DNA of 64,000 nt from Rhodocyclaceae bacterium (GCA_020248265.1 JADCHX010000004.1:103473-167472), one strand, 5' to 3'. Shown: positions 1-64,000, counted from the stretch's first letter. Numbers and translations: made by a program. The notes: a model not told the origin generated them from the sequence alone.

Positions 1-81
1 GCCGAATTCAGGGTGGAACTGGCAGACCAGATCCGGAAGTACGCCGAGCTGGTGAAGGCGGCGAAGATCGAGCCGCAGTGA
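1..81 (+). CDS. Bug/TctC-family periplasmic solute receptor, C-terminal end (5' part outside window)
   Basis: Frame 1 from nt 1 reads AEFRVELADQIRKYAELVKAAKIEPQ, then TGA at 79-81. Same C-terminal pattern as the other Bug ORFs here (e.g. AEIAKYAKLVKAVGITPE). Confidence 0.6.
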   Translation, partial: AEFRVELADQIRKYAELVKAAKIEPQ

Positions 82-115
82 CCCGCAGTGTCCATGACCA
101 GGGAGGGGGGAGCGC

Positions 116-592
116 ATGAAGATGAAGGTACGCCGGGTCGTCACCGGCCATGATGCACAGGGCAAGGCAGTGGTTTGCATCGACGAGATCGCGAAGAACG
201 TGCTGTCGCGGCGACAGGGCATCGAGGCTGCCGTGGTCTGGTCGACCGACACCTTCCCGGTCGACAACGACGACGACGAGGACGGCAGCCTGCGTCCGAT
301 GGACACCACGCTCGACAACGGCACCGTGTTCCGCATCGTGCGCTACGAGCCGGGCGTCGTGCCGCGCCGGCATCGCACCGACTCGGTCGACTACGCGGTG
401 GTGATGTCCGGGTCGATCGACATGGAACTCGACGGGCAGACGGTGACGCTGAACGCCGGCGACGTGCTGATCCAGCGCGGTACGATCCACAACTGGGTGA
501 ACCGCGGTACCGAGCCGTGCATGATCGCCTTCGTGCTGGTGTCGGCGAAGCCAGTCACCGTGGGCGGCAAGCCGCTCGAGGCGCACGGCTGA
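116..592 (+). CDS. cupin domain protein
   Basis: 158-aa ORF with a purine-rich SD-like stretch upstream. Cupin barrel motifs HRTDSVDYAVVMSGSIDMELDG and GDVLIQRGTIHNW. Confidence 0.75.
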   Translation: MKMKVRRVVTGHDAQGKAVVCIDEIAKNVLSRRQGIEAAVVWSTDTFPVDNDDDEDGSLRPMDTTLDNGTVFRIVRYEPGVVPRRHRTDSVDYAVVMSGSIDMELDGQTVTLNAGDVLIQRGTIHNWVNRGTEPCMIAFVLVSAKPVTVGGKPLEAHG

Positions 593-645
593 CCGCACAC
601 GCCGCACCCTGCATCGCATCCCAGTCACAAACCGGAGAAACACGA

Positions 646-1503
646 ATGCCCGAGGCCCTTGTCCGCGGCGTCATCCTCAACTACGAAGTCATCGGCAGCG
701 AAGGTCCGTGGATTGCGCTGACCCCGGGCAGCCGTCGCTCGTACCATGAACTGATCCCGCTGTCGAAACAGCTGGCGAAGGACGGCTACCGGCTGCTGCT
801 GCACGACCGCCGCAACTGCGGAGCCTCCGAGGTCGGCATCGAGGGCATCGGTTCGGAGCACGAGATCTGGGCCGACGACCTGCATGCGCTGGCTGGCCAG
901 CTCGGCGCACTGCCGCTGTTCGTCGGCGGTTCCTCGGCCGGTGCGCGGCTGGCGATCCTGTTCGCCCTGCGTCACCCGGAAGCGGTCAGCGGGTTGCTGC
1001 TATGGCGCCTGACCGGCGGCCAGCATGCGGTGCAGAAGCTTGCGCGCCAGTACTATGAGCAGTTTGCCGAGATGGCCAAGGCTGGCGGCATGGCTGCGGT
1101 CTGCGAGTCGGAGCACTTCAAGGCGTGCATTGCTGCACGAGCCTCGAACCGTGAGCGCCTGATGGCGATGGACCCGGCCGAGTTCATCCGCGTGATGGAC
1201 CTCTGGCGCGACAACTTCCTGGCCGCGGCCACGCTGCCGATCGTCGGTGCGACCGAGGAACAGCTGCGCAACCTGAAGATGCCGGTCTGCCTGATCGCCG
1301 GCAACGACAAGGTGCATACGCCGGTGACCGCGCGCAAGGCCGCCAGCCTGCTGCCCAACGCGGTGTTCCACGACGACGTGGTCGAGAAGCATCCGGACGA
1401 CAACCTGCTGAACGACTGGAACCCGGCCGAGTGGCGCAGCAGGGAACCCCGCATCGCCGAACTGTTCCTGGCGCTGATGGCCAAGGCGACCGGACGGTCC
1501 TGA
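646..1503 (+). CDS. alpha/beta hydrolase
   Basis: Internal ATG 646 of track ORF 175..1503, whose upstream part is an Arg-rich shadow. LLLHDRRNCGAS and nucleophile elbow GGSSAG. Confidence 0.75.
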   Translation: MPEALVRGVILNYEVIGSEGPWIALTPGSRRSYHELIPLSKQLAKDGYRLLLHDRRNCGASEVGIEGIGSEHEIWADDLHALAGQLGALPLFVGGSSAGARLAILFALRHPEAVSGLLLWRLTGGQHAVQKLARQYYEQFAEMAKAGGMAAVCESEHFKACIAARASNRERLMAMDPAEFIRVMDLWRDNFLAAATLPIVGATEEQLRNLKMPVCLIAGNDKVHTPVTARKAASLLPNAVFHDDVVEKHPDDNLLNDWNPAEWRSREPRIAELFLALMAKATGRS

Positions 1504-1585
1504 CACGCCGGGGCGAGGATCGCCTCGGACGCGCTGCCGGGGCGCTCGCCTATACTCGAAATCCGCACACGACCGCGATCGCCCC

Positions 1586-2761
1586 ATGGACCACGCACCC
1601 GCCTCTCCCTCGTCCGACGAAACCCGCATGCTGCAGGACCTGGTCGCGAAGTTCGTCGACCACGACCTGATCCCGCTCGAACCGGCCGTCCTGAAGCGGG
1701 AGGCGCAGGGCGAGGGCTACCGGCTGACCGAGGACGAGGAAAAGACGCTGCATGCGCGCTGTCGCGAGCTCGGCCTGTGGGGGCTCGACGTGCCGGAGGA
1801 GTTCGGCGGCGCCAACCTGCCGCTGCTGTCGCTGGCAGCTGCGGAGGAAGAGATGGGCCGTGCCTGCGTGCCGTTCCTGATCCCGCCCGACAGCCCCAAC
1901 CTGCACATGATGCTGGCGGTCGCCTCGCCGATGCAGCGCGAGAAATACCTCGCGCCCTACGCGAAGGGCGAGCTGAGATCTGCGGTCGCGATCTCCGAGC
2001 CGGGCGCCGGCGGCGATCCGGCGGGCATGATCACGCGTGCAGTACGCGAGGGCGACCAGTGGGTGATCAACGGCCGCAAGATCTGGGTGTCGGGCATCCC
2101 GCGCGCCGACTTCATCATCCTGATGGCGCGCACCGGCGAGGGCAGGCGCCAGGACGGCATCTCGGCGTTCATCGTCGAGAAGGGCACGAAGGGCTACATC
2201 ATCGAGCGCGAGATCCCGATGATCGGTGGCCGCAGGACCTACGAGCTGGTGTTCGACGATTGCCGCATCCCGGCAGGCAACCTGCTCGGCGAACTCGACC
2301 GGGGATACGCCCCGATGCAGTTGCGGCTGAACGTGCGCCGCATGCAGATGGGTGCGCGCTGCGTCGGCATGGCACGCCGCGCGCTGGAGATGATGGGCGA
2401 GCATGCCCGCCAGCGCGTGACCTGGGGCGTACGCCTGGCCGACCGGCAGGCGATCCAGTGGTTCGCGGCCGATGCCGCGATGGAAATCCACGCCTGCCGG
2501 CTGATGGTCAACGACCTCGCGGTGAAGCTCGGTGCGGGTATCGACGTGCGCAGCGAGGCATCCATCCTGAAGGTGCGTGCGACCGAAATGGCGCAGACGG
2601 TGCTGGACAACGCGATGCAGACACTCGGCGCGATGGGCATGACGAAGGAACTGCCGCTGCAGCTGATGCACCAGCAGGTGCGCGTGATGCGCATCTACGA
2701 AGGGCCTTCGGAAGTACATCGCAGCGCGATCGGCCGACGGGTGCTGGGGTCGAAGGTCTGA
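1586..2761 (+). CDS. acyl-CoA dehydrogenase family protein
   Basis: 391 aa. ACAD-like motifs AISEPGAGGDPAGM and C-terminal IYEGPSEVHR. Confidence 0.85.
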   Translation: MDHAPASPSSDETRMLQDLVAKFVDHDLIPLEPAVLKREAQGEGYRLTEDEEKTLHARCRELGLWGLDVPEEFGGANLPLLSLAAAEEEMGRACVPFLIPPDSPNLHMMLAVASPMQREKYLAPYAKGELRSAVAISEPGAGGDPAGMITRAVREGDQWVINGRKIWVSGIPRADFIILMARTGEGRRQDGISAFIVEKGTKGYIIEREIPMIGGRRTYELVFDDCRIPAGNLLGELDRGYAPMQLRLNVRRMQMGARCVGMARRALEMMGEHARQRVTWGVRLADRQAIQWFAADAAMEIHACRLMVNDLAVKLGAGIDVRSEASILKVRATEMAQTVLDNAMQTLGAMGMTKELPLQLMHQQVRVMRIYEGPSEVHRSAIGRRVLGSKV

Positions 2762-2780
2762 CGGCGGCCCGCCCGGCCCG

Positions 2781-3431
2781 GTGGATCCCGATACCGCACG
2801 CTACTACCGGCTGAACGCCAGCGACGTCGCCGGCCGCTATGAGGCGGTGGCGAGCCCGGTCGCCCGCTATTTCAGGCTCGCGTTCCCGGAAGGCGGGCGC
2901 GTGCTGGACGTGGGCGCGGGTTCCGGTCGAGACCTCGCCGAACTGCTCGCGCTCGGCTACGACGCCTGGGGGACCGAACCGGTGGACGCGATGGCAGAGG
3001 CCGCACGAGCCGCCCATCCGCAACTGGCTGGCCGCCTTGCCGACGTTGCTTTGCCAGCCCTCGGCCAGCCGTTCGGCGGGCAGTTCGACGGCATCCTGTG
3101 CAGCGCGGTGATGATGCACCTGCCCGAGGCAGACCTGTTCGACGCGGCATTCGCGCTGCGCAACCTGTTGCGCCCGCATGGCCGGCTGCTGCTGTCGCTG
3201 CCGCTGTCGCGCGGCGACGTGGCTGGAGGCGAACGCGGCGCCGATGGGCGGCTGTTCAAGTCGTACGCACCGGAGTACCTCCAGCTGCTGTTCGAGCGCA
3301 TCGGGTTCCAGCAGGTCGGCCGCTGGGACAGCGACGACGCGATGGCGCGTGCCGGGACGCGCTGGTACATGCTGCTGCTCGAACTGCGCATCGGCGGGCC
3401 GATCCACGCGCCTCGGCCTGGAGTACAGTAA
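2781..3431 (+). CDS. class I SAM-dependent methyltransferase
   Basis: 216 aa with a GTG start. Motif I VLDVGAGSGRD. Follows the ACAD gene after 19 nt. Confidence 0.7.
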   Translation: MDPDTARYYRLNASDVAGRYEAVASPVARYFRLAFPEGGRVLDVGAGSGRDLAELLALGYDAWGTEPVDAMAEAARAAHPQLAGRLADVALPALGQPFGGQFDGILCSAVMMHLPEADLFDAAFALRNLLRPHGRLLLSLPLSRGDVAGGERGADGRLFKSYAPEYLQLLFERIGFQQVGRWDSDDAMARAGTRWYMLLLELRIGGPIHAPRPGVQ

Positions 3432-3482
3432 TGCCCGACCGACCCGGCACAGACCGGGCGGCCCACACCGAGGAGGAGCGTC

Positions 3483-4466
3483 ATGCCAGGACCGCACCGT
3501 TCAACGGCTGCCGTGGTGCCAGCCGCTGCCATCGTACTTGCCGCCGCATGCCTGCCTGCAATCGCCCAGGACTATCCGGCGAAACCGATCCGCATGGTCG
3601 TGCCGTTCGCGCCCGGCGGCAACACCGACATCATCGCGCGAGCGATCGCACCGGGCATGGCCCAGGACCTCGGCCAGCCGGTGATCATCGAGAACCGCGG
3701 TGGCGCCGGCAGCACCCTGGGCACTGCGATCGGTGCGAAGGCACCACCGGACGGCTATACGCTGCTGATGGTTTCCAGCGCGCACGTGATCAACCCGGCG
3801 GTTCGCAAGAGCCTGCCCTACGACTCGGTGAAGGACTTCGCGCCGGTGACGCTCGTGGCCGACGTGCCGAACGCCCTCGCGGTGCACCCGTCGGTGCCGG
3901 TGAAGGACGTGCGCGGGCTGATCGCGTTCGCCCGCAAGCGCCCGGGTGAGCTCACGTATGCGACGCCGGGCGCCGGCACCTCCTCCCACCTGGCGGTCGA
4001 GATGCTCGCTGCCGCCGAGAAGCTCAACCTTGTCCAGGTCCCCTACAAGGGGGTCGGCCCGGCCACCGCGGATGTCGTCGGTGGCCATGTACACATGATC
4101 TTCTCGAGCATGCCGGCGTTGATCGAGCACGTCAGGGCGGGCCGGTTGCGAATGCTGGCCCAGGCTGGCATGAAACGGACATCGGCCGCGTCCGACGTGC
4201 CGACCATGATCGAGGCCGGCTACAAGGACTTCTTCGTATCCAGCGGTTTCGGCATGTTCGCGCCCGCCGGCACGCCGCGGCCGATCATCGATCGCATCAA
4301 CGCATCGGTGCGCAAGGTGCTCTCCGACCCGACCGTGCGCAAGCAACTGGACGGGCAGGGTGCCGAGCCGGTCGGTAACTCGCCGGACGAATACGGCCGC
4401 TACAACCGCGCCGAGATCGAGCGCTGGGCGGCGGTGGCTCGGCAGGCGAATGTGCCGATGGAGTGA
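3483..4466 (+). CDS. Bug/TctC-family periplasmic solute receptor
   Basis: 327 aa. Signal peptide, then YPAKPIRMVVPFAPGGNTD and VPYKGVGPATADVVGGHV. Confidence 0.85.
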   Translation: MPGPHRSTAAVVPAAAIVLAAACLPAIAQDYPAKPIRMVVPFAPGGNTDIIARAIAPGMAQDLGQPVIIENRGGAGSTLGTAIGAKAPPDGYTLLMVSSAHVINPAVRKSLPYDSVKDFAPVTLVADVPNALAVHPSVPVKDVRGLIAFARKRPGELTYATPGAGTSSHLAVEMLAAAEKLNLVQVPYKGVGPATADVVGGHVHMIFSSMPALIEHVRAGRLRMLAQAGMKRTSAASDVPTMIEAGYKDFFVSSGFGMFAPAGTPRPIIDRINASVRKVLSDPTVRKQLDGQGAEPVGNSPDEYGRYNRAEIERWAAVARQANVPME

Positions 4467-4589
4467 CCGATCACTACCTTGCCCGCAGATGGCCCTGAAA
4501 TCGGGTCGCTTGCCACGCTACTTGCGATGGCTGCAGCTGACGGATGTACGTACCATGCACGCATAGGTGTGCACACCAAGGAGCGATTC

Positions 4590-4856
4590 ATGGGTGCAGT
4601 GGTCAGCAGGGTGTTCCGCAACGGGAACGGTCAGGCGGTACGGATTCCGCAGGAGTTCCGCCTTGATGCGACCCGTGTCGAGATCAGTCGCAATGGTGAA
4701 GGCGACCTCGTCCTGAAGCCGCTGGCGGAAGATCGTGGCCAGGCGCTGCTGGATGCGCTCGGGGCGTTCGATGACGACATGACGGCAGAGTTCACCGCGC
4801 TCGTGTCTGCGGATCGCAAGGAACAGGTGCCGGTCCAGGAGCGTGATGCGCCTTGA
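4590..4856 (+). CDS. vapB: AbrB/SpoVT-type antitoxin (VapB-like)
   Basis: ATG 4590 preceded by AAGGAG. RVFRNGNGQAVRIPQEFRL is the typical swapped-hairpin antitoxin N-terminus. 88 aa. Confidence 0.7.
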   Translation: MGAVVSRVFRNGNGQAVRIPQEFRLDATRVEISRNGEGDLVLKPLAEDRGQALLDALGAFDDDMTAEFTALVSADRKEQVPVQERDAP

Positions 4857-4861
4857 ATTAC

Positions 4862-5058
4862 ATGCTGCATACGGACACGCTGATCTATTTCATCAGGAAC
4901 AAGCCGCGCGCCTGAAGGCCGATGGGAGGCTCATCGGTGGCAACGACCTGTGGATCGCGAGTCATTCTCTCGCGGAGGAGGCGACGCTGGTCACCAGCAA
5001 TGTCGGCGAATTTCGCCGGATCCAGGGACTGCAGGTGGAGGACTGGGCTGGCAGGTGA
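4862..5058 (+). pseudogene. vapC: PIN-domain toxin VapC remnant (internal deletion plus frameshift)
   Basis: ATG 4862 reads MLHTDTLIYFIRNKPRA, then TGA at 4913-15. A different frame (track ORF 4843..5058) holds the VapC C-terminus LIGGNDLWIASHSLAEEATLVTSNVGEFRRIQGLQVEDW. The central ~60-70 residues are missing. Confidence 0.6.
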
Positions 5059-5098
5059 ACCAGCGGCTGTGAGCCAGCCCAGCGGGGCATGGACTTGG

Positions 5099-5911
5099 TC
5101 AGCAGAACCTTGGCGCCAGCTTCAGGTTGTGGCCTGGATAGGCGCGTGCGGTCTGCAGCAGTTTCATGTTGGCCATCGCGAGCGCCATCTCGATGCCGGC
5201 GGGCAGCGTGCGGATGATCGGGATTTCGCCGTATCCCTTGTCATCGAGCCGCTGGCGGATGCCGTCGGCCATCGCCTGCAGGTGTTCGCACGACAGGATG
5301 ACCGAATCGGCGCGGTTCTCGTCGACCGCCGCGATGCATTCGGCTGCGAGGTCGTCCATGATCTTCATCAGGCCGGGATCCTGCAGACGTCCAGCCCAGT
5401 TCTCCTTGTACTTCGCGAGCAGCAGGTAGGACTCCGTCGACGTGTGCATAGGGATGCGCACGCTGACCAGCTTGTCGCCGAAGCCGTACTTCCGGGCGAG
5501 GTGGCGCACGATCAGCGAGGAAGACGGCACGGTGTGGATCTCGCTCGTTCGTTCGCCGATCAGCGAGGCCACATGCAGCGCCGCGTGGATCGCTCCGGTC
5601 ACGGCCACCTTGTCCTGCATCACCACGCGCGCCGCGATGAAACCCGGATCGATCCCGCCCGTAAGGACGATGCCGTCGTACTTGCCGCTGAGCCCGTAAT
5701 GCTTGACGCGGTTCACGATGCCGACATTGATGACCGCCAGGACTTCTTCGTCGCGCGTCTCGGAGGCGCTGTCGACCATGTAGCCTTCGTCCACGTCGAC
5801 CTCGACACCCTGCAATGCGCCGGTGCTGCGATAGTCCTCGATGAGGTAACGCAACACCCATCCCCATTCGACCGCGGGGTTCCGGTACGGTGGTATGGCA
5901 ACCAGCCTCAT
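5099..5911 (-). CDS. Asp/Glu/hydantoin racemase-family protein
   Basis: 270 aa. Overall resemblance to the racemase/hydantoin racemase fold (GIVLTGGIDPG, VILSCEHL). Lies 42 nt downstream of a Bug gene on the same strand. Confidence 0.5.
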   Translation of the reverse strand: MRLVAIPPYRNPAVEWGWVLRYLIEDYRSTGALQGVEVDVDEGYMVDSASETRDEEVLAVINVGIVNRVKHYGLSGKYDGIVLTGGIDPGFIAARVVMQDKVAVTGAIHAALHVASLIGERTSEIHTVPSSSLIVRHLARKYGFGDKLVSVRIPMHTSTESYLLLAKYKENWAGRLQDPGLMKIMDDLAAECIAAVDENRADSVILSCEHLQAMADGIRQRLDDKGYGEIPIIRTLPAGIEMALAMANMKLLQTARAYPGHNLKLAPRFC

Positions 5912-5953
5912 CTTCCAGCTCCTTTCGTGCGTCGGGATTCTTCTAACGACCTG

Positions 5954-6928
5954 TCACTCGGCCTGGGCGATGCCTTCGGCCTTGATCACCCGGATCCATT
6001 TGTCGATCTCGGTGCGGATGAACGCTGCGAATTCCTCGGGCGCGCTGACGACGGGCGTATTGCCTGTCCTCACCAGGCGCGAGGCGGTGTCGGTCTGGGT
6101 CAATGCACGGCGCGATTCCGCATGCAGCCGCTGCACGATCTCGACCGGTACGCCGGCGGGGCCGTACAGTCCGTACCAGCCGGACACGTTGTAGCCGGGT
6201 ACGCCCGACTCGGCGATCGTCGGTACATCGGGCAGTTCACTGAACCGGCCCAAGCCAGTCAGCGCAATGCCGCGCAATCGGCCGGCTCGGACGGGCTCCA
6301 GCAAGCCCGTGGTACTTGCGATCACGAATTCGATCTCGCCGCCGAGCAGCGCAGCGGTGGACGGGCCTGCGCCCTTGAACGGCACGTGTGTCCAGCGGAT
6401 GCCCGCCATGGACTGGAACAAAGCGCCGGCCAGGTGGTTTATTCCGCCCGTCCCGGAGGACCCGTAGTTGAGCTTTCCCGGGTGCTGTTTCGCCAGCGTA
6501 ATCAACTGTCCGACGGTCTTCACGGGCACCGACGGGTGCGCCGCCAGCATGAACTGTCCTTCGGTCAGCTGCGACACGAAGGTGAAATCCTTGATGGGAT
6601 CGTACGGCAGCTTCGCTCGCATTCCGGGGTTGATCGAGAACTCCGGCGCCGAGACGAGCAGGGTGTAGCCGTCGCCCGCGGTCTTGGCGACGAGGGTGGT
6701 GCCCGCGACTCCACCGCCTCCCGGGCGGTTGTCGACGATGAATGGAACACCCGTCTGCTCGCCGAGCTTCTGTGCGAGCAGGCGCGCCACGGTGTCCACG
6801 CCTCCGCCAGGTGCGAAAGGGACGATGATGCGGACGGGTCGTACGGGCCATCCTTGAGCCCAGGCCGGGAGGGCCAGCAGGCAGGCAAGGACCAGCCCCG
6901 CGCCGGACAACAATCGACGTCGGGTCAT
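5954..6928 (-). CDS. Bug/TctC-family periplasmic solute receptor
   Basis: 324 aa. Signal peptide ending PAWA, then WPVRPVRIIVPFAPGGGVD and VPFKGAGPSTAALLGGEI. Confidence 0.85.
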   Translation of the reverse strand: MTRRRLLSGAGLVLACLLALPAWAQGWPVRPVRIIVPFAPGGGVDTVARLLAQKLGEQTGVPFIVDNRPGGGGVAGTTLVAKTAGDGYTLLVSAPEFSINPGMRAKLPYDPIKDFTFVSQLTEGQFMLAAHPSVPVKTVGQLITLAKQHPGKLNYGSSGTGGINHLAGALFQSMAGIRWTHVPFKGAGPSTAALLGGEIEFVIASTTGLLEPVRAGRLRGIALTGLGRFSELPDVPTIAESGVPGYNVSGWYGLYGPAGVPVEIVQRLHAESRRALTQTDTASRLVRTGNTPVVSAPEEFAAFIRTEIDKWIRVIKAEGIAQAE

Positions 6929-6997
6929 CGTAAGCCTCCTTGGGTGCTCCCCGCCTTCGTCGTTGGCTCTGCTGGCCGCGAGGCAGTGGACGCAGGA

Positions 6998-7011
6998 GAA
7001 GTCTAGACTTC
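6998..7011. promoter_or_regulatory. perfect 14-bp palindrome GAAGTCTAGACTTC in the divergent Bug/LysR intergenic region (candidate operator)
   Basis: Self-complementary by inspection. Sits between divergent starts 6928 and 7066. A second inverted repeat, TTCATT-N6-AATGAA (7053-7070), overlaps the first candidate LysR ATG. Confidence 0.35.
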
Positions 7012-7065
7012 GTCATGGCAGGTCCGCCATGCACTGCACTCGATACCCACTATTCATTTGAAAGA

Positions 7066-8022
7066 ATGAACATGCAGGCGATGGATCGCAGCGAATTGCG
7101 TCTGCTCCGCGTCTTCCGCATCCTGATGACGGAACGCAGCGTTTCGCGTGCGGCCGAGCGACTGGGCTTGAGCCAGCCGGCGATGAGCCACGCGCTGCAA
7201 CGACTGCGCGTGATGTTCGACGACCCGCTGCTCCTGCGATCGAGCAAGGGTATGGTGCCGACGGAACGCGCCAGCCAGATCATCGGCGTCGTCGATGGCC
7301 TGCTGGCAGACTACGACCGCCTCGTTTCGCCGCAGGGGCTGTTCGATCCCGCGCTTTCGCAGCGACGTTTCGTGCTGACCGCACCCGAGTATGCAGAGCA
7401 CCTGCTGCTGCCACTATTGTTCAAGCACCTGCGTGAAAATGCACCGGGCATCAGCGTGGAGGTGCGCACCCCCGACCGCGATCGGGGTCCGATGTGGCTC
7501 GAGCGGGGCGAGGTCGACCTGCGCATCGCCTGGATCCTGAAGCCGCCACCCTCGCTACGCTCGACGCCGCTGTTTCAGGACCGCATCGTCTGCATTGCCG
7601 ATCGCGATCATCCGACCGTGCACGGCGCGCTGTCGCTGGCGCAGTACCTTGCGCTGCCACATATCCGGTTGCTCGGCGGCGGGCGAACGACGGCAGGCCA
7701 GGTGATTGACGGGGCGATCGAGAAGGCCGGTGGCGGCTCGCGGCCGATGTTCCTCGTGCAGAATGTGTTGACCATACCGCTGATGGTCGTCGGCACCGAC
7801 ATGATCGCCACGCTGCCCCAGGCGCTTGCGGCACGCTTCAGGCAGCAGCATCCTGTGCAGGTGCTTGATGTGCCATTGCCATTGCCGCGGGTACGGTACG
7901 CGGCGTACTGGCATGAACGCAGCCATCGCGACGCCGGACACCGGTGGCTGCGCAGTGCAGTGGCGCTGGCTGCAAAAGGATGCATCGAGGCGCCGATGGA
8001 CCCTGCCGGCGCGAGGACATAG
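7066..8022 (+). CDS. LysR-family transcriptional regulator
   Basis: HTH LRLLRVFRILMTERSVSRAAERLGLSQPAMSHALQRLR. Start is ATG 7066, 7072 or 7081. Divergent from Bug gene 5954..6928. Confidence 0.85.
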   Translation: MNMQAMDRSELRLLRVFRILMTERSVSRAAERLGLSQPAMSHALQRLRVMFDDPLLLRSSKGMVPTERASQIIGVVDGLLADYDRLVSPQGLFDPALSQRRFVLTAPEYAEHLLLPLLFKHLRENAPGISVEVRTPDRDRGPMWLERGEVDLRIAWILKPPPSLRSTPLFQDRIVCIADRDHPTVHGALSLAQYLALPHIRLLGGGRTTAGQVIDGAIEKAGGGSRPMFLVQNVLTIPLMVVGTDMIATLPQALAARFRQQHPVQVLDVPLPLPRVRYAAYWHERSHRDAGHRWLRSAVALAAKGCIEAPMDPAGART

Positions 8023-8043
8023 ACTCCAGCGACCGAGTTTGTC

Positions 8044-9051
8044 GTGTCGAAGCAAACTGCGATGTCCCTGTCCAGATCCCTTGCCGTACTGCTGACGCTG
8101 CCCTGTGCCGCCTTCTTTCAGGCGCAGGCGCAGACGCAGACTTTGAGCCCCGCTACCTGGCCCGACCGCCCGCTCCGCCTGATCGCCCCGGTCTCCCCCG
8201 GCGGCGGCGGCGACTTCTCCGCGCGGCTGCTGGCGAAGTCGCTGGCCGCGTCGCTGCGCCAGCCGGTGGTGGTCGACAACCGCCCCGGCGGTGGCGGCGT
8301 GCTGGGTACGGCACTGGCCGCGCAGGCCCCGGCCGACGGTTACACGGTGCTCTGGGTGTCCGGCTCGCATGCGATCAGTGCCGCGTTCGAGCGCAACCTT
8401 CCCTACGATCCGGTGAAGTCGTTCGATCCGGTCGCGCTGTTCGCGAAGCTGCCGTTCATCCTGGTGGTGAGCCCGACGCTGAACGTCTCCACGCTGCCGG
8501 AACTGCTTGCCCGGCTGCGAGCGAACCCGGGCAAGCTCAACTATGCCAGCAGCGGCATCGGCAGCATCTCGCACGTCGGGCTCGAGATGCTCAAGCTGAT
8601 GGCGAAGGTCGACATGGTCAACGTGAACTTCAAGGGCGCGGCCCCGTCGATCGCGGCGCTGTTGTCCGGGGAGGTCCAGATGGCGATGCTCGGCCCGCTG
8701 TCGGTGAAGCCGCAGATCGCCAACGGCCGGCTGCGGGCGCTGGCGGTGAGCACTGCGAAGCGCTCACCCGCATTGCCTGGCGTGCCGACCTTCGCGGAAT
8801 CCGGCGTGCCGGGCTACGAGATCGCATCCTGGTACGGCATGGTCGCACCGCGCGGTACGCCCCGGGCTGCGATCGAACGGCTCAACGCGGCGATCAACGC
8901 GGCCGCGGACGAGCCCGTGGTGCGCGAGGCGCTCGCCGAGGAGGGCGCCGAACTGGTGAAGGGCACGCCGCAGGCGTTCGACGCCTTCCTGCGCGCGCAG
9001 GTCGCGCAGTTCGTCGCGCTGCGTGGCAAGGTCGACCTCCAGCTGCGCTGA
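8044..9051 (+). CDS. Bug/TctC-family periplasmic solute receptor
   Basis: 335 aa with a non-ATG start. WPDRPLRLIAPVSPGGGGD and NFKGAAPSIAALLSGEV. Confidence 0.85.
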   Translation: MSKQTAMSLSRSLAVLLTLPCAAFFQAQAQTQTLSPATWPDRPLRLIAPVSPGGGGDFSARLLAKSLAASLRQPVVVDNRPGGGGVLGTALAAQAPADGYTVLWVSGSHAISAAFERNLPYDPVKSFDPVALFAKLPFILVVSPTLNVSTLPELLARLRANPGKLNYASSGIGSISHVGLEMLKLMAKVDMVNVNFKGAAPSIAALLSGEVQMAMLGPLSVKPQIANGRLRALAVSTAKRSPALPGVPTFAESGVPGYEIASWYGMVAPRGTPRAAIERLNAAINAAADEPVVREALAEEGAELVKGTPQAFDAFLRAQVAQFVALRGKVDLQLR

Positions 9052-9106
9052 CGCGATTGCGGCAAAGGCTGTACCGTAGCGATGGAACGCATCCCGGAGC
9101 CCCAGC

Positions 9107-10498
9107 ATGACCCGTGAATCCGCCGTCTCGCGCGCCACGCGCCACTTCGATGAAGGCCGCTTCATCGAGGACCTCGCGCGCCGTGTCGCAATCCGCACCG
9201 AGAGCCAGGTGCCAGAGAGCCGTCCCCACCTCGATGCCTACCTGCGCGACGAGATGACCGGTGCCTTCGAGGCGATGGGCTTCCGTGTCGACATCCTGCC
9301 GAACCCGGTGGAAAGTGCCGGGCCGATCCTGCTCGCCGAGCGCATCGAGGGTGAATCGCTGCCGACCATGCTCTGCTACGGCCATGGTGACGTGATCCGC
9401 GGCCTGGAGGGGCAATGGCGCGACGGACTGTCCCCCTGGGTGCTGAAGCAGGAGGGCGAGCGCTGGTACGGGCGCGGTTCCGCGGACAACAAGGCGCAGC
9501 ACTCGATCAACATGGCCGCGCTCGCGATGGTGATCGCCGAGCGCGGCCGGCTCGGCTTCAATGCGCGCTTCATGCTCGAGACCGGCGAGGAGATGGGCTC
9601 GCCCGGCCTGCGCGAGTTCTGCGACCGGCATCGCGACCGGCTGCGCGCCGACGTGCTGATCGCCTCCGACGGACCCAGGCTGTCGGCGCACAGGCCGACG
9701 CTCTACCTCGGTTCGCGGGGTGTGATGAACATCGACTTTGCGATCGACCTGCGCGAGGGCGCGCACCACTCGGGCAACTGGGGCGGGCTGCTGGCCAACC
9801 CGGGCATCGTGCTGGCGCATGCGCTGGCGAGCATCGTGACGCGCGATGGCAAGGTGCTGGTGCCGGGGTTGCTGCCAGACGGTATCCCGGACAGCATCCG
9901 CGAAGTCCTGGTCGACTGCGCACCGCGGCCCGAGCCAGGCGAGCCGACGATCGACGAAGGCTGGGGCGAGCCGGGCCTGACCACCGCGGAGAAGCTCTAC
10001 GCCTGGAACACCTTCGAGATCCTCGCCTGCCGAACCGGCAACCCGGACAACCCGGTCAACGCGATCCCCGGCCGTGCGACGGCCACCTGCCAGGTGCGCT
10101 TCGTGGCCGGCTGCGATCCCAGGACCTTCGTGCCGATCCTGCGCAGCCACCTCGATGCCGCGGGATTCCCGATGGTCCGGGTGAGCCCGGCGCGCTCGAG
10201 CTTCATGGAGGCTACGCGCATGGATCCGAAGGATCCGTGGGTGCAGTGGGCCGCCGAGTCGATGGAGCGCACCATCGGCGAGCGCCCGGCGATCCTGCCG
10301 AACATCGGCGGCTCGCTGCCGAACGACTGCTTCGCGCACGTGCTGGGCCTGCCGACGTTGTGGGTGCCGCACTCCTATGCCGGCTGCTCGCAGCACGCGC
10401 CGGACGAGCATGTGCTCGCGCCGGTCCTGCGCGAAGGACTGCAGCTGATGACCGGGCTGTTCTGGGACCTGGGCGAGAAGGACGCTGCTCGCCCTTGA
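9107..10498 (+). CDS. M20-family metallopeptidase/deacylase
   Basis: 463 aa. Motifs LCYGHGDV, GRGSADNKAQ and GEEMGSPGL. Confidence 0.8.
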   Translation: MTRESAVSRATRHFDEGRFIEDLARRVAIRTESQVPESRPHLDAYLRDEMTGAFEAMGFRVDILPNPVESAGPILLAERIEGESLPTMLCYGHGDVIRGLEGQWRDGLSPWVLKQEGERWYGRGSADNKAQHSINMAALAMVIAERGRLGFNARFMLETGEEMGSPGLREFCDRHRDRLRADVLIASDGPRLSAHRPTLYLGSRGVMNIDFAIDLREGAHHSGNWGGLLANPGIVLAHALASIVTRDGKVLVPGLLPDGIPDSIREVLVDCAPRPEPGEPTIDEGWGEPGLTTAEKLYAWNTFEILACRTGNPDNPVNAIPGRATATCQVRFVAGCDPRTFVPILRSHLDAAGFPMVRVSPARSSFMEATRMDPKDPWVQWAAESMERTIGERPAILPNIGGSLPNDCFAHVLGLPTLWVPHSYAGCSQHAPDEHVLAPVLREGLQLMTGLFWDLGEKDAARP

Positions 10499-10541
10499 TG
10501 CCGGCCGCCGCCCAGTGAACGTCCCCAAGGATGCATCGCCG

Positions 10542-11525
10542 ATGTACCACCCTCTGCCCCCTTCCTTGATGTGCACCGCGCTGCTCGCGATACCGGCCCT
10601 CGCGTCCCCGGCTTTCGGCCAGGCCTGGCCGGCGAAGCCCATCCGCATGATCGTGCCGGTGGCACCGGGTGGCGGCGCGGACATCACCTCCCGGCTGGTC
10701 GCGGCGAAGCTGTCCGAGCGCTTCGGCCAGCAGGTGATCGTCGACAACCGTTCCGGGGCGGGCGGCATCGTCGGCCTGGAGATGCTCGCGCGGTCCAACC
10801 CGGACGGCTATACGATCTCGCAGGGCGGGGTAGGTCCGCTCGCGGTGAACCCGAGCCTCTACGCGAAGCTGCCCTACGATCCGCTGAAGGATTTCGCGCC
10901 GATCCTGCGCGCGGTGTCGGCGCTCAACGTGCTGGTGGTGCATCCGTCGGTGCCGGTGCAGTCGGTGAAGGACCTCATCGCATTTGCGCGCGCCAACCCG
11001 GGCAAGCTCAACTACGGCTCCTCGGGCGCGGGCCGCGCCGACCATCTTGCCGGTGAACTGTTCTCGATGATGGCCGGGGTGCGGATGCAGCACGTGCCAT
11101 ACAAGGGTGGCGGCCCGGCGATGACCGACCTGGTCGGTGGCAACCTGCAGCTGATCTTCGCCACCGTGTCCACCGCGGCGAGCCACATGAAGAGCGGCAA
11201 GGTACGCACCCTCGCCAACACCTCGGCCGTGCGCTCCGACCTGTTTCCCGACCTGCCGACGATCGGCGAATCCGGCGTGCCCGGCTTCGCGATCGACAAC
11301 TGGTACTCGTTCATCGCACCGGCCGGCACGCCTGCGCCCATCGTCGACATGCTCAACGTCGAGATCGCCCGTACGCTGTCGCTGCCGGACGTGAAGGAGC
11401 GGCTGCACGTGCTGGGCATCGTGCCGTTCACCACGGCGCGGCCCGCCGAGTTCGCGCAGTACCTGCGCGCCGAGATCGCGAAGTACGCGAAGCTCGTGAA
11501 GGCCGTCGGCATCACGCCGGAGTAG
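10542..11525 (+). CDS. Bug/TctC-family periplasmic solute receptor
   Basis: Start uncertain (GTG 10515, ATG 10542 or ATG 10569). AWPAKPIRMIVPVAPGGGAD and VPYKGGGPAMTDLVGGNL. Confidence 0.8.
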   Translation: MYHPLPPSLMCTALLAIPALASPAFGQAWPAKPIRMIVPVAPGGGADITSRLVAAKLSERFGQQVIVDNRSGAGGIVGLEMLARSNPDGYTISQGGVGPLAVNPSLYAKLPYDPLKDFAPILRAVSALNVLVVHPSVPVQSVKDLIAFARANPGKLNYGSSGAGRADHLAGELFSMMAGVRMQHVPYKGGGPAMTDLVGGNLQLIFATVSTAASHMKSGKVRTLANTSAVRSDLFPDLPTIGESGVPGFAIDNWYSFIAPAGTPAPIVDMLNVEIARTLSLPDVKERLHVLGIVPFTTARPAEFAQYLRAEIAKYAKLVKAVGITPE

Positions 11526-11529
11526 CCCG

Positions 11530-12666
11530 ATGCCACGCTTCCTGCACACTGCCGACTGGCAGATCGGCCGCCAGTACAGCCAGTTCCCGCCGGACGATGG
11601 CGTGCCGCTGGCCGAGGCGCGGCTCGAGGCGGTCGCGACGATCGCCCGGCTGGCCACCGAGCATGCGGTCGACGCCGTGCTGGTGGCCGGCGACGTGTTC
11701 GATGCGCAGGCAGTCTCCGAGCGCACGATCCGCCGGCTGTTCGCGCAGCTCGCCGGCTTCGTGGGTCCCTGGCTGATGATTCCCGGCAACCACGATGCCG
11801 CGCTCGCCGAGAGCGTCTGGACCTGCGCGCGGCGCATCGGTGCGGTACCGCCCAACGTCCACCTGGCCCTAGAACCGGGCGTGCTCGACTTCGCGGCGCT
11901 CGGCTTCGTGGCGCTCGCGGCACCGCTGACCCAGCGCCATACCTACAACGACCTCACCGAGTGGTTCGACACCGCAACGACGCCGCCGGGCCTGCTGCGC
12001 ATCGGCCTGGCGCACGGCTGCGTGCAGGGCCAGCTGGCCGAGGACATCGATTCGCCGAATCCGATCGGCGCCGATCGGGCGCGCCGGTCGCGGCTCGACT
12101 ACCTGGCGCTCGGCGACTGGCATGGTTGCCGGCAGATGGACGAGCGCACCTGGTACAGCGGCACGCCCGAGCCGGACCGCTTCCGCGACAACGATCCCGG
12201 CCATGTGCTGCGGGTGGAGATAGAGGCGCCCGGGACGCTGCCGGTGGTGACGCGCATCGCGACCGGCCGCTACCGCTGGCGCACGCTGGAGGCCAGCCTG
12301 TCGGTGGCGAGCGACGTGGAGCAGCTGGCCAGGACGCTCGCCGCGGCACAGGCGGCCGACGTCCTTTCGCTGCAGGTGACGGGACAGGTCGACCTGCCGG
12401 GGCTGGTCCGGCTGCGCGAGGCGATCGGGCTGGCCGAGGCCGCCATGCGCCATCTGCAATCTGATCTCGCGCCGCTGCGGCTGGTGCCGACCGCCGAGGA
12501 CATTGCCGCGCTGGATGCGGACGGCTACCTCGGCGACCTGATCGCCGAGCTGCGCGACGCGCAATCCGGTGGCGCCGATCCCGAGGCGGCAGCCGTCGCC
12601 GGCCATGCCCTCGGGCTCCTCGCCACCTTCCTGCTCGAAGGCCGCGATGCGGTGGCGCCGGCATGA
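11530..12666 (+). CDS. SbcD/Mre11-like metallophosphoesterase (YhaO-like DNA exonuclease)
   Basis: 378 aa. Calcineurin-like phosphoesterase motifs FLHTADWQIG, VLVAGDVFD and MIPGNHD. Starts 4 nt after the Bug gene stop. Confidence 0.75.
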   Translation: MPRFLHTADWQIGRQYSQFPPDDGVPLAEARLEAVATIARLATEHAVDAVLVAGDVFDAQAVSERTIRRLFAQLAGFVGPWLMIPGNHDAALAESVWTCARRIGAVPPNVHLALEPGVLDFAALGFVALAAPLTQRHTYNDLTEWFDTATTPPGLLRIGLAHGCVQGQLAEDIDSPNPIGADRARRSRLDYLALGDWHGCRQMDERTWYSGTPEPDRFRDNDPGHVLRVEIEAPGTLPVVTRIATGRYRWRTLEASLSVASDVEQLARTLAAAQAADVLSLQVTGQVDLPGLVRLREAIGLAEAAMRHLQSDLAPLRLVPTAEDIAALDADGYLGDLIAELRDAQSGGADPEAAAVAGHALGLLATFLLEGRDAVAPA

Positions 12667-15311
12667 GGCTGCAGCGGCTGAAGGTCGAGCAGCTGCGCCA
12701 GTTCCGCGCGCCGTTCGAGCTCGATGGCATCGAGCCGGGGCTGAACCTGTTCGTCGGCGAGAACGAGGCGGGCAAGAGCACGCTGGTGCGGGCGATCCGC
12801 GCCGCCTTCTTCGAGCGGCATCGGTCATCCACGGTCGAAGACCTTCGGCCGTGGGGCGAGGCCACTGCGACACCGACCATCGAGCTCGACTTCACGGTGG
12901 GCGACACCGCCTTCCATCTGCGCAAGTCATTTCTGCAGCGCAAGCGTTGCGAGCTGAAGTACGGGGCCCGCACGCTCGATGGCGAGGATGCGGAGCAGTA
13001 TCTCGCCGAGCTGCTCGGTTTCAGCTTCGCCGGCAAGGGTGCCAGCCGTCCCGAGCACTGGGGTATCCCCGGGCTGCTCTGGATCGAGCAGGGGCAGGGA
13101 CACCTCATCAAGTCCTCGGTCGAGAACGCGGCCGACCACCTGCGCAAGGCACTGGACGTGTCGGTCGGCGAAGTCGCGAGCACCCAGGGCGACGCGTTGA
13201 TCGCGAAGGTACGCGCCGAGCGCGACCTGCTGCTTACTCCGAAGGACGACAAGCCGCGCGGCGAACTGAAGCGTGCGCTCGATGAGTGCGACGAGCTGCA
13301 GGCACAGCTCGCCGAGCAGGATGCGCGGATCGAGGCCTACCGCCGGCAGGTAGACCAGCTCGCGGCGCTCAAGGCGGAGCACGCACTGGAGCAGGTGGCG
13401 CGGCCCTGGGATGCGCTGCGCTTGCAGCAGCAGGCGGCGGAGCAGGCGCTCGCCGCAAGCGAGGCCCTCGCGCGGCAGCTCGACGCGGACAGGGCGTCGC
13501 TGCAGCCGGTCGAGGAGCGGCTGCAGATGGCCGAGCTGCAACTGGCCGGCTACGACGAGGACCGGCGCGCACTGGCGCAGCGCGAAGCCGGACTGGCCGA
13601 GGCGGCGCAGCGCCTGGAGGCGGCCACCGCGATCGAGGCGCGCCGTGCCGGCGAACACGCCCAGGCCGAAGCCGCCTGCGGCCTGACTGCAGCCGCGCTC
13701 GAGCAGGCGCGCCACGATGACCTGCGCCGCGACCTGGCCGAGCGTGCGGCCGACGCCGACACGCGCGTGCGGGAACTGGACACGCTGCTGCAGCGCGCCG
13801 TCGCTGAGCAGGTGCGCATCGAACAGTTGCGCCAGCAGGCGGCGGCCACCGCCATCGAGCCGGCGGACGTCGACCGGCTGCGCGGCCTGGCCGCGGAACT
13901 CGAGGCCTTGCGCATCCGGCAGCAGGTCGTGGCGACCCGGATCCGCTTCCGGCTCGTCGACGGCGCACAGGTAACACTCGCCGGCGAACCGCTGCAGGGC
14001 GAAGGTGAGCGTCTGCTCACTTCGGCGACATCTATCGAAATACCTGGAGGACATCTCGAGGTTGTACCTGGCGGCGACACGCTGGGCGCACTCGCGCGGG
14101 ACGAGGCCGATGCCCGCGCGGCCTGCGATGCGCTGCTGCAGCGCTGTGGCGTGGCGACCGTCGCGGACGCCGAAGCCCGCCTGTCCGGGCACCGGCAGGC
14201 GCTGCAGGACGGCGCCCAGGCGTCGCGGACGCTGGCGAGCCTGGCGCCGAAGGGCATCGATGCGCTGAAGGCCGACCGGGTCGGGCTGCTCGCCCGGATC
14301 GAGGTGTTGCAGCAGCAGATGGCGGCACTTCCGGCGGACGAACGGGCGGCTGGCGACCCGGGTACGACAGCCTCGCTCGCCGAGGCCGATACCCGGCACC
14401 AGGCTGCGCGCGACCAGGCCGCGACGATCGGTACACAGCTGGCCGAGGCGACGCAGGCGCGCCTGGTCGCGCATGAACAGCATGCCGCGGCGATTCGGGA
14501 GCACGCCCGGCTGCAGGTCAGTCTCGGCGCCGCCGACCGGCAGTCGCGGGAGCAGGATGCGGGCCGGCAACTGCTGGCCGTCCGGGCCGAGCGCCAGGCA
14601 CTGCTCGCGTCGATCGCGTCGAAGGCGGACGCGGTCGCGGGCACGCAGCCCGACATACTGCGGCAGTCGGTGGAGCGCTTCCGGCGCAGCGCGGAGCTCG
14701 CCGAGCGTGCGCACCAGGAGCGCGATCGCGACATCACGCGGCTCAACGGCATGCTGGAGGAGGCCGGCGCACAGGGCTTCGAGGAAGCCCGCGCCGCGCT
14801 GGCCGTGCGCCTCGAGGCCGCACTGCGCCGCCAGCGCGAGCTCGACCTGCGTGCCAGGGCGCTGCACCTGCTGCTCGAACGGCTCGAGGCGAGCCGCCGC
14901 GAGCGCATGCGCCAGCTGCGCGCGCCGCTGCAGGCGCGCATCGACCACTACATCCGCCTGCTGTTTCCGAAGGCCGCGCTGGAGGTCGGCGACGACCTGC
15001 TGCCCGGCCTGCTCACCCGTCCGGCGACGCAGGGCGACGAGTCTGGCGCAGTTTCTGAACTCAGCCACGGTGCGCGCGAGCAGATGGGCGTACTGACCCG
15101 GCTCGCCTATGCCGACCTGCTGCAGGAGGCTGGCCGCCCGACGCTGGTGATCCTCGACGATGCCCTGGTACACAGCGATAGTGAGCGGCTCGACCGGATG
15201 AAGCGCGTGCTGTTCGACGCGGCGCAGCGCCACCAGGTGCTGCTGTTCACCTGCCATCCGGCGGCGTGGCGCGACATGGGCGTGGTGGCGCGCACGATCG
15301 CGCGCGGGTAG
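12663..15311 (+). CDS. SMC/Rad50-like AAA ATPase (YhaN/SbcC-like) with long coiled coil
   Basis: 882 aa. Walker A GENEAGKST, central ~500 aa A/E/R/L/Q-rich coiled coil, signature-like LSHGAREQ, Walker B TLVILDDA. No CxxC zinc hook. ATGA overlap with the upstream gene (12663-12666). Confidence 0.75.
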   Translation: MRLQRLKVEQLRQFRAPFELDGIEPGLNLFVGENEAGKSTLVRAIRAAFFERHRSSTVEDLRPWGEATATPTIELDFTVGDTAFHLRKSFLQRKRCELKYGARTLDGEDAEQYLAELLGFSFAGKGASRPEHWGIPGLLWIEQGQGHLIKSSVENAADHLRKALDVSVGEVASTQGDALIAKVRAERDLLLTPKDDKPRGELKRALDECDELQAQLAEQDARIEAYRRQVDQLAALKAEHALEQVARPWDALRLQQQAAEQALAASEALARQLDADRASLQPVEERLQMAELQLAGYDEDRRALAQREAGLAEAAQRLEAATAIEARRAGEHAQAEAACGLTAAALEQARHDDLRRDLAERAADADTRVRELDTLLQRAVAEQVRIEQLRQQAAATAIEPADVDRLRGLAAELEALRIRQQVVATRIRFRLVDGAQVTLAGEPLQGEGERLLTSATSIEIPGGHLEVVPGGDTLGALARDEADARAACDALLQRCGVATVADAEARLSGHRQALQDGAQASRTLASLAPKGIDALKADRVGLLARIEVLQQQMAALPADERAAGDPGTTASLAEADTRHQAARDQAATIGTQLAEATQARLVAHEQHAAAIREHARLQVSLGAADRQSREQDAGRQLLAVRAERQALLASIASKADAVAGTQPDILRQSVERFRRSAELAERAHQERDRDITRLNGMLEEAGAQGFEEARAALAVRLEAALRRQRELDLRARALHLLLERLEASRRERMRQLRAPLQARIDHYIRLLFPKAALEVGDDLLPGLLTRPATQGDESGAVSELSHGAREQMGVLTRLAYADLLQEAGRPTLVILDDALVHSDSERLDRMKRVLFDAAQRHQVLLFTCHPAAWRDMGVVARTIARG

Positions 15312-15372
15312 CGCTCTCATGGGCGGCGGCGTGTAACCTGCTACCCTCGCGGGCTTCGAGGATGGCGCGCAC

Positions 15373-16485
15373 ATGAGCAGCAAGACCGGCCGCAACGATC
15401 CCTGCCCCTGTGGCAGCGGACGCAAGTTCAAGCTCTGCCACGGCCGCGATCCCGGCCCGGAGGCGGCCGGCGATCGTTCGCATGTCGATGCCGGCCGGCG
15501 CGCGCTCGAGTGGATCGGCAACCGCCACCGCAAGGCACTCGAACGCGAGACCACCGACCTGCTGTTCGAGGATCTCTGGCCCGAGGATGGTCCGCATCCC
15601 GAGGACGTCGACCCGCAGTTGATGCAGCAGATCATCATCAACATCAACGAGTGGATGCTGGCCGCCGGATCGATCGAGATCCGGAAGGAGCTGCACCGGC
15701 TCAATGACATGGTGCTCGCCGATGGCGGGCCGCCACTGAATCCTGCGCAGCGCGAGTACCTCCGGCAACTCGGGACCACCCCGCTCGGCCTCTACTACGT
15801 GACCGATGTCACCGCACGCGAAGGCGTGACGCTGGTCGATGCGCTCGCGCCTGGCCAGCCGCCGGTGTTCGTCAACGACGTGGCGCTCTCGGATACCGCC
15901 GATCCGGGCCTGCTGCTCGGTTGCCGCATCCTGAAGCTCGGCGATCGGCACGAGCTGTCCGGGTGCCTCTATCCGTTCCCGGAACTCGGTGCGGGCCACG
16001 CCATCGACGGCGTGCGCGAGCACCTGGCGCACGAGGACATCCCAGCGGAAGAGCGCATTTACGAGCAGGGCTGGGCCATCATGGCGATCTGGCTCGACCA
16101 TGTACTGATGCCGGCCGAACCGTCTGAACTCCGGGACGCGTCGACTGGCGAGCCCCTTGTGTTCGTCACCGACCACTACCGCGTGCCTGATGCCGGGGCG
16201 CTGAAGGCCTTGCTCGATGCGTGTCCCGAACTCGAGGCCGATGGCCATGGCGGCTGGGTGAAGCTCTCCACCGCCGAGGACGGCACGCAGCGCGCCGCCC
16301 TGCATGTCCATCCGGGCAAGGTCTCGTCACGGCTGGAAGTGTTCTACCGCACCGAGGCGCTGGCCGATGAGGGACGGCCGTGGTTCGAGGTCGTGGCCGG
16401 CGACTCGGTGAAGCACCTCAGCCGGGATCGTACCGATCCGCTAGAGGCACTGCGCGGCGGGCTCGAGCAGGACGACGACCGCTGA
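15373..16485 (+). CDS. SEC-C motif protein of unknown function
   Basis: 370 aa. The N-terminus MSSKTGRNDPCPCGSGRKFKLCHG is a SEC-C metal-binding motif. I do not recognise the rest. Confidence 0.7.
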   Translation: MSSKTGRNDPCPCGSGRKFKLCHGRDPGPEAAGDRSHVDAGRRALEWIGNRHRKALERETTDLLFEDLWPEDGPHPEDVDPQLMQQIIININEWMLAAGSIEIRKELHRLNDMVLADGGPPLNPAQREYLRQLGTTPLGLYYVTDVTAREGVTLVDALAPGQPPVFVNDVALSDTADPGLLLGCRILKLGDRHELSGCLYPFPELGAGHAIDGVREHLAHEDIPAEERIYEQGWAIMAIWLDHVLMPAEPSELRDASTGEPLVFVTDHYRVPDAGALKALLDACPELEADGHGGWVKLSTAEDGTQRAALHVHPGKVSSRLEVFYRTEALADEGRPWFEVVAGDSVKHLSRDRTDPLEALRGGLEQDDDR

Positions 16486-16489
16486 AGTT

Positions 16490-17488
16490 TCACTCGGGCT
16501 GGAGGCCGGCCGCCTTGGCGATCGCCGCGAACTTCGGTACCTCCGCGCGCATGAACGATGCGAACTCCTCCGGCGTGCTGCTGATCGGATCGAGGCCCTG
16601 CGCATCGAGGAACTTCCGCATATCGGGTTCGGCCACCATCTTGCGAAGTGCGTCGTTCAGTGTGTCGACGATCGGCTTCGGTACGCCGGCCGACGACACC
16701 AGTCCGAACCAGGTCGTGATGTCGTAGCCGGGCAGCCCCGATTCGGCCACTGTCGGGACGTCCTTCAGCTGGCTGGAGCGCGTGCGTCCGGTCACCGCGA
16801 GCCCACGCAGCTTGCCGTTGCGCGCATAGGGCAGCGCACCGGAGATGCCGCCGAAGTAGAAGTCGATCTGGCCGCCCATCAGGTCGGCCAGCACCGGGGC
16901 AGCACCCTTGTACGGCACATGCAGCACGTCGATCTTCGCCATCGTCTTGAACAGCTCACCGGCCAGGTGTGGCGGTGCACCGACACCGGACGAGCCGTAG
17001 GTCATCTGACCCGGGCGGCTGCGGGCGAGCGCGATCAGCTCCTTCACGTTCTTCGCCGGCACCGACGGGTGCGAGACCAGCAGGTACTGGTTCTGCGCGA
17101 CCAGCCCGATCGCGGTGAAGTCGCGCGTGACGTCGTAGCCGAGCTTCTTGTAAAGGCTGGGCCCGATGGTCACGAAGCTGCCGGCGAGCAGCAGGCTGTA
17201 GCCGTCGGGTGCCGAGCGCGCGATGTTCTCGGCGGCGATATGCCCACCCGCGCCGGCTCGGTTGTCGATCACCACCGGCTGGCCGAGCATCTCGGACAGC
17301 CGGCGGCCGACCGCGCGGGTGACGATGTCGCTCGGCCCGCCAGCCGGGAAGGCGGCGACGAAGCGGATGGGCTTTGCCGGGAAGGCCTGCGCGGACGCTG
17401 GCAGCGGCAGCAACAACGGCGCTGCCGCGCCGCAGATCGCAAGCATCGCCGCTGCCGGCGAAGGGGATGCGGTAGTCAGGGATTTCAT
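16490..17488 (-). CDS. Bug/TctC-family periplasmic solute receptor
   Basis: ATG at 17488 inside track ORF 16490..18229. AFPAKPIRFVAAFPAGGPSD and VPYKGAAPVLADLMGGQI. ATGA overlap with the upstream stop. Confidence 0.85.
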   Translation of the reverse strand: MKSLTTASPSPAAAMLAICGAAAPLLLPLPASAQAFPAKPIRFVAAFPAGGPSDIVTRAVGRRLSEMLGQPVVIDNRAGAGGHIAAENIARSAPDGYSLLLAGSFVTIGPSLYKKLGYDVTRDFTAIGLVAQNQYLLVSHPSVPAKNVKELIALARSRPGQMTYGSSGVGAPPHLAGELFKTMAKIDVLHVPYKGAAPVLADLMGGQIDFYFGGISGALPYARNGKLRGLAVTGRTRSSQLKDVPTVAESGLPGYDITTWFGLVSSAGVPKPIVDTLNDALRKMVAEPDMRKFLDAQGLDPISSTPEEFASFMRAEVPKFAAIAKAAGLQPE

Positions 17489-18864
17489 CAGTCGTGTACC
17501 GGCTTCATCTGTGGCGGGAAGTCCGGCTCCAGCGGCACCCGGAACGCGTTGACGATCGAGCCGAGCCCGAGGAAGTAGGCGCAGGTGATCGTGAGGTCGG
17601 TGATGCCGCGTTCGCCCAGCCGCTGCTTCACCGCGGCGAAGGTTTCGTCGCCGACCTGGCCGTGGTGCCGGAACGCGCGCGCATAGGCGATTGCGGCCCG
17701 CTCCATGTCGTCGGTCGTCGAAGGAACCTCGCCCGCGTTCAGCGCGTCGAGCTCCGCCTGCGTGATGCCGGCCTTGCGTGCCGACGGTACATGGTGCGTC
17801 CACGCATACTGGTTGCCGCGCGCCATCGACAGGATCGCGAACTCGCGCGGCCGGCCCGACAGCGAGCTGTGGTAGCGGACGTACTCGCCCAGCGCTGCGA
17901 AGCAGCCGAGCCCGTCCGGCGCGTGGCTCATGCTGGCCAGGATGCCGGAGACGTAGCCGCGCGTGGCGGTGATGCGGTCGTAGACGAGCGCGAGGTCGGC
18001 GCTGTGCGCCGGGTCGGCGGGCGCAATGCGCGGCGCAGCGCCGTCGGCCGCCGCCGGCCGACCCAGGCCCGACAGAAAGCCGTGCAGCACGCGCGAGCAG
18101 GCATCGGGAATCTGCGCGGTCATGCCGTGGCCGCCGCCGGGGATGCCCACATAGGTGCAGTGGCGCAGGCAGGTGCGCATCAGCGCGTACTCGCTGTCCT
18201 CGACCGAAGGGTCGGGCTCCGGAACGCACATCAGCACGGGGAAATCGAATGCAGCCAGCTTCTCGGGGAAGTAATGGCTGGCCAGCAGTGGCACGAAGCG
18301 GCCGAGGAACTCGGGCGTCACGCCCTCCGCCGTATCGAGATACCAGCGGATCATTTCAGGAGACGCCTCGCCGATCCGGTCGTGCACCGTCTCGTTGAGG
18401 AAATGACGTACGCCGTTCTTGCCGACCCGCTCCAGCCAGTTGCCCTTCTTCGGGCGCGACGGGTGGATACCCGGCGTCGCGGCAAACAGTGCCAGCGAGG
18501 CGAAGCGCGACGGCGCCTGCAGCGCCGCGTCCATCGCGATGATGCCGCCTGCGGACGAGCCCATCACATGCGCTTCGACGATGCCGAGATGATCGAACAG
18601 TTCGAGCAGGTCGAGCCCGAGCCGCTCCAGCGTCAGCGGCTGGTCGAGGCCGGCGTCGGACCGGCCGTGGCCGCGCAGGTCGGGCCGCACCACCCGGTAC
18701 TCGCGCGCGAAGTGCGGCACCCAGGCCTGCAGCCGCTCGGCGCTGCCCATGCCCGGATGGATCAGTACCAGGACCGGTGCAGGCTTCCAGGCGTCGGTGA
18801 AATCGTCGACTCGGTAGGCGAGGCGCACGCCGTCGCTGGCGGTGAAGTACTCGGGGACGGTCAT
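17488..18864 (-). CDS. fusion protein: alpha/beta hydrolase (enol-lactonase-like) + carboxymuconolactone decarboxylase (CMD/AhpD-like) domain
   Basis: ATG 18864 (MTVPEYFTASDG). N-terminal VLVLIHPGMG, RPDLRGHGRSD and GSSAGG. The C-terminal ~170 aa resemble the CMD family. Domain order matches PcaL-type fusions. Confidence 0.7.
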   Translation of the reverse strand: MTVPEYFTASDGVRLAYRVDDFTDAWKPAPVLVLIHPGMGSAERLQAWVPHFAREYRVVRPDLRGHGRSDAGLDQPLTLERLGLDLLELFDHLGIVEAHVMGSSAGGIIAMDAALQAPSRFASLALFAATPGIHPSRPKKGNWLERVGKNGVRHFLNETVHDRIGEASPEMIRWYLDTAEGVTPEFLGRFVPLLASHYFPEKLAAFDFPVLMCVPEPDPSVEDSEYALMRTCLRHCTYVGIPGGGHGMTAQIPDACSRVLHGFLSGLGRPAAADGAAPRIAPADPAHSADLALVYDRITATRGYVSGILASMSHAPDGLGCFAALGEYVRYHSSLSGRPREFAILSMARGNQYAWTHHVPSARKAGITQAELDALNAGEVPSTTDDMERAAIAYARAFRHHGQVGDETFAAVKQRLGERGITDLTITCAYFLGLGSIVNAFRVPLEPDFPPQMKPVHD

Positions 18865-18874
18865 CGGCGCGGCC

Positions 18875-19291
18875 TCAGTGCGCGTCGGCAGACAGCTGCG
18901 CGAGTTCGACCAGGCAGTTGCCGGTGGCCGACGGGTCGATGAAGGCAATGCGCGCGCCGCCGTGGCCGATGCGCGGTACCGCGTCGAGCAGCGGGATGCC
19001 TTTCGCCTTGAGTTCTTCGAGCGCCTCGTCGATGTCCTCGACCTCGAAGCAGATGTGGTTCAGGCCACCCTTGCCTTCGGCGACCATCTTCGCCTGCTTG
19101 CTGTCGGGCGTGGTGCCAGCGATCAGTTCGACCATCGAATCGCCGACCGGGTAGAACGCGAGCTCGACCGGACGATCCGGCATCTTCTCGGTGCCGGTGA
19201 GCTTGATGCCGAAGCAGTCTTCCCAGAGCGCGCGGCTCTGCTCGAGGTTGCCGACGACGATGCCGACGTGTTCGATGCGCTTGATCTTCAT
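18875..19291 (-). CDS. VOC-family protein (glyoxalase / methylmalonyl-CoA epimerase-like)
   Basis: 138 aa from ATG 19291. MKIKRIEHVGIVVGNLEQS and GGLNHICFEVEDI. Confidence 0.75.
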   Translation of the reverse strand: MKIKRIEHVGIVVGNLEQSRALWEDCFGIKLTGTEKMPDRPVELAFYPVGDSMVELIAGTTPDSKQAKMVAEGKGGLNHICFEVEDIDEALEELKAKGIPLLDAVPRIGHGGARIAFIDPSATGNCLVELAQLSADAH

Positions 19292-19370
19292 GGAGGGCCT
19301 TTGACCGGATCGACCCGCGAAGGTTAACCCCGCGGTCGATTGTCTGCTATCCCGGCCTGGCCTCGACCGG

Positions 19371-20345
19371 TCAGCGGCCCGGTCCGAACACCTCCGTCCG
19401 CCACTGGTCGCTTGCTGCAGCAAATGCAGTGACGAAGCGCACGGTCTCTTCAAGGTCGGACGTCATGGGTTCGACGCCGAGGGTGTCGAACCGGGCGCGT
19501 ACGGCCGGATCGCGCGAGGCGTCTGCCAGCGCCGCGTTGAGCCGAGCCTGCGTCGAGCCTGGCGTCCTGCCGGGTGCCCAGAGGCAGATGCCGCCATTGA
19601 ATACATGGCCCTTCAGCCCGGCCTGCTCGGCGGTCGGGACTTCAGGCAAGGCCGGCAGGCGCTCCGACGACAGCACGGCGAGCGCGCGCAGCCTTCCGGA
19701 CGCGATTAGCGGTACCGCAGCGGCGGACCCCTGTACCGCATAGGCAAGGCGGCCTCCGATCAGGTCGTTCATCGCGCCGTCCTTGTAGGGCACGTGCAGC
19801 GCCTCGAAGCCGAGGGCCCGTGCGAGCCGCGCGCCTTGAAGGTGGGGCGAACTGCCTTCGCCCTGAGATGGATAGGCAACCGGGTTCGGCTGGCTGCGGG
19901 CGAACGCCGCGAGTGCCTTGAGGCTGGTGACCGGCGAATTTCCCGTTACCAGTACCAGCCAGTGGTCACGCATCATCCTGCCGACGGGCGTGAGGTCCTT
20001 GAACAGCGCCAGCGGCGGCCGACCCTGGCTGACGAACGCATGCGTGATCGAGTCGCCCGAGCAGCCGCTGGCGTTGAGCACGTGGCCGTCGGGCGCTGCC
20101 GTGGCCGTGGCGCTGGTCGCCAGCGTGCCACCGGCACCCGGGCGGTTCTCGACGATGACCGGCTGGCCCAGCAGTGGTCCCATCGCGGCACCGAGCGTGC
20201 GCGCGACCACGTCGGGTGAAGTCCCGGCCGGAAGGCCGATGAGCACCCGGATCGGTTGCGTGGGGAAGGGCTGCGCCGCGGCATGCATGGCGGTGGTGAT
20301 GCACACGGCGGCGAGCGCGAAGGTGGTCCTGCCTTTCGAGTCCAT
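19371..20345 (-). CDS. Bug/TctC-family periplasmic solute receptor
   Basis: Start ATG 20345 (or 20375). PFPTQPIRVLIGLPAGTSPD and VPYKDGAMNDLIGGRL. Confidence 0.8.
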   Translation of the reverse strand: MDSKGRTTFALAAVCITTAMHAAAQPFPTQPIRVLIGLPAGTSPDVVARTLGAAMGPLLGQPVIVENRPGAGGTLATSATATAAPDGHVLNASGCSGDSITHAFVSQGRPPLALFKDLTPVGRMMRDHWLVLVTGNSPVTSLKALAAFARSQPNPVAYPSQGEGSSPHLQGARLARALGFEALHVPYKDGAMNDLIGGRLAYAVQGSAAAVPLIASGRLRALAVLSSERLPALPEVPTAEQAGLKGHVFNGGICLWAPGRTPGSTQARLNAALADASRDPAVRARFDTLGVEPMTSDLEETVRFVTAFAAASDQWRTEVFGPGR

Positions 20346-20424
20346 ATCTCGTCCAGCTGATGGTGTGGCGCACACTCTATGCAGGGCGAGGCCGTCGGTC
20401 GAGCGGTTGCCGCACAGAACACAA

Positions 20425-20439
20425 GTGAATAGGATTCAC
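20425..20439. promoter_or_regulatory. LysR-type T-N11-A box GTGAAT-AGG-ATTCAC
   Basis: Perfect 6-3-6 inverted repeat containing T-N11-A. Lies in the 121-nt divergent region between Bug gene (start 20345) and LysR gene (start 20467). Confidence 0.45.
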
Positions 20440-20466
20440 CAATAAACCGTCGGCAGTCAGCTCGTC

Positions 20467-21408
20467 GTGGACAGACTCAGGAAGCTCGAGATACTCACCA
20501 GGGTCGCGGATGCCGGCAGCTTTGCCCGGGCCGCGCGGCTGCTGCTGATCACGCCCTCTGCGGTCAGTCATGCGATCACGACCCTCGAGCGCGAACTGGG
20601 CGTCGTGCTGTTTTATCGGACGACTCGGCAACTGCAGGTCAGCACCGAAGGCGCGGAGGTGCTGCGCCATGCGCGCGAAGCGCTCGCGACGCTGAGCCGG
20701 ATCGAGTCGGTATCCACGTCGCAACGCGACCGGGCCGCGGGCACGCTCAAGCTGGGGGCGCCGCCCGGCTTCGCGCGGCATGTGCTGATGCCGATGCTGC
20801 CGGAGTTCAACAGACGGTATCCCGATATCCGGATCGAGATGCGAAACAGCGGCTCCGTGGTCGACATGCACCTGAGTGGGGCCGACCTGCACTTTCGTAT
20901 CGGCCCGGTTGCAGACAGCTCGCTGGTCGTCCGCCCGCTCGCGCGGCTCAGGTTCGGCGTCTACGCATCGCCAGGATACCTCGCGCGCCATGGTATCCCG
21001 GCCTCGCCCGAGCAACTGCGCGCGCATCGTACGCTGGTGCACAAGTCACCACGCTCCAGCACGATCGCGCCGTGGGACCAGTGGACCTACGAGCGCGACG
21101 GAGTCGAGGGAGCCGTGCAGGTGGGCCATCATCTGGTCACCGACGACAGGGAGGCCCTGCTCGAGGCTGCGATCGCCGGCGCTGGCCTGTTCCGGATGGG
21201 TATGTTCTCGCCGGCATTGCTGAGCAGCGGGAGGCTCGTGCGCGTGCTGGAGCAATGGCAATGGCCGGGTGCACCCGCGCTGTCGATGCTCTATCGCCGC
21301 ATGCCCCGCGTGCCGCGGCGCATCGCCGTCTTCATGGCGTTCGCCGAAGAAGCGGTGCGGGCGTTCGATCCGATGGGCCTGACCCTCGAAGCGAGGGTTG
21401 CCGACTGA
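20467..21408 (+). CDS. LysR-family transcriptional regulator
   Basis: 313 aa with a non-ATG start. HTH LEILTRVADAGSFARAARLLLITPSAVSHAITTLE. Confidence 0.85.
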   Translation: MDRLRKLEILTRVADAGSFARAARLLLITPSAVSHAITTLERELGVVLFYRTTRQLQVSTEGAEVLRHAREALATLSRIESVSTSQRDRAAGTLKLGAPPGFARHVLMPMLPEFNRRYPDIRIEMRNSGSVVDMHLSGADLHFRIGPVADSSLVVRPLARLRFGVYASPGYLARHGIPASPEQLRAHRTLVHKSPRSSTIAPWDQWTYERDGVEGAVQVGHHLVTDDREALLEAAIAGAGLFRMGMFSPALLSSGRLVRVLEQWQWPGAPALSMLYRRMPRVPRRIAVFMAFAEEAVRAFDPMGLTLEARVAD

Positions 21409-21450
21409 AAGCCCGGCTTTGGAAGGCGGTCGTCGCCCTGCAGGACGCAC

Positions 21451-22776
21451 TCACGTCCGCGCGAGTGCACCCGCATCACGGAGCGTCTCCAGGTCTCGTA
21501 CGATCCCGATCACGCGCGCGGCGTCGCTGCCGCTGCGTCCGTAGGCAAACAGGCTGCGGAACTTGTCCTCGAGTTCGCGATCGGTCAGCGGCACTTCTAC
21601 GCTGCCTCTGGCATGCGCAATGAAGGTCTCGTGCCGCGTGCCATCCTTCATCACCACGCACACGCCGGCGGCATCCTTTGCGACCGTATCGGAACACAGA
21701 AGCCTGGCGCGCCGACGCAGTGCTGTCACTTCGGGATCGCGTACCACGGCGTCGGTGAACTGCTGCACGCCGGCGGCACCCTGCACCATCGCCACCGCGA
21801 TGCAATGCTCCGCCGACACTTTCGAGCGCATGCCGTCGGCTGGATCCGGTCGGGACATGATGATCTGCACAGCCGGGTTCACGGTGACCTCGACGCGATC
21901 GATGTCGCCCGCGCGGATGGCGTGGCGCTCGCGCAGCAGCAGGCAGCCGTCGATCACCGGATGCACGACGATGCCGCAGGGATAGGGCTTGAATGCGTTG
22001 GCCGCGAGCTCCCAGGTCAGGCCGAGCGTATCGGTCAGCGCGGACCAGTCGCAGCGCGTCGTGAAGGCATTGCCGAAGCCGCGCGGTGCCTCGAGCGCGC
22101 AGGCGGAGCTGGTGATGCCTTTCGAGGCGTACCAGGCGGCCATGAAACCGTTGCGGGCTGCATGGCCCATGTTGAACATCCGGGTCGGGCTGCCCAGCAT
22201 CTCCGAAAGCCCGGCGGACTGGCTGGCCGCCATGCTGATCGCGTACGCGGCCTGCGTCTGGTCGAGCCCGAGCAGCCGCGCGCAGGCGGCCGCAGCGCCG
22301 ATCGTGCCGCAGGTCGAGGTGACGTGCCAGCCGCAGGCGTAGTGCTCGGGCGAGATCGCGTTGCCCACCTTGCAGGCTGCTTCGATGCCGATGACGAACG
22401 CATGCATGAAAGCCTCGCCGGGCACCTTCAGGTGCTCGGCCAGCGCCAGCGTGGCGGAGGCCACGGGTACCGACGGATGGATCACCGTCTGCAGGTGGGT
22501 GTCGTCGAAGTCGAGCACGCTGGAGGCGACACCGTTGATGATCGCGGTGGTCGCCACGTCGAACCGGCGGTCACGGTTGATCACCGTGGCCTGTGCCGGT
22601 CCCGAGAAGACGGCCAGGGACTCGATCGCGAGGTCCACCGACGGTGCACGGGAGCCGCCGATGGCACAGCCCAGCCAGTTGAGCAGCGAGCGCTTGGCAT
22701 CGTGGCGCACCGAGGCCGGCACGTCGCTCCAGCGCGCGTCCGCGATGAAGCTGGCGAGCCGGGCTGTCGCGCTCAC
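21451..22776 (-). CDS. MmgE/PrpD-family protein (paralogue 1)
   Basis: C-terminal 441 codons of track ORF 21451..24096. GTG 22776 overlaps the upstream TGA (GTGA). LASFIADARWSDVP, SVLDFDDTH and KPYPCG are typical of the family. Confidence 0.8.
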   Translation of the reverse strand: MSATARLASFIADARWSDVPASVRHDAKRSLLNWLGCAIGGSRAPSVDLAIESLAVFSGPAQATVINRDRRFDVATTAIINGVASSVLDFDDTHLQTVIHPSVPVASATLALAEHLKVPGEAFMHAFVIGIEAACKVGNAISPEHYACGWHVTSTCGTIGAAAACARLLGLDQTQAAYAISMAASQSAGLSEMLGSPTRMFNMGHAARNGFMAAWYASKGITSSACALEAPRGFGNAFTTRCDWSALTDTLGLTWELAANAFKPYPCGIVVHPVIDGCLLLRERHAIRAGDIDRVEVTVNPAVQIIMSRPDPADGMRSKVSAEHCIAVAMVQGAAGVQQFTDAVVRDPEVTALRRRARLLCSDTVAKDAAGVCVVMKDGTRHETFIAHARGSVEVPLTDRELEDKFRSLFAYGRSGSDAARVIGIVRDLETLRDAGALART

Positions 22777-23669
22777 CGTGCGTGCAGCTGCTGCTCTGCA
22801 GGCAGTGCCGCGTAGTGGGCCGCGATGTCCTTCGGCATCGCAACCCAGACATCGTCGCCGTGAGAAAGCATGTGCTGCAGCGCGCGGCGCAGCCGGGCCA
22901 GCCGGTAGGGTTGCCCGACGACGAAGGTGTGGATCGAGATCGCGTAGACCAGCGGCGTGTCCTTCGAACTGCGCAGCATCTCGTCGAAGTTGTCGACCAG
23001 CATCTCGGCATACTCCGCGCCGGTGTTGCGCCGGTAGACCACCGCCGGCTGGTCGTTGAGTTCGATCGGGTAGGGCATCGCCAGCATGCTGCCGGTCGCC
23101 GACTTCACCCAGAACGGCTGCTCGTCGCAGATGCCCCAGTCCATGCAGTACTGGTAGCCGCTCTCGGCAAGCAGGTCGGTCGTGTGCTCGCTCGGCGTGA
23201 GGTAGGGCGACATCCAGCCCACCGGCTTGACGCCGTTGCGCTCGGTGAAGGTGCGCGTCACGTCCTGCACCATCTCTCGCTCCTGCTCGAGCGTCATCTC
23301 GATCTGGCGCTCGACCTGGTTGCGGCCGTGCGCGATGAGTTCGTCCCCGCGCTTCACGTGCGCCTCGAGCACCTCCGGGCAATGGTCGTAGATCGCGGTG
23401 TTGGCGATCACGCCGACGGATAGCTCGAGCTCGTCGAACAGGTTCATCAGGCGCCAGGCGCCGACGCGGTTGCCGTACTCGCGCCACAGCCAGCTGCGCT
23501 GGCTCCAGGGTAGCGTCGGGCGGTCGAGGTCGGGGCCCGAGTTCTGTCCCCACGGGAAGTGCTCGACGTTGACCGAAACGTAGAGCGCGAGGCGCTTGCC
23601 ATCCGGCCAGGTGAAAGCGGGCCTGCGCGAGACCGGCGAATAGCCGAACCGTTCGGGTTTCTTCAGCAT
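22773..23669 (-). CDS. polysaccharide deacetylase-family protein (PuuE/allantoinase-like)
   Basis: 298 aa. LALYVSVNVEHF, GDELIAHG and the overall NodB-like pattern. Confidence 0.7.
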   Translation of the reverse strand: MLKKPERFGYSPVSRRPAFTWPDGKRLALYVSVNVEHFPWGQNSGPDLDRPTLPWSQRSWLWREYGNRVGAWRLMNLFDELELSVGVIANTAIYDHCPEVLEAHVKRGDELIAHGRNQVERQIEMTLEQEREMVQDVTRTFTERNGVKPVGWMSPYLTPSEHTTDLLAESGYQYCMDWGICDEQPFWVKSATGSMLAMPYPIELNDQPAVVYRRNTGAEYAEMLVDNFDEMLRSSKDTPLVYAISIHTFVVGQPYRLARLRRALQHMLSHGDDVWVAMPKDIAAHYAALPAEQQLHAR

Positions 23670-23698
23670 GGTGTCCTCGTCTTGTCCTTCGGGTTGGA

Positions 23699-24619
23699 TC
23701 AGATCGACGGCGGGTCTTCGCGCACGATACGCTCGGCGAACTGCAGGTCGACGTAGTCTTCATATGCACCGGACCTGGAGATCGCGCCGCACGACAGCAT
23801 CGCGTCGCGCTTCCAGTCGAGCCCGGTGCGCTGGACGATGGGGTCGGCGCTCCAGACGCCGGTCGCCTTGTAGCCGTCGAAGCAGGTGGCGAGCACGTCG
23901 CGCGGCACCTCGGGCAGGTAGCCGGACACGACCCCGGCCAGTTCAGCCCCCGAGTGTGCCGCGATCCACTTCTGGGTGCGGTACATCGCTCGCGTGACGC
24001 CCAGCACCGTATCCGGATGGCTGCGTATGAACGCCCGCGTCGTGTTGAGCGTGGTGTAGCAGGCCAGCCCGCGGTCGGACGCGCGGTACCAGACATGGCC
24101 GATGCCCTCGTCGATGGCCGCCTGCGCGAACGGCTGGAACACCTGGATCACGTCGACCTCGCCTGCGCGCAGGGCGGCCACGTTCTCGGCCATCGTGCGC
24201 TCCGGCGCACGCGCCACCTGCTTCGGGTCGATGCCGGCCAGCACGAGGTCGCGCTGCAGGCAGATCCAGGGCGTGGGTACTTCGCTCACCGTGGCGACCC
24301 GCGGACCGACCAGGTGCTGCATCGTGAAGCCTGGATTCGGCGTGCGGCCGAGCACGAAGAAGGGATCGCGGCCGACCACTTCGCAGAAGGCCACCGAATC
24401 GGATTCGGGGTCTTTGTCGAGCGCGATCATCAGCCGCATCGGACCGCCCCACGACACCTCTGCGCCGCCGGTCGCGAGGATCTGGATCGTCTCGGCAGAG
24501 GTCTTCGGCGTGATCATGCCGATCTCCAGGCCTTCGGCCCGCCAGGCACCGAGTTCGGCGGCGGCGTAGAAGGGTGCATAGAACAGCGCACGGAAATTCT
24601 CGATCAGGGTGAGTTTCAT
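23699..24619 (-). CDS. NMT1/THI5-like SBP-fold protein without signal peptide
   Basis: ATG 24619 (MKLTLIENFRALFYAPFYAAAELG). No hydrophobic leader. 306 aa. Confidence 0.65.
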   Translation of the reverse strand: MKLTLIENFRALFYAPFYAAAELGAWRAEGLEIGMITPKTSAETIQILATGGAEVSWGGPMRLMIALDKDPESDSVAFCEVVGRDPFFVLGRTPNPGFTMQHLVGPRVATVSEVPTPWICLQRDLVLAGIDPKQVARAPERTMAENVAALRAGEVDVIQVFQPFAQAAIDEGIGHVWYRASDRGLACYTTLNTTRAFIRSHPDTVLGVTRAMYRTQKWIAAHSGAELAGVVSGYLPEVPRDVLATCFDGYKATGVWSADPIVQRTGLDWKRDAMLSCGAISRSGAYEDYVDLQFAERIVREDPPSI

Positions 24620-24764
24620 CGGGGCCTGTGCTGCGGACGATAGGATCACGATCGACGATCCTACAATGCATCCCGAGGGTGTGCTCCGATTCCGCCGGCC
24701 ACCGATGCTCGTGCGCACATCGCCAGCCTTGGCGGGCAGCTGCGCAGGCACGCGCGATGAAGCC

Positions 24765-25802
24765 TCAGCCGATCGCGCGACTTACTGCGCGGGTCGGCCC
24801 GCTCCAGCTCGGGATGTAGGCCGCCTTGCGGCCGACGCCGCCGCAGACCACCAGCAGCAGGTCCTGCGGCGTCGCGCCGACGGGCAGCCCGCCGTGCGCG
24901 AGCGCCGCACCCTGTTCCGCCAGCGAGCGGCGCATCGGCTCACCCAGCCAGTCGATGGGTAGCCGTGCGCGCGCATGGATCAGCGCGGCGGCCTGTGCCT
25001 TGCTGCATCCGCCGCGCTGGAACAGCGTTGCATGCTCGGGCGGTACCAGCAGCACCGCCTGCCCGCCGCCGACGGTGCCGGCCGCGCTTACATTGCCGGC
25101 GGCCGGCATCGAGCCGGCGTAGGTCTGCGCGAGGTCGGCCGGATCGCGGCTGGAACTGTCGTTGATCTCGACGCTGCCCGCTGCGCCGACGACCGTGACC
25201 ACGCCCTGCGCCGGGTCGAAGCCACGATCGACGTGCAGGGGCGTCCATGGGCTGTCCGCCTCGTTCTCCGCGACGCAGAAGCTGTACTTGCCCGGCTGCC
25301 CGAGCGTGGCCATGTCGACCTCGCCGGGCATCGCGCCGCCTACGTTGCGCAGCACCAGGCCGAGCGCGCGGCCGATCGACGCGTTCGCCAGGTTACCCGG
25401 ACCGAGCGCGTTGGCGCCCGCATTCATGCCGGCCGCGAGTGCTGCGGGCCCGTTGACGATCACCATCGGGCAGGCCGAGCCGGTGGTGGTCGCGATGCCC
25501 AGCATGTTGAAGTCGTCCGCGCACATCGACGCGACCGCCGCCCCCACGATCTTCAGGCAGGTCGGCGTGCATCCGGCCATCACCGCGTTGATCGCCACCT
25601 GCTGCCAGGTGACGTCGACATAGGTCGGCGGCAGGACCCCGAGCGTGCCTGCCGGATCCACGCCGGCCGCCGCCATCATCCGCTCGACGCGCGCGGTCGT
25701 CGGCGGAATCACCGGCAGCCCGTCGGTGAGGCCTGCGGCCAGCAGCGCGGCCTGGGTGGTTTCATAGTCCGACGACGGGCCAGCCCAGCAGTCCATGTAC
25801 AT
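24765..25802 (-). CDS. conserved-looking protein of unknown function
   Basis: 345 aa, Gly/Ala-rich. GLTDGLPVIPPTTARVERMM and INAVMAGCTP. I cannot assign a family. First gene of a four-gene same-strand array. Confidence 0.55.
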   Translation of the reverse strand: MYMDCWAGPSSDYETTQAALLAAGLTDGLPVIPPTTARVERMMAAAGVDPAGTLGVLPPTYVDVTWQQVAINAVMAGCTPTCLKIVGAAVASMCADDFNMLGIATTTGSACPMVIVNGPAALAAGMNAGANALGPGNLANASIGRALGLVLRNVGGAMPGEVDMATLGQPGKYSFCVAENEADSPWTPLHVDRGFDPAQGVVTVVGAAGSVEINDSSSRDPADLAQTYAGSMPAAGNVSAAGTVGGGQAVLLVPPEHATLFQRGGCSKAQAAALIHARARLPIDWLGEPMRRSLAEQGAALAHGGLPVGATPQDLLLVVCGGVGRKAAYIPSWSGPTRAVSRAIG

Positions 25803-25912
25803 CCTCCGGCAGTGGCGCGGCAGGCGCGGCGCCCGGCGCTAGGCTACTGCACCGGGGCACCGGCCGGGGCGCCGCGCACGCGTGACGCCGTGCGCCGGGA
25901 TGAATACCATCC

Positions 25913-26701
25913 ATGCATCCCAGCACTGGCCGGAGGCCTTCCGTGGACGATGATGACCGCCGCGCGTTCACGCAACTGCTGGACGACCTTCGCGACCTTC
26001 ACGACCTTCACGACGAGGCCGACGCAGACGCGGTGATGCAGCGCCCCGGCATCGACGACCGTACCCGCGCACTGCTCGCACTGGCCATGGTCGCCGCACG
26101 CTGCGAGGACGACAAGGTGCCGGCGCAGGTGCGACGTTGCGTGGCGCAGGGCCTCGGGCGCAGCGAGGTCGGCGAGGCCCTGCTGCAGGTGTACTGCTAT
26201 GCCGGGGTATACGCCGGGCTGTCCAGCTTCACTGCGGCGCGCGCGACCTTCGATGCGATGGAAGCCGCCGGCGAGCTGCCGCCTTCGCTTGCAGCGGTGG
26301 TCAACCCGCCGGCACCGTCGACGACCATCGCCGGGCGCACGGCCGACGGAGCCCGCATGCGGCGCACGCTTTTCGGCGACGAGAACGTCGATCGCAACGA
26401 GCGCGAGGCCGGCGACTTCATGAACCTGTTCTGGTCGATCACCCACGACTTCTGCTTCGGCAACATCTGGTCTCGGCCATTGTTCGACCGGCAAATGCGC
26501 AGCCAGCTCTGCCTGGCGATCGCATCGGCCGCCGGCCAGGTGGGCGCGGTCGACCGTCATGTGCGCAGCGCGGTGCGCGGTGGCGTGACGCGCGAGCGCA
26601 TCGGCGAGATCTTCATCCTCGCCGGTGCGCTCGCCGGCGCAGCCAGCGGCCGCGCCGCGTTCGAGAAGGCGCGGCAGGTGTTCGCGGAACTGGACGGCTG
26701 A
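25913..26701 (+). CDS. carboxymuconolactone decarboxylase (CMD)-family protein, two CMD-like halves
   Basis: 262-aa ORF. An alternative start at ATG 26036 (MQRPGIDDRTRALLALAMV) is equally plausible. Confidence 0.7.
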   Translation: MHPSTGRRPSVDDDDRRAFTQLLDDLRDLHDLHDEADADAVMQRPGIDDRTRALLALAMVAARCEDDKVPAQVRRCVAQGLGRSEVGEALLQVYCYAGVYAGLSSFTAARATFDAMEAAGELPPSLAAVVNPPAPSTTIAGRTADGARMRRTLFGDENVDRNEREAGDFMNLFWSITHDFCFGNIWSRPLFDRQMRSQLCLAIASAAGQVGAVDRHVRSAVRGGVTRERIGEIFILAGALAGAASGRAAFEKARQVFAELDG

Positions 26702-26724
26702 CGCAGCAGCGCCGCCGCCCGCGG

Positions 26725-27699
26725 CTACTGCAGCGTGATCTTCGCTGCCTTGATCACCTTGCGCCACGCTTCGAACTCCGCGCGCATGAACTTCGCCAGC
26801 CCCTCGGGTGAACTCGGTGCCGGTTCTGCGCCCTGGCTCGCGAACAGCTCGGACATGTCGGGCTGGTTGAGCGCTCTCACCGTTTCGGCGTTGACCTGGT
26901 TGACGATGTCCCTCGGCATTGCGGCTGGGCCGTACAGCCCGTACCAGGTCGTGTACTGGAAGGCCTGCAGCCCCGGTGTCTCGGAGACGGTGGGCACGTC
27001 CGGCGCGGCCGGGGAGCGCTTCGCACTGCCGACGGCGATGGCGCGCAGCCGTCCCGACTTGATGTGCGGCAGCACCGACGGCATGCTGTTGAACAGCAGC
27101 GAGACCTGGCCGGATATGACATCGGTCATGGCCGGCGTGGTGCCCTTGTAGGGGATGTGCACCATGTCCATGCCGGTCATCGACTTCAGCAGTTCCATCC
27201 CCATGTGGTTCGGGCTTCCCGGGCCGACCGATGCATAGTTGATCTGCCCCGGCTTCGACTTCGCGAGCTTGACCAGTTCGCTCACCGTTCGCACCGGCAG
27301 CGACGGGTGCACCACCAGGATCTGCGGGTTGATCACCAGCAGTGCGATCGGTGCGAGGTCGGTGAACACGTCATAGGGCAGCTTGCTTACCGCTGGCGCC
27401 ACGGCCATCGAGCCCGATGTGCCCAGCAGCAGCGTGTGCCCGTCGGGTGGCGAGCGCAGCACCATCTCGACGCCTACCACGCCGCCGGCGCCGGGCCGAT
27501 TCTCGATCACCACCGGCTGCTTCCAGGCATCGCCCAGGCGCTGCCCGAGTGCACGGGCGACGAAATCCACCGGCCCTCCGGGCGGGAAGTGCACGACGAT
27601 ACGCAACGAGCGGTTGGGAAAACTCTGCGCGTGTGCGGACATCGCCCCGGCCAGCAGGCCGATGGCGACGCCCAGGCGCAACGACCTGGATCTGTGCAT
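26725..27699 (-). CDS. Bug/TctC-family periplasmic solute receptor
   Basis: 324 aa. SFPNRSLRIVVHFPPGGPVD and IPYKGTTPAMTDVISGQV. Confidence 0.85.
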   Translation of the reverse strand: MHRSRSLRLGVAIGLLAGAMSAHAQSFPNRSLRIVVHFPPGGPVDFVARALGQRLGDAWKQPVVIENRPGAGGVVGVEMVLRSPPDGHTLLLGTSGSMAVAPAVSKLPYDVFTDLAPIALLVINPQILVVHPSLPVRTVSELVKLAKSKPGQINYASVGPGSPNHMGMELLKSMTGMDMVHIPYKGTTPAMTDVISGQVSLLFNSMPSVLPHIKSGRLRAIAVGSAKRSPAAPDVPTVSETPGLQAFQYTTWYGLYGPAAMPRDIVNQVNAETVRALNQPDMSELFASQGAEPAPSSPEGLAKFMRAEFEAWRKVIKAAKITLQ

Positions 27700-27828
27700 T
27701 CGATGCTCCTCCGGAAGGTCTGTTCTCGTAAGGTGTCAATCTAGCACGCGGCGCCGCAGCCGCTGCCGGAACACGCTGCGGGACGATTCGTGTACTGTCG
27801 ATCGACCGCATTCGTCGAGGCTGGATTC

Positions 27829-29277
27829 ATGGCATCGCTGTCCCGGCAGTCGCAGCATCCCTGGCAATCGACCGTCATCGAGCTGTCCGCGCTGATGGCG
27901 CGCAAGGCGCTTTCACCGGTCGAACTGCTCGAGATGTACCTCGCCCGGATCGAGCGTATCAACCCGGTGCTCAACGCGATCGTCGCCCTCGATATCGACG
28001 GCGCGCGCGCCGCCGCGCAGGCCTCCGAGCACCGGATGATGTCCGGCACCCGCCTGGGCGTGCTCGACGGCATTCCCGCGACCATCAAGGACAATCTGTT
28101 CGCGAAAGGCCTGCCGGCGACATGGGGCAGCCGGCTGTTCGACGGATTCATGCCGGCGGACGACGATCGCGTCGTCGCAAACCTGCGCGCGGCGGGCGGG
28201 GTGATCGTCGGCAAGACCAATACGCCGGAACTCGCGCTGGCCGCGCATACCGATAACCTGCTGTTCGGCAAGACACGCAATCCGTGGGATACGGCGCTCA
28301 CGCCCGGCGGCTCCAGCGGTGGCGCGGTCGCGGCGATCGCCGCCGGGCTGGCGCCGATCGCCATCGGCACCGATGCCGGCGGCTCGATCCGGCGCCCGGC
28401 GGGCTACACGGGCATCGTGGGGCTGCGCCCGTCGACCGGACGCATCCCGCGCCGGCATGGCTTCCCGGCGCTCGCCAACGATTTCCAGGTGATCGGCCCG
28501 GCGGCGCGCACGGTTGCGGAGCTGTACGAGGTGTTCCGCACCGTTGCGTGCCCCGAGGCTGCCGATCGTGCGTCGCTCGCCTTCGGTGACCGGCCGTTGC
28601 CGCAGTCACTGGAGTCCCGGTCGCTGCGCCGGCTGCGCATCCGGTACGTATCCGGCATCGGCAGTGAGCCGGTCGACCCGCAGGTGCGCGCGGCGATCGC
28701 CCAGGCCGCGCAGCAGGTCGCCGCGCTCGGCCACGAGGTGGTCGAAGGGCCGGTGCCGTTCGACATCGACCAGGTCGATGCGATCCGTGGCGTGCTCAGC
28801 GGCGCAGCCGTCGCGCGCGTGGTCGAGAAGCACGCCGACTGGCGCGAGAAGGTCGGCGAGGCGATCCTCGACTGGGGGACGAAGGGCCTGCGCCTGACCG
28901 CGACCGACTATGTGAACGCGCTCGATTCGCTGCAGGCGCTGCGCGTCCGCGCGACCGCCGAGTTCGAGACGTTCGACATCCTGCTGACTGCGACCTCCAC
29001 TGCAATGCCATGGCCGGTCGAGTATCCGTTGCCGAAGGAGATCGACGGACGCCCCGCAGCCGCGCGCGGCTCTGGGCTCTTCTCGGGTTACGTGAACGCC
29101 GCGGGCCTGCCGGCGATCAGCGTCCCGGTCGATCCTTCCCCGGCGGGCCTGCCGATCGGCATGCAGCTGGTCGGGGCGTTCGGCGAAGACCTGACCGTGC
29201 TGCAGCTGGCACGGCAGTTCGAGGAAGCGCATCCGTGGGCTGCGCGCTGGCCTGCGCTTGCCACCGCCGACGCGTGA
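27829..29277 (+). CDS. amidase (amidase-signature family)
   Basis: ATG 27829 (or 27790). AS signature GGSSGGAVAAIAAGLAPIAIGTDAGGSIRRPA. Confidence 0.8.
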   Translation: MASLSRQSQHPWQSTVIELSALMARKALSPVELLEMYLARIERINPVLNAIVALDIDGARAAAQASEHRMMSGTRLGVLDGIPATIKDNLFAKGLPATWGSRLFDGFMPADDDRVVANLRAAGGVIVGKTNTPELALAAHTDNLLFGKTRNPWDTALTPGGSSGGAVAAIAAGLAPIAIGTDAGGSIRRPAGYTGIVGLRPSTGRIPRRHGFPALANDFQVIGPAARTVAELYEVFRTVACPEAADRASLAFGDRPLPQSLESRSLRRLRIRYVSGIGSEPVDPQVRAAIAQAAQQVAALGHEVVEGPVPFDIDQVDAIRGVLSGAAVARVVEKHADWREKVGEAILDWGTKGLRLTATDYVNALDSLQALRVRATAEFETFDILLTATSTAMPWPVEYPLPKEIDGRPAAARGSGLFSGYVNAAGLPAISVPVDPSPAGLPIGMQLVGAFGEDLTVLQLARQFEEAHPWAARWPALATADA

Positions 29278-29349
29278 CGCCTTGAGCCACCTTCGATCCG
29301 GCCGGTACGGTTCATGCATGGCTGGATGTACCGACACCGGAGCCTTCGA

Positions 29350-30321
29350 ATGAAACTGCCTGCCCGCGCCTTCCTGTTTTCGACAGCTGCATTCGCCGCG
29401 ATCCTCAGCGCTGGCGCCTGCGCCCAGGATTACCCGCAGCGCAGCGTGCGGCTGGTGATCCCGTTCCCGCCGGGCGGCGCGACCGACGGCCTTGCCCGCG
29501 TCGTTGGCCAGGGACTTACCGCGAACTGGGGGCATCAGATCGTGGTCGACAACCGACCAGGGGCCGGTGGCAACATCGGCGCGATGATCGTGGCGAAGGC
29601 ACCGCCGGATGGCTACACGCTGTTCATGGTCGGCCTGAGCCACGCCGCCAACCTCAGCCTGTACCGGAAGCTCGACTACCACCCGCTGCGCGACTTCACG
29701 CCGATCACGCAGGTGGTGTCGATCGACACCTTCCTCGCGGTGCATCCGTCCCTGCCTGTGAAGTCGGTGAAGGAGCTGCTCGCGCTGGCCCGCGCGAAGC
29801 CGGGCAGCCTCAACTACGCCTCCGGCGGCAACGGCAGTTCGCCGCACATGGCGATGGAACTGTTCAAGAGCCTGGCGAAGGTCGATATCGTGCACGTGCC
29901 CTACAAGGGTACCGAGTCGGTGATCGGCCTGATGCGCGGCGAAGCCGGCATGATCTTCGAGAACCTGATTTCGATCGGCGCGCAGATCAAGAGCGGCAAG
30001 CTGCGCGCGCTGGCGATCGGCAGCCCCCGGCGGTCGGCCGCGATGCCCGACATCCCGACGGTGTCCGAAGCTGGCGTGCCGGGCTACGCCGTCTCGCTCT
30101 GGTTCGGGATGCTCGGGCCGGCCGGGCTGCCGAAGCCGATCGTCGACAAGGCCTGGCGCGACACGGCCGCCCTGCTGAAGAACGCCGATGTGCGCGAACG
30201 GTTCGCGAGTCTGGGTGCCGACCCGATCGGCAGCACGCCTGACGAGTTCACCGCCTTCATCAAGACCGAGATCGCCAAGTGGGAGAAGGTCATCCGCGGC
30301 GCGAACATCCAGGTCGATTGA
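29350..30321 (+). CDS. Bug/TctC-family periplasmic solute receptor
   Basis: ATG 29350 with GGAG upstream. DYPQRSVRLVIPFPPGGATD and VPYKGTESVIGLMRGEA. Confidence 0.85.
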   Translation: MKLPARAFLFSTAAFAAILSAGACAQDYPQRSVRLVIPFPPGGATDGLARVVGQGLTANWGHQIVVDNRPGAGGNIGAMIVAKAPPDGYTLFMVGLSHAANLSLYRKLDYHPLRDFTPITQVVSIDTFLAVHPSLPVKSVKELLALARAKPGSLNYASGGNGSSPHMAMELFKSLAKVDIVHVPYKGTESVIGLMRGEAGMIFENLISIGAQIKSGKLRALAIGSPRRSAAMPDIPTVSEAGVPGYAVSLWFGMLGPAGLPKPIVDKAWRDTAALLKNADVRERFASLGADPIGSTPDEFTAFIKTEIAKWEKVIRGANIQVD

Positions 30322-30483
30322 GCCGGGGCGGCCCGCGTGACCTGTCGCGGGGCCGACGTTCGCGGCGCGCCTTCGCCGCATCGCTGTCGGACGGGCGTCG
30401 TGTTCTGGCGTTGATGCACCGAGCTGCTGACGGTCAGACACGCAGAATCACACGGTTTCTCGCGTGCCGGCGTAGTAGCATCC

Positions 30484-30516
30484 GGGGTTTGCCCTGCAGC
30501 CTGCAGGCAAAACCCC
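30484..30516. other. strong imperfect hairpin (13-14 bp stem) in the 253-nt gap upstream of cytochrome b561
   Basis: GGGGTTTGCCCTGCAGCCTGCAGGCAAAACCCC. The arms pair with bulges. No T-run on either strand. Confidence 0.3.
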
Positions 30517-30574
30517 GAAGGCGCGGCCCTGTTGTCGTCGCCAGAGCCCGCCCGGAGACCGCATCCTGCCTGCC

Positions 30575-31096
30575 TTGCGCTACCTGCCACCTGCACGATG
30601 GTTGCACTGGATCACCGCCGCCCTGATGCTGGTGATCATCGTCGCCGGGCTCTGGATCGTCTACTTCGAGCCGGCCGACGAGGCATTCAAGATGCGCCTC
30701 TACAACGTGCACGAGAGTCTGGGCGTGATTGTGTTCGTCCTCGCCCTGGCGCGCATCGTCTATCGTCGGCTGAATCCGCCGCCTCCGCTGGCAGACGATA
30801 CGCCGACATGGGTCCGCTTGTGCGCGCATTTGACCCATGGCGCGTTATACGCGCTGCTGCTCCTGATGCCGGTGATCGGATTCCTCGCGACCAACGCCTG
30901 GGGTTTCCCGCTGTCGGTGTTCGGCGTGCTGCCGCTGCCATCTCCGATTGGCAAGAATGAGTCGTTGGCGCAATGGCTTTCGCTGTTCCACTGGTGCGGG
31001 GCGATCACGATCATCCTTCTGATCGGAGGCCATCTGGCCGGCGTGGTCTACCACACGTTCGTCCGTCGCGACGGCCTCCTGAAACGAATGACCTAG
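30575..31096 (+). CDS. cytochrome b561 (CybB-like) membrane protein
   Basis: 173 aa, TTG start in track. RWLHWITAALML, four hydrophobic helices with conserved-position His (HESLG, HGALYALLLLMPV, GGHLAGVVYH). Confidence 0.7.
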   Translation: MRYLPPARWLHWITAALMLVIIVAGLWIVYFEPADEAFKMRLYNVHESLGVIVFVLALARIVYRRLNPPPPLADDTPTWVRLCAHLTHGALYALLLLMPVIGFLATNAWGFPLSVFGVLPLPSPIGKNESLAQWLSLFHWCGAITIILLIGGHLAGVVYHTFVRRDGLLKRMT

Positions 31097-31108
31097 CAGG
31101 CGATACAG

Positions 31109-32908
31109 ATGTCTAACGACACACCTGCCGCGGACCGTCTGGCCGTGGCCTCCGGAAATATCCGTCCCTCGATGACGTGGCGTCGCGTCGGCTTCGCCGC
31201 GCTGGTGCTTTCGACCTCGGGCGCGCTTCTGTGGCTGATGGCGCTCACGCTGTTCGTCGACGATGTCGATCCGATCGGGCTGCTGATGCTGGCGCTGTTC
31301 GCCCTGACGCTGCCCTGGACCGCCATCGGGTTCTGGAACGCCGTTATCGGCTTCGCGGTGATGACTTTCAGCCGCGATCCGGCACAGGCAGTTGCACCCG
31401 ACCTGTGCAACGTGGCTGACGATGCGCCTATCGATAGCTCCACCGCGCTGCTGATCTGCGTGCGCAACGAGGATACGCGGCGGTTGCAGCGCAACCTCGA
31501 GTGGATGCTGCAGGGGCTGGTCTCCACCGGCCATGCGTCCGCCTTCCATCTCTACATGCTGAGCGACAGCGACGACGCAGCGATTGCCGCTGCCGAAGCG
31601 CAGACGGCTGCGGCCCTGTCCGCGCGTTTCGACGGTCTCGTGCAGGTGACCTACCGGCAGCGTAGCGTCTGCACCGGCTACAAGGCGGGCAACATCCGCG
31701 ACTTCTGCGAGCGCTGGGGCGACCGCCACCCGTTCGCGATCGTGCTCGATGCCGACAGCGTGATGACTGCGGAGTCGATGCTGCGGCTGGTGCGCATCAT
31801 GCAGGCGCGGCCGCACCTCGGCATCGTGCAGACACTGGTGACCGGCCTGCCGAGCGCGAGCCCGTTCGCGCGGGTGTTCCAGTTCGGCATGCGCCTGGGC
31901 ATGCGGTCGTACACGCTCGGCTCCGCATTCTGGCAGGGCGATTGCGGTCCGTACTGGGGCCACAACGCGATCCTGCGTGTAGCGCCGTTCACCGCGCATT
32001 GCCACCTGCCGGTGCTGCCCGGCGGCCCGCCGCTCGGCGGGCATGTGCTGAGCCACGACCAGGTCGAGGCAGTGCTGATGCGCCGTGCCGGCTACGAAGT
32101 ACGGGTACTGCCGGTCGAGGACGGCAGCTGGGAAGAGAATCCGCCGGCGCTGCCCGAGTTCATCCGCCGCGACCTGCGCTGGTGCCAGGGCAACATGCAG
32201 TACCTGAAGCTGCTCGGCCTGCGCGACCTGTTGCCGGTCAGCCGCATCCAGCTGGTGCTGGCGATCGCGATGTACTTCGGCTCGCTCGCCTGGCTGCTGC
32301 TCATGTTCGCGGGGCTGGTGCGGCAGCTGCCGCTGCGCCCCGATACCGGCCTGATGCTGTTCGTGGCCATACTCACCATGACTTTCGCGCCGAAGCTGGC
32401 GACGCTGTTCAACGTGCTGGCGCGTGCGCGCCTGCGTGCTGCCTTCGGCGGAACGCTGCGCATCCTGGCCAGTGCCTTCATCGAACTGCTGCTGACCACG
32501 CTGCTGGCACCTGTCTCGGCAGTCGCCATCAGCATCTTCCTGCTCGGACTGCCGTTCGGTCGCCGCGTCGGCTGGACCTCCCAGCAGCGCGACGCCGCGC
32601 AGGTGCCGCTGTCGGTCGCGGTTCGCTGTCTCTGGCCGCAGGCGCTGACCGGGCTGGTCCTGGCTGGCGCGACGCTGTGGATCGCGCCCGGGGCGTTCTG
32701 GTTCGGCCTGCCGATCTACCTCGGCCTGCTGCTGGCGATACCGCTCGCGATGGCCACGGCCTCGCCTGCCCTCGGTCGGACGATGGCGCGCGCCGGTCTT
32801 TGCCGCACGCCCGACGAGACATGGCCGGCTGCGGTGGTGGCGACCGACGCTGCCGCCGCCGAACTGTTCGCACCCGGCCTCGAGCCTTCGATGGCGGCGA
32901 ACGGCTGA
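31109..32908 (+). CDS. opgH: glucans biosynthesis glucosyltransferase H (OpgH/MdoH family, GT2), short form
   Basis: 599 aa. Colinear with the E. coli MdoH core as I recall it: YRQR..TGYKAGNIRDFCERWG, IVLDADSVM, YWGHNAILRV, LSHDQVEAVLMRRAGYEV, RDLRWCQGNMQ. Confidence 0.85.
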   Translation: MSNDTPAADRLAVASGNIRPSMTWRRVGFAALVLSTSGALLWLMALTLFVDDVDPIGLLMLALFALTLPWTAIGFWNAVIGFAVMTFSRDPAQAVAPDLCNVADDAPIDSSTALLICVRNEDTRRLQRNLEWMLQGLVSTGHASAFHLYMLSDSDDAAIAAAEAQTAAALSARFDGLVQVTYRQRSVCTGYKAGNIRDFCERWGDRHPFAIVLDADSVMTAESMLRLVRIMQARPHLGIVQTLVTGLPSASPFARVFQFGMRLGMRSYTLGSAFWQGDCGPYWGHNAILRVAPFTAHCHLPVLPGGPPLGGHVLSHDQVEAVLMRRAGYEVRVLPVEDGSWEENPPALPEFIRRDLRWCQGNMQYLKLLGLRDLLPVSRIQLVLAIAMYFGSLAWLLLMFAGLVRQLPLRPDTGLMLFVAILTMTFAPKLATLFNVLARARLRAAFGGTLRILASAFIELLLTTLLAPVSAVAISIFLLGLPFGRRVGWTSQQRDAAQVPLSVAVRCLWPQALTGLVLAGATLWIAPGAFWFGLPIYLGLLLAIPLAMATASPALGRTMARAGLCRTPDETWPAAVVATDAAAAELFAPGLEPSMAANG

Positions 32909-33894
32909 TGCGCAAGATCCTTGTCTGCTTGCTGTCGGCTACTGCGCTGGCGGGAACGGTCGGCTGTACGGTCATCGACCCGGCGCGCCGGGCAACCATG
33001 CCGGTGCAGGCCGAATTCATCAACGCGAGCCAGCCGACGCTGTGCGCCGAAGAAGACAACGTCTATGTGAAGGTCGTGGGCACCGGCATCTCCGCGTTCC
33101 GGATCGTGGCCGAACATCCGCCGTACATTGCCTCGGTGGTGAAGGACAGCACAGACCCCGACTTCACGAACTGCGACATGTCGAACGACCCGGTGTACAA
33201 GTTCGAACCGCGGACCGTGATCCTGTACGAGGACGCCCGCACGCGGTTGGTGGGGCACGCATTCCCGACGTTCTGGCGGCCGGAGTCGGTCGACTTCCGC
33301 GTGGGTGACCGCGTGGAGCGCGGCCTGCATCTCGTGCAACTGGTGCGGCTGGCGGTTCCCGGCCCTGAGCCCAAACCGCGCGATGTCGAGATACTCGTGC
33401 TCTATCCGTCGGACGGCTACTGGCGTCCGAAGCCGCTGCCGCCATCGACGCTGCCCGACAGTGCCTATGGCAGTTCCTTTCTGTTCGGCCCGGTAGAGCA
33501 TGACGGTCGTCCGTATGTCGCGCTGCGCGAAGTCACCTTTGACCCGGTGCGCGAGAACTTCGACCTGGTGTTCCGCGATGGTTCGCGCGGGCGTCTGGGC
33601 GTCTCCGAGGTGTCGCGCAAGCAGCTCGTGCTGTCGCTGTCGCTCGACCGGCCGCTGGCGCCCGACCGCCCGTTCGCGGCGCTGCGGTCGATGTTCGTCA
33701 CGACTGACCAGGCGGATGTGTCGCTGGTCGCCTGGAACGCCGGGGCTGCCGGCACGCAGTCGACCGCACCAGTTCTTTCCTTCGGGGGCATTCGCGCGCC
33801 AGCTGCGCGCTTCGGTCGCAGCGAGCCCTCGCATCACAACCTCAGCGCTCCGGATATCGTGTTCGACGGCTTCACCGCCTTCGCGCCCCGCTGA
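32908..33894 (+). CDS. putative lipoprotein of unknown function, translationally coupled to opgH
   Basis: ATG 32908 shares one nt with the opgH TGA (32906-08). MRKILVCLLSATALAGTVGC is lipobox-like. 328 aa, no recognisable domain. Confidence 0.65.
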   Translation: MRKILVCLLSATALAGTVGCTVIDPARRATMPVQAEFINASQPTLCAEEDNVYVKVVGTGISAFRIVAEHPPYIASVVKDSTDPDFTNCDMSNDPVYKFEPRTVILYEDARTRLVGHAFPTFWRPESVDFRVGDRVERGLHLVQLVRLAVPGPEPKPRDVEILVLYPSDGYWRPKPLPPSTLPDSAYGSSFLFGPVEHDGRPYVALREVTFDPVRENFDLVFRDGSRGRLGVSEVSRKQLVLSLSLDRPLAPDRPFAALRSMFVTTDQADVSLVAWNAGAAGTQSTAPVLSFGGIRAPAARFGRSEPSHHNLSAPDIVFDGFTAFAPR

Positions 33895-33927
33895 TATTCC
33901 GCCCGCATCGAAACCGAACACCGACCC

Positions 33928-34758
33928 ATGCCGCCCGAACTCGACGTGACTGCCCATCCTTCCGCCGAACCGGCGCCGGCTGGCGGCGTGCAATGGCAGG
34001 CGCTGCTCGATGGCGATACCGTGGCGCTCGCGCAGTGGCCGCACGACCCGCTGGTATCTCTGTACGGACCGCTGTGTGCGGGACGACGGGACCGGCCGCT
34101 GGTGGTCGGCCATCTCGCGCAGAGCCTGGACGGCCGGATCGCGACCGCCAGCGGCATGTCGCGCTGGCTCAGCGGTGACGAAGACCTGCTGCACACGCAT
34201 CGCATGCGCGCGATTTCGGATGCCGTCCTGGTGGGCGTGAACACCGTCCTGCATGACGATCCGCAGCTGACCGTACGCCGTTGCCTCGGCCGCCACCCCG
34301 TGCGGGTGGTGATCGATCCCGAACGTCGACTCGATGGCACACAGCGCGTGTTCGTCGACGATGCCGCGCCGACGCTGCTGCTGGTGGCCGCAGGTCGCGG
34401 GCAGGAGGGCGAACGCGTCGGCCGCGCGCAGGTCGTACCGGTCGAACGCGGCGCGCGTGGCCTGGATCCGCGCGAGATCTGTCGTGTCCTGGCTCGGCGC
34501 GGGCTGCATCGGCTGCTGGTCGAAGGCGGCGGCATCACCGTGTCACGATTCCTCGAGGCGGGCGCGCTGCACCGGCTGCAGGTCACGGTGGCACCGGTGA
34601 TCCTGGGCTCGGGCCGCCCCGCCATCACGTTGCCCGAGATCCGCGATCTGGGGCTGAGCCTGCGTCCGCGCACCCGGCGCGTGATGCTGGGCGATGACGT
34701 GATGATCGAATGCGATCTCGAATCGCTCGTTGATGCCGGGCCGGGTGCCCATGCTTGA
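33928..34758 (+). CDS. RibD C-terminal-domain-type reductase (pyrimidine/pterin reductase-like)
   Basis: 276 aa. [50 protein letters not shown] and VAPVILGSG. Confidence 0.7.
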
Positions 34759-35767
34759 GGGCATCGCGAACGGCGGCAGCGGGGCCGATGTTCCTGCCGC
34801 CACCGCGCGTGCATTCTGGGTCACCGGTCCTTCTCGGGGCGAACTGCGCGATGCGCCGCTGCCGCCGGTCGGAGCGGGCGAAGTACGCGTACGCAGCCTG
34901 TACAGCGGCATCAGCCGCGGCACCGAAGCGCTGGTGTTCCGGGGTGCGGTGCCACCGAGCCAGTGGCAGGCGATGCGCTGCCCGTTCCAGCAGGGCGACT
35001 TTCCGGCGCCGGTGAAGTATGGCTACTGCTCGGTCGGTGTGGTCGAAGACGGCGTCGACGATCTGCTCGGGCAGCGCGTGTTCTGCCTGCATCCGCACCA
35101 GGACCGCTATGTCGTGCCTGCCGGATGGGTCACCCGGCTGCCCGCGTCGCTTCCGGCGCCGCGCGCGGTACTTGCCGCGAACATGGAGACCGCAGTCAAC
35201 GGCCTGTGGGACGCCGCTCCGCGCCTGGGCGACCGGCTCACCGTCGTGGGCGCGGGCGTGGTCGGCCTGCTGGTCGCGACGCTCGCCGCGCGCATCCCCG
35301 GTGTCGAGGTCGAACTGGTCGACCCGGACGTACGCCGTGCCGCCGTTGCCGGCAGGCTCGGACTGCGCCATGTGCTGCCGTCCGACGCAGCCGGCGAGCG
35401 CGACATCGTCGTGCATGCCAGTGGCCATCCGGACGGGCTCGCGACCGCCTTGTCGCTCGCCGGCTTCGAGGCCACGGTGCTCGAGATGAGCTGGTACGGC
35501 GATCGCAGCGTGCCCGTGCCGCTCGGGGAGTCCTTCCACAGCCGCCGGCTGATACTCCGCTCGTCGCAGGTCGGGGCGGTTGCCACCGCGCAGCGCGCGC
35601 GTTGGGATACCCGCCGGCGCATGGCGCTGGCGCTCGACCTGTTGGCCGACGACGCTTTCGATGCGCTGGTCGAGGCACAGGTCGGCTTCGACGATCTGCC
35701 CTACGCGATGGCGCGGCTCGCCCATTCACCCGATGGTGCGCTGTGCACCGTCGTGACCTATTCCTGA
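34751..35767 (+). CDS. MDR-superfamily (zinc-ADH-like) dehydrogenase
   Basis: ATG 34751 overlaps the upstream gene by 8 nt (alternative 34730). [16 protein letters not shown] and the Rossmann motif [12 protein letters not shown]. Confidence 0.7.
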
Positions 35768-35782
35768 TCCTGGAGTACCCGC

Positions 35783-36187
35783 ATGTACAGCCTAGCCGTT
35801 TCCGACCACATCATGATCGCGCACAGTTTCAACGGCGAGATCTTCGGCCCGGCGCAGCAGCTGCACGGCGCCACCTACGGCGTCGAGATCGAGCTGCGTC
35901 GCGCAGAACTCGATGCGAACGGGCTGGTGTGCGACATCGGTCTTGCCTTGCAGGCGCTGCGCGACGTGCTCGCCGGGCTCAATTACAAGAATCTCGACAC
36001 GCTGCCCGAACTGGCCGGCCGCAACACCACCACCGAGTTCATGGCGGGCGAGATCTTTCGCCGCATGCAGGCACGGATCGCGGCCGGAGAGGTCGGACCC
36101 GGTACGGCGGGACAACTGGCATCCATGCGGGTGACGCTGCGCGAGTCGCCGGTCGCCTGGGCCAGCTACGAAGGCGTGTTGCGTTGA
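35783..36187 (+). CDS. 6-pyruvoyl-tetrahydropterin synthase/QueD-fold protein, non-canonical active site
   Basis: 134 aa with GGAG upstream. Aligns by eye to E. coli QueD (IAHSF / QQLHGATYGVEIEL / NGLVCDIGLAL) but has HGA instead of HGH and no Cys at the catalytic position. Confidence 0.7.
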   Translation: MYSLAVSDHIMIAHSFNGEIFGPAQQLHGATYGVEIELRRAELDANGLVCDIGLALQALRDVLAGLNYKNLDTLPELAGRNTTTEFMAGEIFRRMQARIAAGEVGPGTAGQLASMRVTLRESPVAWASYEGVLR

Positions 36188-36246
36188 CCGGATCGCCCGT
36201 GGTGCGGGCTGGATCGCCTTTGGCAGAGGTTGGATCGCCTTTGGCA

Positions 36247-37299
36247 ATGCTCGTACCCGGCGCACTGGACCAGTTTACCGGCGGCTATCTGTTCGACCGC
36301 CGGGTGGTTGACGGCCTGCGCGCATCGGGGCGCAGCGTGCGCGTGGTGGAACTGCCCGGCGCCTATCCCGATGCGGACGCGGCTGCGCGCGCGGCTGCAA
36401 CAGATGCACTGCATGCCTTGCCCGACGGAAGCCTCGCCGTGATCGACGGGCTCGCGCTGCCGGGCTTCGCAGATTGCCTGCAGGCCGAGGCGAAGCGCCT
36501 TCGTCTGCTCGGCTTCATCCATCATCCGCTGTCGCTCGAGACCGGCATTGCGCCAGCCATGGCCGAGCGCATGGCCGGCATCGAGCGCAGGCTGTGGCCG
36601 ATGCTGCGCGGGCTGCTGTGCCCGAGTGCGCACACGGCGCGCTGCCTCGCAAACGCGGGCGTCGACGCGGCGCGCATCGCGGTCACGCCGCCCGGCACCG
36701 AGCGCCCGCCGGAGGACGCCGTACACCAGCTGGCGGGTGCGGGTGATGGCGGCACGCTGAGGCTGCTGTCGATCGGCAGCGTCGTGCCGCGCAAGGGACA
36801 CCGGTTGCTGGTCGAAGCACTGGCCGGACTGAAGGCATTACCGTGGCGCCTGAACTGCATCGGCAGCACCGAGCGCGATCTCGCTGCGGTCGCCGGTGTG
36901 CGTGCTGCGATCGCCAGCCATGGACTGGATGGCCGCGTGGCACTTGCGGGCGAGGTGGGGCCGGATGCGTTGCGCGAAGCGTGGCACGATGCCGACGTAT
37001 TCGTCCTTCCATCGAGCCACGAGGGTTATGGCATGGCCTATGCAGAAGCGATGGCGCGCGGGCTTCCGGTAATCGGAACCACGGCAGGCGCGATCCCGGA
37101 TACGGTGCCGGAGACGGCGGGTCTGCTGGTCGAGGCCGGCGACGTCGATGCGTTGCGCATTGCGCTCGAACGGCTGATGGTCGATGCAGCCCTGCGGCAG
37201 CAGCTTGCCGCCGGCGCCCTGGAGGCAGCGGCTGCGCTGCCCGACTGGCCGACGGCGGTACGGCACTGGGCCGACGCAGCCGATCGGCTCGCGGCATGA
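36247..37299 (+). CDS. group-1 (GT4-like) glycosyltransferase
   Basis: C-terminal 350 codons of track ORF 34963..37299. PSSHEGYGMAYAEAMARGLPVIGT. Start is ATG 36247 or in-frame TTG 36184 (TTGA overlap with the PTPS stop). Confidence 0.75.
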   Translation: MLVPGALDQFTGGYLFDRRVVDGLRASGRSVRVVELPGAYPDADAAARAAATDALHALPDGSLAVIDGLALPGFADCLQAEAKRLRLLGFIHHPLSLETGIAPAMAERMAGIERRLWPMLRGLLCPSAHTARCLANAGVDAARIAVTPPGTERPPEDAVHQLAGAGDGGTLRLLSIGSVVPRKGHRLLVEALAGLKALPWRLNCIGSTERDLAAVAGVRAAIASHGLDGRVALAGEVGPDALREAWHDADVFVLPSSHEGYGMAYAEAMARGLPVIGTTAGAIPDTVPETAGLLVEAGDVDALRIALERLMVDAALRQQLAAGALEAAAALPDWPTAVRHWADAADRLAA

Positions 37300-38246
37300 G
37301 CGGCTTCGATGCCGGCTGGCTCGCGCTGCGCGAGCCGTTCGATGCAGCTGCGCGCGATGGCGCTCTGGCGCGGTGCTTCATCTCGGCGGTCGTTGCGCGG
37401 GCATCGATGCGCACGACAGGCAGTACACCTGATGCCGCCTCGCCCGTCGGTACGGCGCCAACCGCCTGGAGGCCTGGGGCAGCGCGCATGGTCGACCTTG
37501 CTGCAGGTGCCGGTGCGAACCTGCGCGTGCTGGCGCCTCAGATACCGGGCGACCAGGACTGGCTGCTCGTCGACCACGATCCGCAACTGATCGCGGCGCA
37601 GGCGGGCGCGCTCGGCCGCTGGGCAGGCGCGCAGGGTTGGCACTGCAGCGCCGCCGCCGGTGGCCTGCTGATCGATACCGGCCGTGCGCAGTGGCGCGTG
37701 CGCGCCCGCCGGCTGGACCTCCAGACATCGTTCGACCAGCTGCACCTGGGGTCCTTCGATGGTGTGACCACCACCGCCTTCCTCGACCTGGTATCGGACG
37801 CATGGCTCGAGCGGCTGGCCGATCGTGTCGCCGCCGCGGCGCTGCCGCTGCTGGCCACCCTCACGGTGGATGGTCGGCGCGAGTGGCAGCCGCCCGCCGA
37901 CGGCGATGCCGCGATCGCAGCCGCGTTCGAGCGGCACCAGCGGGGCGACAAGGGCTTCGGAGCCTCGGTCGGCCCGGCCGCCGCCGCCGCGCTGCTGGCG
38001 AAGCTGGATGCGCGGGGCTATCGTACGCAAAGCGCCCGCAGCGACTGGCGCATCGAAGCCGGACAGGACGGGATGCTGCTGCGGATGGTTGACGAATGCG
38101 CCGCGGTGGCGGACTCGACACTGTCGGCCGAGGGGGCGCTGGTCGACCCGGTGAACCAGTGGGCAATGCTGCGCAGGCGGCAGGCCGCCGCCGGTACATT
38201 GACGCTGCAGGTCGGGCATCGTGACGTGGTGGCGCTGCCCGCATAA
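37296..38246 (+). CDS. putative SAM-dependent methyltransferase
   Basis: ATG 37296 overlaps the GT stop (ATGA). Motif-I-like MVDLAAGAGANL. 316 aa. Confidence 0.55.
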   Translation: MSGFDAGWLALREPFDAAARDGALARCFISAVVARASMRTTGSTPDAASPVGTAPTAWRPGAARMVDLAAGAGANLRVLAPQIPGDQDWLLVDHDPQLIAAQAGALGRWAGAQGWHCSAAAGGLLIDTGRAQWRVRARRLDLQTSFDQLHLGSFDGVTTTAFLDLVSDAWLERLADRVAAAALPLLATLTVDGRREWQPPADGDAAIAAAFERHQRGDKGFGASVGPAAAAALLAKLDARGYRTQSARSDWRIEAGQDGMLLRMVDECAAVADSTLSAEGALVDPVNQWAMLRRRQAAAGTLTLQVGHRDVVALPA

Positions 38247-38264
38247 CCCCGCAGGAGGTGCCGC

Positions 38265-39266
38265 ATGCAATGCCATCGACGTCTTCTCGATACATCGGTA
38301 GCCGCGATCATCGCTGCAGCCGTACTGCTGCCGTCACTCGCGACCGGCGACGCCGCCGCACAGGCGCCGTATCCGCAGCGGCCGATCCGCCTGATCATCG
38401 GCCAGTCCCCCGGCGGCGCGTCGGACACCGTTGGCCGGATTTCCGCGCAGAAGCTGGGCGAGTACCTCGGGCATTCGGTGCTGGTCGATAACCGGCCCGG
38501 TGCCAGCGGGGCGATCGCGAGCGACATCGTCACCCGAGCGCTGCCCGACGGCCACACCATGCTGCTCGGCGGCGCGAGCCTGGTCATCAACGCGGCTCTG
38601 TCGCCCGATCGGCCGTTGCGGCTGGGCAAGGACTTCACGCCGATCACGCTGCTCGCCGAGTCGTCGAACGTATTCCTGGTGCATCCGTCGCATCCGGCGC
38701 GCACCCTCAGGGAACTGATCGACTTCGCCCGCAGCCGGCCGGGGCAGGTCGACTACGCATCGCCGGGCCCCGGCTCGCCGCAGCACCTGGCGGGAGAGCT
38801 GCTGAACGTGGTGGCCGGCATCCGCATGGTACACATTCCCTACAAGGGTAGCGGACCTGCGCTGGCCGACCTGCTCGGCGGCCGCGTGCTGGTGATGTCC
38901 TCGACGCTGCCGTCGGCCGCCGCGCACATCAAGTCCGGTAGGGTGCGTGCGCTGGCCGTGACCGTGTCGAAGCGTGCGCCGTCGCTGCCCGACGTGCCGA
39001 CGGTCGCCGAAGCGGGGGGCTTCCCGGACTACGAAGTGGCGACCTGGCAGAGCCTGCTGTTCCCCGGAGGTACGCCGAAACCCTTCGTGGACACGATCCA
39101 GTCGCAGGCTGCGAAGGCCCTGTTCAGTCCGGAGGTTGCGGCGCGCCTGCGCGACCAGGGCTACGAACCGGTCGCGAGCACGCCGGCGCGCTTCACCGCG
39201 TTCCTCGAAGCGGAACTGGCGAAGTGGCCGAAGGTGATCAAGGCTGCAGGCATCAAGGCGGAGTAA
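38265..39266 (+). CDS. Bug/TctC-family periplasmic solute receptor
   Basis: 333 aa, with AGGAGG upstream. PYPQRPIRLIIGQSPGGASD and IPYKGSGPALADLLGGRV. Lies 18 nt after the methyltransferase. Confidence 0.85.
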   Translation: MQCHRRLLDTSVAAIIAAAVLLPSLATGDAAAQAPYPQRPIRLIIGQSPGGASDTVGRISAQKLGEYLGHSVLVDNRPGASGAIASDIVTRALPDGHTMLLGGASLVINAALSPDRPLRLGKDFTPITLLAESSNVFLVHPSHPARTLRELIDFARSRPGQVDYASPGPGSPQHLAGELLNVVAGIRMVHIPYKGSGPALADLLGGRVLVMSSTLPSAAAHIKSGRVRALAVTVSKRAPSLPDVPTVAEAGGFPDYEVATWQSLLFPGGTPKPFVDTIQSQAAKALFSPEVAARLRDQGYEPVASTPARFTAFLEAELAKWPKVIKAAGIKAE

Positions 39267-39271
39267 GGGCG

Positions 39272-39427
39272 ATGCACGGTCCGACGCGTGGCTCTGTCGT
39301 CTGGCTCGACCCGGACCAGGCCGAACTCGATGCGTCCTTCGACCAGGCGGGCCATGCGGCGAACCGCGCCCAGGTCACCGGGCGCTATGCGTTCATGGCC
39401 GAGCAGTGCTGGAGCAGATGGAGCTGA
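39272..39427 (+). pseudogene. N-terminal remnant of an alpha/beta-fold esterase/formamidase-like gene
   Basis: 51 codons: MHGPTRGSVVWLDPDQAELDASFDQAGHAANRAQVTGRYAFMAEQCWSRWS. This resembles the leader region of that family. No catalytic domain follows. Confidence 0.3.
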
Positions 39428-39454
39428 ATCTGGGCCGGTGACCGGCCTGACCTC

Positions 39455-40204
39455 TCAGCGCTGCGGCGCCACCGCCAGCCCGTGCCCGACGTTGTGCCTG
39501 TCGATCAGTTTCGCGACCAGGCCCGACGCCTTCACGTCCTCGATGAAATCGCACAGGTAGGCGTTGCCGGCGGGGCGACCCTTCGGCGTGCCCGCCGCCT
39601 GCTGCACGGCTGCGAACTGCCCGGGGATCAGGTGCGTGCCGGGGATCTTCTCCACGTCCTGGGTCAGTCGATCCTTAAGGCCAGCCAGCGCGTCGAAGTT
39701 CTCCTCGACGAACCGGCGGGCGGCCGTATCGGCCATGTCGACGCCGGTGAGCTTTGCGTGCTTCAGGTTGGCCGCCAGCCACAGCCCGTAGGCGGCCTTG
39801 GCCGGCACGATCACCGTCACGCCATCGCGGTCGACATCGGCGATCGACTTCAACGGCGAACCGTCGCGTACCAGGTAGGTGGCCTCGATCTCGACATAGG
39901 CCGCGGAGAAATCGATCAGCACCGCGCGCGCCGGCTCGGCACCGAGGAAGCCGACATCCCAGATGCCCTTGTCCGCGCTCTCGGCCAGCTTGCCCGGGTT
40001 CGGGAACTCGATGATCTCGGTCGGCACGCCGAGCCGCCGCCCGAGTTCATGCGCGAGGTCGAGCGCGACGCCCCTTGGCGTGCCGTCCGGCTCGCGCGCG
40101 GTCAGCAGGAAGTTGGAGAAGTTGATGCCGGCGCGAAGCTTGCCAGTCGGTGCCAGGTCGGCGAGTACGGCAGGGGATACCACGGTCATCTTCTCTGGCT
40201 CCAT
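39455..40204 (-). CDS. family-3 (amino-acid type) SBP-fold protein without signal peptide
   Basis: ATG 40204 or 40189. KLRAGINFSNFLL and GIWDVGFLGAEPARA. No hydrophobic leader. Confidence 0.6.
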   Translation of the reverse strand: MEPEKMTVVSPAVLADLAPTGKLRAGINFSNFLLTAREPDGTPRGVALDLAHELGRRLGVPTEIIEFPNPGKLAESADKGIWDVGFLGAEPARAVLIDFSAAYVEIEATYLVRDGSPLKSIADVDRDGVTVIVPAKAAYGLWLAANLKHAKLTGVDMADTAARRFVEENFDALAGLKDRLTQDVEKIPGTHLIPGQFAAVQQAAGTPKGRPAGNAYLCDFIEDVKASGLVAKLIDRHNVGHGLAVAPQR

Positions 40205-40236
40205 CGGGTGGGCGGCAATGCGCCCGGGGCTGCCGT

Positions 40237-41496
40237 TCAGCGCGGCTTGGCGGCCTCGGCGGCGGCGGCCGCTGCCGGATCGGCAGGCACGGCCTGCAGC
40301 GGTCGGCGTACGTACTTCGGCGCACGCAGGGTCGGGTCGACCAGCTTCAGGTACTGCGGGCCGAGCTGGCCGAGGTGGTGCACCCCGAGCAGCGCCTGCA
40401 CGCGGTGGATCTCGTCGCGGAAGATGTCGAGTGCGCGGGCGGCACCGGCCTCGCCACCGGCGGCCACACCGTACAGCGTGGCGCGGCCGACCATCACCGC
40501 GTCGGCGCCCAGGGCGAGTGCCTTCACCACGTCGCTGCCGCGCCGCACGCCGCTGTCCATGAACACGGTCGCCCGTCCTGCGATCGCGTCGACGATCTCG
40601 GGCAGGGCTTCGATCGGCGAGATGATGCCGTCGAGGTTGCGGCCGCCGTGGTTCGATACGCCGATCCCGTCGGCGCCGTGTTCGACTGCGCGTAGCGCGT
40701 CGGCCGGATCGAGCACACCCTTCACGATCAGCTTGTGCGGCCAGATCTTGCGCAGCGCGTCGAGGTCGTCCCAGTTGATCGAGTCCGAGCGCAGGCTGGA
40801 GCGGCCCACCGGGCCGGCGGTGAGCTTCGCGCGCGCTGCGGCCGGATAGTTGGCATAGGTCGGCATGCCGCTGGTGGCGAGGTAGCGCGCCATCGTGCCG
40901 AACAGCCAGCGCGGGTGCTTCATCATGTCGACCATGTTGCGGGTCGAGAAGGTGAACGGGATCGTGAAGCCGTTGCGGATGTTGTATTCGCGGTTGCCCG
41001 AGGACACGCCGTCGACGGTGACGATCAGCGCCTTGTAGCCGGCGTCGCGCGCGCGCATCACGAGCTCGTGCGACAGCGAGCGGTCGGGCCACATGTAGAG
41101 CTGGAACCAGAGGTCGCCGCCGGCTTCCTTCGCGACCTTCTCCATCGGCGTCACCGAACCGGTGGCCAGCGTGAACGGAATGCCGGCCGCGCGCGCTGCG
41201 CGCGCCAGCGCGACCTCGCCCTCGTACCACATCAGCCCGGCGACCCCGGTCGGTGCGATGGCGATCGGCATCTTGTGGTTCACGCCGAAGATCGTGGTGG
41301 CCTGGGTGCGCTTGGACACGTCGACCAGGGTGCGCGGCTTGAAGCGGATGCCGTCGAAGATCGACCGGTTGTTCTTCAGCGAGACTTCGTCTTCGGTGCC
41401 GCGGTCGGTGAACTCGAACAGGCCTTTCGGCACGCGGCGCAGCGCCTGCTCGCGCAGGTCGAAGATGTTGTAGGCGTTCAGCTTGTCGTTGGCCAC
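40237..41496 (-). CDS. FMN-dependent alpha-hydroxy acid dehydrogenase (LldD/mandelate dehydrogenase-like)
   Basis: 419 aa. VSNHGGRNLDG and FMDSGVRRGSDVVKALALGADAVMVGR. Confidence 0.85.
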   Translation of the reverse strand: MANDKLNAYNIFDLREQALRRVPKGLFEFTDRGTEDEVSLKNNRSIFDGIRFKPRTLVDVSKRTQATTIFGVNHKMPIAIAPTGVAGLMWYEGEVALARAARAAGIPFTLATGSVTPMEKVAKEAGGDLWFQLYMWPDRSLSHELVMRARDAGYKALIVTVDGVSSGNREYNIRNGFTIPFTFSTRNMVDMMKHPRWLFGTMARYLATSGMPTYANYPAAARAKLTAGPVGRSSLRSDSINWDDLDALRKIWPHKLIVKGVLDPADALRAVEHGADGIGVSNHGGRNLDGIISPIEALPEIVDAIAGRATVFMDSGVRRGSDVVKALALGADAVMVGRATLYGVAAGGEAGAARALDIFRDEIHRVQALLGVHHLGQLGPQYLKLVDPTLRAPKYVRRPLQAVPADPAAAAAAEAAKPR

Positions 41497-41619
41497 GCGT
41501 GTCTCCTCAGGTCGCGGTCCGGGCGCCGTCGGCCACGGGTGCGCGAATGGCAGTCCCGATGACGTTCGCCCTCAATGCCGGGATGGTAGCGCGATGTCCG
41601 GATGTGAGCGCACGCTCAC

Positions 41620-43038
41620 TCAAGTGGCCGCAAGCAGCAAAGACAGGGCGCCGAGATCGTCGATCGTTTCCAGCCGGTCGACCGCATCGGTCAGCGCCCG
41701 TGCGCGGCCTTCGCCGAGCACCGGCGAGGCCAGCCCGAGGAACTTGTGGCGCAGTTCCCCGGCGCTCATCGGATCCTCGTTGCTGCCCTTGCGGAACAGC
41801 ACTTCGGTCTCGTGCAGGCGTCCGTCCCGCGTCTGCACCTGCAGCCGGCAGGCCACCCGGTAGATGCCGCCGTGGCCGTCGTACTTCGGCTCGTGCTCGA
41901 CATGGATGCGCGGCAGGAAGGCCATCGTCTCGGGGGCGAACAGGCGCTCCGGAGCAAACTGGGCGGCGGTAGCCTCGCGCTCGAGCGCCATCACCGCCAG
42001 CCCGTAGCGCAGGTTCATCTGCGCGGCCAGCACGCCCTGCACCTTGTCGCGGGTGTACTCCCAGCCGCAGTGGCCGAGCGTGTTGCTGCTGACATGCGCG
42101 GTCATGCGCTCGATCTGCCCCGCGTCGATCGCGTGTTCGCGCATGATCGTATCGAGGGCGGTCATCGCGCTCACGCTGCCGTTGGAGGCCGGCGCCGGCT
42201 TGTAGCCGACGTTCAGGATCTCCCAGCGCTCGCCCAGTCCTGCGGCGAGCATTTCGCCATCGCACTGTGCCGGGATCGCGATCGTGCTGAGGAAGCCGCC
42301 ATAGGGCTCTTCGAGCACCTGCGGAATGCCGGTGTAGCCGAGGGCGGCAAGCTTCGCGGCATAGACGCCGCCCTGCGAGGCCCGCCCGCAGTGGAAGCTC
42401 TTCGCCATCGCACCTTCCTGTACGGCCATCAGTCCGGCAGCCTGCGAGCCGGCGATGCCCAGCGCGTGCTGCATCTGCAGCGCATCGAGGCCGATCAGTC
42501 TCCCGGCTGCGACCGCAGCGGCGAGCGCGCCGGTGGCGCCCTGGTTGTGGTAGCCGCGCGTGAAGATCGAGCCGCGCGCAGCCATCCCGGTGCGCAGCGC
42601 CGTCTCGTAGCCGGCAACCAGCGCGGTGATCGCCTCGCGCCCGCTGACCGGCCGCCCGGCGCACTGCGCCACGGCCAGCACCGCCGGCAGCGCTGCCGAG
42701 CCAGGGTGCAGCGTGGCCTGGATGTGGATCTCGTCGAGCTGGAAGCTGTGCGCGGCGGTGGCATTGACCAGTGCCGCCATCGAGGCGCTTGCGTGCCGTG
42801 CGGTCCCCATGAGGATCGCGCTGCCGCCACTGTCTTCGCCGGCGACCATGGCGGTCAGCTTGCGCACCGACGGCTGCGTCGACCCGAACAGGCAGCAGCC
42901 GAGGGTGTCGAGCACGCAGGTCTTCGTGCGCTCGACCACCTCGGGTGGCAGCCGGTCGAACCCGAGTGCGGACGCAAAGCGCGCCTGGGCTACCGTGGCG
43001 CCCTCGGCGCCGGGGATGCCGTCGTGTGCTGCGCTCAC
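41620..43038 (-). CDS. MmgE/PrpD-family protein (paralogue 2)
   Basis: GTG 43038 is preceded by GGGAGG at a 6-nt spacing (alternative ATG 43071). FDRLPPEVVERTKTCVLDTLGC and SFQLDEIH. Confidence 0.75.
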   Translation of the reverse strand: MSAAHDGIPGAEGATVAQARFASALGFDRLPPEVVERTKTCVLDTLGCCLFGSTQPSVRKLTAMVAGEDSGGSAILMGTARHASASMAALVNATAAHSFQLDEIHIQATLHPGSAALPAVLAVAQCAGRPVSGREAITALVAGYETALRTGMAARGSIFTRGYHNQGATGALAAAVAAGRLIGLDALQMQHALGIAGSQAAGLMAVQEGAMAKSFHCGRASQGGVYAAKLAALGYTGIPQVLEEPYGGFLSTIAIPAQCDGEMLAAGLGERWEILNVGYKPAPASNGSVSAMTALDTIMREHAIDAGQIERMTAHVSSNTLGHCGWEYTRDKVQGVLAAQMNLRYGLAVMALEREATAAQFAPERLFAPETMAFLPRIHVEHEPKYDGHGGIYRVACRLQVQTRDGRLHETEVLFRKGSNEDPMSAGELRHKFLGLASPVLGEGRARALTDAVDRLETIDDLGALSLLLAAT

Positions 43039-43072
43039 CGGAAGCCTCCCGTGCGTCGCGCCAGGAAGCATG

Positions 43073-43106
43073 TTCGACCGACTTTCATTCGACCGACGTT
43101 CATTCA
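43073..43106. repeat. 15-bp tandem repeat x2.3 (TTCGACCGACTTTCA / TTCGACCGACGTTCA / TTCA)
   Basis: 14/15 identity between units. Spans the Bug stop codon (43100-02) and the spacer before the PrpD paralogue. Confidence 0.6.
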
Positions 43107-44080
43107 ATTTTCGCGCCGGTCAGCGCGATCAGCTTGCCGTACTTCTCGAAGTCCACGCGCAGGATGCGGTTGAACTCGTCGACCGTGGTCGGTGCCGGAT
43201 CGAGTGCCTGCTTCGCCAGGGTGGACATCACCTCCGGGATCGACAGGGTCTGGTTCATCTCGGTGTTCAGCCGGTCGATGATGGCTCTCGGTGTTCCGGC
43301 CGGGGCGAACACGCCGATCCATGGGTTCATGTCGTAGCCGGGCAGCCCCGCCTCCGAAATGGTGGGCACGCCCGGCAGGGCCTTGGTGCGCGTAGCCGAG
43401 CCTACGCCGAGCGGGCGCAGCTTGCCGGCCTGGATCTGGCTGATCACCGTGCCGATGGTGGCAAACGAGGCCTGGGTCTCGCCCCCGAGCAGCGCGGCGA
43501 CCTGTGGTGCACCGCCCTTGTACGGCACATGAGTGATGTCGATGCCGGCCATCGAGATCAGCAGCGCCATCTGCAGGTGCGGCGCACTGCCGTTGCCCGA
43601 CGAGGAATAGTTGATCTGGCGCGGCTTCGCCTTGGCCAGCGCGATGAAGTCCTTCAGCGTCTTCACCGGTAGCGATGGATGCACGGTCAGCACTCCCGGC
43701 TGCGAGGAGAGCATGCCGACGCCGGTGAAGTCCTTCATCGTGTCGTAGGTCAGCTTCTTCCCGTACAGGTGTGCATTGCCGACATGGGTGGTCGAGTGGA
43801 CCATCAGGGTGTAGCCGTCGCCCGGCGCCTTGGCCACCAGGTCGGCGCCGACCACGCCGGATGCACCCGCCCGGTTGTCGATCACGAACTGCTGGCCGAG
43901 GGTACGCGACAGTTCCTGCATCACGATGCGGCCGACGACATCGTTCGAGCCGCCAGCGGGCCAGGGGATGACGACCCGCACCGGCTTGGCAGGCCACGCC
44001 TGGGCGAGGGTGGTCGAGGGCAGGGCGATACCGGCAGCAGCGGCCAGTGTCGCCACCGCGCAGGACAGCGGTGTGTTCAT
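43100..44080 (-). CDS. Bug/TctC-family periplasmic solute receptor
   Basis: 326 aa. AWPAKPVRVVIPWPAGGSND and VPYKGGAPQVAALLGGET. Confidence 0.85.
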   Translation of the reverse strand: MNTPLSCAVATLAAAAGIALPSTTLAQAWPAKPVRVVIPWPAGGSNDVVGRIVMQELSRTLGQQFVIDNRAGASGVVGADLVAKAPGDGYTLMVHSTTHVGNAHLYGKKLTYDTMKDFTGVGMLSSQPGVLTVHPSLPVKTLKDFIALAKAKPRQINYSSSGNGSAPHLQMALLISMAGIDITHVPYKGGAPQVAALLGGETQASFATIGTVISQIQAGKLRPLGVGSATRTKALPGVPTISEAGLPGYDMNPWIGVFAPAGTPRAIIDRLNTEMNQTLSIPEVMSTLAKQALDPAPTTVDEFNRILRVDFEKYGKLIALTGAKIE

Positions 44081-44344
44081 GGTAACTCTCCTCCGGATCC
44101 GGTTGGCCGTCCTCGCCGTGCGGGATCAAACAGGTGCCGGCGCGCAATCCGTTCGTCTCGCTCTCATCGGCGTCCTGCGCGGTGACAGGTCGCATGGATC
44201 AGGACGGTTGTTTCGTGCGACTGTACCGGAGTGTGGCAGTCGGTGCCGGCGTGGGCCGGGTGTCACCGGGCGGGCTTTCGCCATTCGTGGGCTCGGATAG
44301 AATCGCGCCCCCGCGCCAAAGCGCGCGCTCGACCGGAGGACGAC

Positions 44345-45328
44345 ATGGCAGGCTGGGTGCATCGCACTGGAGTACGGCTGGGAACGGTTTTCGCAGCAAC
44401 GGCTGCATCGGCTGCATGGGCGCAGGCGCCAGCCTATCCGGCCAAGCCCGTCCGCCTGCTGGTGCCTTTTGCGGCCGGCGGCGCGACCGATGTGCCCACG
44501 CGCATCCTCGCCACGAAGCTCGGCGAGCGGATGGGCAGTCCGTTCATCATCGACAACCGCCCCGGCGCCGGTGGCGCCATCGGCACCGCGACCGTGGCCA
44601 GGGCCGAGCCCGACGGTTACTCGGTGCTGGTCACCGCCACCCCGTTCGTGGTCAGTCCCCATGTCTATCCGAAGCTCGGCTACGACACGCTGAAGGACTT
44701 CGCGCAGGTTGCGATGTTCGCGTCTTCGCCCAACGTGCTGGTCGTGCATCCGTCGCTCGGGGTGAAGTCGGTCAAGGAACTCATCGCACTGGCGCGTCCC
44801 CAGCCAGGCAAGCTCGACTGGGCATCATCGGGCGTGGGTGGCGGGCAGCACCTGTTCGGCGAACTGTTCATGTCGATGGCGGGCATCAAGGTCACGCACG
44901 TCTCGTACAAGGGTAGTGGTGCTGCGATCGCAGACGTGCTCGGCGGCCAGGTGAAGATCGGGTTCCCGGGCATCGCCATCGCGCTGTCCCACCACAACGC
45001 CGGCCGGCTGCTGGCGCTGGGTGTCACCACCGCGCAGCGCTCGGCACAGATGCCGGATGTGCCGAGCCTCGCCGAGGCTGGCGTGCCCGGCTACGACGCG
45101 ACGTTCTGGATGGGCCTGTCGGTACCGGTGAAGACCGCGCGTACGGTCGTCGACGCCTTGCATCGCGAGACGGTTGCGCTCGTCAAGGCACCCGACGTGG
45201 TCGAGGGCTTCCGCAAGGCCGGTACCGACATCGCCCCGGCCGGCCCGGAGCAGTTCCGCAAGTTCGTGCTTTCCGAGTACGAGAAGTGGGGCAAGGTGGT
45301 GCGCGCCGTGGGCATCAAGCCGGAGTGA
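44345..45328 (+). CDS. Bug/TctC-family periplasmic solute receptor
   Basis: ATG 44345 with GGAGGA upstream. AYPAKPVRLLVPFAAGGATD and VSYKGSGAAIADVLGGQV. Confidence 0.85.
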   Translation: MAGWVHRTGVRLGTVFAATAASAAWAQAPAYPAKPVRLLVPFAAGGATDVPTRILATKLGERMGSPFIIDNRPGAGGAIGTATVARAEPDGYSVLVTATPFVVSPHVYPKLGYDTLKDFAQVAMFASSPNVLVVHPSLGVKSVKELIALARPQPGKLDWASSGVGGGQHLFGELFMSMAGIKVTHVSYKGSGAAIADVLGGQVKIGFPGIAIALSHHNAGRLLALGVTTAQRSAQMPDVPSLAEAGVPGYDATFWMGLSVPVKTARTVVDALHRETVALVKAPDVVEGFRKAGTDIAPAGPEQFRKFVLSEYEKWGKVVRAVGIKPE

Positions 45329-45370
45329 TCCGGCAGCCGGCCTGCCCAGGCAGGCCGGCACATCTGCACT

Positions 45371-46033
45371 TCAGCGGTCGAGCAGGCGGCGCATCTTCGC
45401 CACGGCTGCGCCCGGCGAATTGAAGATCGGCAGCGAGCTCACCCCGGACACCGCCGGCACCGCCCGCGACAGCGTGAACTGCGCCAGCACGATCGCGTCG
45501 CAGCCCGTGATCTCGCGCGCCTTCGCCGCGACCAGCGCATCGTGCCGGGCCGGGTCGCCACCGGCCAGCGCATCGAAGGCACCATCGACCACGTACGGCA
45601 CGAGTTCGATCTTCCGGCCGCGCGCGGCGGCGACATCGAGCATCTCGGCCGAGAACGACGGGATCGTCGGCCCGACGGTGGCCATCACCGCGAACCTCGA
45701 ACCGGCATCGAGCGCCTGTTCGATCATCGCCTCGTTGGGTCCGATCATCGGGATCGGAAACTCCTTCGCGCAGGCATCGATCACGTCGCGGAAGGCGGAA
45801 CAGGTGAACACGATGCCCTCGGCACCGCGCGAGATCGAGTAGCGCACCAGCGTGCGAAACGCGTCGTACATCTCCGGCACGACGCCCCCGGCGCTGCGCA
45901 CCCAGTTGAACAGCCCGTCATCGAGCAGGTTGCTGGTGCGTGCCTCCGGCCAGTCGCTGGCGAAGGCGCGCACGGCTGCGTCCATGGCGTCCTTGTGGAC
46001 GCTGAACAGGACGACGTTCGGGTGCGTCGGCAT
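45371..46033 (-). CDS. Asp/Glu racemase / arylmalonate decarboxylase-family protein
   Basis: ATG 46033 with AGGAGGG upstream. GIVFTCSAF and IVLAQFTLS are the paired Cys/Ser-containing motifs typical of the fold. Confidence 0.6.
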   Translation of the reverse strand: MPTHPNVVLFSVHKDAMDAAVRAFASDWPEARTSNLLDDGLFNWVRSAGGVVPEMYDAFRTLVRYSISRGAEGIVFTCSAFRDVIDACAKEFPIPMIGPNEAMIEQALDAGSRFAVMATVGPTIPSFSAEMLDVAAARGRKIELVPYVVDGAFDALAGGDPARHDALVAAKAREITGCDAIVLAQFTLSRAVPAVSGVSSLPIFNSPGAAVAKMRRLLDR

Positions 46034-46107
46034 GGGGTTCCCTCCTCGTCTGTGCGGGGGAGGATAGCGCATCCGCATCGGGAGCCCGCCATGGCGGCGA
46101 TCCTGAT

Positions 46108-46269
46108 TCCCGGCTGTGCGACTACTGCGATCTGATCGCGGGCAACTCCACCGGCGTCATCATTGCCGCCGCGCTTTCGGTCGGCATGAGCGTCGACGAG
46201 ATTCGACGAGATTCGACCTCGGGGACCGGGGTCGCGAGGGGAAATTCATCGCCTGTGAGTGTGTGGTGA
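46108..46269 (+). pseudogene. patatin-like phospholipase remnant
   Basis: A start-less frame reads LCDYCDLIAGNSTGVIIAAALSVGMSVDEI, the patatin nucleophile block with GxSxG as GNSTG. No upstream oxyanion motif or downstream Asp motif. The 10-bp unit GAGATTCGAC is tandemly duplicated at 46198-46217. Confidence 0.5.
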
Positions 46270-46342
46270 ATCCGCAGTTGACCGCTCGGAGCACGGGGAA
46301 GTACAGTGATGTCGTGCGAGAAGCTGTTCGAATAGGATTCAG

Positions 46343-47305
46343 GTGACGCCCGCATTACGCACTCCCGTCGCAGGCGCAATCCTTTGCGCATCGCTGCAAC
46401 TCCCCGCCCACGCGGCGGATGCGTATCCGCAGAAGCCGATACGCATGGTGGTACCGCAGGCGGCCGGAGGAAACACCGATCTCATCGGCCGCATGGTCGG
46501 CGAGCATCTGAATCGCGCGTGGAACGTGCCCGCCATCATCGACAATCGCGGCGGCGCCGGCGGGAACATCGGTAACGAAATCGTGGCGCGGGCTGCGCCC
46601 GACGGGTACACGCTGCTCGTCGCCTCGCCCGCGCTGGTCACCAGCCCGGCGCTTTACTCGAAGTTGAGCTACGACGCGACGAAGGATTTCGCCCCCATCG
46701 GCATCGCGGCGCTCGTGCCGCAGGTGCTGGTCGTCCATCCGTCCGTTCCCGCGAAGAGCGTGAAGGATCTGCTCGAGCTCGCGCGGCAGAAACCGGGCAG
46801 CCTCAACTACGCTGCGCCCGGCGCCGGCAGCGGGCCGCACGTGGCCGGTGCGCTCTTCGTGAGCATGGCAAAGGTCAAGATCGAGCACATCGCTTACAAA
46901 GGCACCGGCCCGGCGATCGCCGACCTCCTTGCCGGTCAGGTGCAGATGCAGTTCGGTGGCCTTCCCGCGCTGATGCCGCACATCAAGTCGGGCAAGATGC
47001 GCGCGCTCGCCATTTCCACCGCCAGGCGTGTGCCGTCACTGCCGGATCTCCCGACGGTCGCGGAGTCGGGGCTGCCGGAGTACGACACGGCGGGCTGGGT
47101 TGGGCTCGCTGCGCCTGCGAACACCCCGCGGACCATCGTTTCGGCGTTGAGCGAGCAGCTCACTCAGTTCAAGCGGACGCCGGAAGTTCGCGAGCGCTTC
47201 GTGGAAATGGGAGCCGAACCCATCGACAGCTCACCCGAGCAGTTCCGCGCCTTCATCCAGAAGGAAGTGCCGCAGTGGAAGAAGGTGCTGAAGCCAATCG
47301 AATGA
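46343..47305 (+). CDS. Bug/TctC-family periplasmic solute receptor
   Basis: 320 aa with a GTG start. AYPQKPIRMVVPQAAGGNTD and IAYKGTGPAIADLLAGQV. Confidence 0.85.
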   Translation: MTPALRTPVAGAILCASLQLPAHAADAYPQKPIRMVVPQAAGGNTDLIGRMVGEHLNRAWNVPAIIDNRGGAGGNIGNEIVARAAPDGYTLLVASPALVTSPALYSKLSYDATKDFAPIGIAALVPQVLVVHPSVPAKSVKDLLELARQKPGSLNYAAPGAGSGPHVAGALFVSMAKVKIEHIAYKGTGPAIADLLAGQVQMQFGGLPALMPHIKSGKMRALAISTARRVPSLPDLPTVAESGLPEYDTAGWVGLAAPANTPRTIVSALSEQLTQFKRTPEVRERFVEMGAEPIDSSPEQFRAFIQKEVPQWKKVLKPIE

Positions 47306-47330
47306 CAGTCCGCATGCAAGGAAGCGAGCC

Positions 47331-48290
47331 ATGTCCCAGATCGTGAACATTTCCCAGCTCCGGAACTTCTATGCGTCGGGGGAGACGCCGGCCGACGCCG
47401 CCCGGGTCGACCTGCGGATGGTGTTCGGCCGCTCGGTCGCACTCGCGGTGGGTGTCTGTGAGCCTGATTACCACCCCGCGCCGCAGATACACGCCTCCGA
47501 GGAGATCACCTACGTCGCATGCGGCGAGCTGTGGGTGTACGTGGACGGCACCGGATACCTTCTGCGCGAAGGCGACGCGATCCGCGTGCCGCGCATGAAG
47601 ATGCACTGGATGTGGAACCGCTCGGGCGCGAACTGCACGTTCTACCAGTCGAATTGCCCGCCCCTCGCCGGCGATCCGGCAGTGCGGCAATCGCGGTCGG
47701 CGTTGTTCGACGAAGGCGAGACGATACCCACCGACTATCCGCGTGTGGTGTGGCTCGCGCGCAAGTACGCGGACGAAGCCGAGCGCAGGAACGAAGCGCC
47801 GGCTGAAGGGCCGCTGGTCGCGCGCGCCGCCGAGCTCAAGACCAGCGTGCATTCGGGTGCCATCGGCGCGGCTGCCTCCGGCAAACTCACGTCGAAGTGT
47901 GTCCACGGGCTGGAGCACAACATGACGATCGCGACGCGCAAGGGTGGCTATCACTCGGTGCCGCACATTCACGACGCCGAGCAGATCCACTATATCGTCA
48001 GGGGCGACATCAAGATCTACACGCCGGAGAACGGTTTCGATTGCCGCGAGGGCGATTTCAACATCGTGCCGCGCAACATGCCGCACTGGGCACACGTCAC
48101 TTCAGAAGACGAGAACATCCTGTTGCAGGTGCACACGCCGGTACTCGGTTCGGCGGCGAATCGCAAGGCGCTCGTCAGCCCCGATGAGTACGTGGGGCCC
48201 ATACCGACCGTCTACAACATGACGCCTTGGGCCGCCGAGGAGATCATGCAGGTCGAGGAGAAGTTCGCCGGCGCGATGCGGCATGCGTGA
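47331..48290 (+). CDS. bicupin protein
   Basis: 319 aa with two cupin-like halves (HASEEITYVACGELWVYVDG and HIHDAEQIHYIVRGDIKIY). Confidence 0.7.
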   Translation: MSQIVNISQLRNFYASGETPADAARVDLRMVFGRSVALAVGVCEPDYHPAPQIHASEEITYVACGELWVYVDGTGYLLREGDAIRVPRMKMHWMWNRSGANCTFYQSNCPPLAGDPAVRQSRSALFDEGETIPTDYPRVVWLARKYADEAERRNEAPAEGPLVARAAELKTSVHSGAIGAAASGKLTSKCVHGLEHNMTIATRKGGYHSVPHIHDAEQIHYIVRGDIKIYTPENGFDCREGDFNIVPRNMPHWAHVTSEDENILLQVHTPVLGSAANRKALVSPDEYVGPIPTVYNMTPWAAEEIMQVEEKFAGAMRHA

Positions 48291-48314
48291 TCCGGCCGCG
48301 CGGCCGCGTTTCTG

Positions 48315-48715
48315 GTGCGATGCACGCCACCGCCTGCGCACGGCAAGCGCGCGCTGCCGGCCGATGAGGTGCTGCCCGAAGTGCTCTGCGTGGTGTACTG
48401 CACGATCTCCGGCCACACGGGTGCGGCCACGCTGATCCAGCGCTTTGTCTCGGCATTGAATCTGAACGTGCACTTTCACATGATCTTCGCCGATGGCGTG
48501 TACGTCACCGAGGTGTCAGGGAGGGTGTCGGCAGGTCGAGCGCACACCGTGCACTGGCGCTGAAGGTGCAGGGCGGGGCGTGCTGCACTCGACGATCAGG
48601 GCACGGGTGATGACGGGCGACGCAGGCGCCATCGAGTGCTGTCGGACCGGGTTGGCCAGCCGATCCAGGGCCGATCGTAGCCTGCAGCGCATCGGCGCGA
48701 GGCGAGCCGGCTTCA
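48315..48715 (+). mobile_element. IS91/ISCR-family transposase gene fragment A1 (dead)
   Basis: Track ORF 48315..48563 contains TGAATLIQRFVSALNLNVHFHMIFADGVYV, the family core (HFH is probably the HUH motif). It is followed by frameshifts and stops. It lacks both the N- and C-terminal regions of the protein. Confidence 0.6.
48591..48702 (+). repeat. 112-nt direct repeat, copy A (partner 60756..60867)
   Basis: Manual ungapped alignment gives 100/112 identical positions. 10 of the 12 differences are transitions. Confidence 0.8.
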
Positions 48716-48783
48716 GGCGGCAGCGCGGTGGGGCTGGCAGGGGGGGGTGAAAGTACTATTCGCTGGTCGGCTACTGGTCTGCA

Positions 48784-49185
48784 TCACTGCAACTCCAGGG
48801 TGTTGTAGTCCTGGCCATAACCGCGGAGGGCAAAGTAGAACCGGGACTTGGAGAAGCGATAGAGGTTTCCGCAATCCCACGGATCGCTATCGACGTTGAT
48901 GCAAAGCCGATCGCCGTCCAACTGCCATCGTCCTGTCTTCCTTACCGGCAGCATTCGCATCGAATAGCGCACCCTTCCGTCCGGACTGAATTCATACCGC
49001 ATCCCGCCGAAGATCGCGTTGTTGAACGTGGCCGGCCTCGACAGCAAGGCCGAGACCTCACCCGCGCTCATCAGCTGGGCTCCGGCAGGAACCGGTTCGG
49101 TCTGCTCGATGGTGGCGCAAGCAGATAACGCCAGCGAGAGCAAGAGCGACAGCATAGCCCCGCGCACACGTCGAACATTCGTCAT
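48784..49185 (-). CDS. small lipoprotein of unknown function (lower-GC)
   Basis: ATG 49185 with AGGAG upstream. MTNVRRVRGAMLSLLLSLALSAC lipobox. 133 aa. Local G+C is 33/60 at 48781-48840. Confidence 0.55.
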   Translation of the reverse strand: MTNVRRVRGAMLSLLLSLALSACATIEQTEPVPAGAQLMSAGEVSALLSRPATFNNAIFGGMRYEFSPDGRVRYSMRMLPVRKTGRWQLDGDRLCINVDSDPWDCGNLYRFSKSRFYFALRGYGQDYNTLELQ

Positions 49186-49532
49186 CGGACATCTCCTGGG
49201 CGGTTCGTCGGCACTCCGCCGCGACCGCTCGGCATAAGACATGCTGGCCCAGGTCGACCAGCGCCGAGTGGCAAGCGACAGGTTCCACGATCGATGCTAG
49301 GCGATGCTAAGCATTCGGGCAAGCAGAAGAAGGCTGGAGTCGCTCTTTATCCCGTCATCCTGCTGTCGACGTCGGACAACCTCGGCCTGGACAGACCATG
49401 CCCAGGCCGGGCGCGACTTCGCGCGCGGCCAGTCGAGGCGCGGGCGCAGCACGGCCAGCACGACGTTGATCAGACACAGCCTCGGGTAGTACACGGCCAT
49501 CGCCGCCTGGCCGCTCACCAGCAAGAGCGCGA

Positions 49533-49694
49533 GACAGTTGGTTGAGCGGGGAGCCGGTACAGGCCGGGTCGCTGGATGAGCTGATCGGCCATTGCATCAT
49601 CTGGCGGATCGCGGTGGCGCGCGCCATGCACCGGGCTAACGACGAAAAGTTGCTGCTGGTGCAGACGGTGGGCTGGCCGAAACCGCCCCGCTGA
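49533..49694 (+). mobile_element. IS91/ISCR-family transposase gene fragment A2 (dead)
   Basis: A start-less frame reads DSWLSGEPVQAGSLDELIGHCIIWRIAVARAMHRANDEKLLLVQTVGWPKPPR, then a stop. Compare the family pattern NSYL..LLGHSITYRIAVGP..GRKVFTLQT. Confidence 0.5.
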
Positions 49695-49762
49695 GCCGCG
49701 GGCGACCCCGGCCGCGGGGGTGGGCCTTGACGAGACCGCCATTCGTGGTAACACTGTTGCTC

Positions 49763-50425
49763 ATGGATGCCGTCCAACCCGCGTTCGACTACCAGCATGC
49801 CCGCGCCGAGGGCGACGCCGTTGCCCGCCGCGGCCTGCTGGAGCTGGCCGCGCGGCTGCTGGCCGAGGAAGGGCCGCAGGCGCTGACGCTGCGCACGCTG
49901 GCGCAGCGGGCCAACTGCTCCACCAAGGTTGTCTACACGCTGTTCGGCGGCAAGAACGGCCTGAGCGAGGGCCTCAAGGTGGAGGGTTTCGCTCAGCTGC
50001 GCTTCGCCGTCGAGCGCGAGCGGCGCCGCCACCGCGATCCCGTGCGCGCGCTGCTGCCCGTGATGCTGACCTACCGCAGCTTCGCTCTGGGCCAGCGCGC
50101 GCTGTTCCGCGTGATGTTCGGCAACGCACTGCCCGAGCACGTGCCCACCGACTACTCGCGGGCGCAGGCGCGGCTGGCCCTGGGCGCCGTGGAGTCGGCG
50201 GTGGCCGAGGCGCGCGGCGCACTCGGCCACGACCCGAGCGACGCCCACGAGGCTGCCGTGCGGCTCTGGGCCGCGGCGCATGGCCCGGTCACGCTCGAAC
50301 TCGAAGGTATCCCCCCCTTCAGCAACGACGGCGGCCGCCTGGCCCGCCTGGCCGTGACTGACGTGCTGGTCGGTCTGCGACTGATGCATCCCCCCTTGTC
50401 CACCCACCCGGAGACGCGCCCGTGA
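49763..50425 (+). CDS. TetR/AcrR-family transcriptional regulator
   Basis: ATG 49763 (track start is TTG 49727). HTH LTLRTLAQRANCSTKVVYTLFGGKNGL. Confidence 0.8.
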   Translation: MDAVQPAFDYQHARAEGDAVARRGLLELAARLLAEEGPQALTLRTLAQRANCSTKVVYTLFGGKNGLSEGLKVEGFAQLRFAVERERRRHRDPVRALLPVMLTYRSFALGQRALFRVMFGNALPEHVPTDYSRAQARLALGAVESAVAEARGALGHDPSDAHEAAVRLWAAAHGPVTLELEGIPPFSNDGGRLARLAVTDVLVGLRLMHPPLSTHPETRP

Positions 50426-50776
50426 ACCTTCGAGACCACACCGCCGCCGCAGCGTCGGCCGCCGCCTTCCGACTCGGCCTGTCCCTCGCGCCGACGCGGG
50501 CCGCCGCCACTCCGGCGCAGGCGCGCGCCTCCCATCTCCGGCGCGCAGGCCACCTGCGTGTTCGATGAGCTCCCGTCCGGCGCCTGTGCGGTGGCCGTGG
50601 TGCACGACGAGAACGGCAACGGCCGTCTCGACAAGAACTCCCTGGGCATCCCCACCGAGGGCTACGGCGTCCCGAACAACCGCACCTTCGCGGCGTCGAG
50701 TCCGAAACGGGACGAGTCGCGCTTCACCGTCGCGGCGCGCGAGTCGGCGGTGCTGCGCGTCAACCTGCGCTACTGA
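50422..50776 (+). pseudogene. DUF2141-like gene, N-terminally disrupted
   Basis: GTG 50558 onward gives the conserved C-terminal half, FDELPSGACAVAVVHDENGNGRLDKNSLGIPTEGYGVPNN. A signal-like stretch starting at GTG 50422 is in a different frame and stops at 50569. The usual N-terminal beta-strands are missing. Confidence 0.45.
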
Positions 50777-50888
50777 CGCGGGCCCGCGCCGCGGCCGTCG
50801 TCAGGGCTTGCACGAGCCCTTTTGTCGGCGCTAATGGAAACGGTGTTTCTATTCTGCAACGACGTTTTCGTTATTTGGGGAACCGACC

Positions 50889-51704
50889 ATGAGCCTTCTC
50901 ACCACGACCCTTATCACCGGCGGCAGCGGCGGCATCGGCCTGGAGATGGCGCGGCTGCTGGCCGCGCGCGGCCAGCGCCTGGTGCTGGCCAGCCGCGACG
51001 CCGACCGGCTGCAGGCCGCCGCCGATGAACTGCACCGCGCGCACGACGCCGAGGTGCACGTACACGCCATCGACCTGGCCGAGCCCGGCGCAGCGCAGCA
51101 CCTGTTCGAACACACGCAGCACCAGGGCCTGCGTATCGACGCGCTGGTGAACAACGCCGGCTTCGGCGTGGTTGACGAGCATGTGGCCATCGCCGTGGCG
51201 CAACTGCAGCGCATGCTGCAGCTGGACGTCGTGGCCGTGGCGGAGCTGTGCCACCGCTACGGCGGCGAGATGAAGCGGCGCAGGGCCGGCCGCATCCTCA
51301 ACGTTGCCTCGACGGCGGGGTTCCAGCCCACGCCGTACTTCGCTGCCTATGGTGCCGCCAAGGCCTTCGTGCTCAACTTCTCCGAGGCGCTGGCCAAGGA
51401 GCTGGAGGACCACGGCGTGAGCGTCGGCTGCCTGGCCCCCGGGCCCACCGACACGGCGTTCTTCGACGGCATCGACCCGCGTCGCATCGCCGGCGGCCAC
51501 CACCTCGGCAAGGCCGGCCGCGCCGACCCGCGCGACGTGGCCGCCGTCGGCGTGGATCTGCTGCTCGGGGGCGGACTCACCCGCGTGGTGGGGCTGACGA
51601 ACCGAGTGATGGTGCTGGGCAACCGCTTCGTGCCGCGGGCGATGGTGGCGGCGGTGTCCAAGCGACTGCTGCAGCCTTTGGATCTGCGCGCCGCGGCGCA
51701 CTGA
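50889..51704 (+). CDS. short-chain dehydrogenase/reductase (SDR)
   Basis: 271 aa. TGGSGGIGLEMARLLA (TGxxxGxG) and YFAAYGAAKAF (YxxxK). Confidence 0.85.
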   Translation: MSLLTTTLITGGSGGIGLEMARLLAARGQRLVLASRDADRLQAAADELHRAHDAEVHVHAIDLAEPGAAQHLFEHTQHQGLRIDALVNNAGFGVVDEHVAIAVAQLQRMLQLDVVAVAELCHRYGGEMKRRRAGRILNVASTAGFQPTPYFAAYGAAKAFVLNFSEALAKELEDHGVSVGCLAPGPTDTAFFDGIDPRRIAGGHHLGKAGRADPRDVAAVGVDLLLGGGLTRVVGLTNRVMVLGNRFVPRAMVAAVSKRLLQPLDLRAAAH

Positions 51705-51752
51705 ACGCAATCCCACCCCCCGAAGCCCACCCCACCAGAACCGGAGGATCCC

Positions 51753-51965
51753 TTGCAGCTTCCGTACAAGCTCCTGCGCAACCTGCATCTGGCGGCGTCG
51801 CCATTCATCGGCGCCTTCGTGTACTCCGGCGCCCTGCGCGCCAACGACACCTTCCTGGCCATCGTGCAGTGGGGCGTGTTCCCGCTGGTGGCCGCCGCTG
51901 GCCTGGCGATGTGGCTGGGCCCGCGCCTGGCTCGCCGCAGCCGCGCCGGCGGGGCGCGTGATTGA
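51753..51965 (+). CDS. small hydrophobic protein (hypothetical)
   Basis: 70 aa, non-ATG start, two hydrophobic segments. Its stop overlaps the TTG start of the next ORF (TTGA). Confidence 0.3.
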   Translation: MQLPYKLLRNLHLAASPFIGAFVYSGALRANDTFLAIVQWGVFPLVAAAGLAMWLGPRLARRSRAGGARD

Positions 51966-53095
51966 CCCGCCGCCCGCGCTACGCGGCGGTGGCCGCGACG
52001 GTTCTCGCCCGGCATACCGCCGCGCTGCTGCGGACGCTGGCGCTGGCGGTTGCGCTGTCCGGCTGCGCGTCGGTCAACCCGTACTACGACCCCGCGCGGC
52101 AGCACCATCGTCCCGACGGTTTCAACAACCTGTTTGTCGACAATCGACGCGCCGACGCGCCCAGCTTCTGGCGCTGGCAATGGGAGCGGCTGCTCGGCGA
52201 GCAGGCACCGGACGAGCTGTACCGCGTGCGCAGCGTGCCGCTGGACGCGCAGCTGTTGCACGGCAATCGTGGTGACGTCACCGTCACCTGGATCGGTCAC
52301 TCCACCGTGCTGTGGCAGATAGGTGGCCTCAACATCCTCACCGACCCGCACTTCGGCGACCGCGCCTCGCCGGTGACCTTCGCTGGGCCGCGGCGCATGG
52401 TGCCCCTGCCCACCACGCTGTCTGCGCTGCCGCGTATCGACGTGGTGCTGCTCAGCCACAACCACTACGACCACCTGGACCGTGGCACCGTGCACGCGCT
52501 GGCGGCGCAGCCCGGCGGGCCACCGCTGTTCGTGGTGCCGCTGGGCGTGGACCTGTGGATGCGCGACGAGGGTATCCCGAACGTGCGCCGCATGGACTGG
52601 TGGGACCGCATCGCGCTGCCCGGGCCGGCCGGCGAGGTGGTGGTGCACTTCGTGCCGGTGCAGCACTGGTCGAGCCGCACGCCCTGGGACCGCCACGCCA
52701 CGCTGTGGGGCGGCTACGTCGTCGAGGGCGCGGCGGGCCAGCTGCCCTACCGGATGCTCTTCGTTGGCGACACCGGCTACTCGCCCGACTTCAGGGTGCT
52801 GGGCGAGCGCTTCGGGGGCTTCGACTTCTCGCTGATCCCGGTGGGTTGCTACGAGCCGCGCTGGTTCCACGCCAGCATGCACGTCAACGAAGACGAGGCC
52901 GTTCGCATCCACCTCGACGTGCGCAGCCGACTGTCGATGGGCATCCACTGGGGCGCCTTCCGGCTGTGTGACGAGCCCGTCCACGCGCCGCTGGACGAGT
53001 TGCCCCGGGCCCGGGCGCGCCACGGCGTGCCCGACGAGGCCTTTGTGCTGTTCAACCCGGGCCAGACCCGCGTGCTCGCCGCGGCCGCACGGTGA
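51962..53095 (+). CDS. MBL-fold metallo-hydrolase lipoprotein (NAPE-PLD-like subfamily)
   Basis: 377 aa. Lipobox LALAVALSGC. WIGHSTVLWQ, VVLLSHNHYDHLD and GIHWGAF. Confidence 0.75.
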   Translation: MTRRPRYAAVAATVLARHTAALLRTLALAVALSGCASVNPYYDPARQHHRPDGFNNLFVDNRRADAPSFWRWQWERLLGEQAPDELYRVRSVPLDAQLLHGNRGDVTVTWIGHSTVLWQIGGLNILTDPHFGDRASPVTFAGPRRMVPLPTTLSALPRIDVVLLSHNHYDHLDRGTVHALAAQPGGPPLFVVPLGVDLWMRDEGIPNVRRMDWWDRIALPGPAGEVVVHFVPVQHWSSRTPWDRHATLWGGYVVEGAAGQLPYRMLFVGDTGYSPDFRVLGERFGGFDFSLIPVGCYEPRWFHASMHVNEDEAVRIHLDVRSRLSMGIHWGAFRLCDEPVHAPLDELPRARARHGVPDEAFVLFNPGQTRVLAAAAR

Positions 53096-53424
53096 GCGCC
53101 GCGGTGACGGAGGTGGTCCTCGCGCTGGCGGCGGCACCAAAGTTGCCTGGCTTTGTTGGGGTCAGCCTGACATCGTCTGGTGGGCGGTGCGTCTATTGGT
53201 GGGGCTGGGGTAGGCCAGGTTGCGTTCAGTGCAAGGCGCGCCTCTTGCACCCGGTAGCGCAGCTGACTGACGGCCAAGCCCTCACGGCCACGCAGGTAGC
53301 TGCTCGGTCGTGCCTCAGTCATCGTGCCGCGGTGGGCCTTGGGGGACGTCCAGTGCGTTCACAGACGAGTTTTCAGATAACCTCATCAGCTAGACTTTGT
53401 CGTAACTGCCTTGCCGGACCCCTC

Positions 53425-54099
53425 ATGAGAACATCAGGAATTCTCGTTATCGCCGCGGCTCTGACTCTCGCCGCGACCCTCTCCGGTTGCGCCGGCAGCC
53501 ATAAAGACAAGGGTCAGCCCATTCCGCAGTCTGGTTTCCTGCCCGACTACAACCTCCTGAGCGAAGTCGGTGGAACGCCGAAAGACGTCAAGCTGTGGCG
53601 TTACCGCGATGCGTCGGTCAACCCGGCGACCTATACCTCGATCATCATCGATCCGATCGATATCAAGCATGTTGCCTACACCAAGGAAATCACGCCCGAA
53701 ATCGTCGCTCAGACCAAGGCAACTTTGCAGGCTGCGATCCACGAAGCGGTTGGCAGTCGGGGCTCGATGAAAATCGTGAGTACCCCTGGGCCTGGCGTCG
53801 CCCGCATCTCGGTTGCCATCACCGGTGCCGAGATCGACCCTGCAGGACTGAAGCTCTACGATTTCACGCCGATTGGACTGGTGGTCAATGCTGCATCGCA
53901 TGCCGGCGGCGTCAACTCGAAGATCCCGGCAATGGTGGTCGAGAGCAAGATCGTGGACAGCATGTCGCGTGCCTTTCTGGGCGGCGGCGTGGTGACCGTG
54001 CAGGGCGATTCTTTCCGAACCGGAAGCGGATCGATCGAATCCTTCCAGAACATGGCAAGGAAGGCGGTTCAGGCAGCGGTGATGACCCCCGCTCAATAA
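53425..54099 (+). CDS. DUF3313-like lipoprotein
   Basis: ATG 53425 inside track ORF 53092..54099. MRTSGILVIAAALTLAATLSGC lipobox, then SGFLPDYNLL. 224 aa. Lower-GC start region (34/60 at 53401-53460). Confidence 0.65.
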   Translation: MRTSGILVIAAALTLAATLSGCAGSHKDKGQPIPQSGFLPDYNLLSEVGGTPKDVKLWRYRDASVNPATYTSIIIDPIDIKHVAYTKEITPEIVAQTKATLQAAIHEAVGSRGSMKIVSTPGPGVARISVAITGAEIDPAGLKLYDFTPIGLVVNAASHAGGVNSKIPAMVVESKIVDSMSRAFLGGGVVTVQGDSFRTGSGSIESFQNMARKAVQAAVMTPAQ

Positions 54100-54261
54100 A
54101 ACCAACGCGGCAAAACCCTGAAGAGCGTCAGCAATCGCCCCATCACGGGGTGTTGGCACCGCGCGGTGGCCTGCCTGCGCTGATTCGCTTCGATTCGCTG
54201 CAGCACGCGCATGCGTGCACGTAAGCCAGCGCTGTCGGCCACCATCAGGGAGGAGGACGTC

Positions 54262-56337
54262 ATGCAAGGTCATTCGTCAGGCGCTCTTGCGCGCCTGTTG
54301 AGCTTCGCCGCGCTGGCGTTGCTGGTCGCCGGCTGCGCGATCACCCCCGCGTCCCTGGAGGAAAGCAGCCGGCCGATCGCCGGCTATCTCGACTACTCGT
54401 GGGACAAGAACTCGGTGCTGTTCAATACCCGCGAGCGCAGCCGGCGGACGGTGTTCATGGACACCTTCTATCCCTTCGATCCCTCGCTGCGCTACAACAA
54501 CGCCGAGGCGTTGGTACGCCACGAACTCGACCATCGGCCATTCATGCAGGACGGCGTGCTGATGGTGGCCTTGTCGGACCTGCGCAGGATCTACGCGCCG
54601 TTCATGAGCTACTCGGTCGACGCCTCGACTCAGCGCTTCACGGTGCAGCACCACTTCTTCCGCAAGCGGGTGGCGGCGGGCTCGGGTTCGCGCGCGCCGA
54701 CGATCGAATACACCAGGATCGCCTGGCAGGGGGCCTATGCGCTCGGCAGCACGGCGGCAACCTCCTCGTCGGCCACCCACGCCACGGTCACCGACCGCAA
54801 CCAGATCGACAAGGCCGCGGTGGCCAATGCCGGCGCGGCCGCTGCGGCGACGCTGGCCGCGGCACCGGTACAGCGGAACGGGCGCATCTATGTGCCCGTG
54901 GCGAGCTTCATGCGCACCCTCGGCAAGACCATCACCGACGATACCGCCGCCAGTGGCTATCTGGCGGTGAGCCATGTCGACCCGCAGGACACGGCAGATG
55001 ACATCTTCAACCCGGCATACGCCAACCGCGGCCTGCCCAATACGCCGATCACCCCGGCGCGGGTGAAGACCATGAACGGCCTGCTCGACGGCAGCATCGA
55101 CCGCGGCAACCTGTGGTTCTCGATGTATCTGGGCGACATCCGGGTGTTCAGCGGCAAGGCCGATGCGAACGGGCAGGATATCCACGTGATGTCGGCAGTG
55201 GACCGCATCGTCCCCTATCGCCTGTATGTGCCGGCGCGCTACGACTCGCGGCAGCCTTCGAAGTTCACCTTCAACCTGCACGGCGCCACCGGCAACGAGA
55301 ACGCCCCCTTCGAACGGCCGAACGACCATCTGAAGAACCATCCTTCGGCGCTCGGGCTGAACAGCCTCGAAGCCTACGCCGACCACTACAGCTACATCAT
55401 CCTGTCACCCAACGGCTGGACGCGCGGGCCGGTGTGGGGCAGTGGACCCGGCGAGCAGATCATGCTGGCCGCGCTGGAGCAGGTCCGGCAGCGGTACAGC
55501 ATCGACCCCCAGCGCATGTTCATCTTCGGAAACTCCGCCGGCGCTGCGGGTGCGATGAGCTTCGTGCGGCGTCACGGCCACCTGTTCAAGGCGATGGCGC
55601 CGACCGCGCCGGGCGGCAGCAAGCCCTACGCCGCGGACCTCAACGACCGTATCCTCGACATACCGACCGTCCTTTCGTGCTTCACGGCCGACGTGACCGT
55701 CTTCTATGTGGGCAACGCCAGGAACTCCTGCCAGACCTGGTACGCGGAGAACCTGCGCGGCCGGATGCGCAACCTCACCACGATCACGGTCGAGAACGGC
55801 CACCACTCCTTCGGCCCGGCCTCTCTCTACCAGATCACCTTCGACCATTTCGAGCGCGCGCTCGATCGGACGCCGCCGAGGAACGTCGCCGCGGTGCGAC
55901 TGGGCGCGGGCCAGGCTACCGCCACGGTGGCGGAATCGGGCGGCGCGACGTCCCGCGTCAAGCTGGCCACGGCGCCGGTGCGCGAAGGGGGTGCGCTGAT
56001 GGTGGCGCTGGACGATCTTGCCCGCATCTACGGCGAAAGGGATTTCCGCGTCTACGATGTACATGCCTACAACCAGAAGCCCTCGGACATGGTGTCGGTC
56101 AAGACGGTGCTGTTCAACCAGGTTTCCGTGAACATCAAGCCCGGCGAGCGCTTCCTGCGTGTGGGTGGCACCATCCATCCCGGCGATACCGTCGACGGAA
56201 AGACCCGGGTGGCGGCGGAGGACCCCCGCGTGGACAAGCGCAGCCTGTCGGTACCGGCACGCAACAGCAGTGGCAGGATCATGGTGCCGGTGGTCGAATT
56301 CATGCAGCTGTTCGGCAAGACCGTGACCGTGGAATGA
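54262..56337 (+). CDS. large lipoprotein: esterase (alpha/beta hydrolase) core flanked by repeated copper-amine-oxidase-N-terminal-like (stalk) modules
   Basis: ATG 54262 with GGGAGGAGGA upstream. Lipobox ALLVAGC. Core has YRLYVPARYD..FNLHGATG and the nucleophile elbow FGNSAGAAG. Four related beta-hairpin motifs (see findings). Confidence 0.7.
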   Translation: MQGHSSGALARLLSFAALALLVAGCAITPASLEESSRPIAGYLDYSWDKNSVLFNTRERSRRTVFMDTFYPFDPSLRYNNAEALVRHELDHRPFMQDGVLMVALSDLRRIYAPFMSYSVDASTQRFTVQHHFFRKRVAAGSGSRAPTIEYTRIAWQGAYALGSTAATSSSATHATVTDRNQIDKAAVANAGAAAAATLAAAPVQRNGRIYVPVASFMRTLGKTITDDTAASGYLAVSHVDPQDTADDIFNPAYANRGLPNTPITPARVKTMNGLLDGSIDRGNLWFSMYLGDIRVFSGKADANGQDIHVMSAVDRIVPYRLYVPARYDSRQPSKFTFNLHGATGNENAPFERPNDHLKNHPSALGLNSLEAYADHYSYIILSPNGWTRGPVWGSGPGEQIMLAALEQVRQRYSIDPQRMFIFGNSAGAAGAMSFVRRHGHLFKAMAPTAPGGSKPYAADLNDRILDIPTVLSCFTADVTVFYVGNARNSCQTWYAENLRGRMRNLTTITVENGHHSFGPASLYQITFDHFERALDRTPPRNVAAVRLGAGQATATVAESGGATSRVKLATAPVREGGALMVALDDLARIYGERDFRVYDVHAYNQKPSDMVSVKTVLFNQVSVNIKPGERFLRVGGTIHPGDTVDGKTRVAAEDPRVDKRSLSVPARNSSGRIMVPVVEFMQLFGKTVTVE

Positions 56338-56371
56338 TGGCCCGGAACCACCCATTACCCAGGAGGACACC

Positions 56372-57361
56372 ATGACCACCCATGCATTTGCCGCGCCCGT
56401 CGTCGACGCCCTTTCCGTACGCGTGCTGGTGGATTCGCGCTACGAGCGCTTCCTGCCGCGGATGGACCATCCGCACGTGAAGATCGAGCACGTCGGCCGC
56501 ATCATCGGCCGGCCGGAGAGCACGTTTGCCTGCGAGTGGGGCCTGTCGCTGCATCTGACCTCGGAGAAGGACGGTGCGAAGGCGCAGTACGTGCTCGACT
56601 TCGGCTACACGCCGGAGATCATCAACCGCAACTTCGAACTGCTCGGCATCGAGCCCGGCAAGATCAACGGCCTGATCCTCAGCCACGGCCACCTCGACCA
56701 TTTCGGCGGCCTGCAGGGCTTCGTCAAGCAGCATCGCGGGCAGATGCGCGATGACCTCGCGCTGTATGTCGGTGGCGAGACCATCTTCCGCACCAAGTGG
56801 GTGAAGGAAGGCGGCGAGACCCTGCCGTGGTGCACCCTCGACCGCGCGGCGCTGGAGGCGCAGAAGGTGCTGCCGGTGTGCTGCCCGCAGCCGCAGGCAC
56901 TGGATGGTGCCTTCACCTCGGGCTACATCGAGCGCACCTCCTTCGAGACCGTGACCGGCGGCTCGCTGGTGGTGGACGACCATTTCACGCCGACCGAGCG
57001 CGCGGGCAACCTGGTCAAGGACACCCATCCCGACGAACACGCCACCTGCTACATCGTCAAGGGCAAGGGCCTTGTAGTGATTTCATCCTGCGGCCACACC
57101 GGCATCATCAACACCGTGAGGAGCGCGATGAAGGCCGCCAACACCGACAAGGTACACGCCGTGATGGGCGGCTTCCATCTGGGCCCTGCGCCGGTGGATT
57201 ACCTGCAGCACACGCTGAAGGAACTGCAGGCGATCAATCCCGACGTGATCGTGCCGATGCATTGCACCGGCGAGCGCTTCATCGACATGCTGCGCCAGCA
57301 GATGCCGGATCGCGTGGTGTACTCGAACGTGGGCAGCCGCTATACCTTCGGCCTGCAGTAA
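56372..57361 (+). CDS. MBL-fold metallo-hydrolase (COG1237-like)
   Basis: 329 aa. LILSHGHLDHFGG, SSCGHTGIIN and GGFHL. Confidence 0.75.
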   Translation: MTTHAFAAPVVDALSVRVLVDSRYERFLPRMDHPHVKIEHVGRIIGRPESTFACEWGLSLHLTSEKDGAKAQYVLDFGYTPEIINRNFELLGIEPGKINGLILSHGHLDHFGGLQGFVKQHRGQMRDDLALYVGGETIFRTKWVKEGGETLPWCTLDRAALEAQKVLPVCCPQPQALDGAFTSGYIERTSFETVTGGSLVVDDHFTPTERAGNLVKDTHPDEHATCYIVKGKGLVVISSCGHTGIINTVRSAMKAANTDKVHAVMGGFHLGPAPVDYLQHTLKELQAINPDVIVPMHCTGERFIDMLRQQMPDRVVYSNVGSRYTFGLQ

Positions 57362-57381
57362 GCCACGGCCCGGATATCGTT

Positions 57382-57545
57382 TCAGCTGCCGGTGCAGACC
57401 GCCCTGTCGCCGGCGTCGGTGATCACGACCACCTTCACCGCGGGATCGGTGTCGAGCTTCGGAAGCAGTTGCATCGGGTCATCAGCGCGTCGCCTTGTCA
57501 TCGCCCGGCGTATCGCCGGGGTGCGAGCATGAATCCGATCGTCGA
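57382..57545 (-). pseudogene. enoyl-CoA hydratase (crotonase) N-terminal remnant
   Basis: The tail of track ORF 57382..57822 reads RPAIRRAMTRRRADDPMQLLPKLDTDPAVKVVVITDAGDRAVCTGS, then a stop. This matches the crotonase pattern D..V+VVVLTGAG.+AFCAG and ends where the oxyanion helix should begin. Confidence 0.4.
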
Positions 57546-58256
57546 TCAGCGTGCAGCAGGTTCCAGCCCTGTCGCACGGATGTCGTCGGCCGCCTCTGCC
57601 GAGGCGAGGAACTCGATCGCGCGTGCCGCCGCTTCGGGATGCACGGCGCTCACGCCGACTGCCGCGCTGAAGGTCGTGAACAGCTGGACTTCGTCCGGCA
57701 GCGGGGTGATGTGCGCGATGCCCTCGATCGGCAGCAGTTCGCTCACCTGCTGGAAACCGATTTCGATCTCGCCATTGGCGATGAATGTGCCGACGCGCTG
57801 GCCGTTGCCGACGAACTGACACTTCGGCATCACTTCGTCATGGATGCCCAGCCGCCGGAACAACTCGGTGGTGAGGTAGCGCCCGCTCACGCTCGCGGAA
57901 TAACCGATCGAGGTGGCGCGCAACAGGGTGTCGCGCAGGGCGTCGACCGTGCCGATGTCGGGTGCGGGCGCTCCGGCCCGTACCGCGACCCCGATCACCG
58001 ACTGTGCCAGCAGCACACGGCCTTCTGCCCGTGCGAGGCCGTCGCGGATGAACCCCTGCATGACGCTGTCGTCGCAGATCACGAGGTCGGCGACTTCGCC
58101 GCGTTTCAGCCGGTTGGGGATCGAAATGTCCCCGGTGCCGATAGACGTGGTGACGGTGACGACCTTCAGTCCAGTGATGCGTTCGACGGCGGGCAGCAGC
58201 CGGAGGTGGGCGGCGGTGAATGCGCCTGAAGTCATCACCCGCAATTCTTTGCTCAT
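57546..58256 (-). CDS. ModA-like (molybdate/tungstate-type) SBP-fold protein without signal peptide
   Basis: Start ATG 58256 or GTG 58268. LRVMTSGAFTAAH and DLVICDDSVM. No leader peptide. Confidence 0.55.
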   Translation of the reverse strand: MSKELRVMTSGAFTAAHLRLLPAVERITGLKVVTVTTSIGTGDISIPNRLKRGEVADLVICDDSVMQGFIRDGLARAEGRVLLAQSVIGVAVRAGAPAPDIGTVDALRDTLLRATSIGYSASVSGRYLTTELFRRLGIHDEVMPKCQFVGNGQRVGTFIANGEIEIGFQQVSELLPIEGIAHITPLPDEVQLFTTFSAAVGVSAVHPEAAARAIEFLASAEAADDIRATGLEPAAR

Positions 58257-58437
58257 GGATTCGCCCACACGCTATATCGGGCCGGAAGGATAGCACCGTG
58301 ACATTGCGGCGATGGCAGCGCAGCGCGGCGTACTTCCGCCCGGCAGCGCTACGCCCTCCGGCTCAGGAGCGTTGTGTTCCGGGGGCACAGGTTCCGGGGT
58401 ATTCTTTCCTGGTTCGCCGTGCAGAGGAGGCCAGTGC

Positions 58438-59457
58438 GTGACCCAGAATGACAAGACCCGTCGCCCGGTTCCGGCAGTTCCCCTGGCTGGACGGGCCGCC
58501 CTGGCTGCCCTGGCTGCTACCGCCCTGCTCACCGCCGCGGGTGCGACCCGGGCCGCGGATGCACCCTATCCGACACGGCCGATCCGTATCATCGTGCCGT
58601 TCGCCCCCGGCGGCGGCAACGACATTGCTGCGCGCTTCCTTGCGCAGATGTTCCAGGATTCGTTCGGCCAGCAGGGGCTGGTCGACAACCGTCCCGGCGC
58701 CGGCAGCACGCTGGGCACCGCGATCGCCGCCCAGGCCCAGCCGGACGGCCACACCATCCTGATCACGCATAACGCGATAGCCATCAACGAAAGCCTGTAT
58801 GCGAAGCTGCCATACAGCGTGCGCGACTTCGCGCAGGTCGCGTTCATCGGCGAGACCACCAACGTGCTGGTGGTGCATCCATCGATGAACGTGAAGAGCG
58901 TGAAGGAACTGCTGGTGCTGCTGCGCTCCAAGAAAGGCGTGTTCAACTACGCGAGCACTGGCGCTGGCGGCACCTCGCACCTGGCGGCCGAATACTTCAA
59001 GCAGATGACCGGCACCGACATGGTCCACGTGCCGTACAAGGGCACCGGCCCGGCACTGGCCGACCTGGTCGGTGGAGCGACCCAGTTCATGATCTCGGGC
59101 GCACCGGGCACGCTCGGCTTCATCAAGGGCAACCGCCTCGTGCCGCTGGCCACCACAGGCGCGAAGCGCTGGGCCCAGCTGCCCGACCTGCCGACGCTGT
59201 CCGAAGCCGGCGTCCCCGGCTACCAGTTCGACCTCTGGTACGGCGCGCACGCCCCGGCGAAGACGCCGCGCTACATCGTCAACCGGCTGAACGCCGAGAT
59301 CAACAAGTCGCTGCAGGTGCCGGCGCTGCGCGCTCGGCTCGTCGATGCAGGCCTCGATCCGGTGGCCTTGTCGCCGGAAGAGTTCACGAAGTTCGTGCGC
59401 ATCGAGACCGAGCGGGCGCGCAAGATCATCCAGGCGTCGGGCGCCAGGCCGGAGTAG
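58438..59457 (+). CDS. Bug/TctC-family periplasmic solute receptor
   Basis: In-frame GTG 58438 with GAGGAGG 7 nt upstream. PYPTRPIRIIVPFAPGGGND and VPYKGTGPALADLVGGAT. Confidence 0.85.
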   Translation: MTQNDKTRRPVPAVPLAGRAALAALAATALLTAAGATRAADAPYPTRPIRIIVPFAPGGGNDIAARFLAQMFQDSFGQQGLVDNRPGAGSTLGTAIAAQAQPDGHTILITHNAIAINESLYAKLPYSVRDFAQVAFIGETTNVLVVHPSMNVKSVKELLVLLRSKKGVFNYASTGAGGTSHLAAEYFKQMTGTDMVHVPYKGTGPALADLVGGATQFMISGAPGTLGFIKGNRLVPLATTGAKRWAQLPDLPTLSEAGVPGYQFDLWYGAHAPAKTPRYIVNRLNAEINKSLQVPALRARLVDAGLDPVALSPEEFTKFVRIETERARKIIQASGARPE

Positions 59458-59576
59458 AGATCTGGCGGGGGAGGGTGCGCCGGTCCCGGCCACCGCGCGG
59501 TTGGTCGGTCAAGGCCGGAAAGGCCTCCTCGACGATCCGTAATGCGACGGTCCGGGACCCTGCAGGCGCTACTACT

Positions 59577-60686
59577 TCACCAGTTCGACCTCGCTGGGTG
59601 ACCTGAAATGGCTGTGCGCCGCGCCGATGCCGCGCTGACCTGGGCCTCGCTGCCTTCGCTGCGCGCCCGCAGTTGGCCGCAGCCACCGTCCACGTCCTGC
59701 CCGGCCGAATGGCGCAGCTTGGTGAGGATGCCGCGGCGCTTCAGCAGCCGCGCCATTTCGGCCGCACGTTCCCAGCTGGGCCGCTGCCAGGGCAGGCCGG
59801 GCACGCTGTTGTAGGGAATCAGGTTCAGCACCGCGTACTGGCCGTGCAGCAGTTGCACGATGCCGTCAATCTCGTCGTCGCCGTCGTTCACGCCCTGCAT
59901 CAACGTCCACTGGTACTGGATGGGGTAGCCAGTGGCCCGCGCGTAGGCGGTACCTGCGGCCACCAATTCGCCCGGCGTGATGCGGGCAGCACGGGGCAGC
60001 AGCTGTTCGCGCAGGCCCGGCTTGGTGGTGTGCAGGCTCAGCGCCAGCGCCGGGCGCACCTGGCCTTGGTGTAGCGCCATCAGGCGTTCGAAGGCACGCG
60101 GGTCGCCCACGGTGCTGAAAACCAGGTTCTTGTGGCCGATGTTGCCTAGCGAGCCCATCAGTTCAATGGCCTCGAGCACGGCATCCAGGTTGTGCGCCGG
60201 CTCGCCCATGCCCATGAAGACCACTTTCTTCACTGGCCGCAGCGTGCGGGCCAGGGCCAGCTGCGCCACGATTTCGGCGCTGCCCAGCTGGCGCAGCAGG
60301 CCACCCTGCCCCGTCATGCAGAAACCGCAGCCCACGGCACAGCCCACCTGGGTGCTGACGCACAGGCCGGGAATGCGCTCGGGCGTCAGCAGCACGCTTT
60401 CCACGGTCTTGCCGTCGGCCAGCTTCACCAGCAGGCGTTCGCTGCCGTCCTCAGCCGGGTGGCGCTGTTGCAGTATGGCCAGGCCCTGCAGCATGGCTTG
60501 CCAGGCGGGCAACTCGTGCCGCACGCGCTGGGGCAGGAAGTGCTCGGGCTGGCTGCGGCGCGGGCCCTGCGGCAAGGCCTGAACCCACAGGCGCAACAGG
60601 TGCGCCACATGGCGCGGGCCCGCGCCATGGCTGTGCAGATGGGCAATGAGTTCCTTGATCTGGTTCATGGCAAAGGATTGGACCAT
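59577..60686 (-). CDS. RlmN/Cfr-family radical-SAM RNA methyltransferase (orphan paralogue)
   Basis: 369 aa (alternative ATG 60668). CAVGCGFCMTGQ (CxxxCxxC) and MGMGEPAHN. The mechanistic Cys pair is conserved in LCVSTQVGC and DVDGGCGQL. Confidence 0.8.
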   Translation of the reverse strand: MVQSFAMNQIKELIAHLHSHGAGPRHVAHLLRLWVQALPQGPRRSQPEHFLPQRVRHELPAWQAMLQGLAILQQRHPAEDGSERLLVKLADGKTVESVLLTPERIPGLCVSTQVGCAVGCGFCMTGQGGLLRQLGSAEIVAQLALARTLRPVKKVVFMGMGEPAHNLDAVLEAIELMGSLGNIGHKNLVFSTVGDPRAFERLMALHQGQVRPALALSLHTTKPGLREQLLPRAARITPGELVAAGTAYARATGYPIQYQWTLMQGVNDGDDEIDGIVQLLHGQYAVLNLIPYNSVPGLPWQRPSWERAAEMARLLKRRGILTKLRHSAGQDVDGGCGQLRARSEGSEAQVSAASARRTAISGHPARSNW

Positions 60687-60755
60687 ACGCGGCGGTACCC
60701 ATGACCTGCAGCACGTCGAACAGGCCGTATCAAGTGCACCACAGACGCGGCGGCA

Positions 60756-60867
60756 ACGATCGGGGTGCGGTTGATGACGGGCGACGCAGGCGTCATCGAG
60801 CGCTGTCGGGCCGGGTTGGCCAGCCGATACAGGGCCGATCGTGGCTTGCGGCGTATCGGCGCGAGGC
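60756..60867 (+). repeat. 112-nt direct repeat, copy B = IS91-family transposase fragment B
   Basis: Partner of 48591..48702 (100/112 identity). Reads ALSGRVGQPIQGRSWLAAYRRE in the frame equivalent to copy A. Confidence 0.8.
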
Positions 60868-61102
60868 TGGAGACGGTGGATGACAAGATTGTCACTACTT
60901 GATGGCAGCCGCGTGCATTTGCCGGCTGGACTTCTGCGCCGTGTTCGGGTTTGTCACGGAGTTTTCATACTGGGCGGATACCGTCCCCTCGCCTGCGCAC
61001 ACGGGAACGGCATCCGTCGACCCACCTGCCAGCCATGTCCGATCCGGGCGCGGCCGGCGAAGTGATGCAGGGCCCTTCCGAATCCTCGCAGGAGCAGAAA
61101 AC

Positions 61103-61585
61103 ATGAAACGTCGTCTCTGGCTGGTCTGCGCGGCCGCCGTGCTGGCCTCCGGTTGTGCCTCGATGGACAGCGCGCCCGTCGACATCGCGGCCACCGCGGC
61201 CGCTTCGCCGGACTTCACGATCCTGTCGAAGGCTATCCAGGTCGCCGGCCTGACCGACACGCTGAAAGGGCCGGGGCCGTTCACGGTGTTCGCCCCGAAC
61301 GACGCGGCGTTCCGCGCGCTGCCCAAGGGCACGCTCGACAAGCTCCTGGCCGACCCGGGGACGCTGCGCCAGGTGCTCACGTACCACGTCGTGCCGGGCA
61401 AGGTGATGGCCGTCGACGTCAAGACGAGCTCGGTCAAGTCGGCGCAGGGCACCGCGCTCGCGCTGTCGCGCGCGGGTGCGTTCGTGACGGTCGAAGATGC
61501 CGCTGTGATCAAGGGCGACATCCAGGCCACGAACGGCGTGATCCACGTGATCGACAGCGTCCTGCTGCCGCCGCTGAAGAAGTAG
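61103..61585 (+). CDS. fasciclin (FAS1) domain lipoprotein
   Basis: ATG 61103. Lipobox AVLASGC. FTVFAPNDAAFRALP and ATNGVIHVIDSVLLP. Confidence 0.8.
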   Translation: MKRRLWLVCAAAVLASGCASMDSAPVDIAATAAASPDFTILSKAIQVAGLTDTLKGPGPFTVFAPNDAAFRALPKGTLDKLLADPGTLRQVLTYHVVPGKVMAVDVKTSSVKSAQGTALALSRAGAFVTVEDAAVIKGDIQATNGVIHVIDSVLLPPLKK

Positions 61586-61591
61586 GCGAGT

Positions 61592-61611
61592 GCCGGTCCG
61601 CCCGGACCGGC
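61592..61611 (+). terminator. GC-rich hairpin after the fasciclin gene (possible intrinsic terminator)
   Basis: GCCGGTCC-GCCC-GGACCGGC, a perfect 8-bp stem 6 nt after the stop. No T-run follows. Confidence 0.35.
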
Positions 61612-61760
61612 ATCCTCTGCGCCTGAAGCTGCGTCTGCATCTGCGCGTGACGCCATGCCTGATGCAGCTGCAGGCGCCGCCATCACCGGCGCTGCCTGAC
61701 GCTGCCCCACCCTGCTCGCACGCCGCAACGGGTCGTCCCCCGGCGCTGTTGCTGCTGCAC

Positions 61761-61916
61761 TCAGGCGGTCGCGCGAGCGGCTGCGGCGATCTCCTCGGCC
61801 CATTCGCGTGAAGTCGACGCTCGCTCGGAGTCGACCGTCACCCGAACGACCGGGTCGGTGCCGGACGGCCGCCCCGCATGGTCCGAACGCACTGATGGGC
61901 AGGTCTGATGCGGCAT
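61761..61916 (-). pseudogene. C-terminal remnant of a phosphoglucosamine/phosphohexose mutase (GlmM-like)
   Basis: 51 codons: MPHQTCPSVRSDHAGRPSGTDPVVRVTVDSERASTSREWAEEIAAAARATA. Compare the E. coli GlmM end as I recall it, [21 protein letters not shown]..IADAV. Confidence 0.5.
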
Positions 61917-61934
61917 GGTCGGTAGAAACCCCCA

Positions 61935-62891
61935 CTATTCGCCAAACGCGATCCCTTCAGGCAGCGTGAACAGCGCATCGATGTCGGGCATCGCATCGAT
62001 GAACCCCTGCGCCTGCAGGTAGCCAGCGAGCTTGCCGACGACCATCCGGTTCACCGGCGTCAGGCCGTAGGGCAGCGGGTCGCCGCCGAAGATATCGAAC
62101 ACGCGCGCCCAGGTGTTCTTCGCCCACGGCATCAGCGACGAACCGATCTTCCGTGCATAGGCCTCGCGCTTGGCATCCACGTACGACTGCGCGACTGCGG
62201 CCAGCAGGCCCGGGTGCTGCTGATGTACGTCGGTACGTACGACCACGCAGTGGTTGATCGGGTAGATGCCTGTGCGCTCGTAGTAAGCGAGTTCGGTCGC
62301 CTCTGCATCGCGCAGCACGGTGCGTAACTGGCGCTGGTGCAGCGGCTTCTGGAAATCCTTCACCACGAAGCCGAGGCTGGCGTCGGCCTGTCCCGCGAGC
62401 AGCAGGTCTTCGGTCGCGCCTTCCATGAAGTCGATGCGTGCGCCGGCCGGTGCGGCGTGGCGCTGATTGCGTCCGGTGACCCAGGTGATCGATCGCCAGT
62501 CGACGCCGTACTCGTCCTCGAGCAGGCCGCGCACCCAGGTCGCCGCGGTCATCGTGTAGTCGTCGACCGCGATGCGCCGCCCGCCCAGCTGTGCCAGGGA
62601 TACGATGTCGCTGTCGCGCCGAGTGATCAGCGTACCGTGGCGGAACGCGCGGTTCGGGAACACCGGGATCGCGGTCACCCAGTCCTCGCCGTTCGCGCGC
62701 AGCGTGAGGTAGTTGGCCAGCGAGAACTCGCACACCTCGTAGGGGCGGCTGTGCATCATCGCCTTGAAGATGTCGTTCGGCGACGACGGCTCGAAGGTGA
62801 AGCGGAAGCCCAGCCGCTCGCCGGGCAAGCCGATCAGGTGCTCGTAGTCGCCGCCGCGGATGCGGAACTCGGGTATCCGGTCAGGCTGCAT
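61935..62891 (-). CDS. SBP-fold-like protein resembling 4,5-dihydroxyphthalate decarboxylase family, no signal peptide
   Basis: 318 aa. CEFSLANYL and GIYPINHCVVVR. Assignment is tentative. Confidence 0.45.
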   Translation of the reverse strand: MQPDRIPEFRIRGGDYEHLIGLPGERLGFRFTFEPSSPNDIFKAMMHSRPYEVCEFSLANYLTLRANGEDWVTAIPVFPNRAFRHGTLITRRDSDIVSLAQLGGRRIAVDDYTMTAATWVRGLLEDEYGVDWRSITWVTGRNQRHAAPAGARIDFMEGATEDLLLAGQADASLGFVVKDFQKPLHQRQLRTVLRDAEATELAYYERTGIYPINHCVVVRTDVHQQHPGLLAAVAQSYVDAKREAYARKIGSSLMPWAKNTWARVFDIFGGDPLPYGLTPVNRMVVGKLAGYLQAQGFIDAMPDIDALFTLPEGIAFGE

Positions 62892-62900
62892 GGATGCCGG

Positions 62901-63797
62901 CTACAGGTACTGCCGGAACCAGGCGATCGTCTCGGCATACACGACCTGGCACATCTCGGTGTTGCGGAACTCGTAGCTGTCGTAGTGGCCGGCCTTCGGA
63001 AGCTTGACCAGCTTCTTCGGTTCGCCGCACTTCTCGTGGCAGATCAGCTGCTGTTCGGGCGGCACCAGGTTGTCGTGCTCTGCATAGATGGTGAGCACGG
63101 GGCGCGGGCTGATCTTGTCCACGACCCAGTCCGGGCGGTAGCGCATCACCGCCTCGCCGCTCTCGATGTCGCGCTCCTCGCTCTGGAACGTGTGGCCGGC
63201 CTGCGCATGCATCTCGCGCTGCCGCTGCGATTCCGGATCGCGCAGCATGATTTCGCCGTTGGGCACCAGCGTCGACTGGCCGGTCACCACGCGCTGGCGT
63301 GCCTCCTGCAGCACGCGCTCCTTGAATGCAAGCCACTCCCACGGCCGGCGAATCCGGCGCATCCACTCCTCGCCGTTCATCACGCCCACGCTGGTGACCA
63401 GCACCTTCACGCGTTCATCGTGCGCGGTGACCCATACGCCGTTGGCGCCGCCGAAGCTGGTGCCGTAGATCGCCAGGCGCTCCGGATCGATGCCGTCCAC
63501 CGTCTGCATGTAGCTCAGTGCGTCGTAGGTGTTCTGCGCCTGTTCGAGCGGCCGGTGCCGGTTGCGCTTGCCCTCGCTCTTGCCGAATCCGACATAGTCG
63601 TAGCCGAGCACGAACCAGCCCTCGGCGCACAGCCGCTTCATCATGTGCGTGCAGTCGGCCTGCGTGTTGCCGCTGTAGCCGGCCAGCACCAGGATGCCCG
63701 GGCGCGGCGCATCGCCCGGCTTCCAGTCGACCGGCGTGTAGAGGTAGCCGGCGATACGGTCGCCGTCGCTGAAGAAGGTGACTTCGGTGTGTTCCAT
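62901..63797 (-). CDS. alpha/beta hydrolase
   Basis: 298 aa. PGILVLAGYSG, nucleophile elbow YGTSFGG and KAGHYD. Confidence 0.75.
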   Translation of the reverse strand: MEHTEVTFFSDGDRIAGYLYTPVDWKPGDAPRPGILVLAGYSGNTQADCTHMMKRLCAEGWFVLGYDYVGFGKSEGKRNRHRPLEQAQNTYDALSYMQTVDGIDPERLAIYGTSFGGANGVWVTAHDERVKVLVTSVGVMNGEEWMRRIRRPWEWLAFKERVLQEARQRVVTGQSTLVPNGEIMLRDPESQRQREMHAQAGHTFQSEERDIESGEAVMRYRPDWVVDKISPRPVLTIYAEHDNLVPPEQQLICHEKCGEPKKLVKLPKAGHYDSYEFRNTEMCQVVYAETIAWFRQYL

Positions 63798-63843
63798 GTG
63801 CGTCGTCCGGTAAAGAAGGGATGGATGGCGTTGTGGGGCGGGG

Positions 63844-64000
63844 CTACTCGGCCTTGATGCCCATTTCGCGGATCACCCGGGCCCACAGGGCGGTTTCGTC
63901 GGCGATCACCTTGCGGAAGGCCTCGGGTGTGCTGCCGACGACGTCGGCCCCTTCGCGCGCGAAGCGCTCGGCGACCTCCGGTGAACGCGCTGCCTTGACC
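63844..64000 (-). CDS. Bug/TctC-family periplasmic solute receptor, C-terminal end (5' part outside window)
   Basis: The minus frame ends ...EAFRKVIADETALWARVIREMGIKAE, then TAG at 63844-46. Confidence 0.6.
   Translation of the reverse strand, partial: VKAARSPEVAERFAREGADVVGSTPEAFRKVIADETALWARVIREMGIKAE

Follow-up and report, generated by a model that had tools for sequence, protein, structure and literature searches.

A 112-nt direct repeat in a mosaic bacterial locus probably consists of oriIS-side relics of an ISCR-type element lying in separate indel blocks

Results

Organization of the locus

The whole stretch of DNA that was analyzed (64 kb; "the window") had been read earlier from its sequence alone, and a ca. 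12-kb segment had been singled out as a mosaic bracketed by directly repeated, dead IS91/ISCR-family transposase fragments. The segment was compared with two close relatives, L035 and L036 (92-97% nucleotide identity; L036 ends within the MBL329 gene), and with further related contigs. The features are as follows:

48295..53385 (no strand), block 1, 5,091 bp, absent from L035 and L036
48295..48520 (+), relic A, coding part: 5'-truncated ISCR-type transposase pseudogene (profiles, tblastn, L042)
48519..48764 (+), relic A, putative oriIS-side non-coding region ("X"), from the last transposase codons to the element terminus
48592..48703 (+), direct repeat copy A, in the middle of the putative oriIS-side region
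48784..49242 (-), small low-G+C (0.60) lipoprotein gene, flanked by the oriIS terminus and the second transposase fragment
49527..49670 (+), second transposase fragment, residues ~243-290, motif LIGHxIxxRIA (tblastn, lineage HMM)
53386..54147 (+), backbone DUF3313 lipoprotein gene, collinear with L035 and L036
54148..56343 (+), gene for a 708-aa lipoprotein, a PHA-depolymerase-like esterase (family matches; remnants in relatives)
56344..59491 (no single strand), backbone genes for a 329-aa MBL-fold protein (MBL329), SBP_bac_11 (-) and TctC, collinear with L035
59492..61939 (no single strand), block 3, 2,448 bp: RlmN-like gene (-), relic B, fasciclin lipoprotein gene, GlmM C-terminal remnant
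60748..60894 (+), relic B, an indel of 147 bp revealed by alignment with contig L022 (94% identical)
60756..60867 (+), direct repeat copy B

Block 1 contains, besides relic A, the small lipoprotein gene (which had no family match) and the second transposase fragment, a TetR gene, a truncated DUF2141 gene, an SDR gene, a 70-aa ORF and a gene for a 377-aa MBL-fold lipoprotein. The mosaic character claimed in the sequence-only reading was borne out by its broken genes: the DUF2141 fragment covers profile positions 48-108 of 112, the minus strand carries an N-terminal crotonase fragment at ~57385-57543 (ECH_1, E 9e-4), and the GlmM remnant is C-terminal (61764-61934, minus strand; PGM_PMM_IV, E 1.3e-4). 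All five of the lipobox proteins that had been listed (48784, 51962, 53425, 54262 and 61103) could be read in the translations, and the patchy G+C content between the repeats was seen in the composition profile; the TetR-to-MBL part of block 1 is higher in G+C (0.71; GC3 0.89-0.92). A patatin remnant, also proposed, was not found in the pieces scanned.

Transposase remnants

Relic A as a whole (48295-48764) is one heavily deleted copy of an ISCR-type element. Its coding part spans approximately residues 100-211 of a ~500-aa protein and includes the HUH motif NLNVHFHMIFADGVY. The ORF at 48315-48563 matched Pfam Y2_Tnp over positions 1-31 of 183 (E 3.8e-5; 24.2 bits, cut-off 20.9) and NCBIfam ISCR_clade_Ia over 175-211 of 509 (E 1.6e-11); the score for the latter fell far under the model's whole-protein cut-off because only a fragment is left. 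The coding part matched the lineage HMM at E 5e-23, and ISVsa3 tblastn placed aa 140-215 on it, with ~50% identity in the HUH-region fragment. The earlier assignment to the IS91/ISCR family thus stands on both the Pfam and the NCBIfam matches.

Within the coding part, 66 nt have been deleted at one place and 39 nt at another. The former deletion was revealed by a related pseudogene, L042, whose middle region is intact and whose DNA is 87-90% identical to relic A up to 48520 and unrelated beyond; the latter is polymorphic among conspecific contigs. A large deletion fuses the HUH region (~residue 211) directly to the last transposase codons; past these, the oriIS-side region is complete and reaches an oriIS-like terminus. 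The left edge of the relic is a breakpoint relative to L035 and L036 (48294/48295), and there was no terIS end or 5' part of the element: the 5' truncation of relic A coincides exactly with the boundary of block 1, 48295.

An active IS91/ISCR element needs a C-terminal catalytic tyrosine region and an N-terminal zinc-binding region. Searches of the whole window with ISVsa3 and twelve closer relatives as queries detected neither. The transposase pieces are therefore dead, as had been surmised from their missing termini, and present-day transposition from the window's relics would not be possible.

A third piece, first placed at 49533-49694, had also been ascribed to an IS91-type protein, and tblastn with close relatives confirmed this for 49527-49670 (P0157, E 1e-6; P0141, E 1e-5; P0144, E 3e-4; lineage HMM, E 0.017). 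It starts ~760 nt past the oriIS-like terminus of relic A. Since it is thus located past the 3' end of the element itself, it derives from a second copy or a nested insertion.

The repeat pair

Copies A and B are identical at 100 of 112 positions (89%) with no gap; they are direct repeats whose starts lie 12,164 bp apart. Within-window blastn (E 4e-38) found these two copies only. The pair had been described correctly apart from the coordinates of copy A, which were one base off (48591-48702 rather than 48592-48703). Copy A contains an imperfect hairpin, GATGACG-N11-CGCCATC. Among the four known copies of the sequence, similarity is lowest between A and B (0.87-0.89 vs. 0.89-0.93).

A search of plasmids with the repeat DNA gave no match, a 20-mer scan of representative genomes gave chance matches only, and 7 of 9 matches in a metagenome scan were due to chance. 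A structured RNA or regulatory repeat was considered and rejected: the window had no Rfam match, and the repeat did not fold more stably than shuffled sequence (z-scores -0.9 to +0.8). An outward promoter in relic B was likewise rejected, as scans turned up no promoter-like sites.

The oriIS-side region

Positions 48519-48764 are 87.8% identical to positions 815-1058 of contig L027, which directly follow a transposase C-terminus (ISCR_clade_Ia 440-507 of 509; ISVsa3 aa 387-489, E 2e-17). Independently, L032 has the last transposase codons, then a stop codon, then X. The homology between X and L027 stops right after a terminal motif, GGGGGGTG-AAAGTA-CTATTC, at ~48742-48761; compared with that of L027, the terminus reads GGCGTTT/GGGGGTG-N7-CTAT(C/T)C. 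ISCR1, ISCR2 and a Psychrobacter element have GGCGTTT-N7-CTAT(A/C)C in common; the match of the oriIS motif of relic A is short, 13-15 of ~20 bases. The terminus of relic A lies 233 nt past the end of the transposase model; the corresponding distances are 232 nt in ISCR1, 233 nt in ISCR2 and 228 nt in the Psychrobacter element. The terminus is followed by GCTG in the window and by GCTC in L027. Because no intact master copy of the element was found, its native stop codon and exact terminus were deduced from the relics and from other ISCRs.

The placement of X after the transposase is consistent with the published layout, terIS-transposase-oriIS, in which the oriIS region of ISCR1 measures 232 bp (PMC6218425, PMC13393415, PMC13181058). 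By comparison with L027, L032 and L042, the 112-nt repeats very probably lie in the non-coding DNA that separates the transposase stop codon from the oriIS terminus, and their earlier description as transposase fragments is not upheld.

Relic B has a core of ~115 bases (60756-60870) that shows homology with the oriIS-side region, at 90.4% identity to L027 and 93% to L032. It contains neither transposase sequence nor a recognizable terminus, and both of its ends are missing; the oriIS-like end downstream of the transposase is present in relic A only. In the alignment with L022, the segments 61009-60895 and 60747-59607 are separated by 3 nt, so that the 147 bp of B are absent from it. The relic is present in L043, a conspecific contig (99.3% identical) that diverges left of 57543.

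Comparison with related contigs

Relative to L035 and L036, breakpoints occur at 48294/53386, 54147/56344 and 59491/61940, and the DNA separating them is backbone; neither contig carries the relics. In both, the bicupin gene adjoins DUF3313, and 8-9 nt (TTTTCCCC) replace block 1. L035 continues after DUF3313 with MBL329, SBP_bac_11, TctC and a PhnD-like gene, the order found in the window; its identity to 56344..59491 is 95-97%, except for an 82-bp extra piece in the window (57409-57490). L036 bears this out for DUF3313 and the beginning of MBL329. Given this collinearity, ~4 kb of the presumed segment is backbone, and each relic sits in an indel block of its own; the interval from 48.3 to 60.9 kb, which had been treated as one unit, does not behave as one.

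The gene for the 708-aa lipoprotein is ancestral and was deleted in the L035 and L036 lineages, because these relatives still keep fragments of it (in L035, 41 nt matching 56133-56173; in L036, 54328-54407). Block 3 is missing in L035, which has an unrelated 89 nt in its position. The RlmN/Cfr-like gene that had been noticed here is intact (PRK14464, 547 bits). In relatives with 85-87% amino-acid identity it occupies a urease-to-dnaA neighborhood, whose homology to the window stops at the ends of the gene.

The change at blocks 1 and 3 could be insertion here or deletion in the relatives. A more distant relative has the bicupin (73% identical) followed by an amidase and is uninformative for polarizing block 1. 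The substitutions private to A and to B (5-7%) are similar in extent to the per-lineage divergence from L035 at four-fold sites (~6%), a dating that does not separate insertion in the window's lineage from loss in the relatives. No target duplication was found at the boundaries of block 1.

An old segmental duplication was also considered, two TctC genes lying 12,140 bp apart, near the spacing of the repeats. It was rejected because both genes are backbone in L035 and are only ~65% identical, like many other TctC paralogues in the window.

Discussion

Interpretation of the repeats

The repeats are best explained as ISCR-type oriIS-side relics in separate indel blocks and not as the ends of a 12-kb unit; we put the probability of this reading at ca. 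0.8. The 12 kb is backbone DNA with separate indels and not a composite element, because relatives keep part of the intervening DNA in order and without the relics. The locus is a case of ordinary genome decay.

An alternative is that an oriIS-side module of ~250 nt spreads by itself, as a non-autonomous mini-element or as a 5'-truncated rolling-circle product, and that B inserted recently between the RlmN-like and fasciclin genes. B is indeed a discrete 147-bp presence/absence relative to the 94%-identical L022, and A, L027 and L032 all keep the stretch after the stop codon while each is cut at a different upstream point (the terminus is visible only in the window's A and in L027 because the L032 contig ends inside X). 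We nevertheless regard self-spreading as unlikely. Only four copies are known, and a further 300 kb of loci contained none; the terminal ~60 nt that bear the oriIS motif are missing from B, which also has neither terminal repeats nor a target duplication; the sequence has no RNA family match and no unusual fold; and random deletion explains the truncations equally well.

The sequence-only reading had offered either a fossil composite or a recombination hotspot. For the former, in which the relics would be the flanking direct copies of a single captured 12-kb unit that was mobile as a whole, speak the direct orientation of the two IS91-family pieces, the several gene fragments and lipoprotein genes in the segment, the prediction of ISCR models that cargo is flanked by direct copies, and the variable genes on the oriIS side of ISCR1 (PMC6218425). 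It is very improbable in view of the genes between the repeats: DUF3313, MBL329, SBP_bac_11 and TctC are collinear in L035, and DUF3313 and the MBL329 start in L036, in both cases without relics, and the gene for the 708-aa lipoprotein is ancestral. Moreover, each relic has a block and breakpoints of its own, the RlmN/fasciclin junction occurs in L022 without B, the linkage is broken in L043 at 57543, and neither of the two copies, A and B, is the other's closest relative. The composite half of the earlier proposal is accordingly set aside; the hotspot half fits better, given the separate breakpoints and the backbone between the relics.

That the 112-nt repeats are coding fragments from the middle of the transposase, after the HUH motif, is hardly credible: one frame has a patch, LSDRVGQPIQGRS, that is like ISERVGRQLQRRG of some IS91 proteins, the tblastn alignment of P0226 extends through it, and the best Smith-Waterman z-score was 3.6 among 60 tests, but copy A is interrupted by a stop codon in that frame, the lineage HMM found no match in any frame at E < 10, tblastn against plasmids found nothing at E up to 10, the true middle region in L042 loses all similarity after 90% identity to 48520, and in L027 and L032 the repeat sequence follows the transposase C-terminus (in L032 with a stop codon between). 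Six-frame translations of the repeats had no Pfam match, and their Smith-Waterman alignments to IS91 middle regions were not significant. An early impression of a frame resembling IGRLLEKRGLIERD was rejected as well, with no support from the HMM, tblastn or Smith-Waterman.

A possible history

With the repeats read as separate relics, ISCR-type copies would have inserted independently, at least twice, into a rearrangement-prone, TctC-rich region. These copies may have brought or attracted extra DNA (for relic A, block 1 on its oriIS side; for relic B, the relocated RlmN-like/fasciclin block that surrounds it), and later deletions would have destroyed the copies themselves. The cargo of block 1 may thus have been delivered by an ISCR-type element; with that cargo on the oriIS side and oriIS internal, the arrangement is unlike the product of simple one-ended transposition.

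Relation to known systems

The element is an unnamed, dead member of the known ISCR/IS91 family, and the locus leaves the existing picture of how that family works unchanged. It resembles ISCR2/ISVsa3 and ISCR1 in its HUH fragment (the ISVsa3 identity and best NCBIfam model given above), in the C-terminus of L027 (47-51% identical to theirs), and in a ~230-nt non-coding region that follows the gene and ends in a motif of the GGCGTTT-N7-CTAT(A/C)C type. It is another member because the protein identity is only ~50%. It differs from them in the 7-nt spacer of the terminal motif, in the absence of an intact gene from the window, and in its setting: an uncultured freshwater Burkholderiales-like host, a chromosomal-looking site and no resistance genes. 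ISCR-type elements are known mostly from resistance plasmids.

IS91, IS801 and IS1294, which have been studied experimentally, share with the element the Y2_Tnp domain and the two-ended terIS/oriIS logic; they differ in that no terIS, target tetranucleotide or catalytic tyrosine region could be identified in the window. They make no target duplication (PMC13181058).

For annotation, the repeats should be labeled relics of the oriIS region of an ISCR-type element, and a mobile-unit label for the 12 kb should be avoided. Such elements leave recognizable oriIS-end fossils in environmental Burkholderiales-like chromosomes, where they here mark breakpoints in a fast-rearranging, TctC-rich region; the conserved oriIS-side sequence is a possible probe for an intact element. 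ΔISCR copies in resistance regions keep the oriIS end beside captured genes. Relic A is similar to these in that it keeps its oriIS end, has lost its 5' parts and has foreign-looking genes on the oriIS side (block 1). It differs from them in the nature of that cargo (TetR, SDR, an MBL-fold hydrolase and lipoproteins), which has no close plasmid counterpart, its plasmid matches being confined to distant MBL-fold ones on Ralstonia megaplasmids.

Transposase fragments and the direct repeat

Remnants of at least two dead ISCR-type insertions persist in this mosaic region, each in a separate indel block. The direct repeat claimed by the sequence-only reading was recovered: 48592-48703 (copy A) and 60756-60867 (copy B) share 100 of 112 positions in an ungapped alignment and are 12,164 bp apart (within-window blastn, E 4e-38). 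A third copy was not found by blastn over the whole 64 kb. The IS91-family HUH block reported upstream of copy A is present. Its ORF matches positions 1-31 of 183 in Pfam Y2_Tnp (score above the curated cut-off) and positions 175-211 of 509 in NCBIfam ISCR_clade_Ia (E 1.6e-11), and thousands of ISCR-bearing plasmids were matched in tblastn. When full-length ISVsa3 (ISCR2) was used as the query, residues 140-215 fell on 48366-48548 and residues 246-287 on 49533-49670. The latter is the third piece described earlier, and it is genuine; closer relatives match 49527-49670 at E 1e-6 to 3e-4.

The repeats themselves had been taken for transposase fragments. This did not hold: judged from three relatives carrying related element pieces (L027, L032 and L042), they are non-coding and lie 3' of the transposase. 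The 112-nt repeat gave no Pfam match in any frame, no tblastn match to plasmids at E up to 10, and no match to a lineage-specific IS91 HMM (116 proteins) that recovers both true fragments. It matched no RNA family, and its fold stability was not unusual.

When metagenomes were scanned for the longest 20-mer shared by the repeat copies, two real relatives emerged, L027 and L032. The former is 87.8% identical to window 48519-48764 (termed X) and 90.4% identical to copy B; the latter is 86.9% identical to 48519-48662. In L027, X-like sequence comes straight after an ISCR transposase C-terminus (ISVsa3 residues 387-489, E 2e-17; ISCR_clade_Ia 440-507 of 509) that is 47-51% identical to the ISCR1 and ISCR2 C-termini. 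In L032, which has a different gene context, only the last dozen transposase codons are present, followed by a stop codon and X-like sequence. The related pseudogene L042, in which the genuine middle region still follows the HUH motif, matches the window at 90% identity until 48520 and shows no similarity past that point. The placement in L027 and L032 and the divergence of L042 indicate that X is the non-coding region 3' of the transposase. In the window, a deletion brings approximately residue 211 up against the gene's final codons.

The probable oriIS-side terminus

Homology between the window and L027 stops at ...GGGGCGTTTGAAAGTACTATCCGCT in L027 and ...GGGGGGTGAAAGTACTATTCGCT in the window (48742-48764), 233 nt past the end of the transposase model. 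The element ends 232 nt after the stop codon in ISCR1 (GGTGGTTTATACTTCCTATACCC), 233 nt in ISCR2 (GGGCGTTTATTCTTCCTATACG) and 228 nt in a Psychrobacter relative (GGCGTTTATTCTTCCTATAC). The published layout is terIS-transposase-oriIS, and the oriIS-containing region of ISCR1 is 232 bp (PMC6218425, PMC13393415). Given these spacings, terminal sequences and layout, X is read as the oriIS-side region and the 112-nt repeat as its central part. Target duplications are not made by IS91-family elements (PMC13181058).

Anatomy of the relics

The following pieces were delimited.

48295-48764: relic A, 5'-truncated at about residue 100; X complete to the terminus
49527-49670: second transposase fragment, residues ~243-290, ~760 nt past the relic A terminus
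60756-60870: relic B, matching X over this stretch only, without the terminal ~60 nt; inside a 147-bp stretch (60748-60894)

Besides its large internal deletion (~residue 211 to the last codons), relic A lacks 66 nt and 39 nt compared with L042. Conspecific contigs, at least 99% identical elsewhere, differ in whether they carry the 39-nt deletion; at window 48409-48415, the JGI contigs (L009-L015) hold 39 bp extra (13 aa, LLASAGVRRAAGH) compared with the window and the Logan contigs. The transposase pseudogene is still shedding pieces within the species. A low-G+C lipoprotein gene on the opposite strand lies between the relic A terminus and the second fragment. Because deletions in one copy cannot put a middle fragment after the 3' end, this fragment derives either from a second copy, arranged in tandem or flanking cargo, or from an insertion nested in the first.

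Relic B is present in the conspecific L043 (GCA_046337595.1). In L022 (94% identical), the 147-bp stretch is missing, and only 3 nt separate the fasciclin-side sequence from the RlmN-side sequence. A perfect palindrome, TGACAAGATTGTCA, occupies the right edge of this indel (60881-60894) and does not occur in L022; it falls where the RlmN-like and fasciclin genes diverge, and a regulator could bind there.

Among the four known copies, no pair is less similar than A and B (0.87-0.89, vs. 0.89-0.93 for the other pairs); A and B each have 6-8 private changes. Independent derivation from a shared master sequence explains this pattern no less well than duplication in place.

Comparison with the backbone of relatives

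The backbone references were L035 (GCA_026399745.1, an NCBI metagenome-assembled genome, 92-97% identical over collinear blocks near the finding) and L036 (92-96%). The order in L035 is TctC, bicupin (deletion-fused), DUF3313, MBL329, SBP_bac_11, TctC, PhnD-like and hydrolase; in L036, it is TctC, bicupin, DUF3313 and MBL329. The window keeps this order, with additional blocks.

48295-53385: block 1, starting exactly at relic A; missing from L035 and L036, which have 8-9 nt instead
54148-56343: 708-aa lipoprotein gene; absent in the relatives
57409-57490: 82 bp, part of the crotonase remnant; absent in L035
59492-61939: block 3, with the RlmN-like gene, relic B, the fasciclin gene and the GlmM remnant; unrelated 89 nt in L035

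The sequence-only reading had proposed a composite, i.e. a unit captured between the two copies. When this was tested, L035/L036 backbone was found between the repeats, and the intervening 12 kb is neither a unit nor a composite. L043 (99.3% identical) follows the window from 64000 to 57543 and diverges there; from its position 10553, just past the SBP_bac_11 gene, DUF1993, DUF3297 and PIN genes come instead. Either the strains differ by a rearrangement or the L043 assembly is chimeric. Unless the assembly is chimeric, linkage across 48.3-60.9 kb is therefore inconstant even within the species.

Pieces of the 708-aa gene are retained in L035 (41 nt) and L036 (~80 nt), which points clearly to its loss in the relatives. 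The encoded lipoprotein (54211-56337) combines a copper-amine-oxidase-N-like domain with a PHA-depolymerase-like esterase core. Comparison of L035 9819-10757 with window 46263-48294 revealed a 1,078-bp deletion in L035 (window 46986-48063) that fuses the TctC gene to the bicupin 3' end, yielding a 250-aa hybrid ORF (P0327). The 82-bp piece belongs to a minus-strand remnant of an enoyl-CoA hydratase N-terminus and is flanked by the near-identical 9-mers CGCCCTGTC and CGCCTTGTC (window 57400-57499); it looks like either a deletion between short repeats in L035 or a small patch that the window gained.

Origin of blocks 1 and 3

In a more distant relative, an amidase follows the bicupin gene, and the private divergence of copies A and B (5-7%) is close to the per-lineage four-fold-site divergence from L035 (0.113 in total); for blocks 1 and 3, both observations are compatible with insertion in the window as well as with loss in the relatives. 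The TetR-to-MBL part of block 1 has a G+C of 0.71 and a GC3 of 0.89-0.92 (vs. 0.65-0.68 for the backbone), and the block's tetranucleotide distance is near the window's 95th percentile. Insertion would be the more natural reading of block 1 because of this richer G+C, this distance and the insertion sequence at its start.

In relatives 85-87% identical at the amino-acid level, the RlmN-like gene has urease accessory genes on one side and an S4-domain gene on the other; in one (L021), gyrB-dnaN-dnaA is close by. Homology between the window and these relatives ends at both ends of the gene, which has clearly been relocated in the window. The gene (59577-60686, minus strand) is intact and encodes a radical-SAM methyltransferase of NCBIfam PRK14464, not Cfr. 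Its last ~10 codons are unlike those of any relative (L020, L021, L023-L025).

Other features of the region

Lipoboxes were read directly in translations, and the DUF2141 fragment and the patchy G+C composition were confirmed; a patatin remnant was not found in the pieces scanned. The crotonase and GlmM remnants were partly borne out, by Pfam matches (E 9e-4 and 1.3e-4, respectively) that fall under the curated cut-offs. The latter is a C-terminal remnant of phosphoglucosamine mutase type (61764-61934, minus strand; PGM_PMM_IV 38-67 of 68) at the right edge of block 3, adjoining the L035 breakpoint. Across the window, tetranucleotide composition is most atypical at 12000-15600 (L1 distance up to 0.335 vs. 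a mean of 0.195; 2.4-kb windows). At least 10 TctC (Bug-family) solute-binding paralogues, with ~65-70% mutual identity, are scattered over the 64 kb and supply many short homologies in a region with frequent indels.

Proposed history and comparison with known elements

A plausible history is that ISCR-type copies landed at the locus and then decayed. The block 1 genes sit on the oriIS side of relic A, like the variable genes that adjoin the oriIS side of ISCR1 (PMC6218425). The small lipoprotein gene sits between the relic A oriIS end and the second transposase fragment, a layout that recombination of a circular intermediate with a resident copy would produce. No terIS, target tetranucleotide or second end was identified at the locus, no close plasmid counterpart of the block 1 cargo in the collection searched, and no sign of a current promoter or RNA role for the relics.

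From the sequence-only interpretation, the family, the dead state of the element and the mosaic region stand; the repeats as transposase fragments and the 12-kb composite do not. The element has the HUH block and the oriIS that mark the family; the tyrosine region, zinc finger and terIS of an active element are all absent. It has no name, and fossils are all that is known of it here; the relics are those of a dead member of the ISCR group. Its closest group is ISCR2/ISCR1, with which it shares ~50% protein identity, the same 3' organization and the same type of terminal motif.
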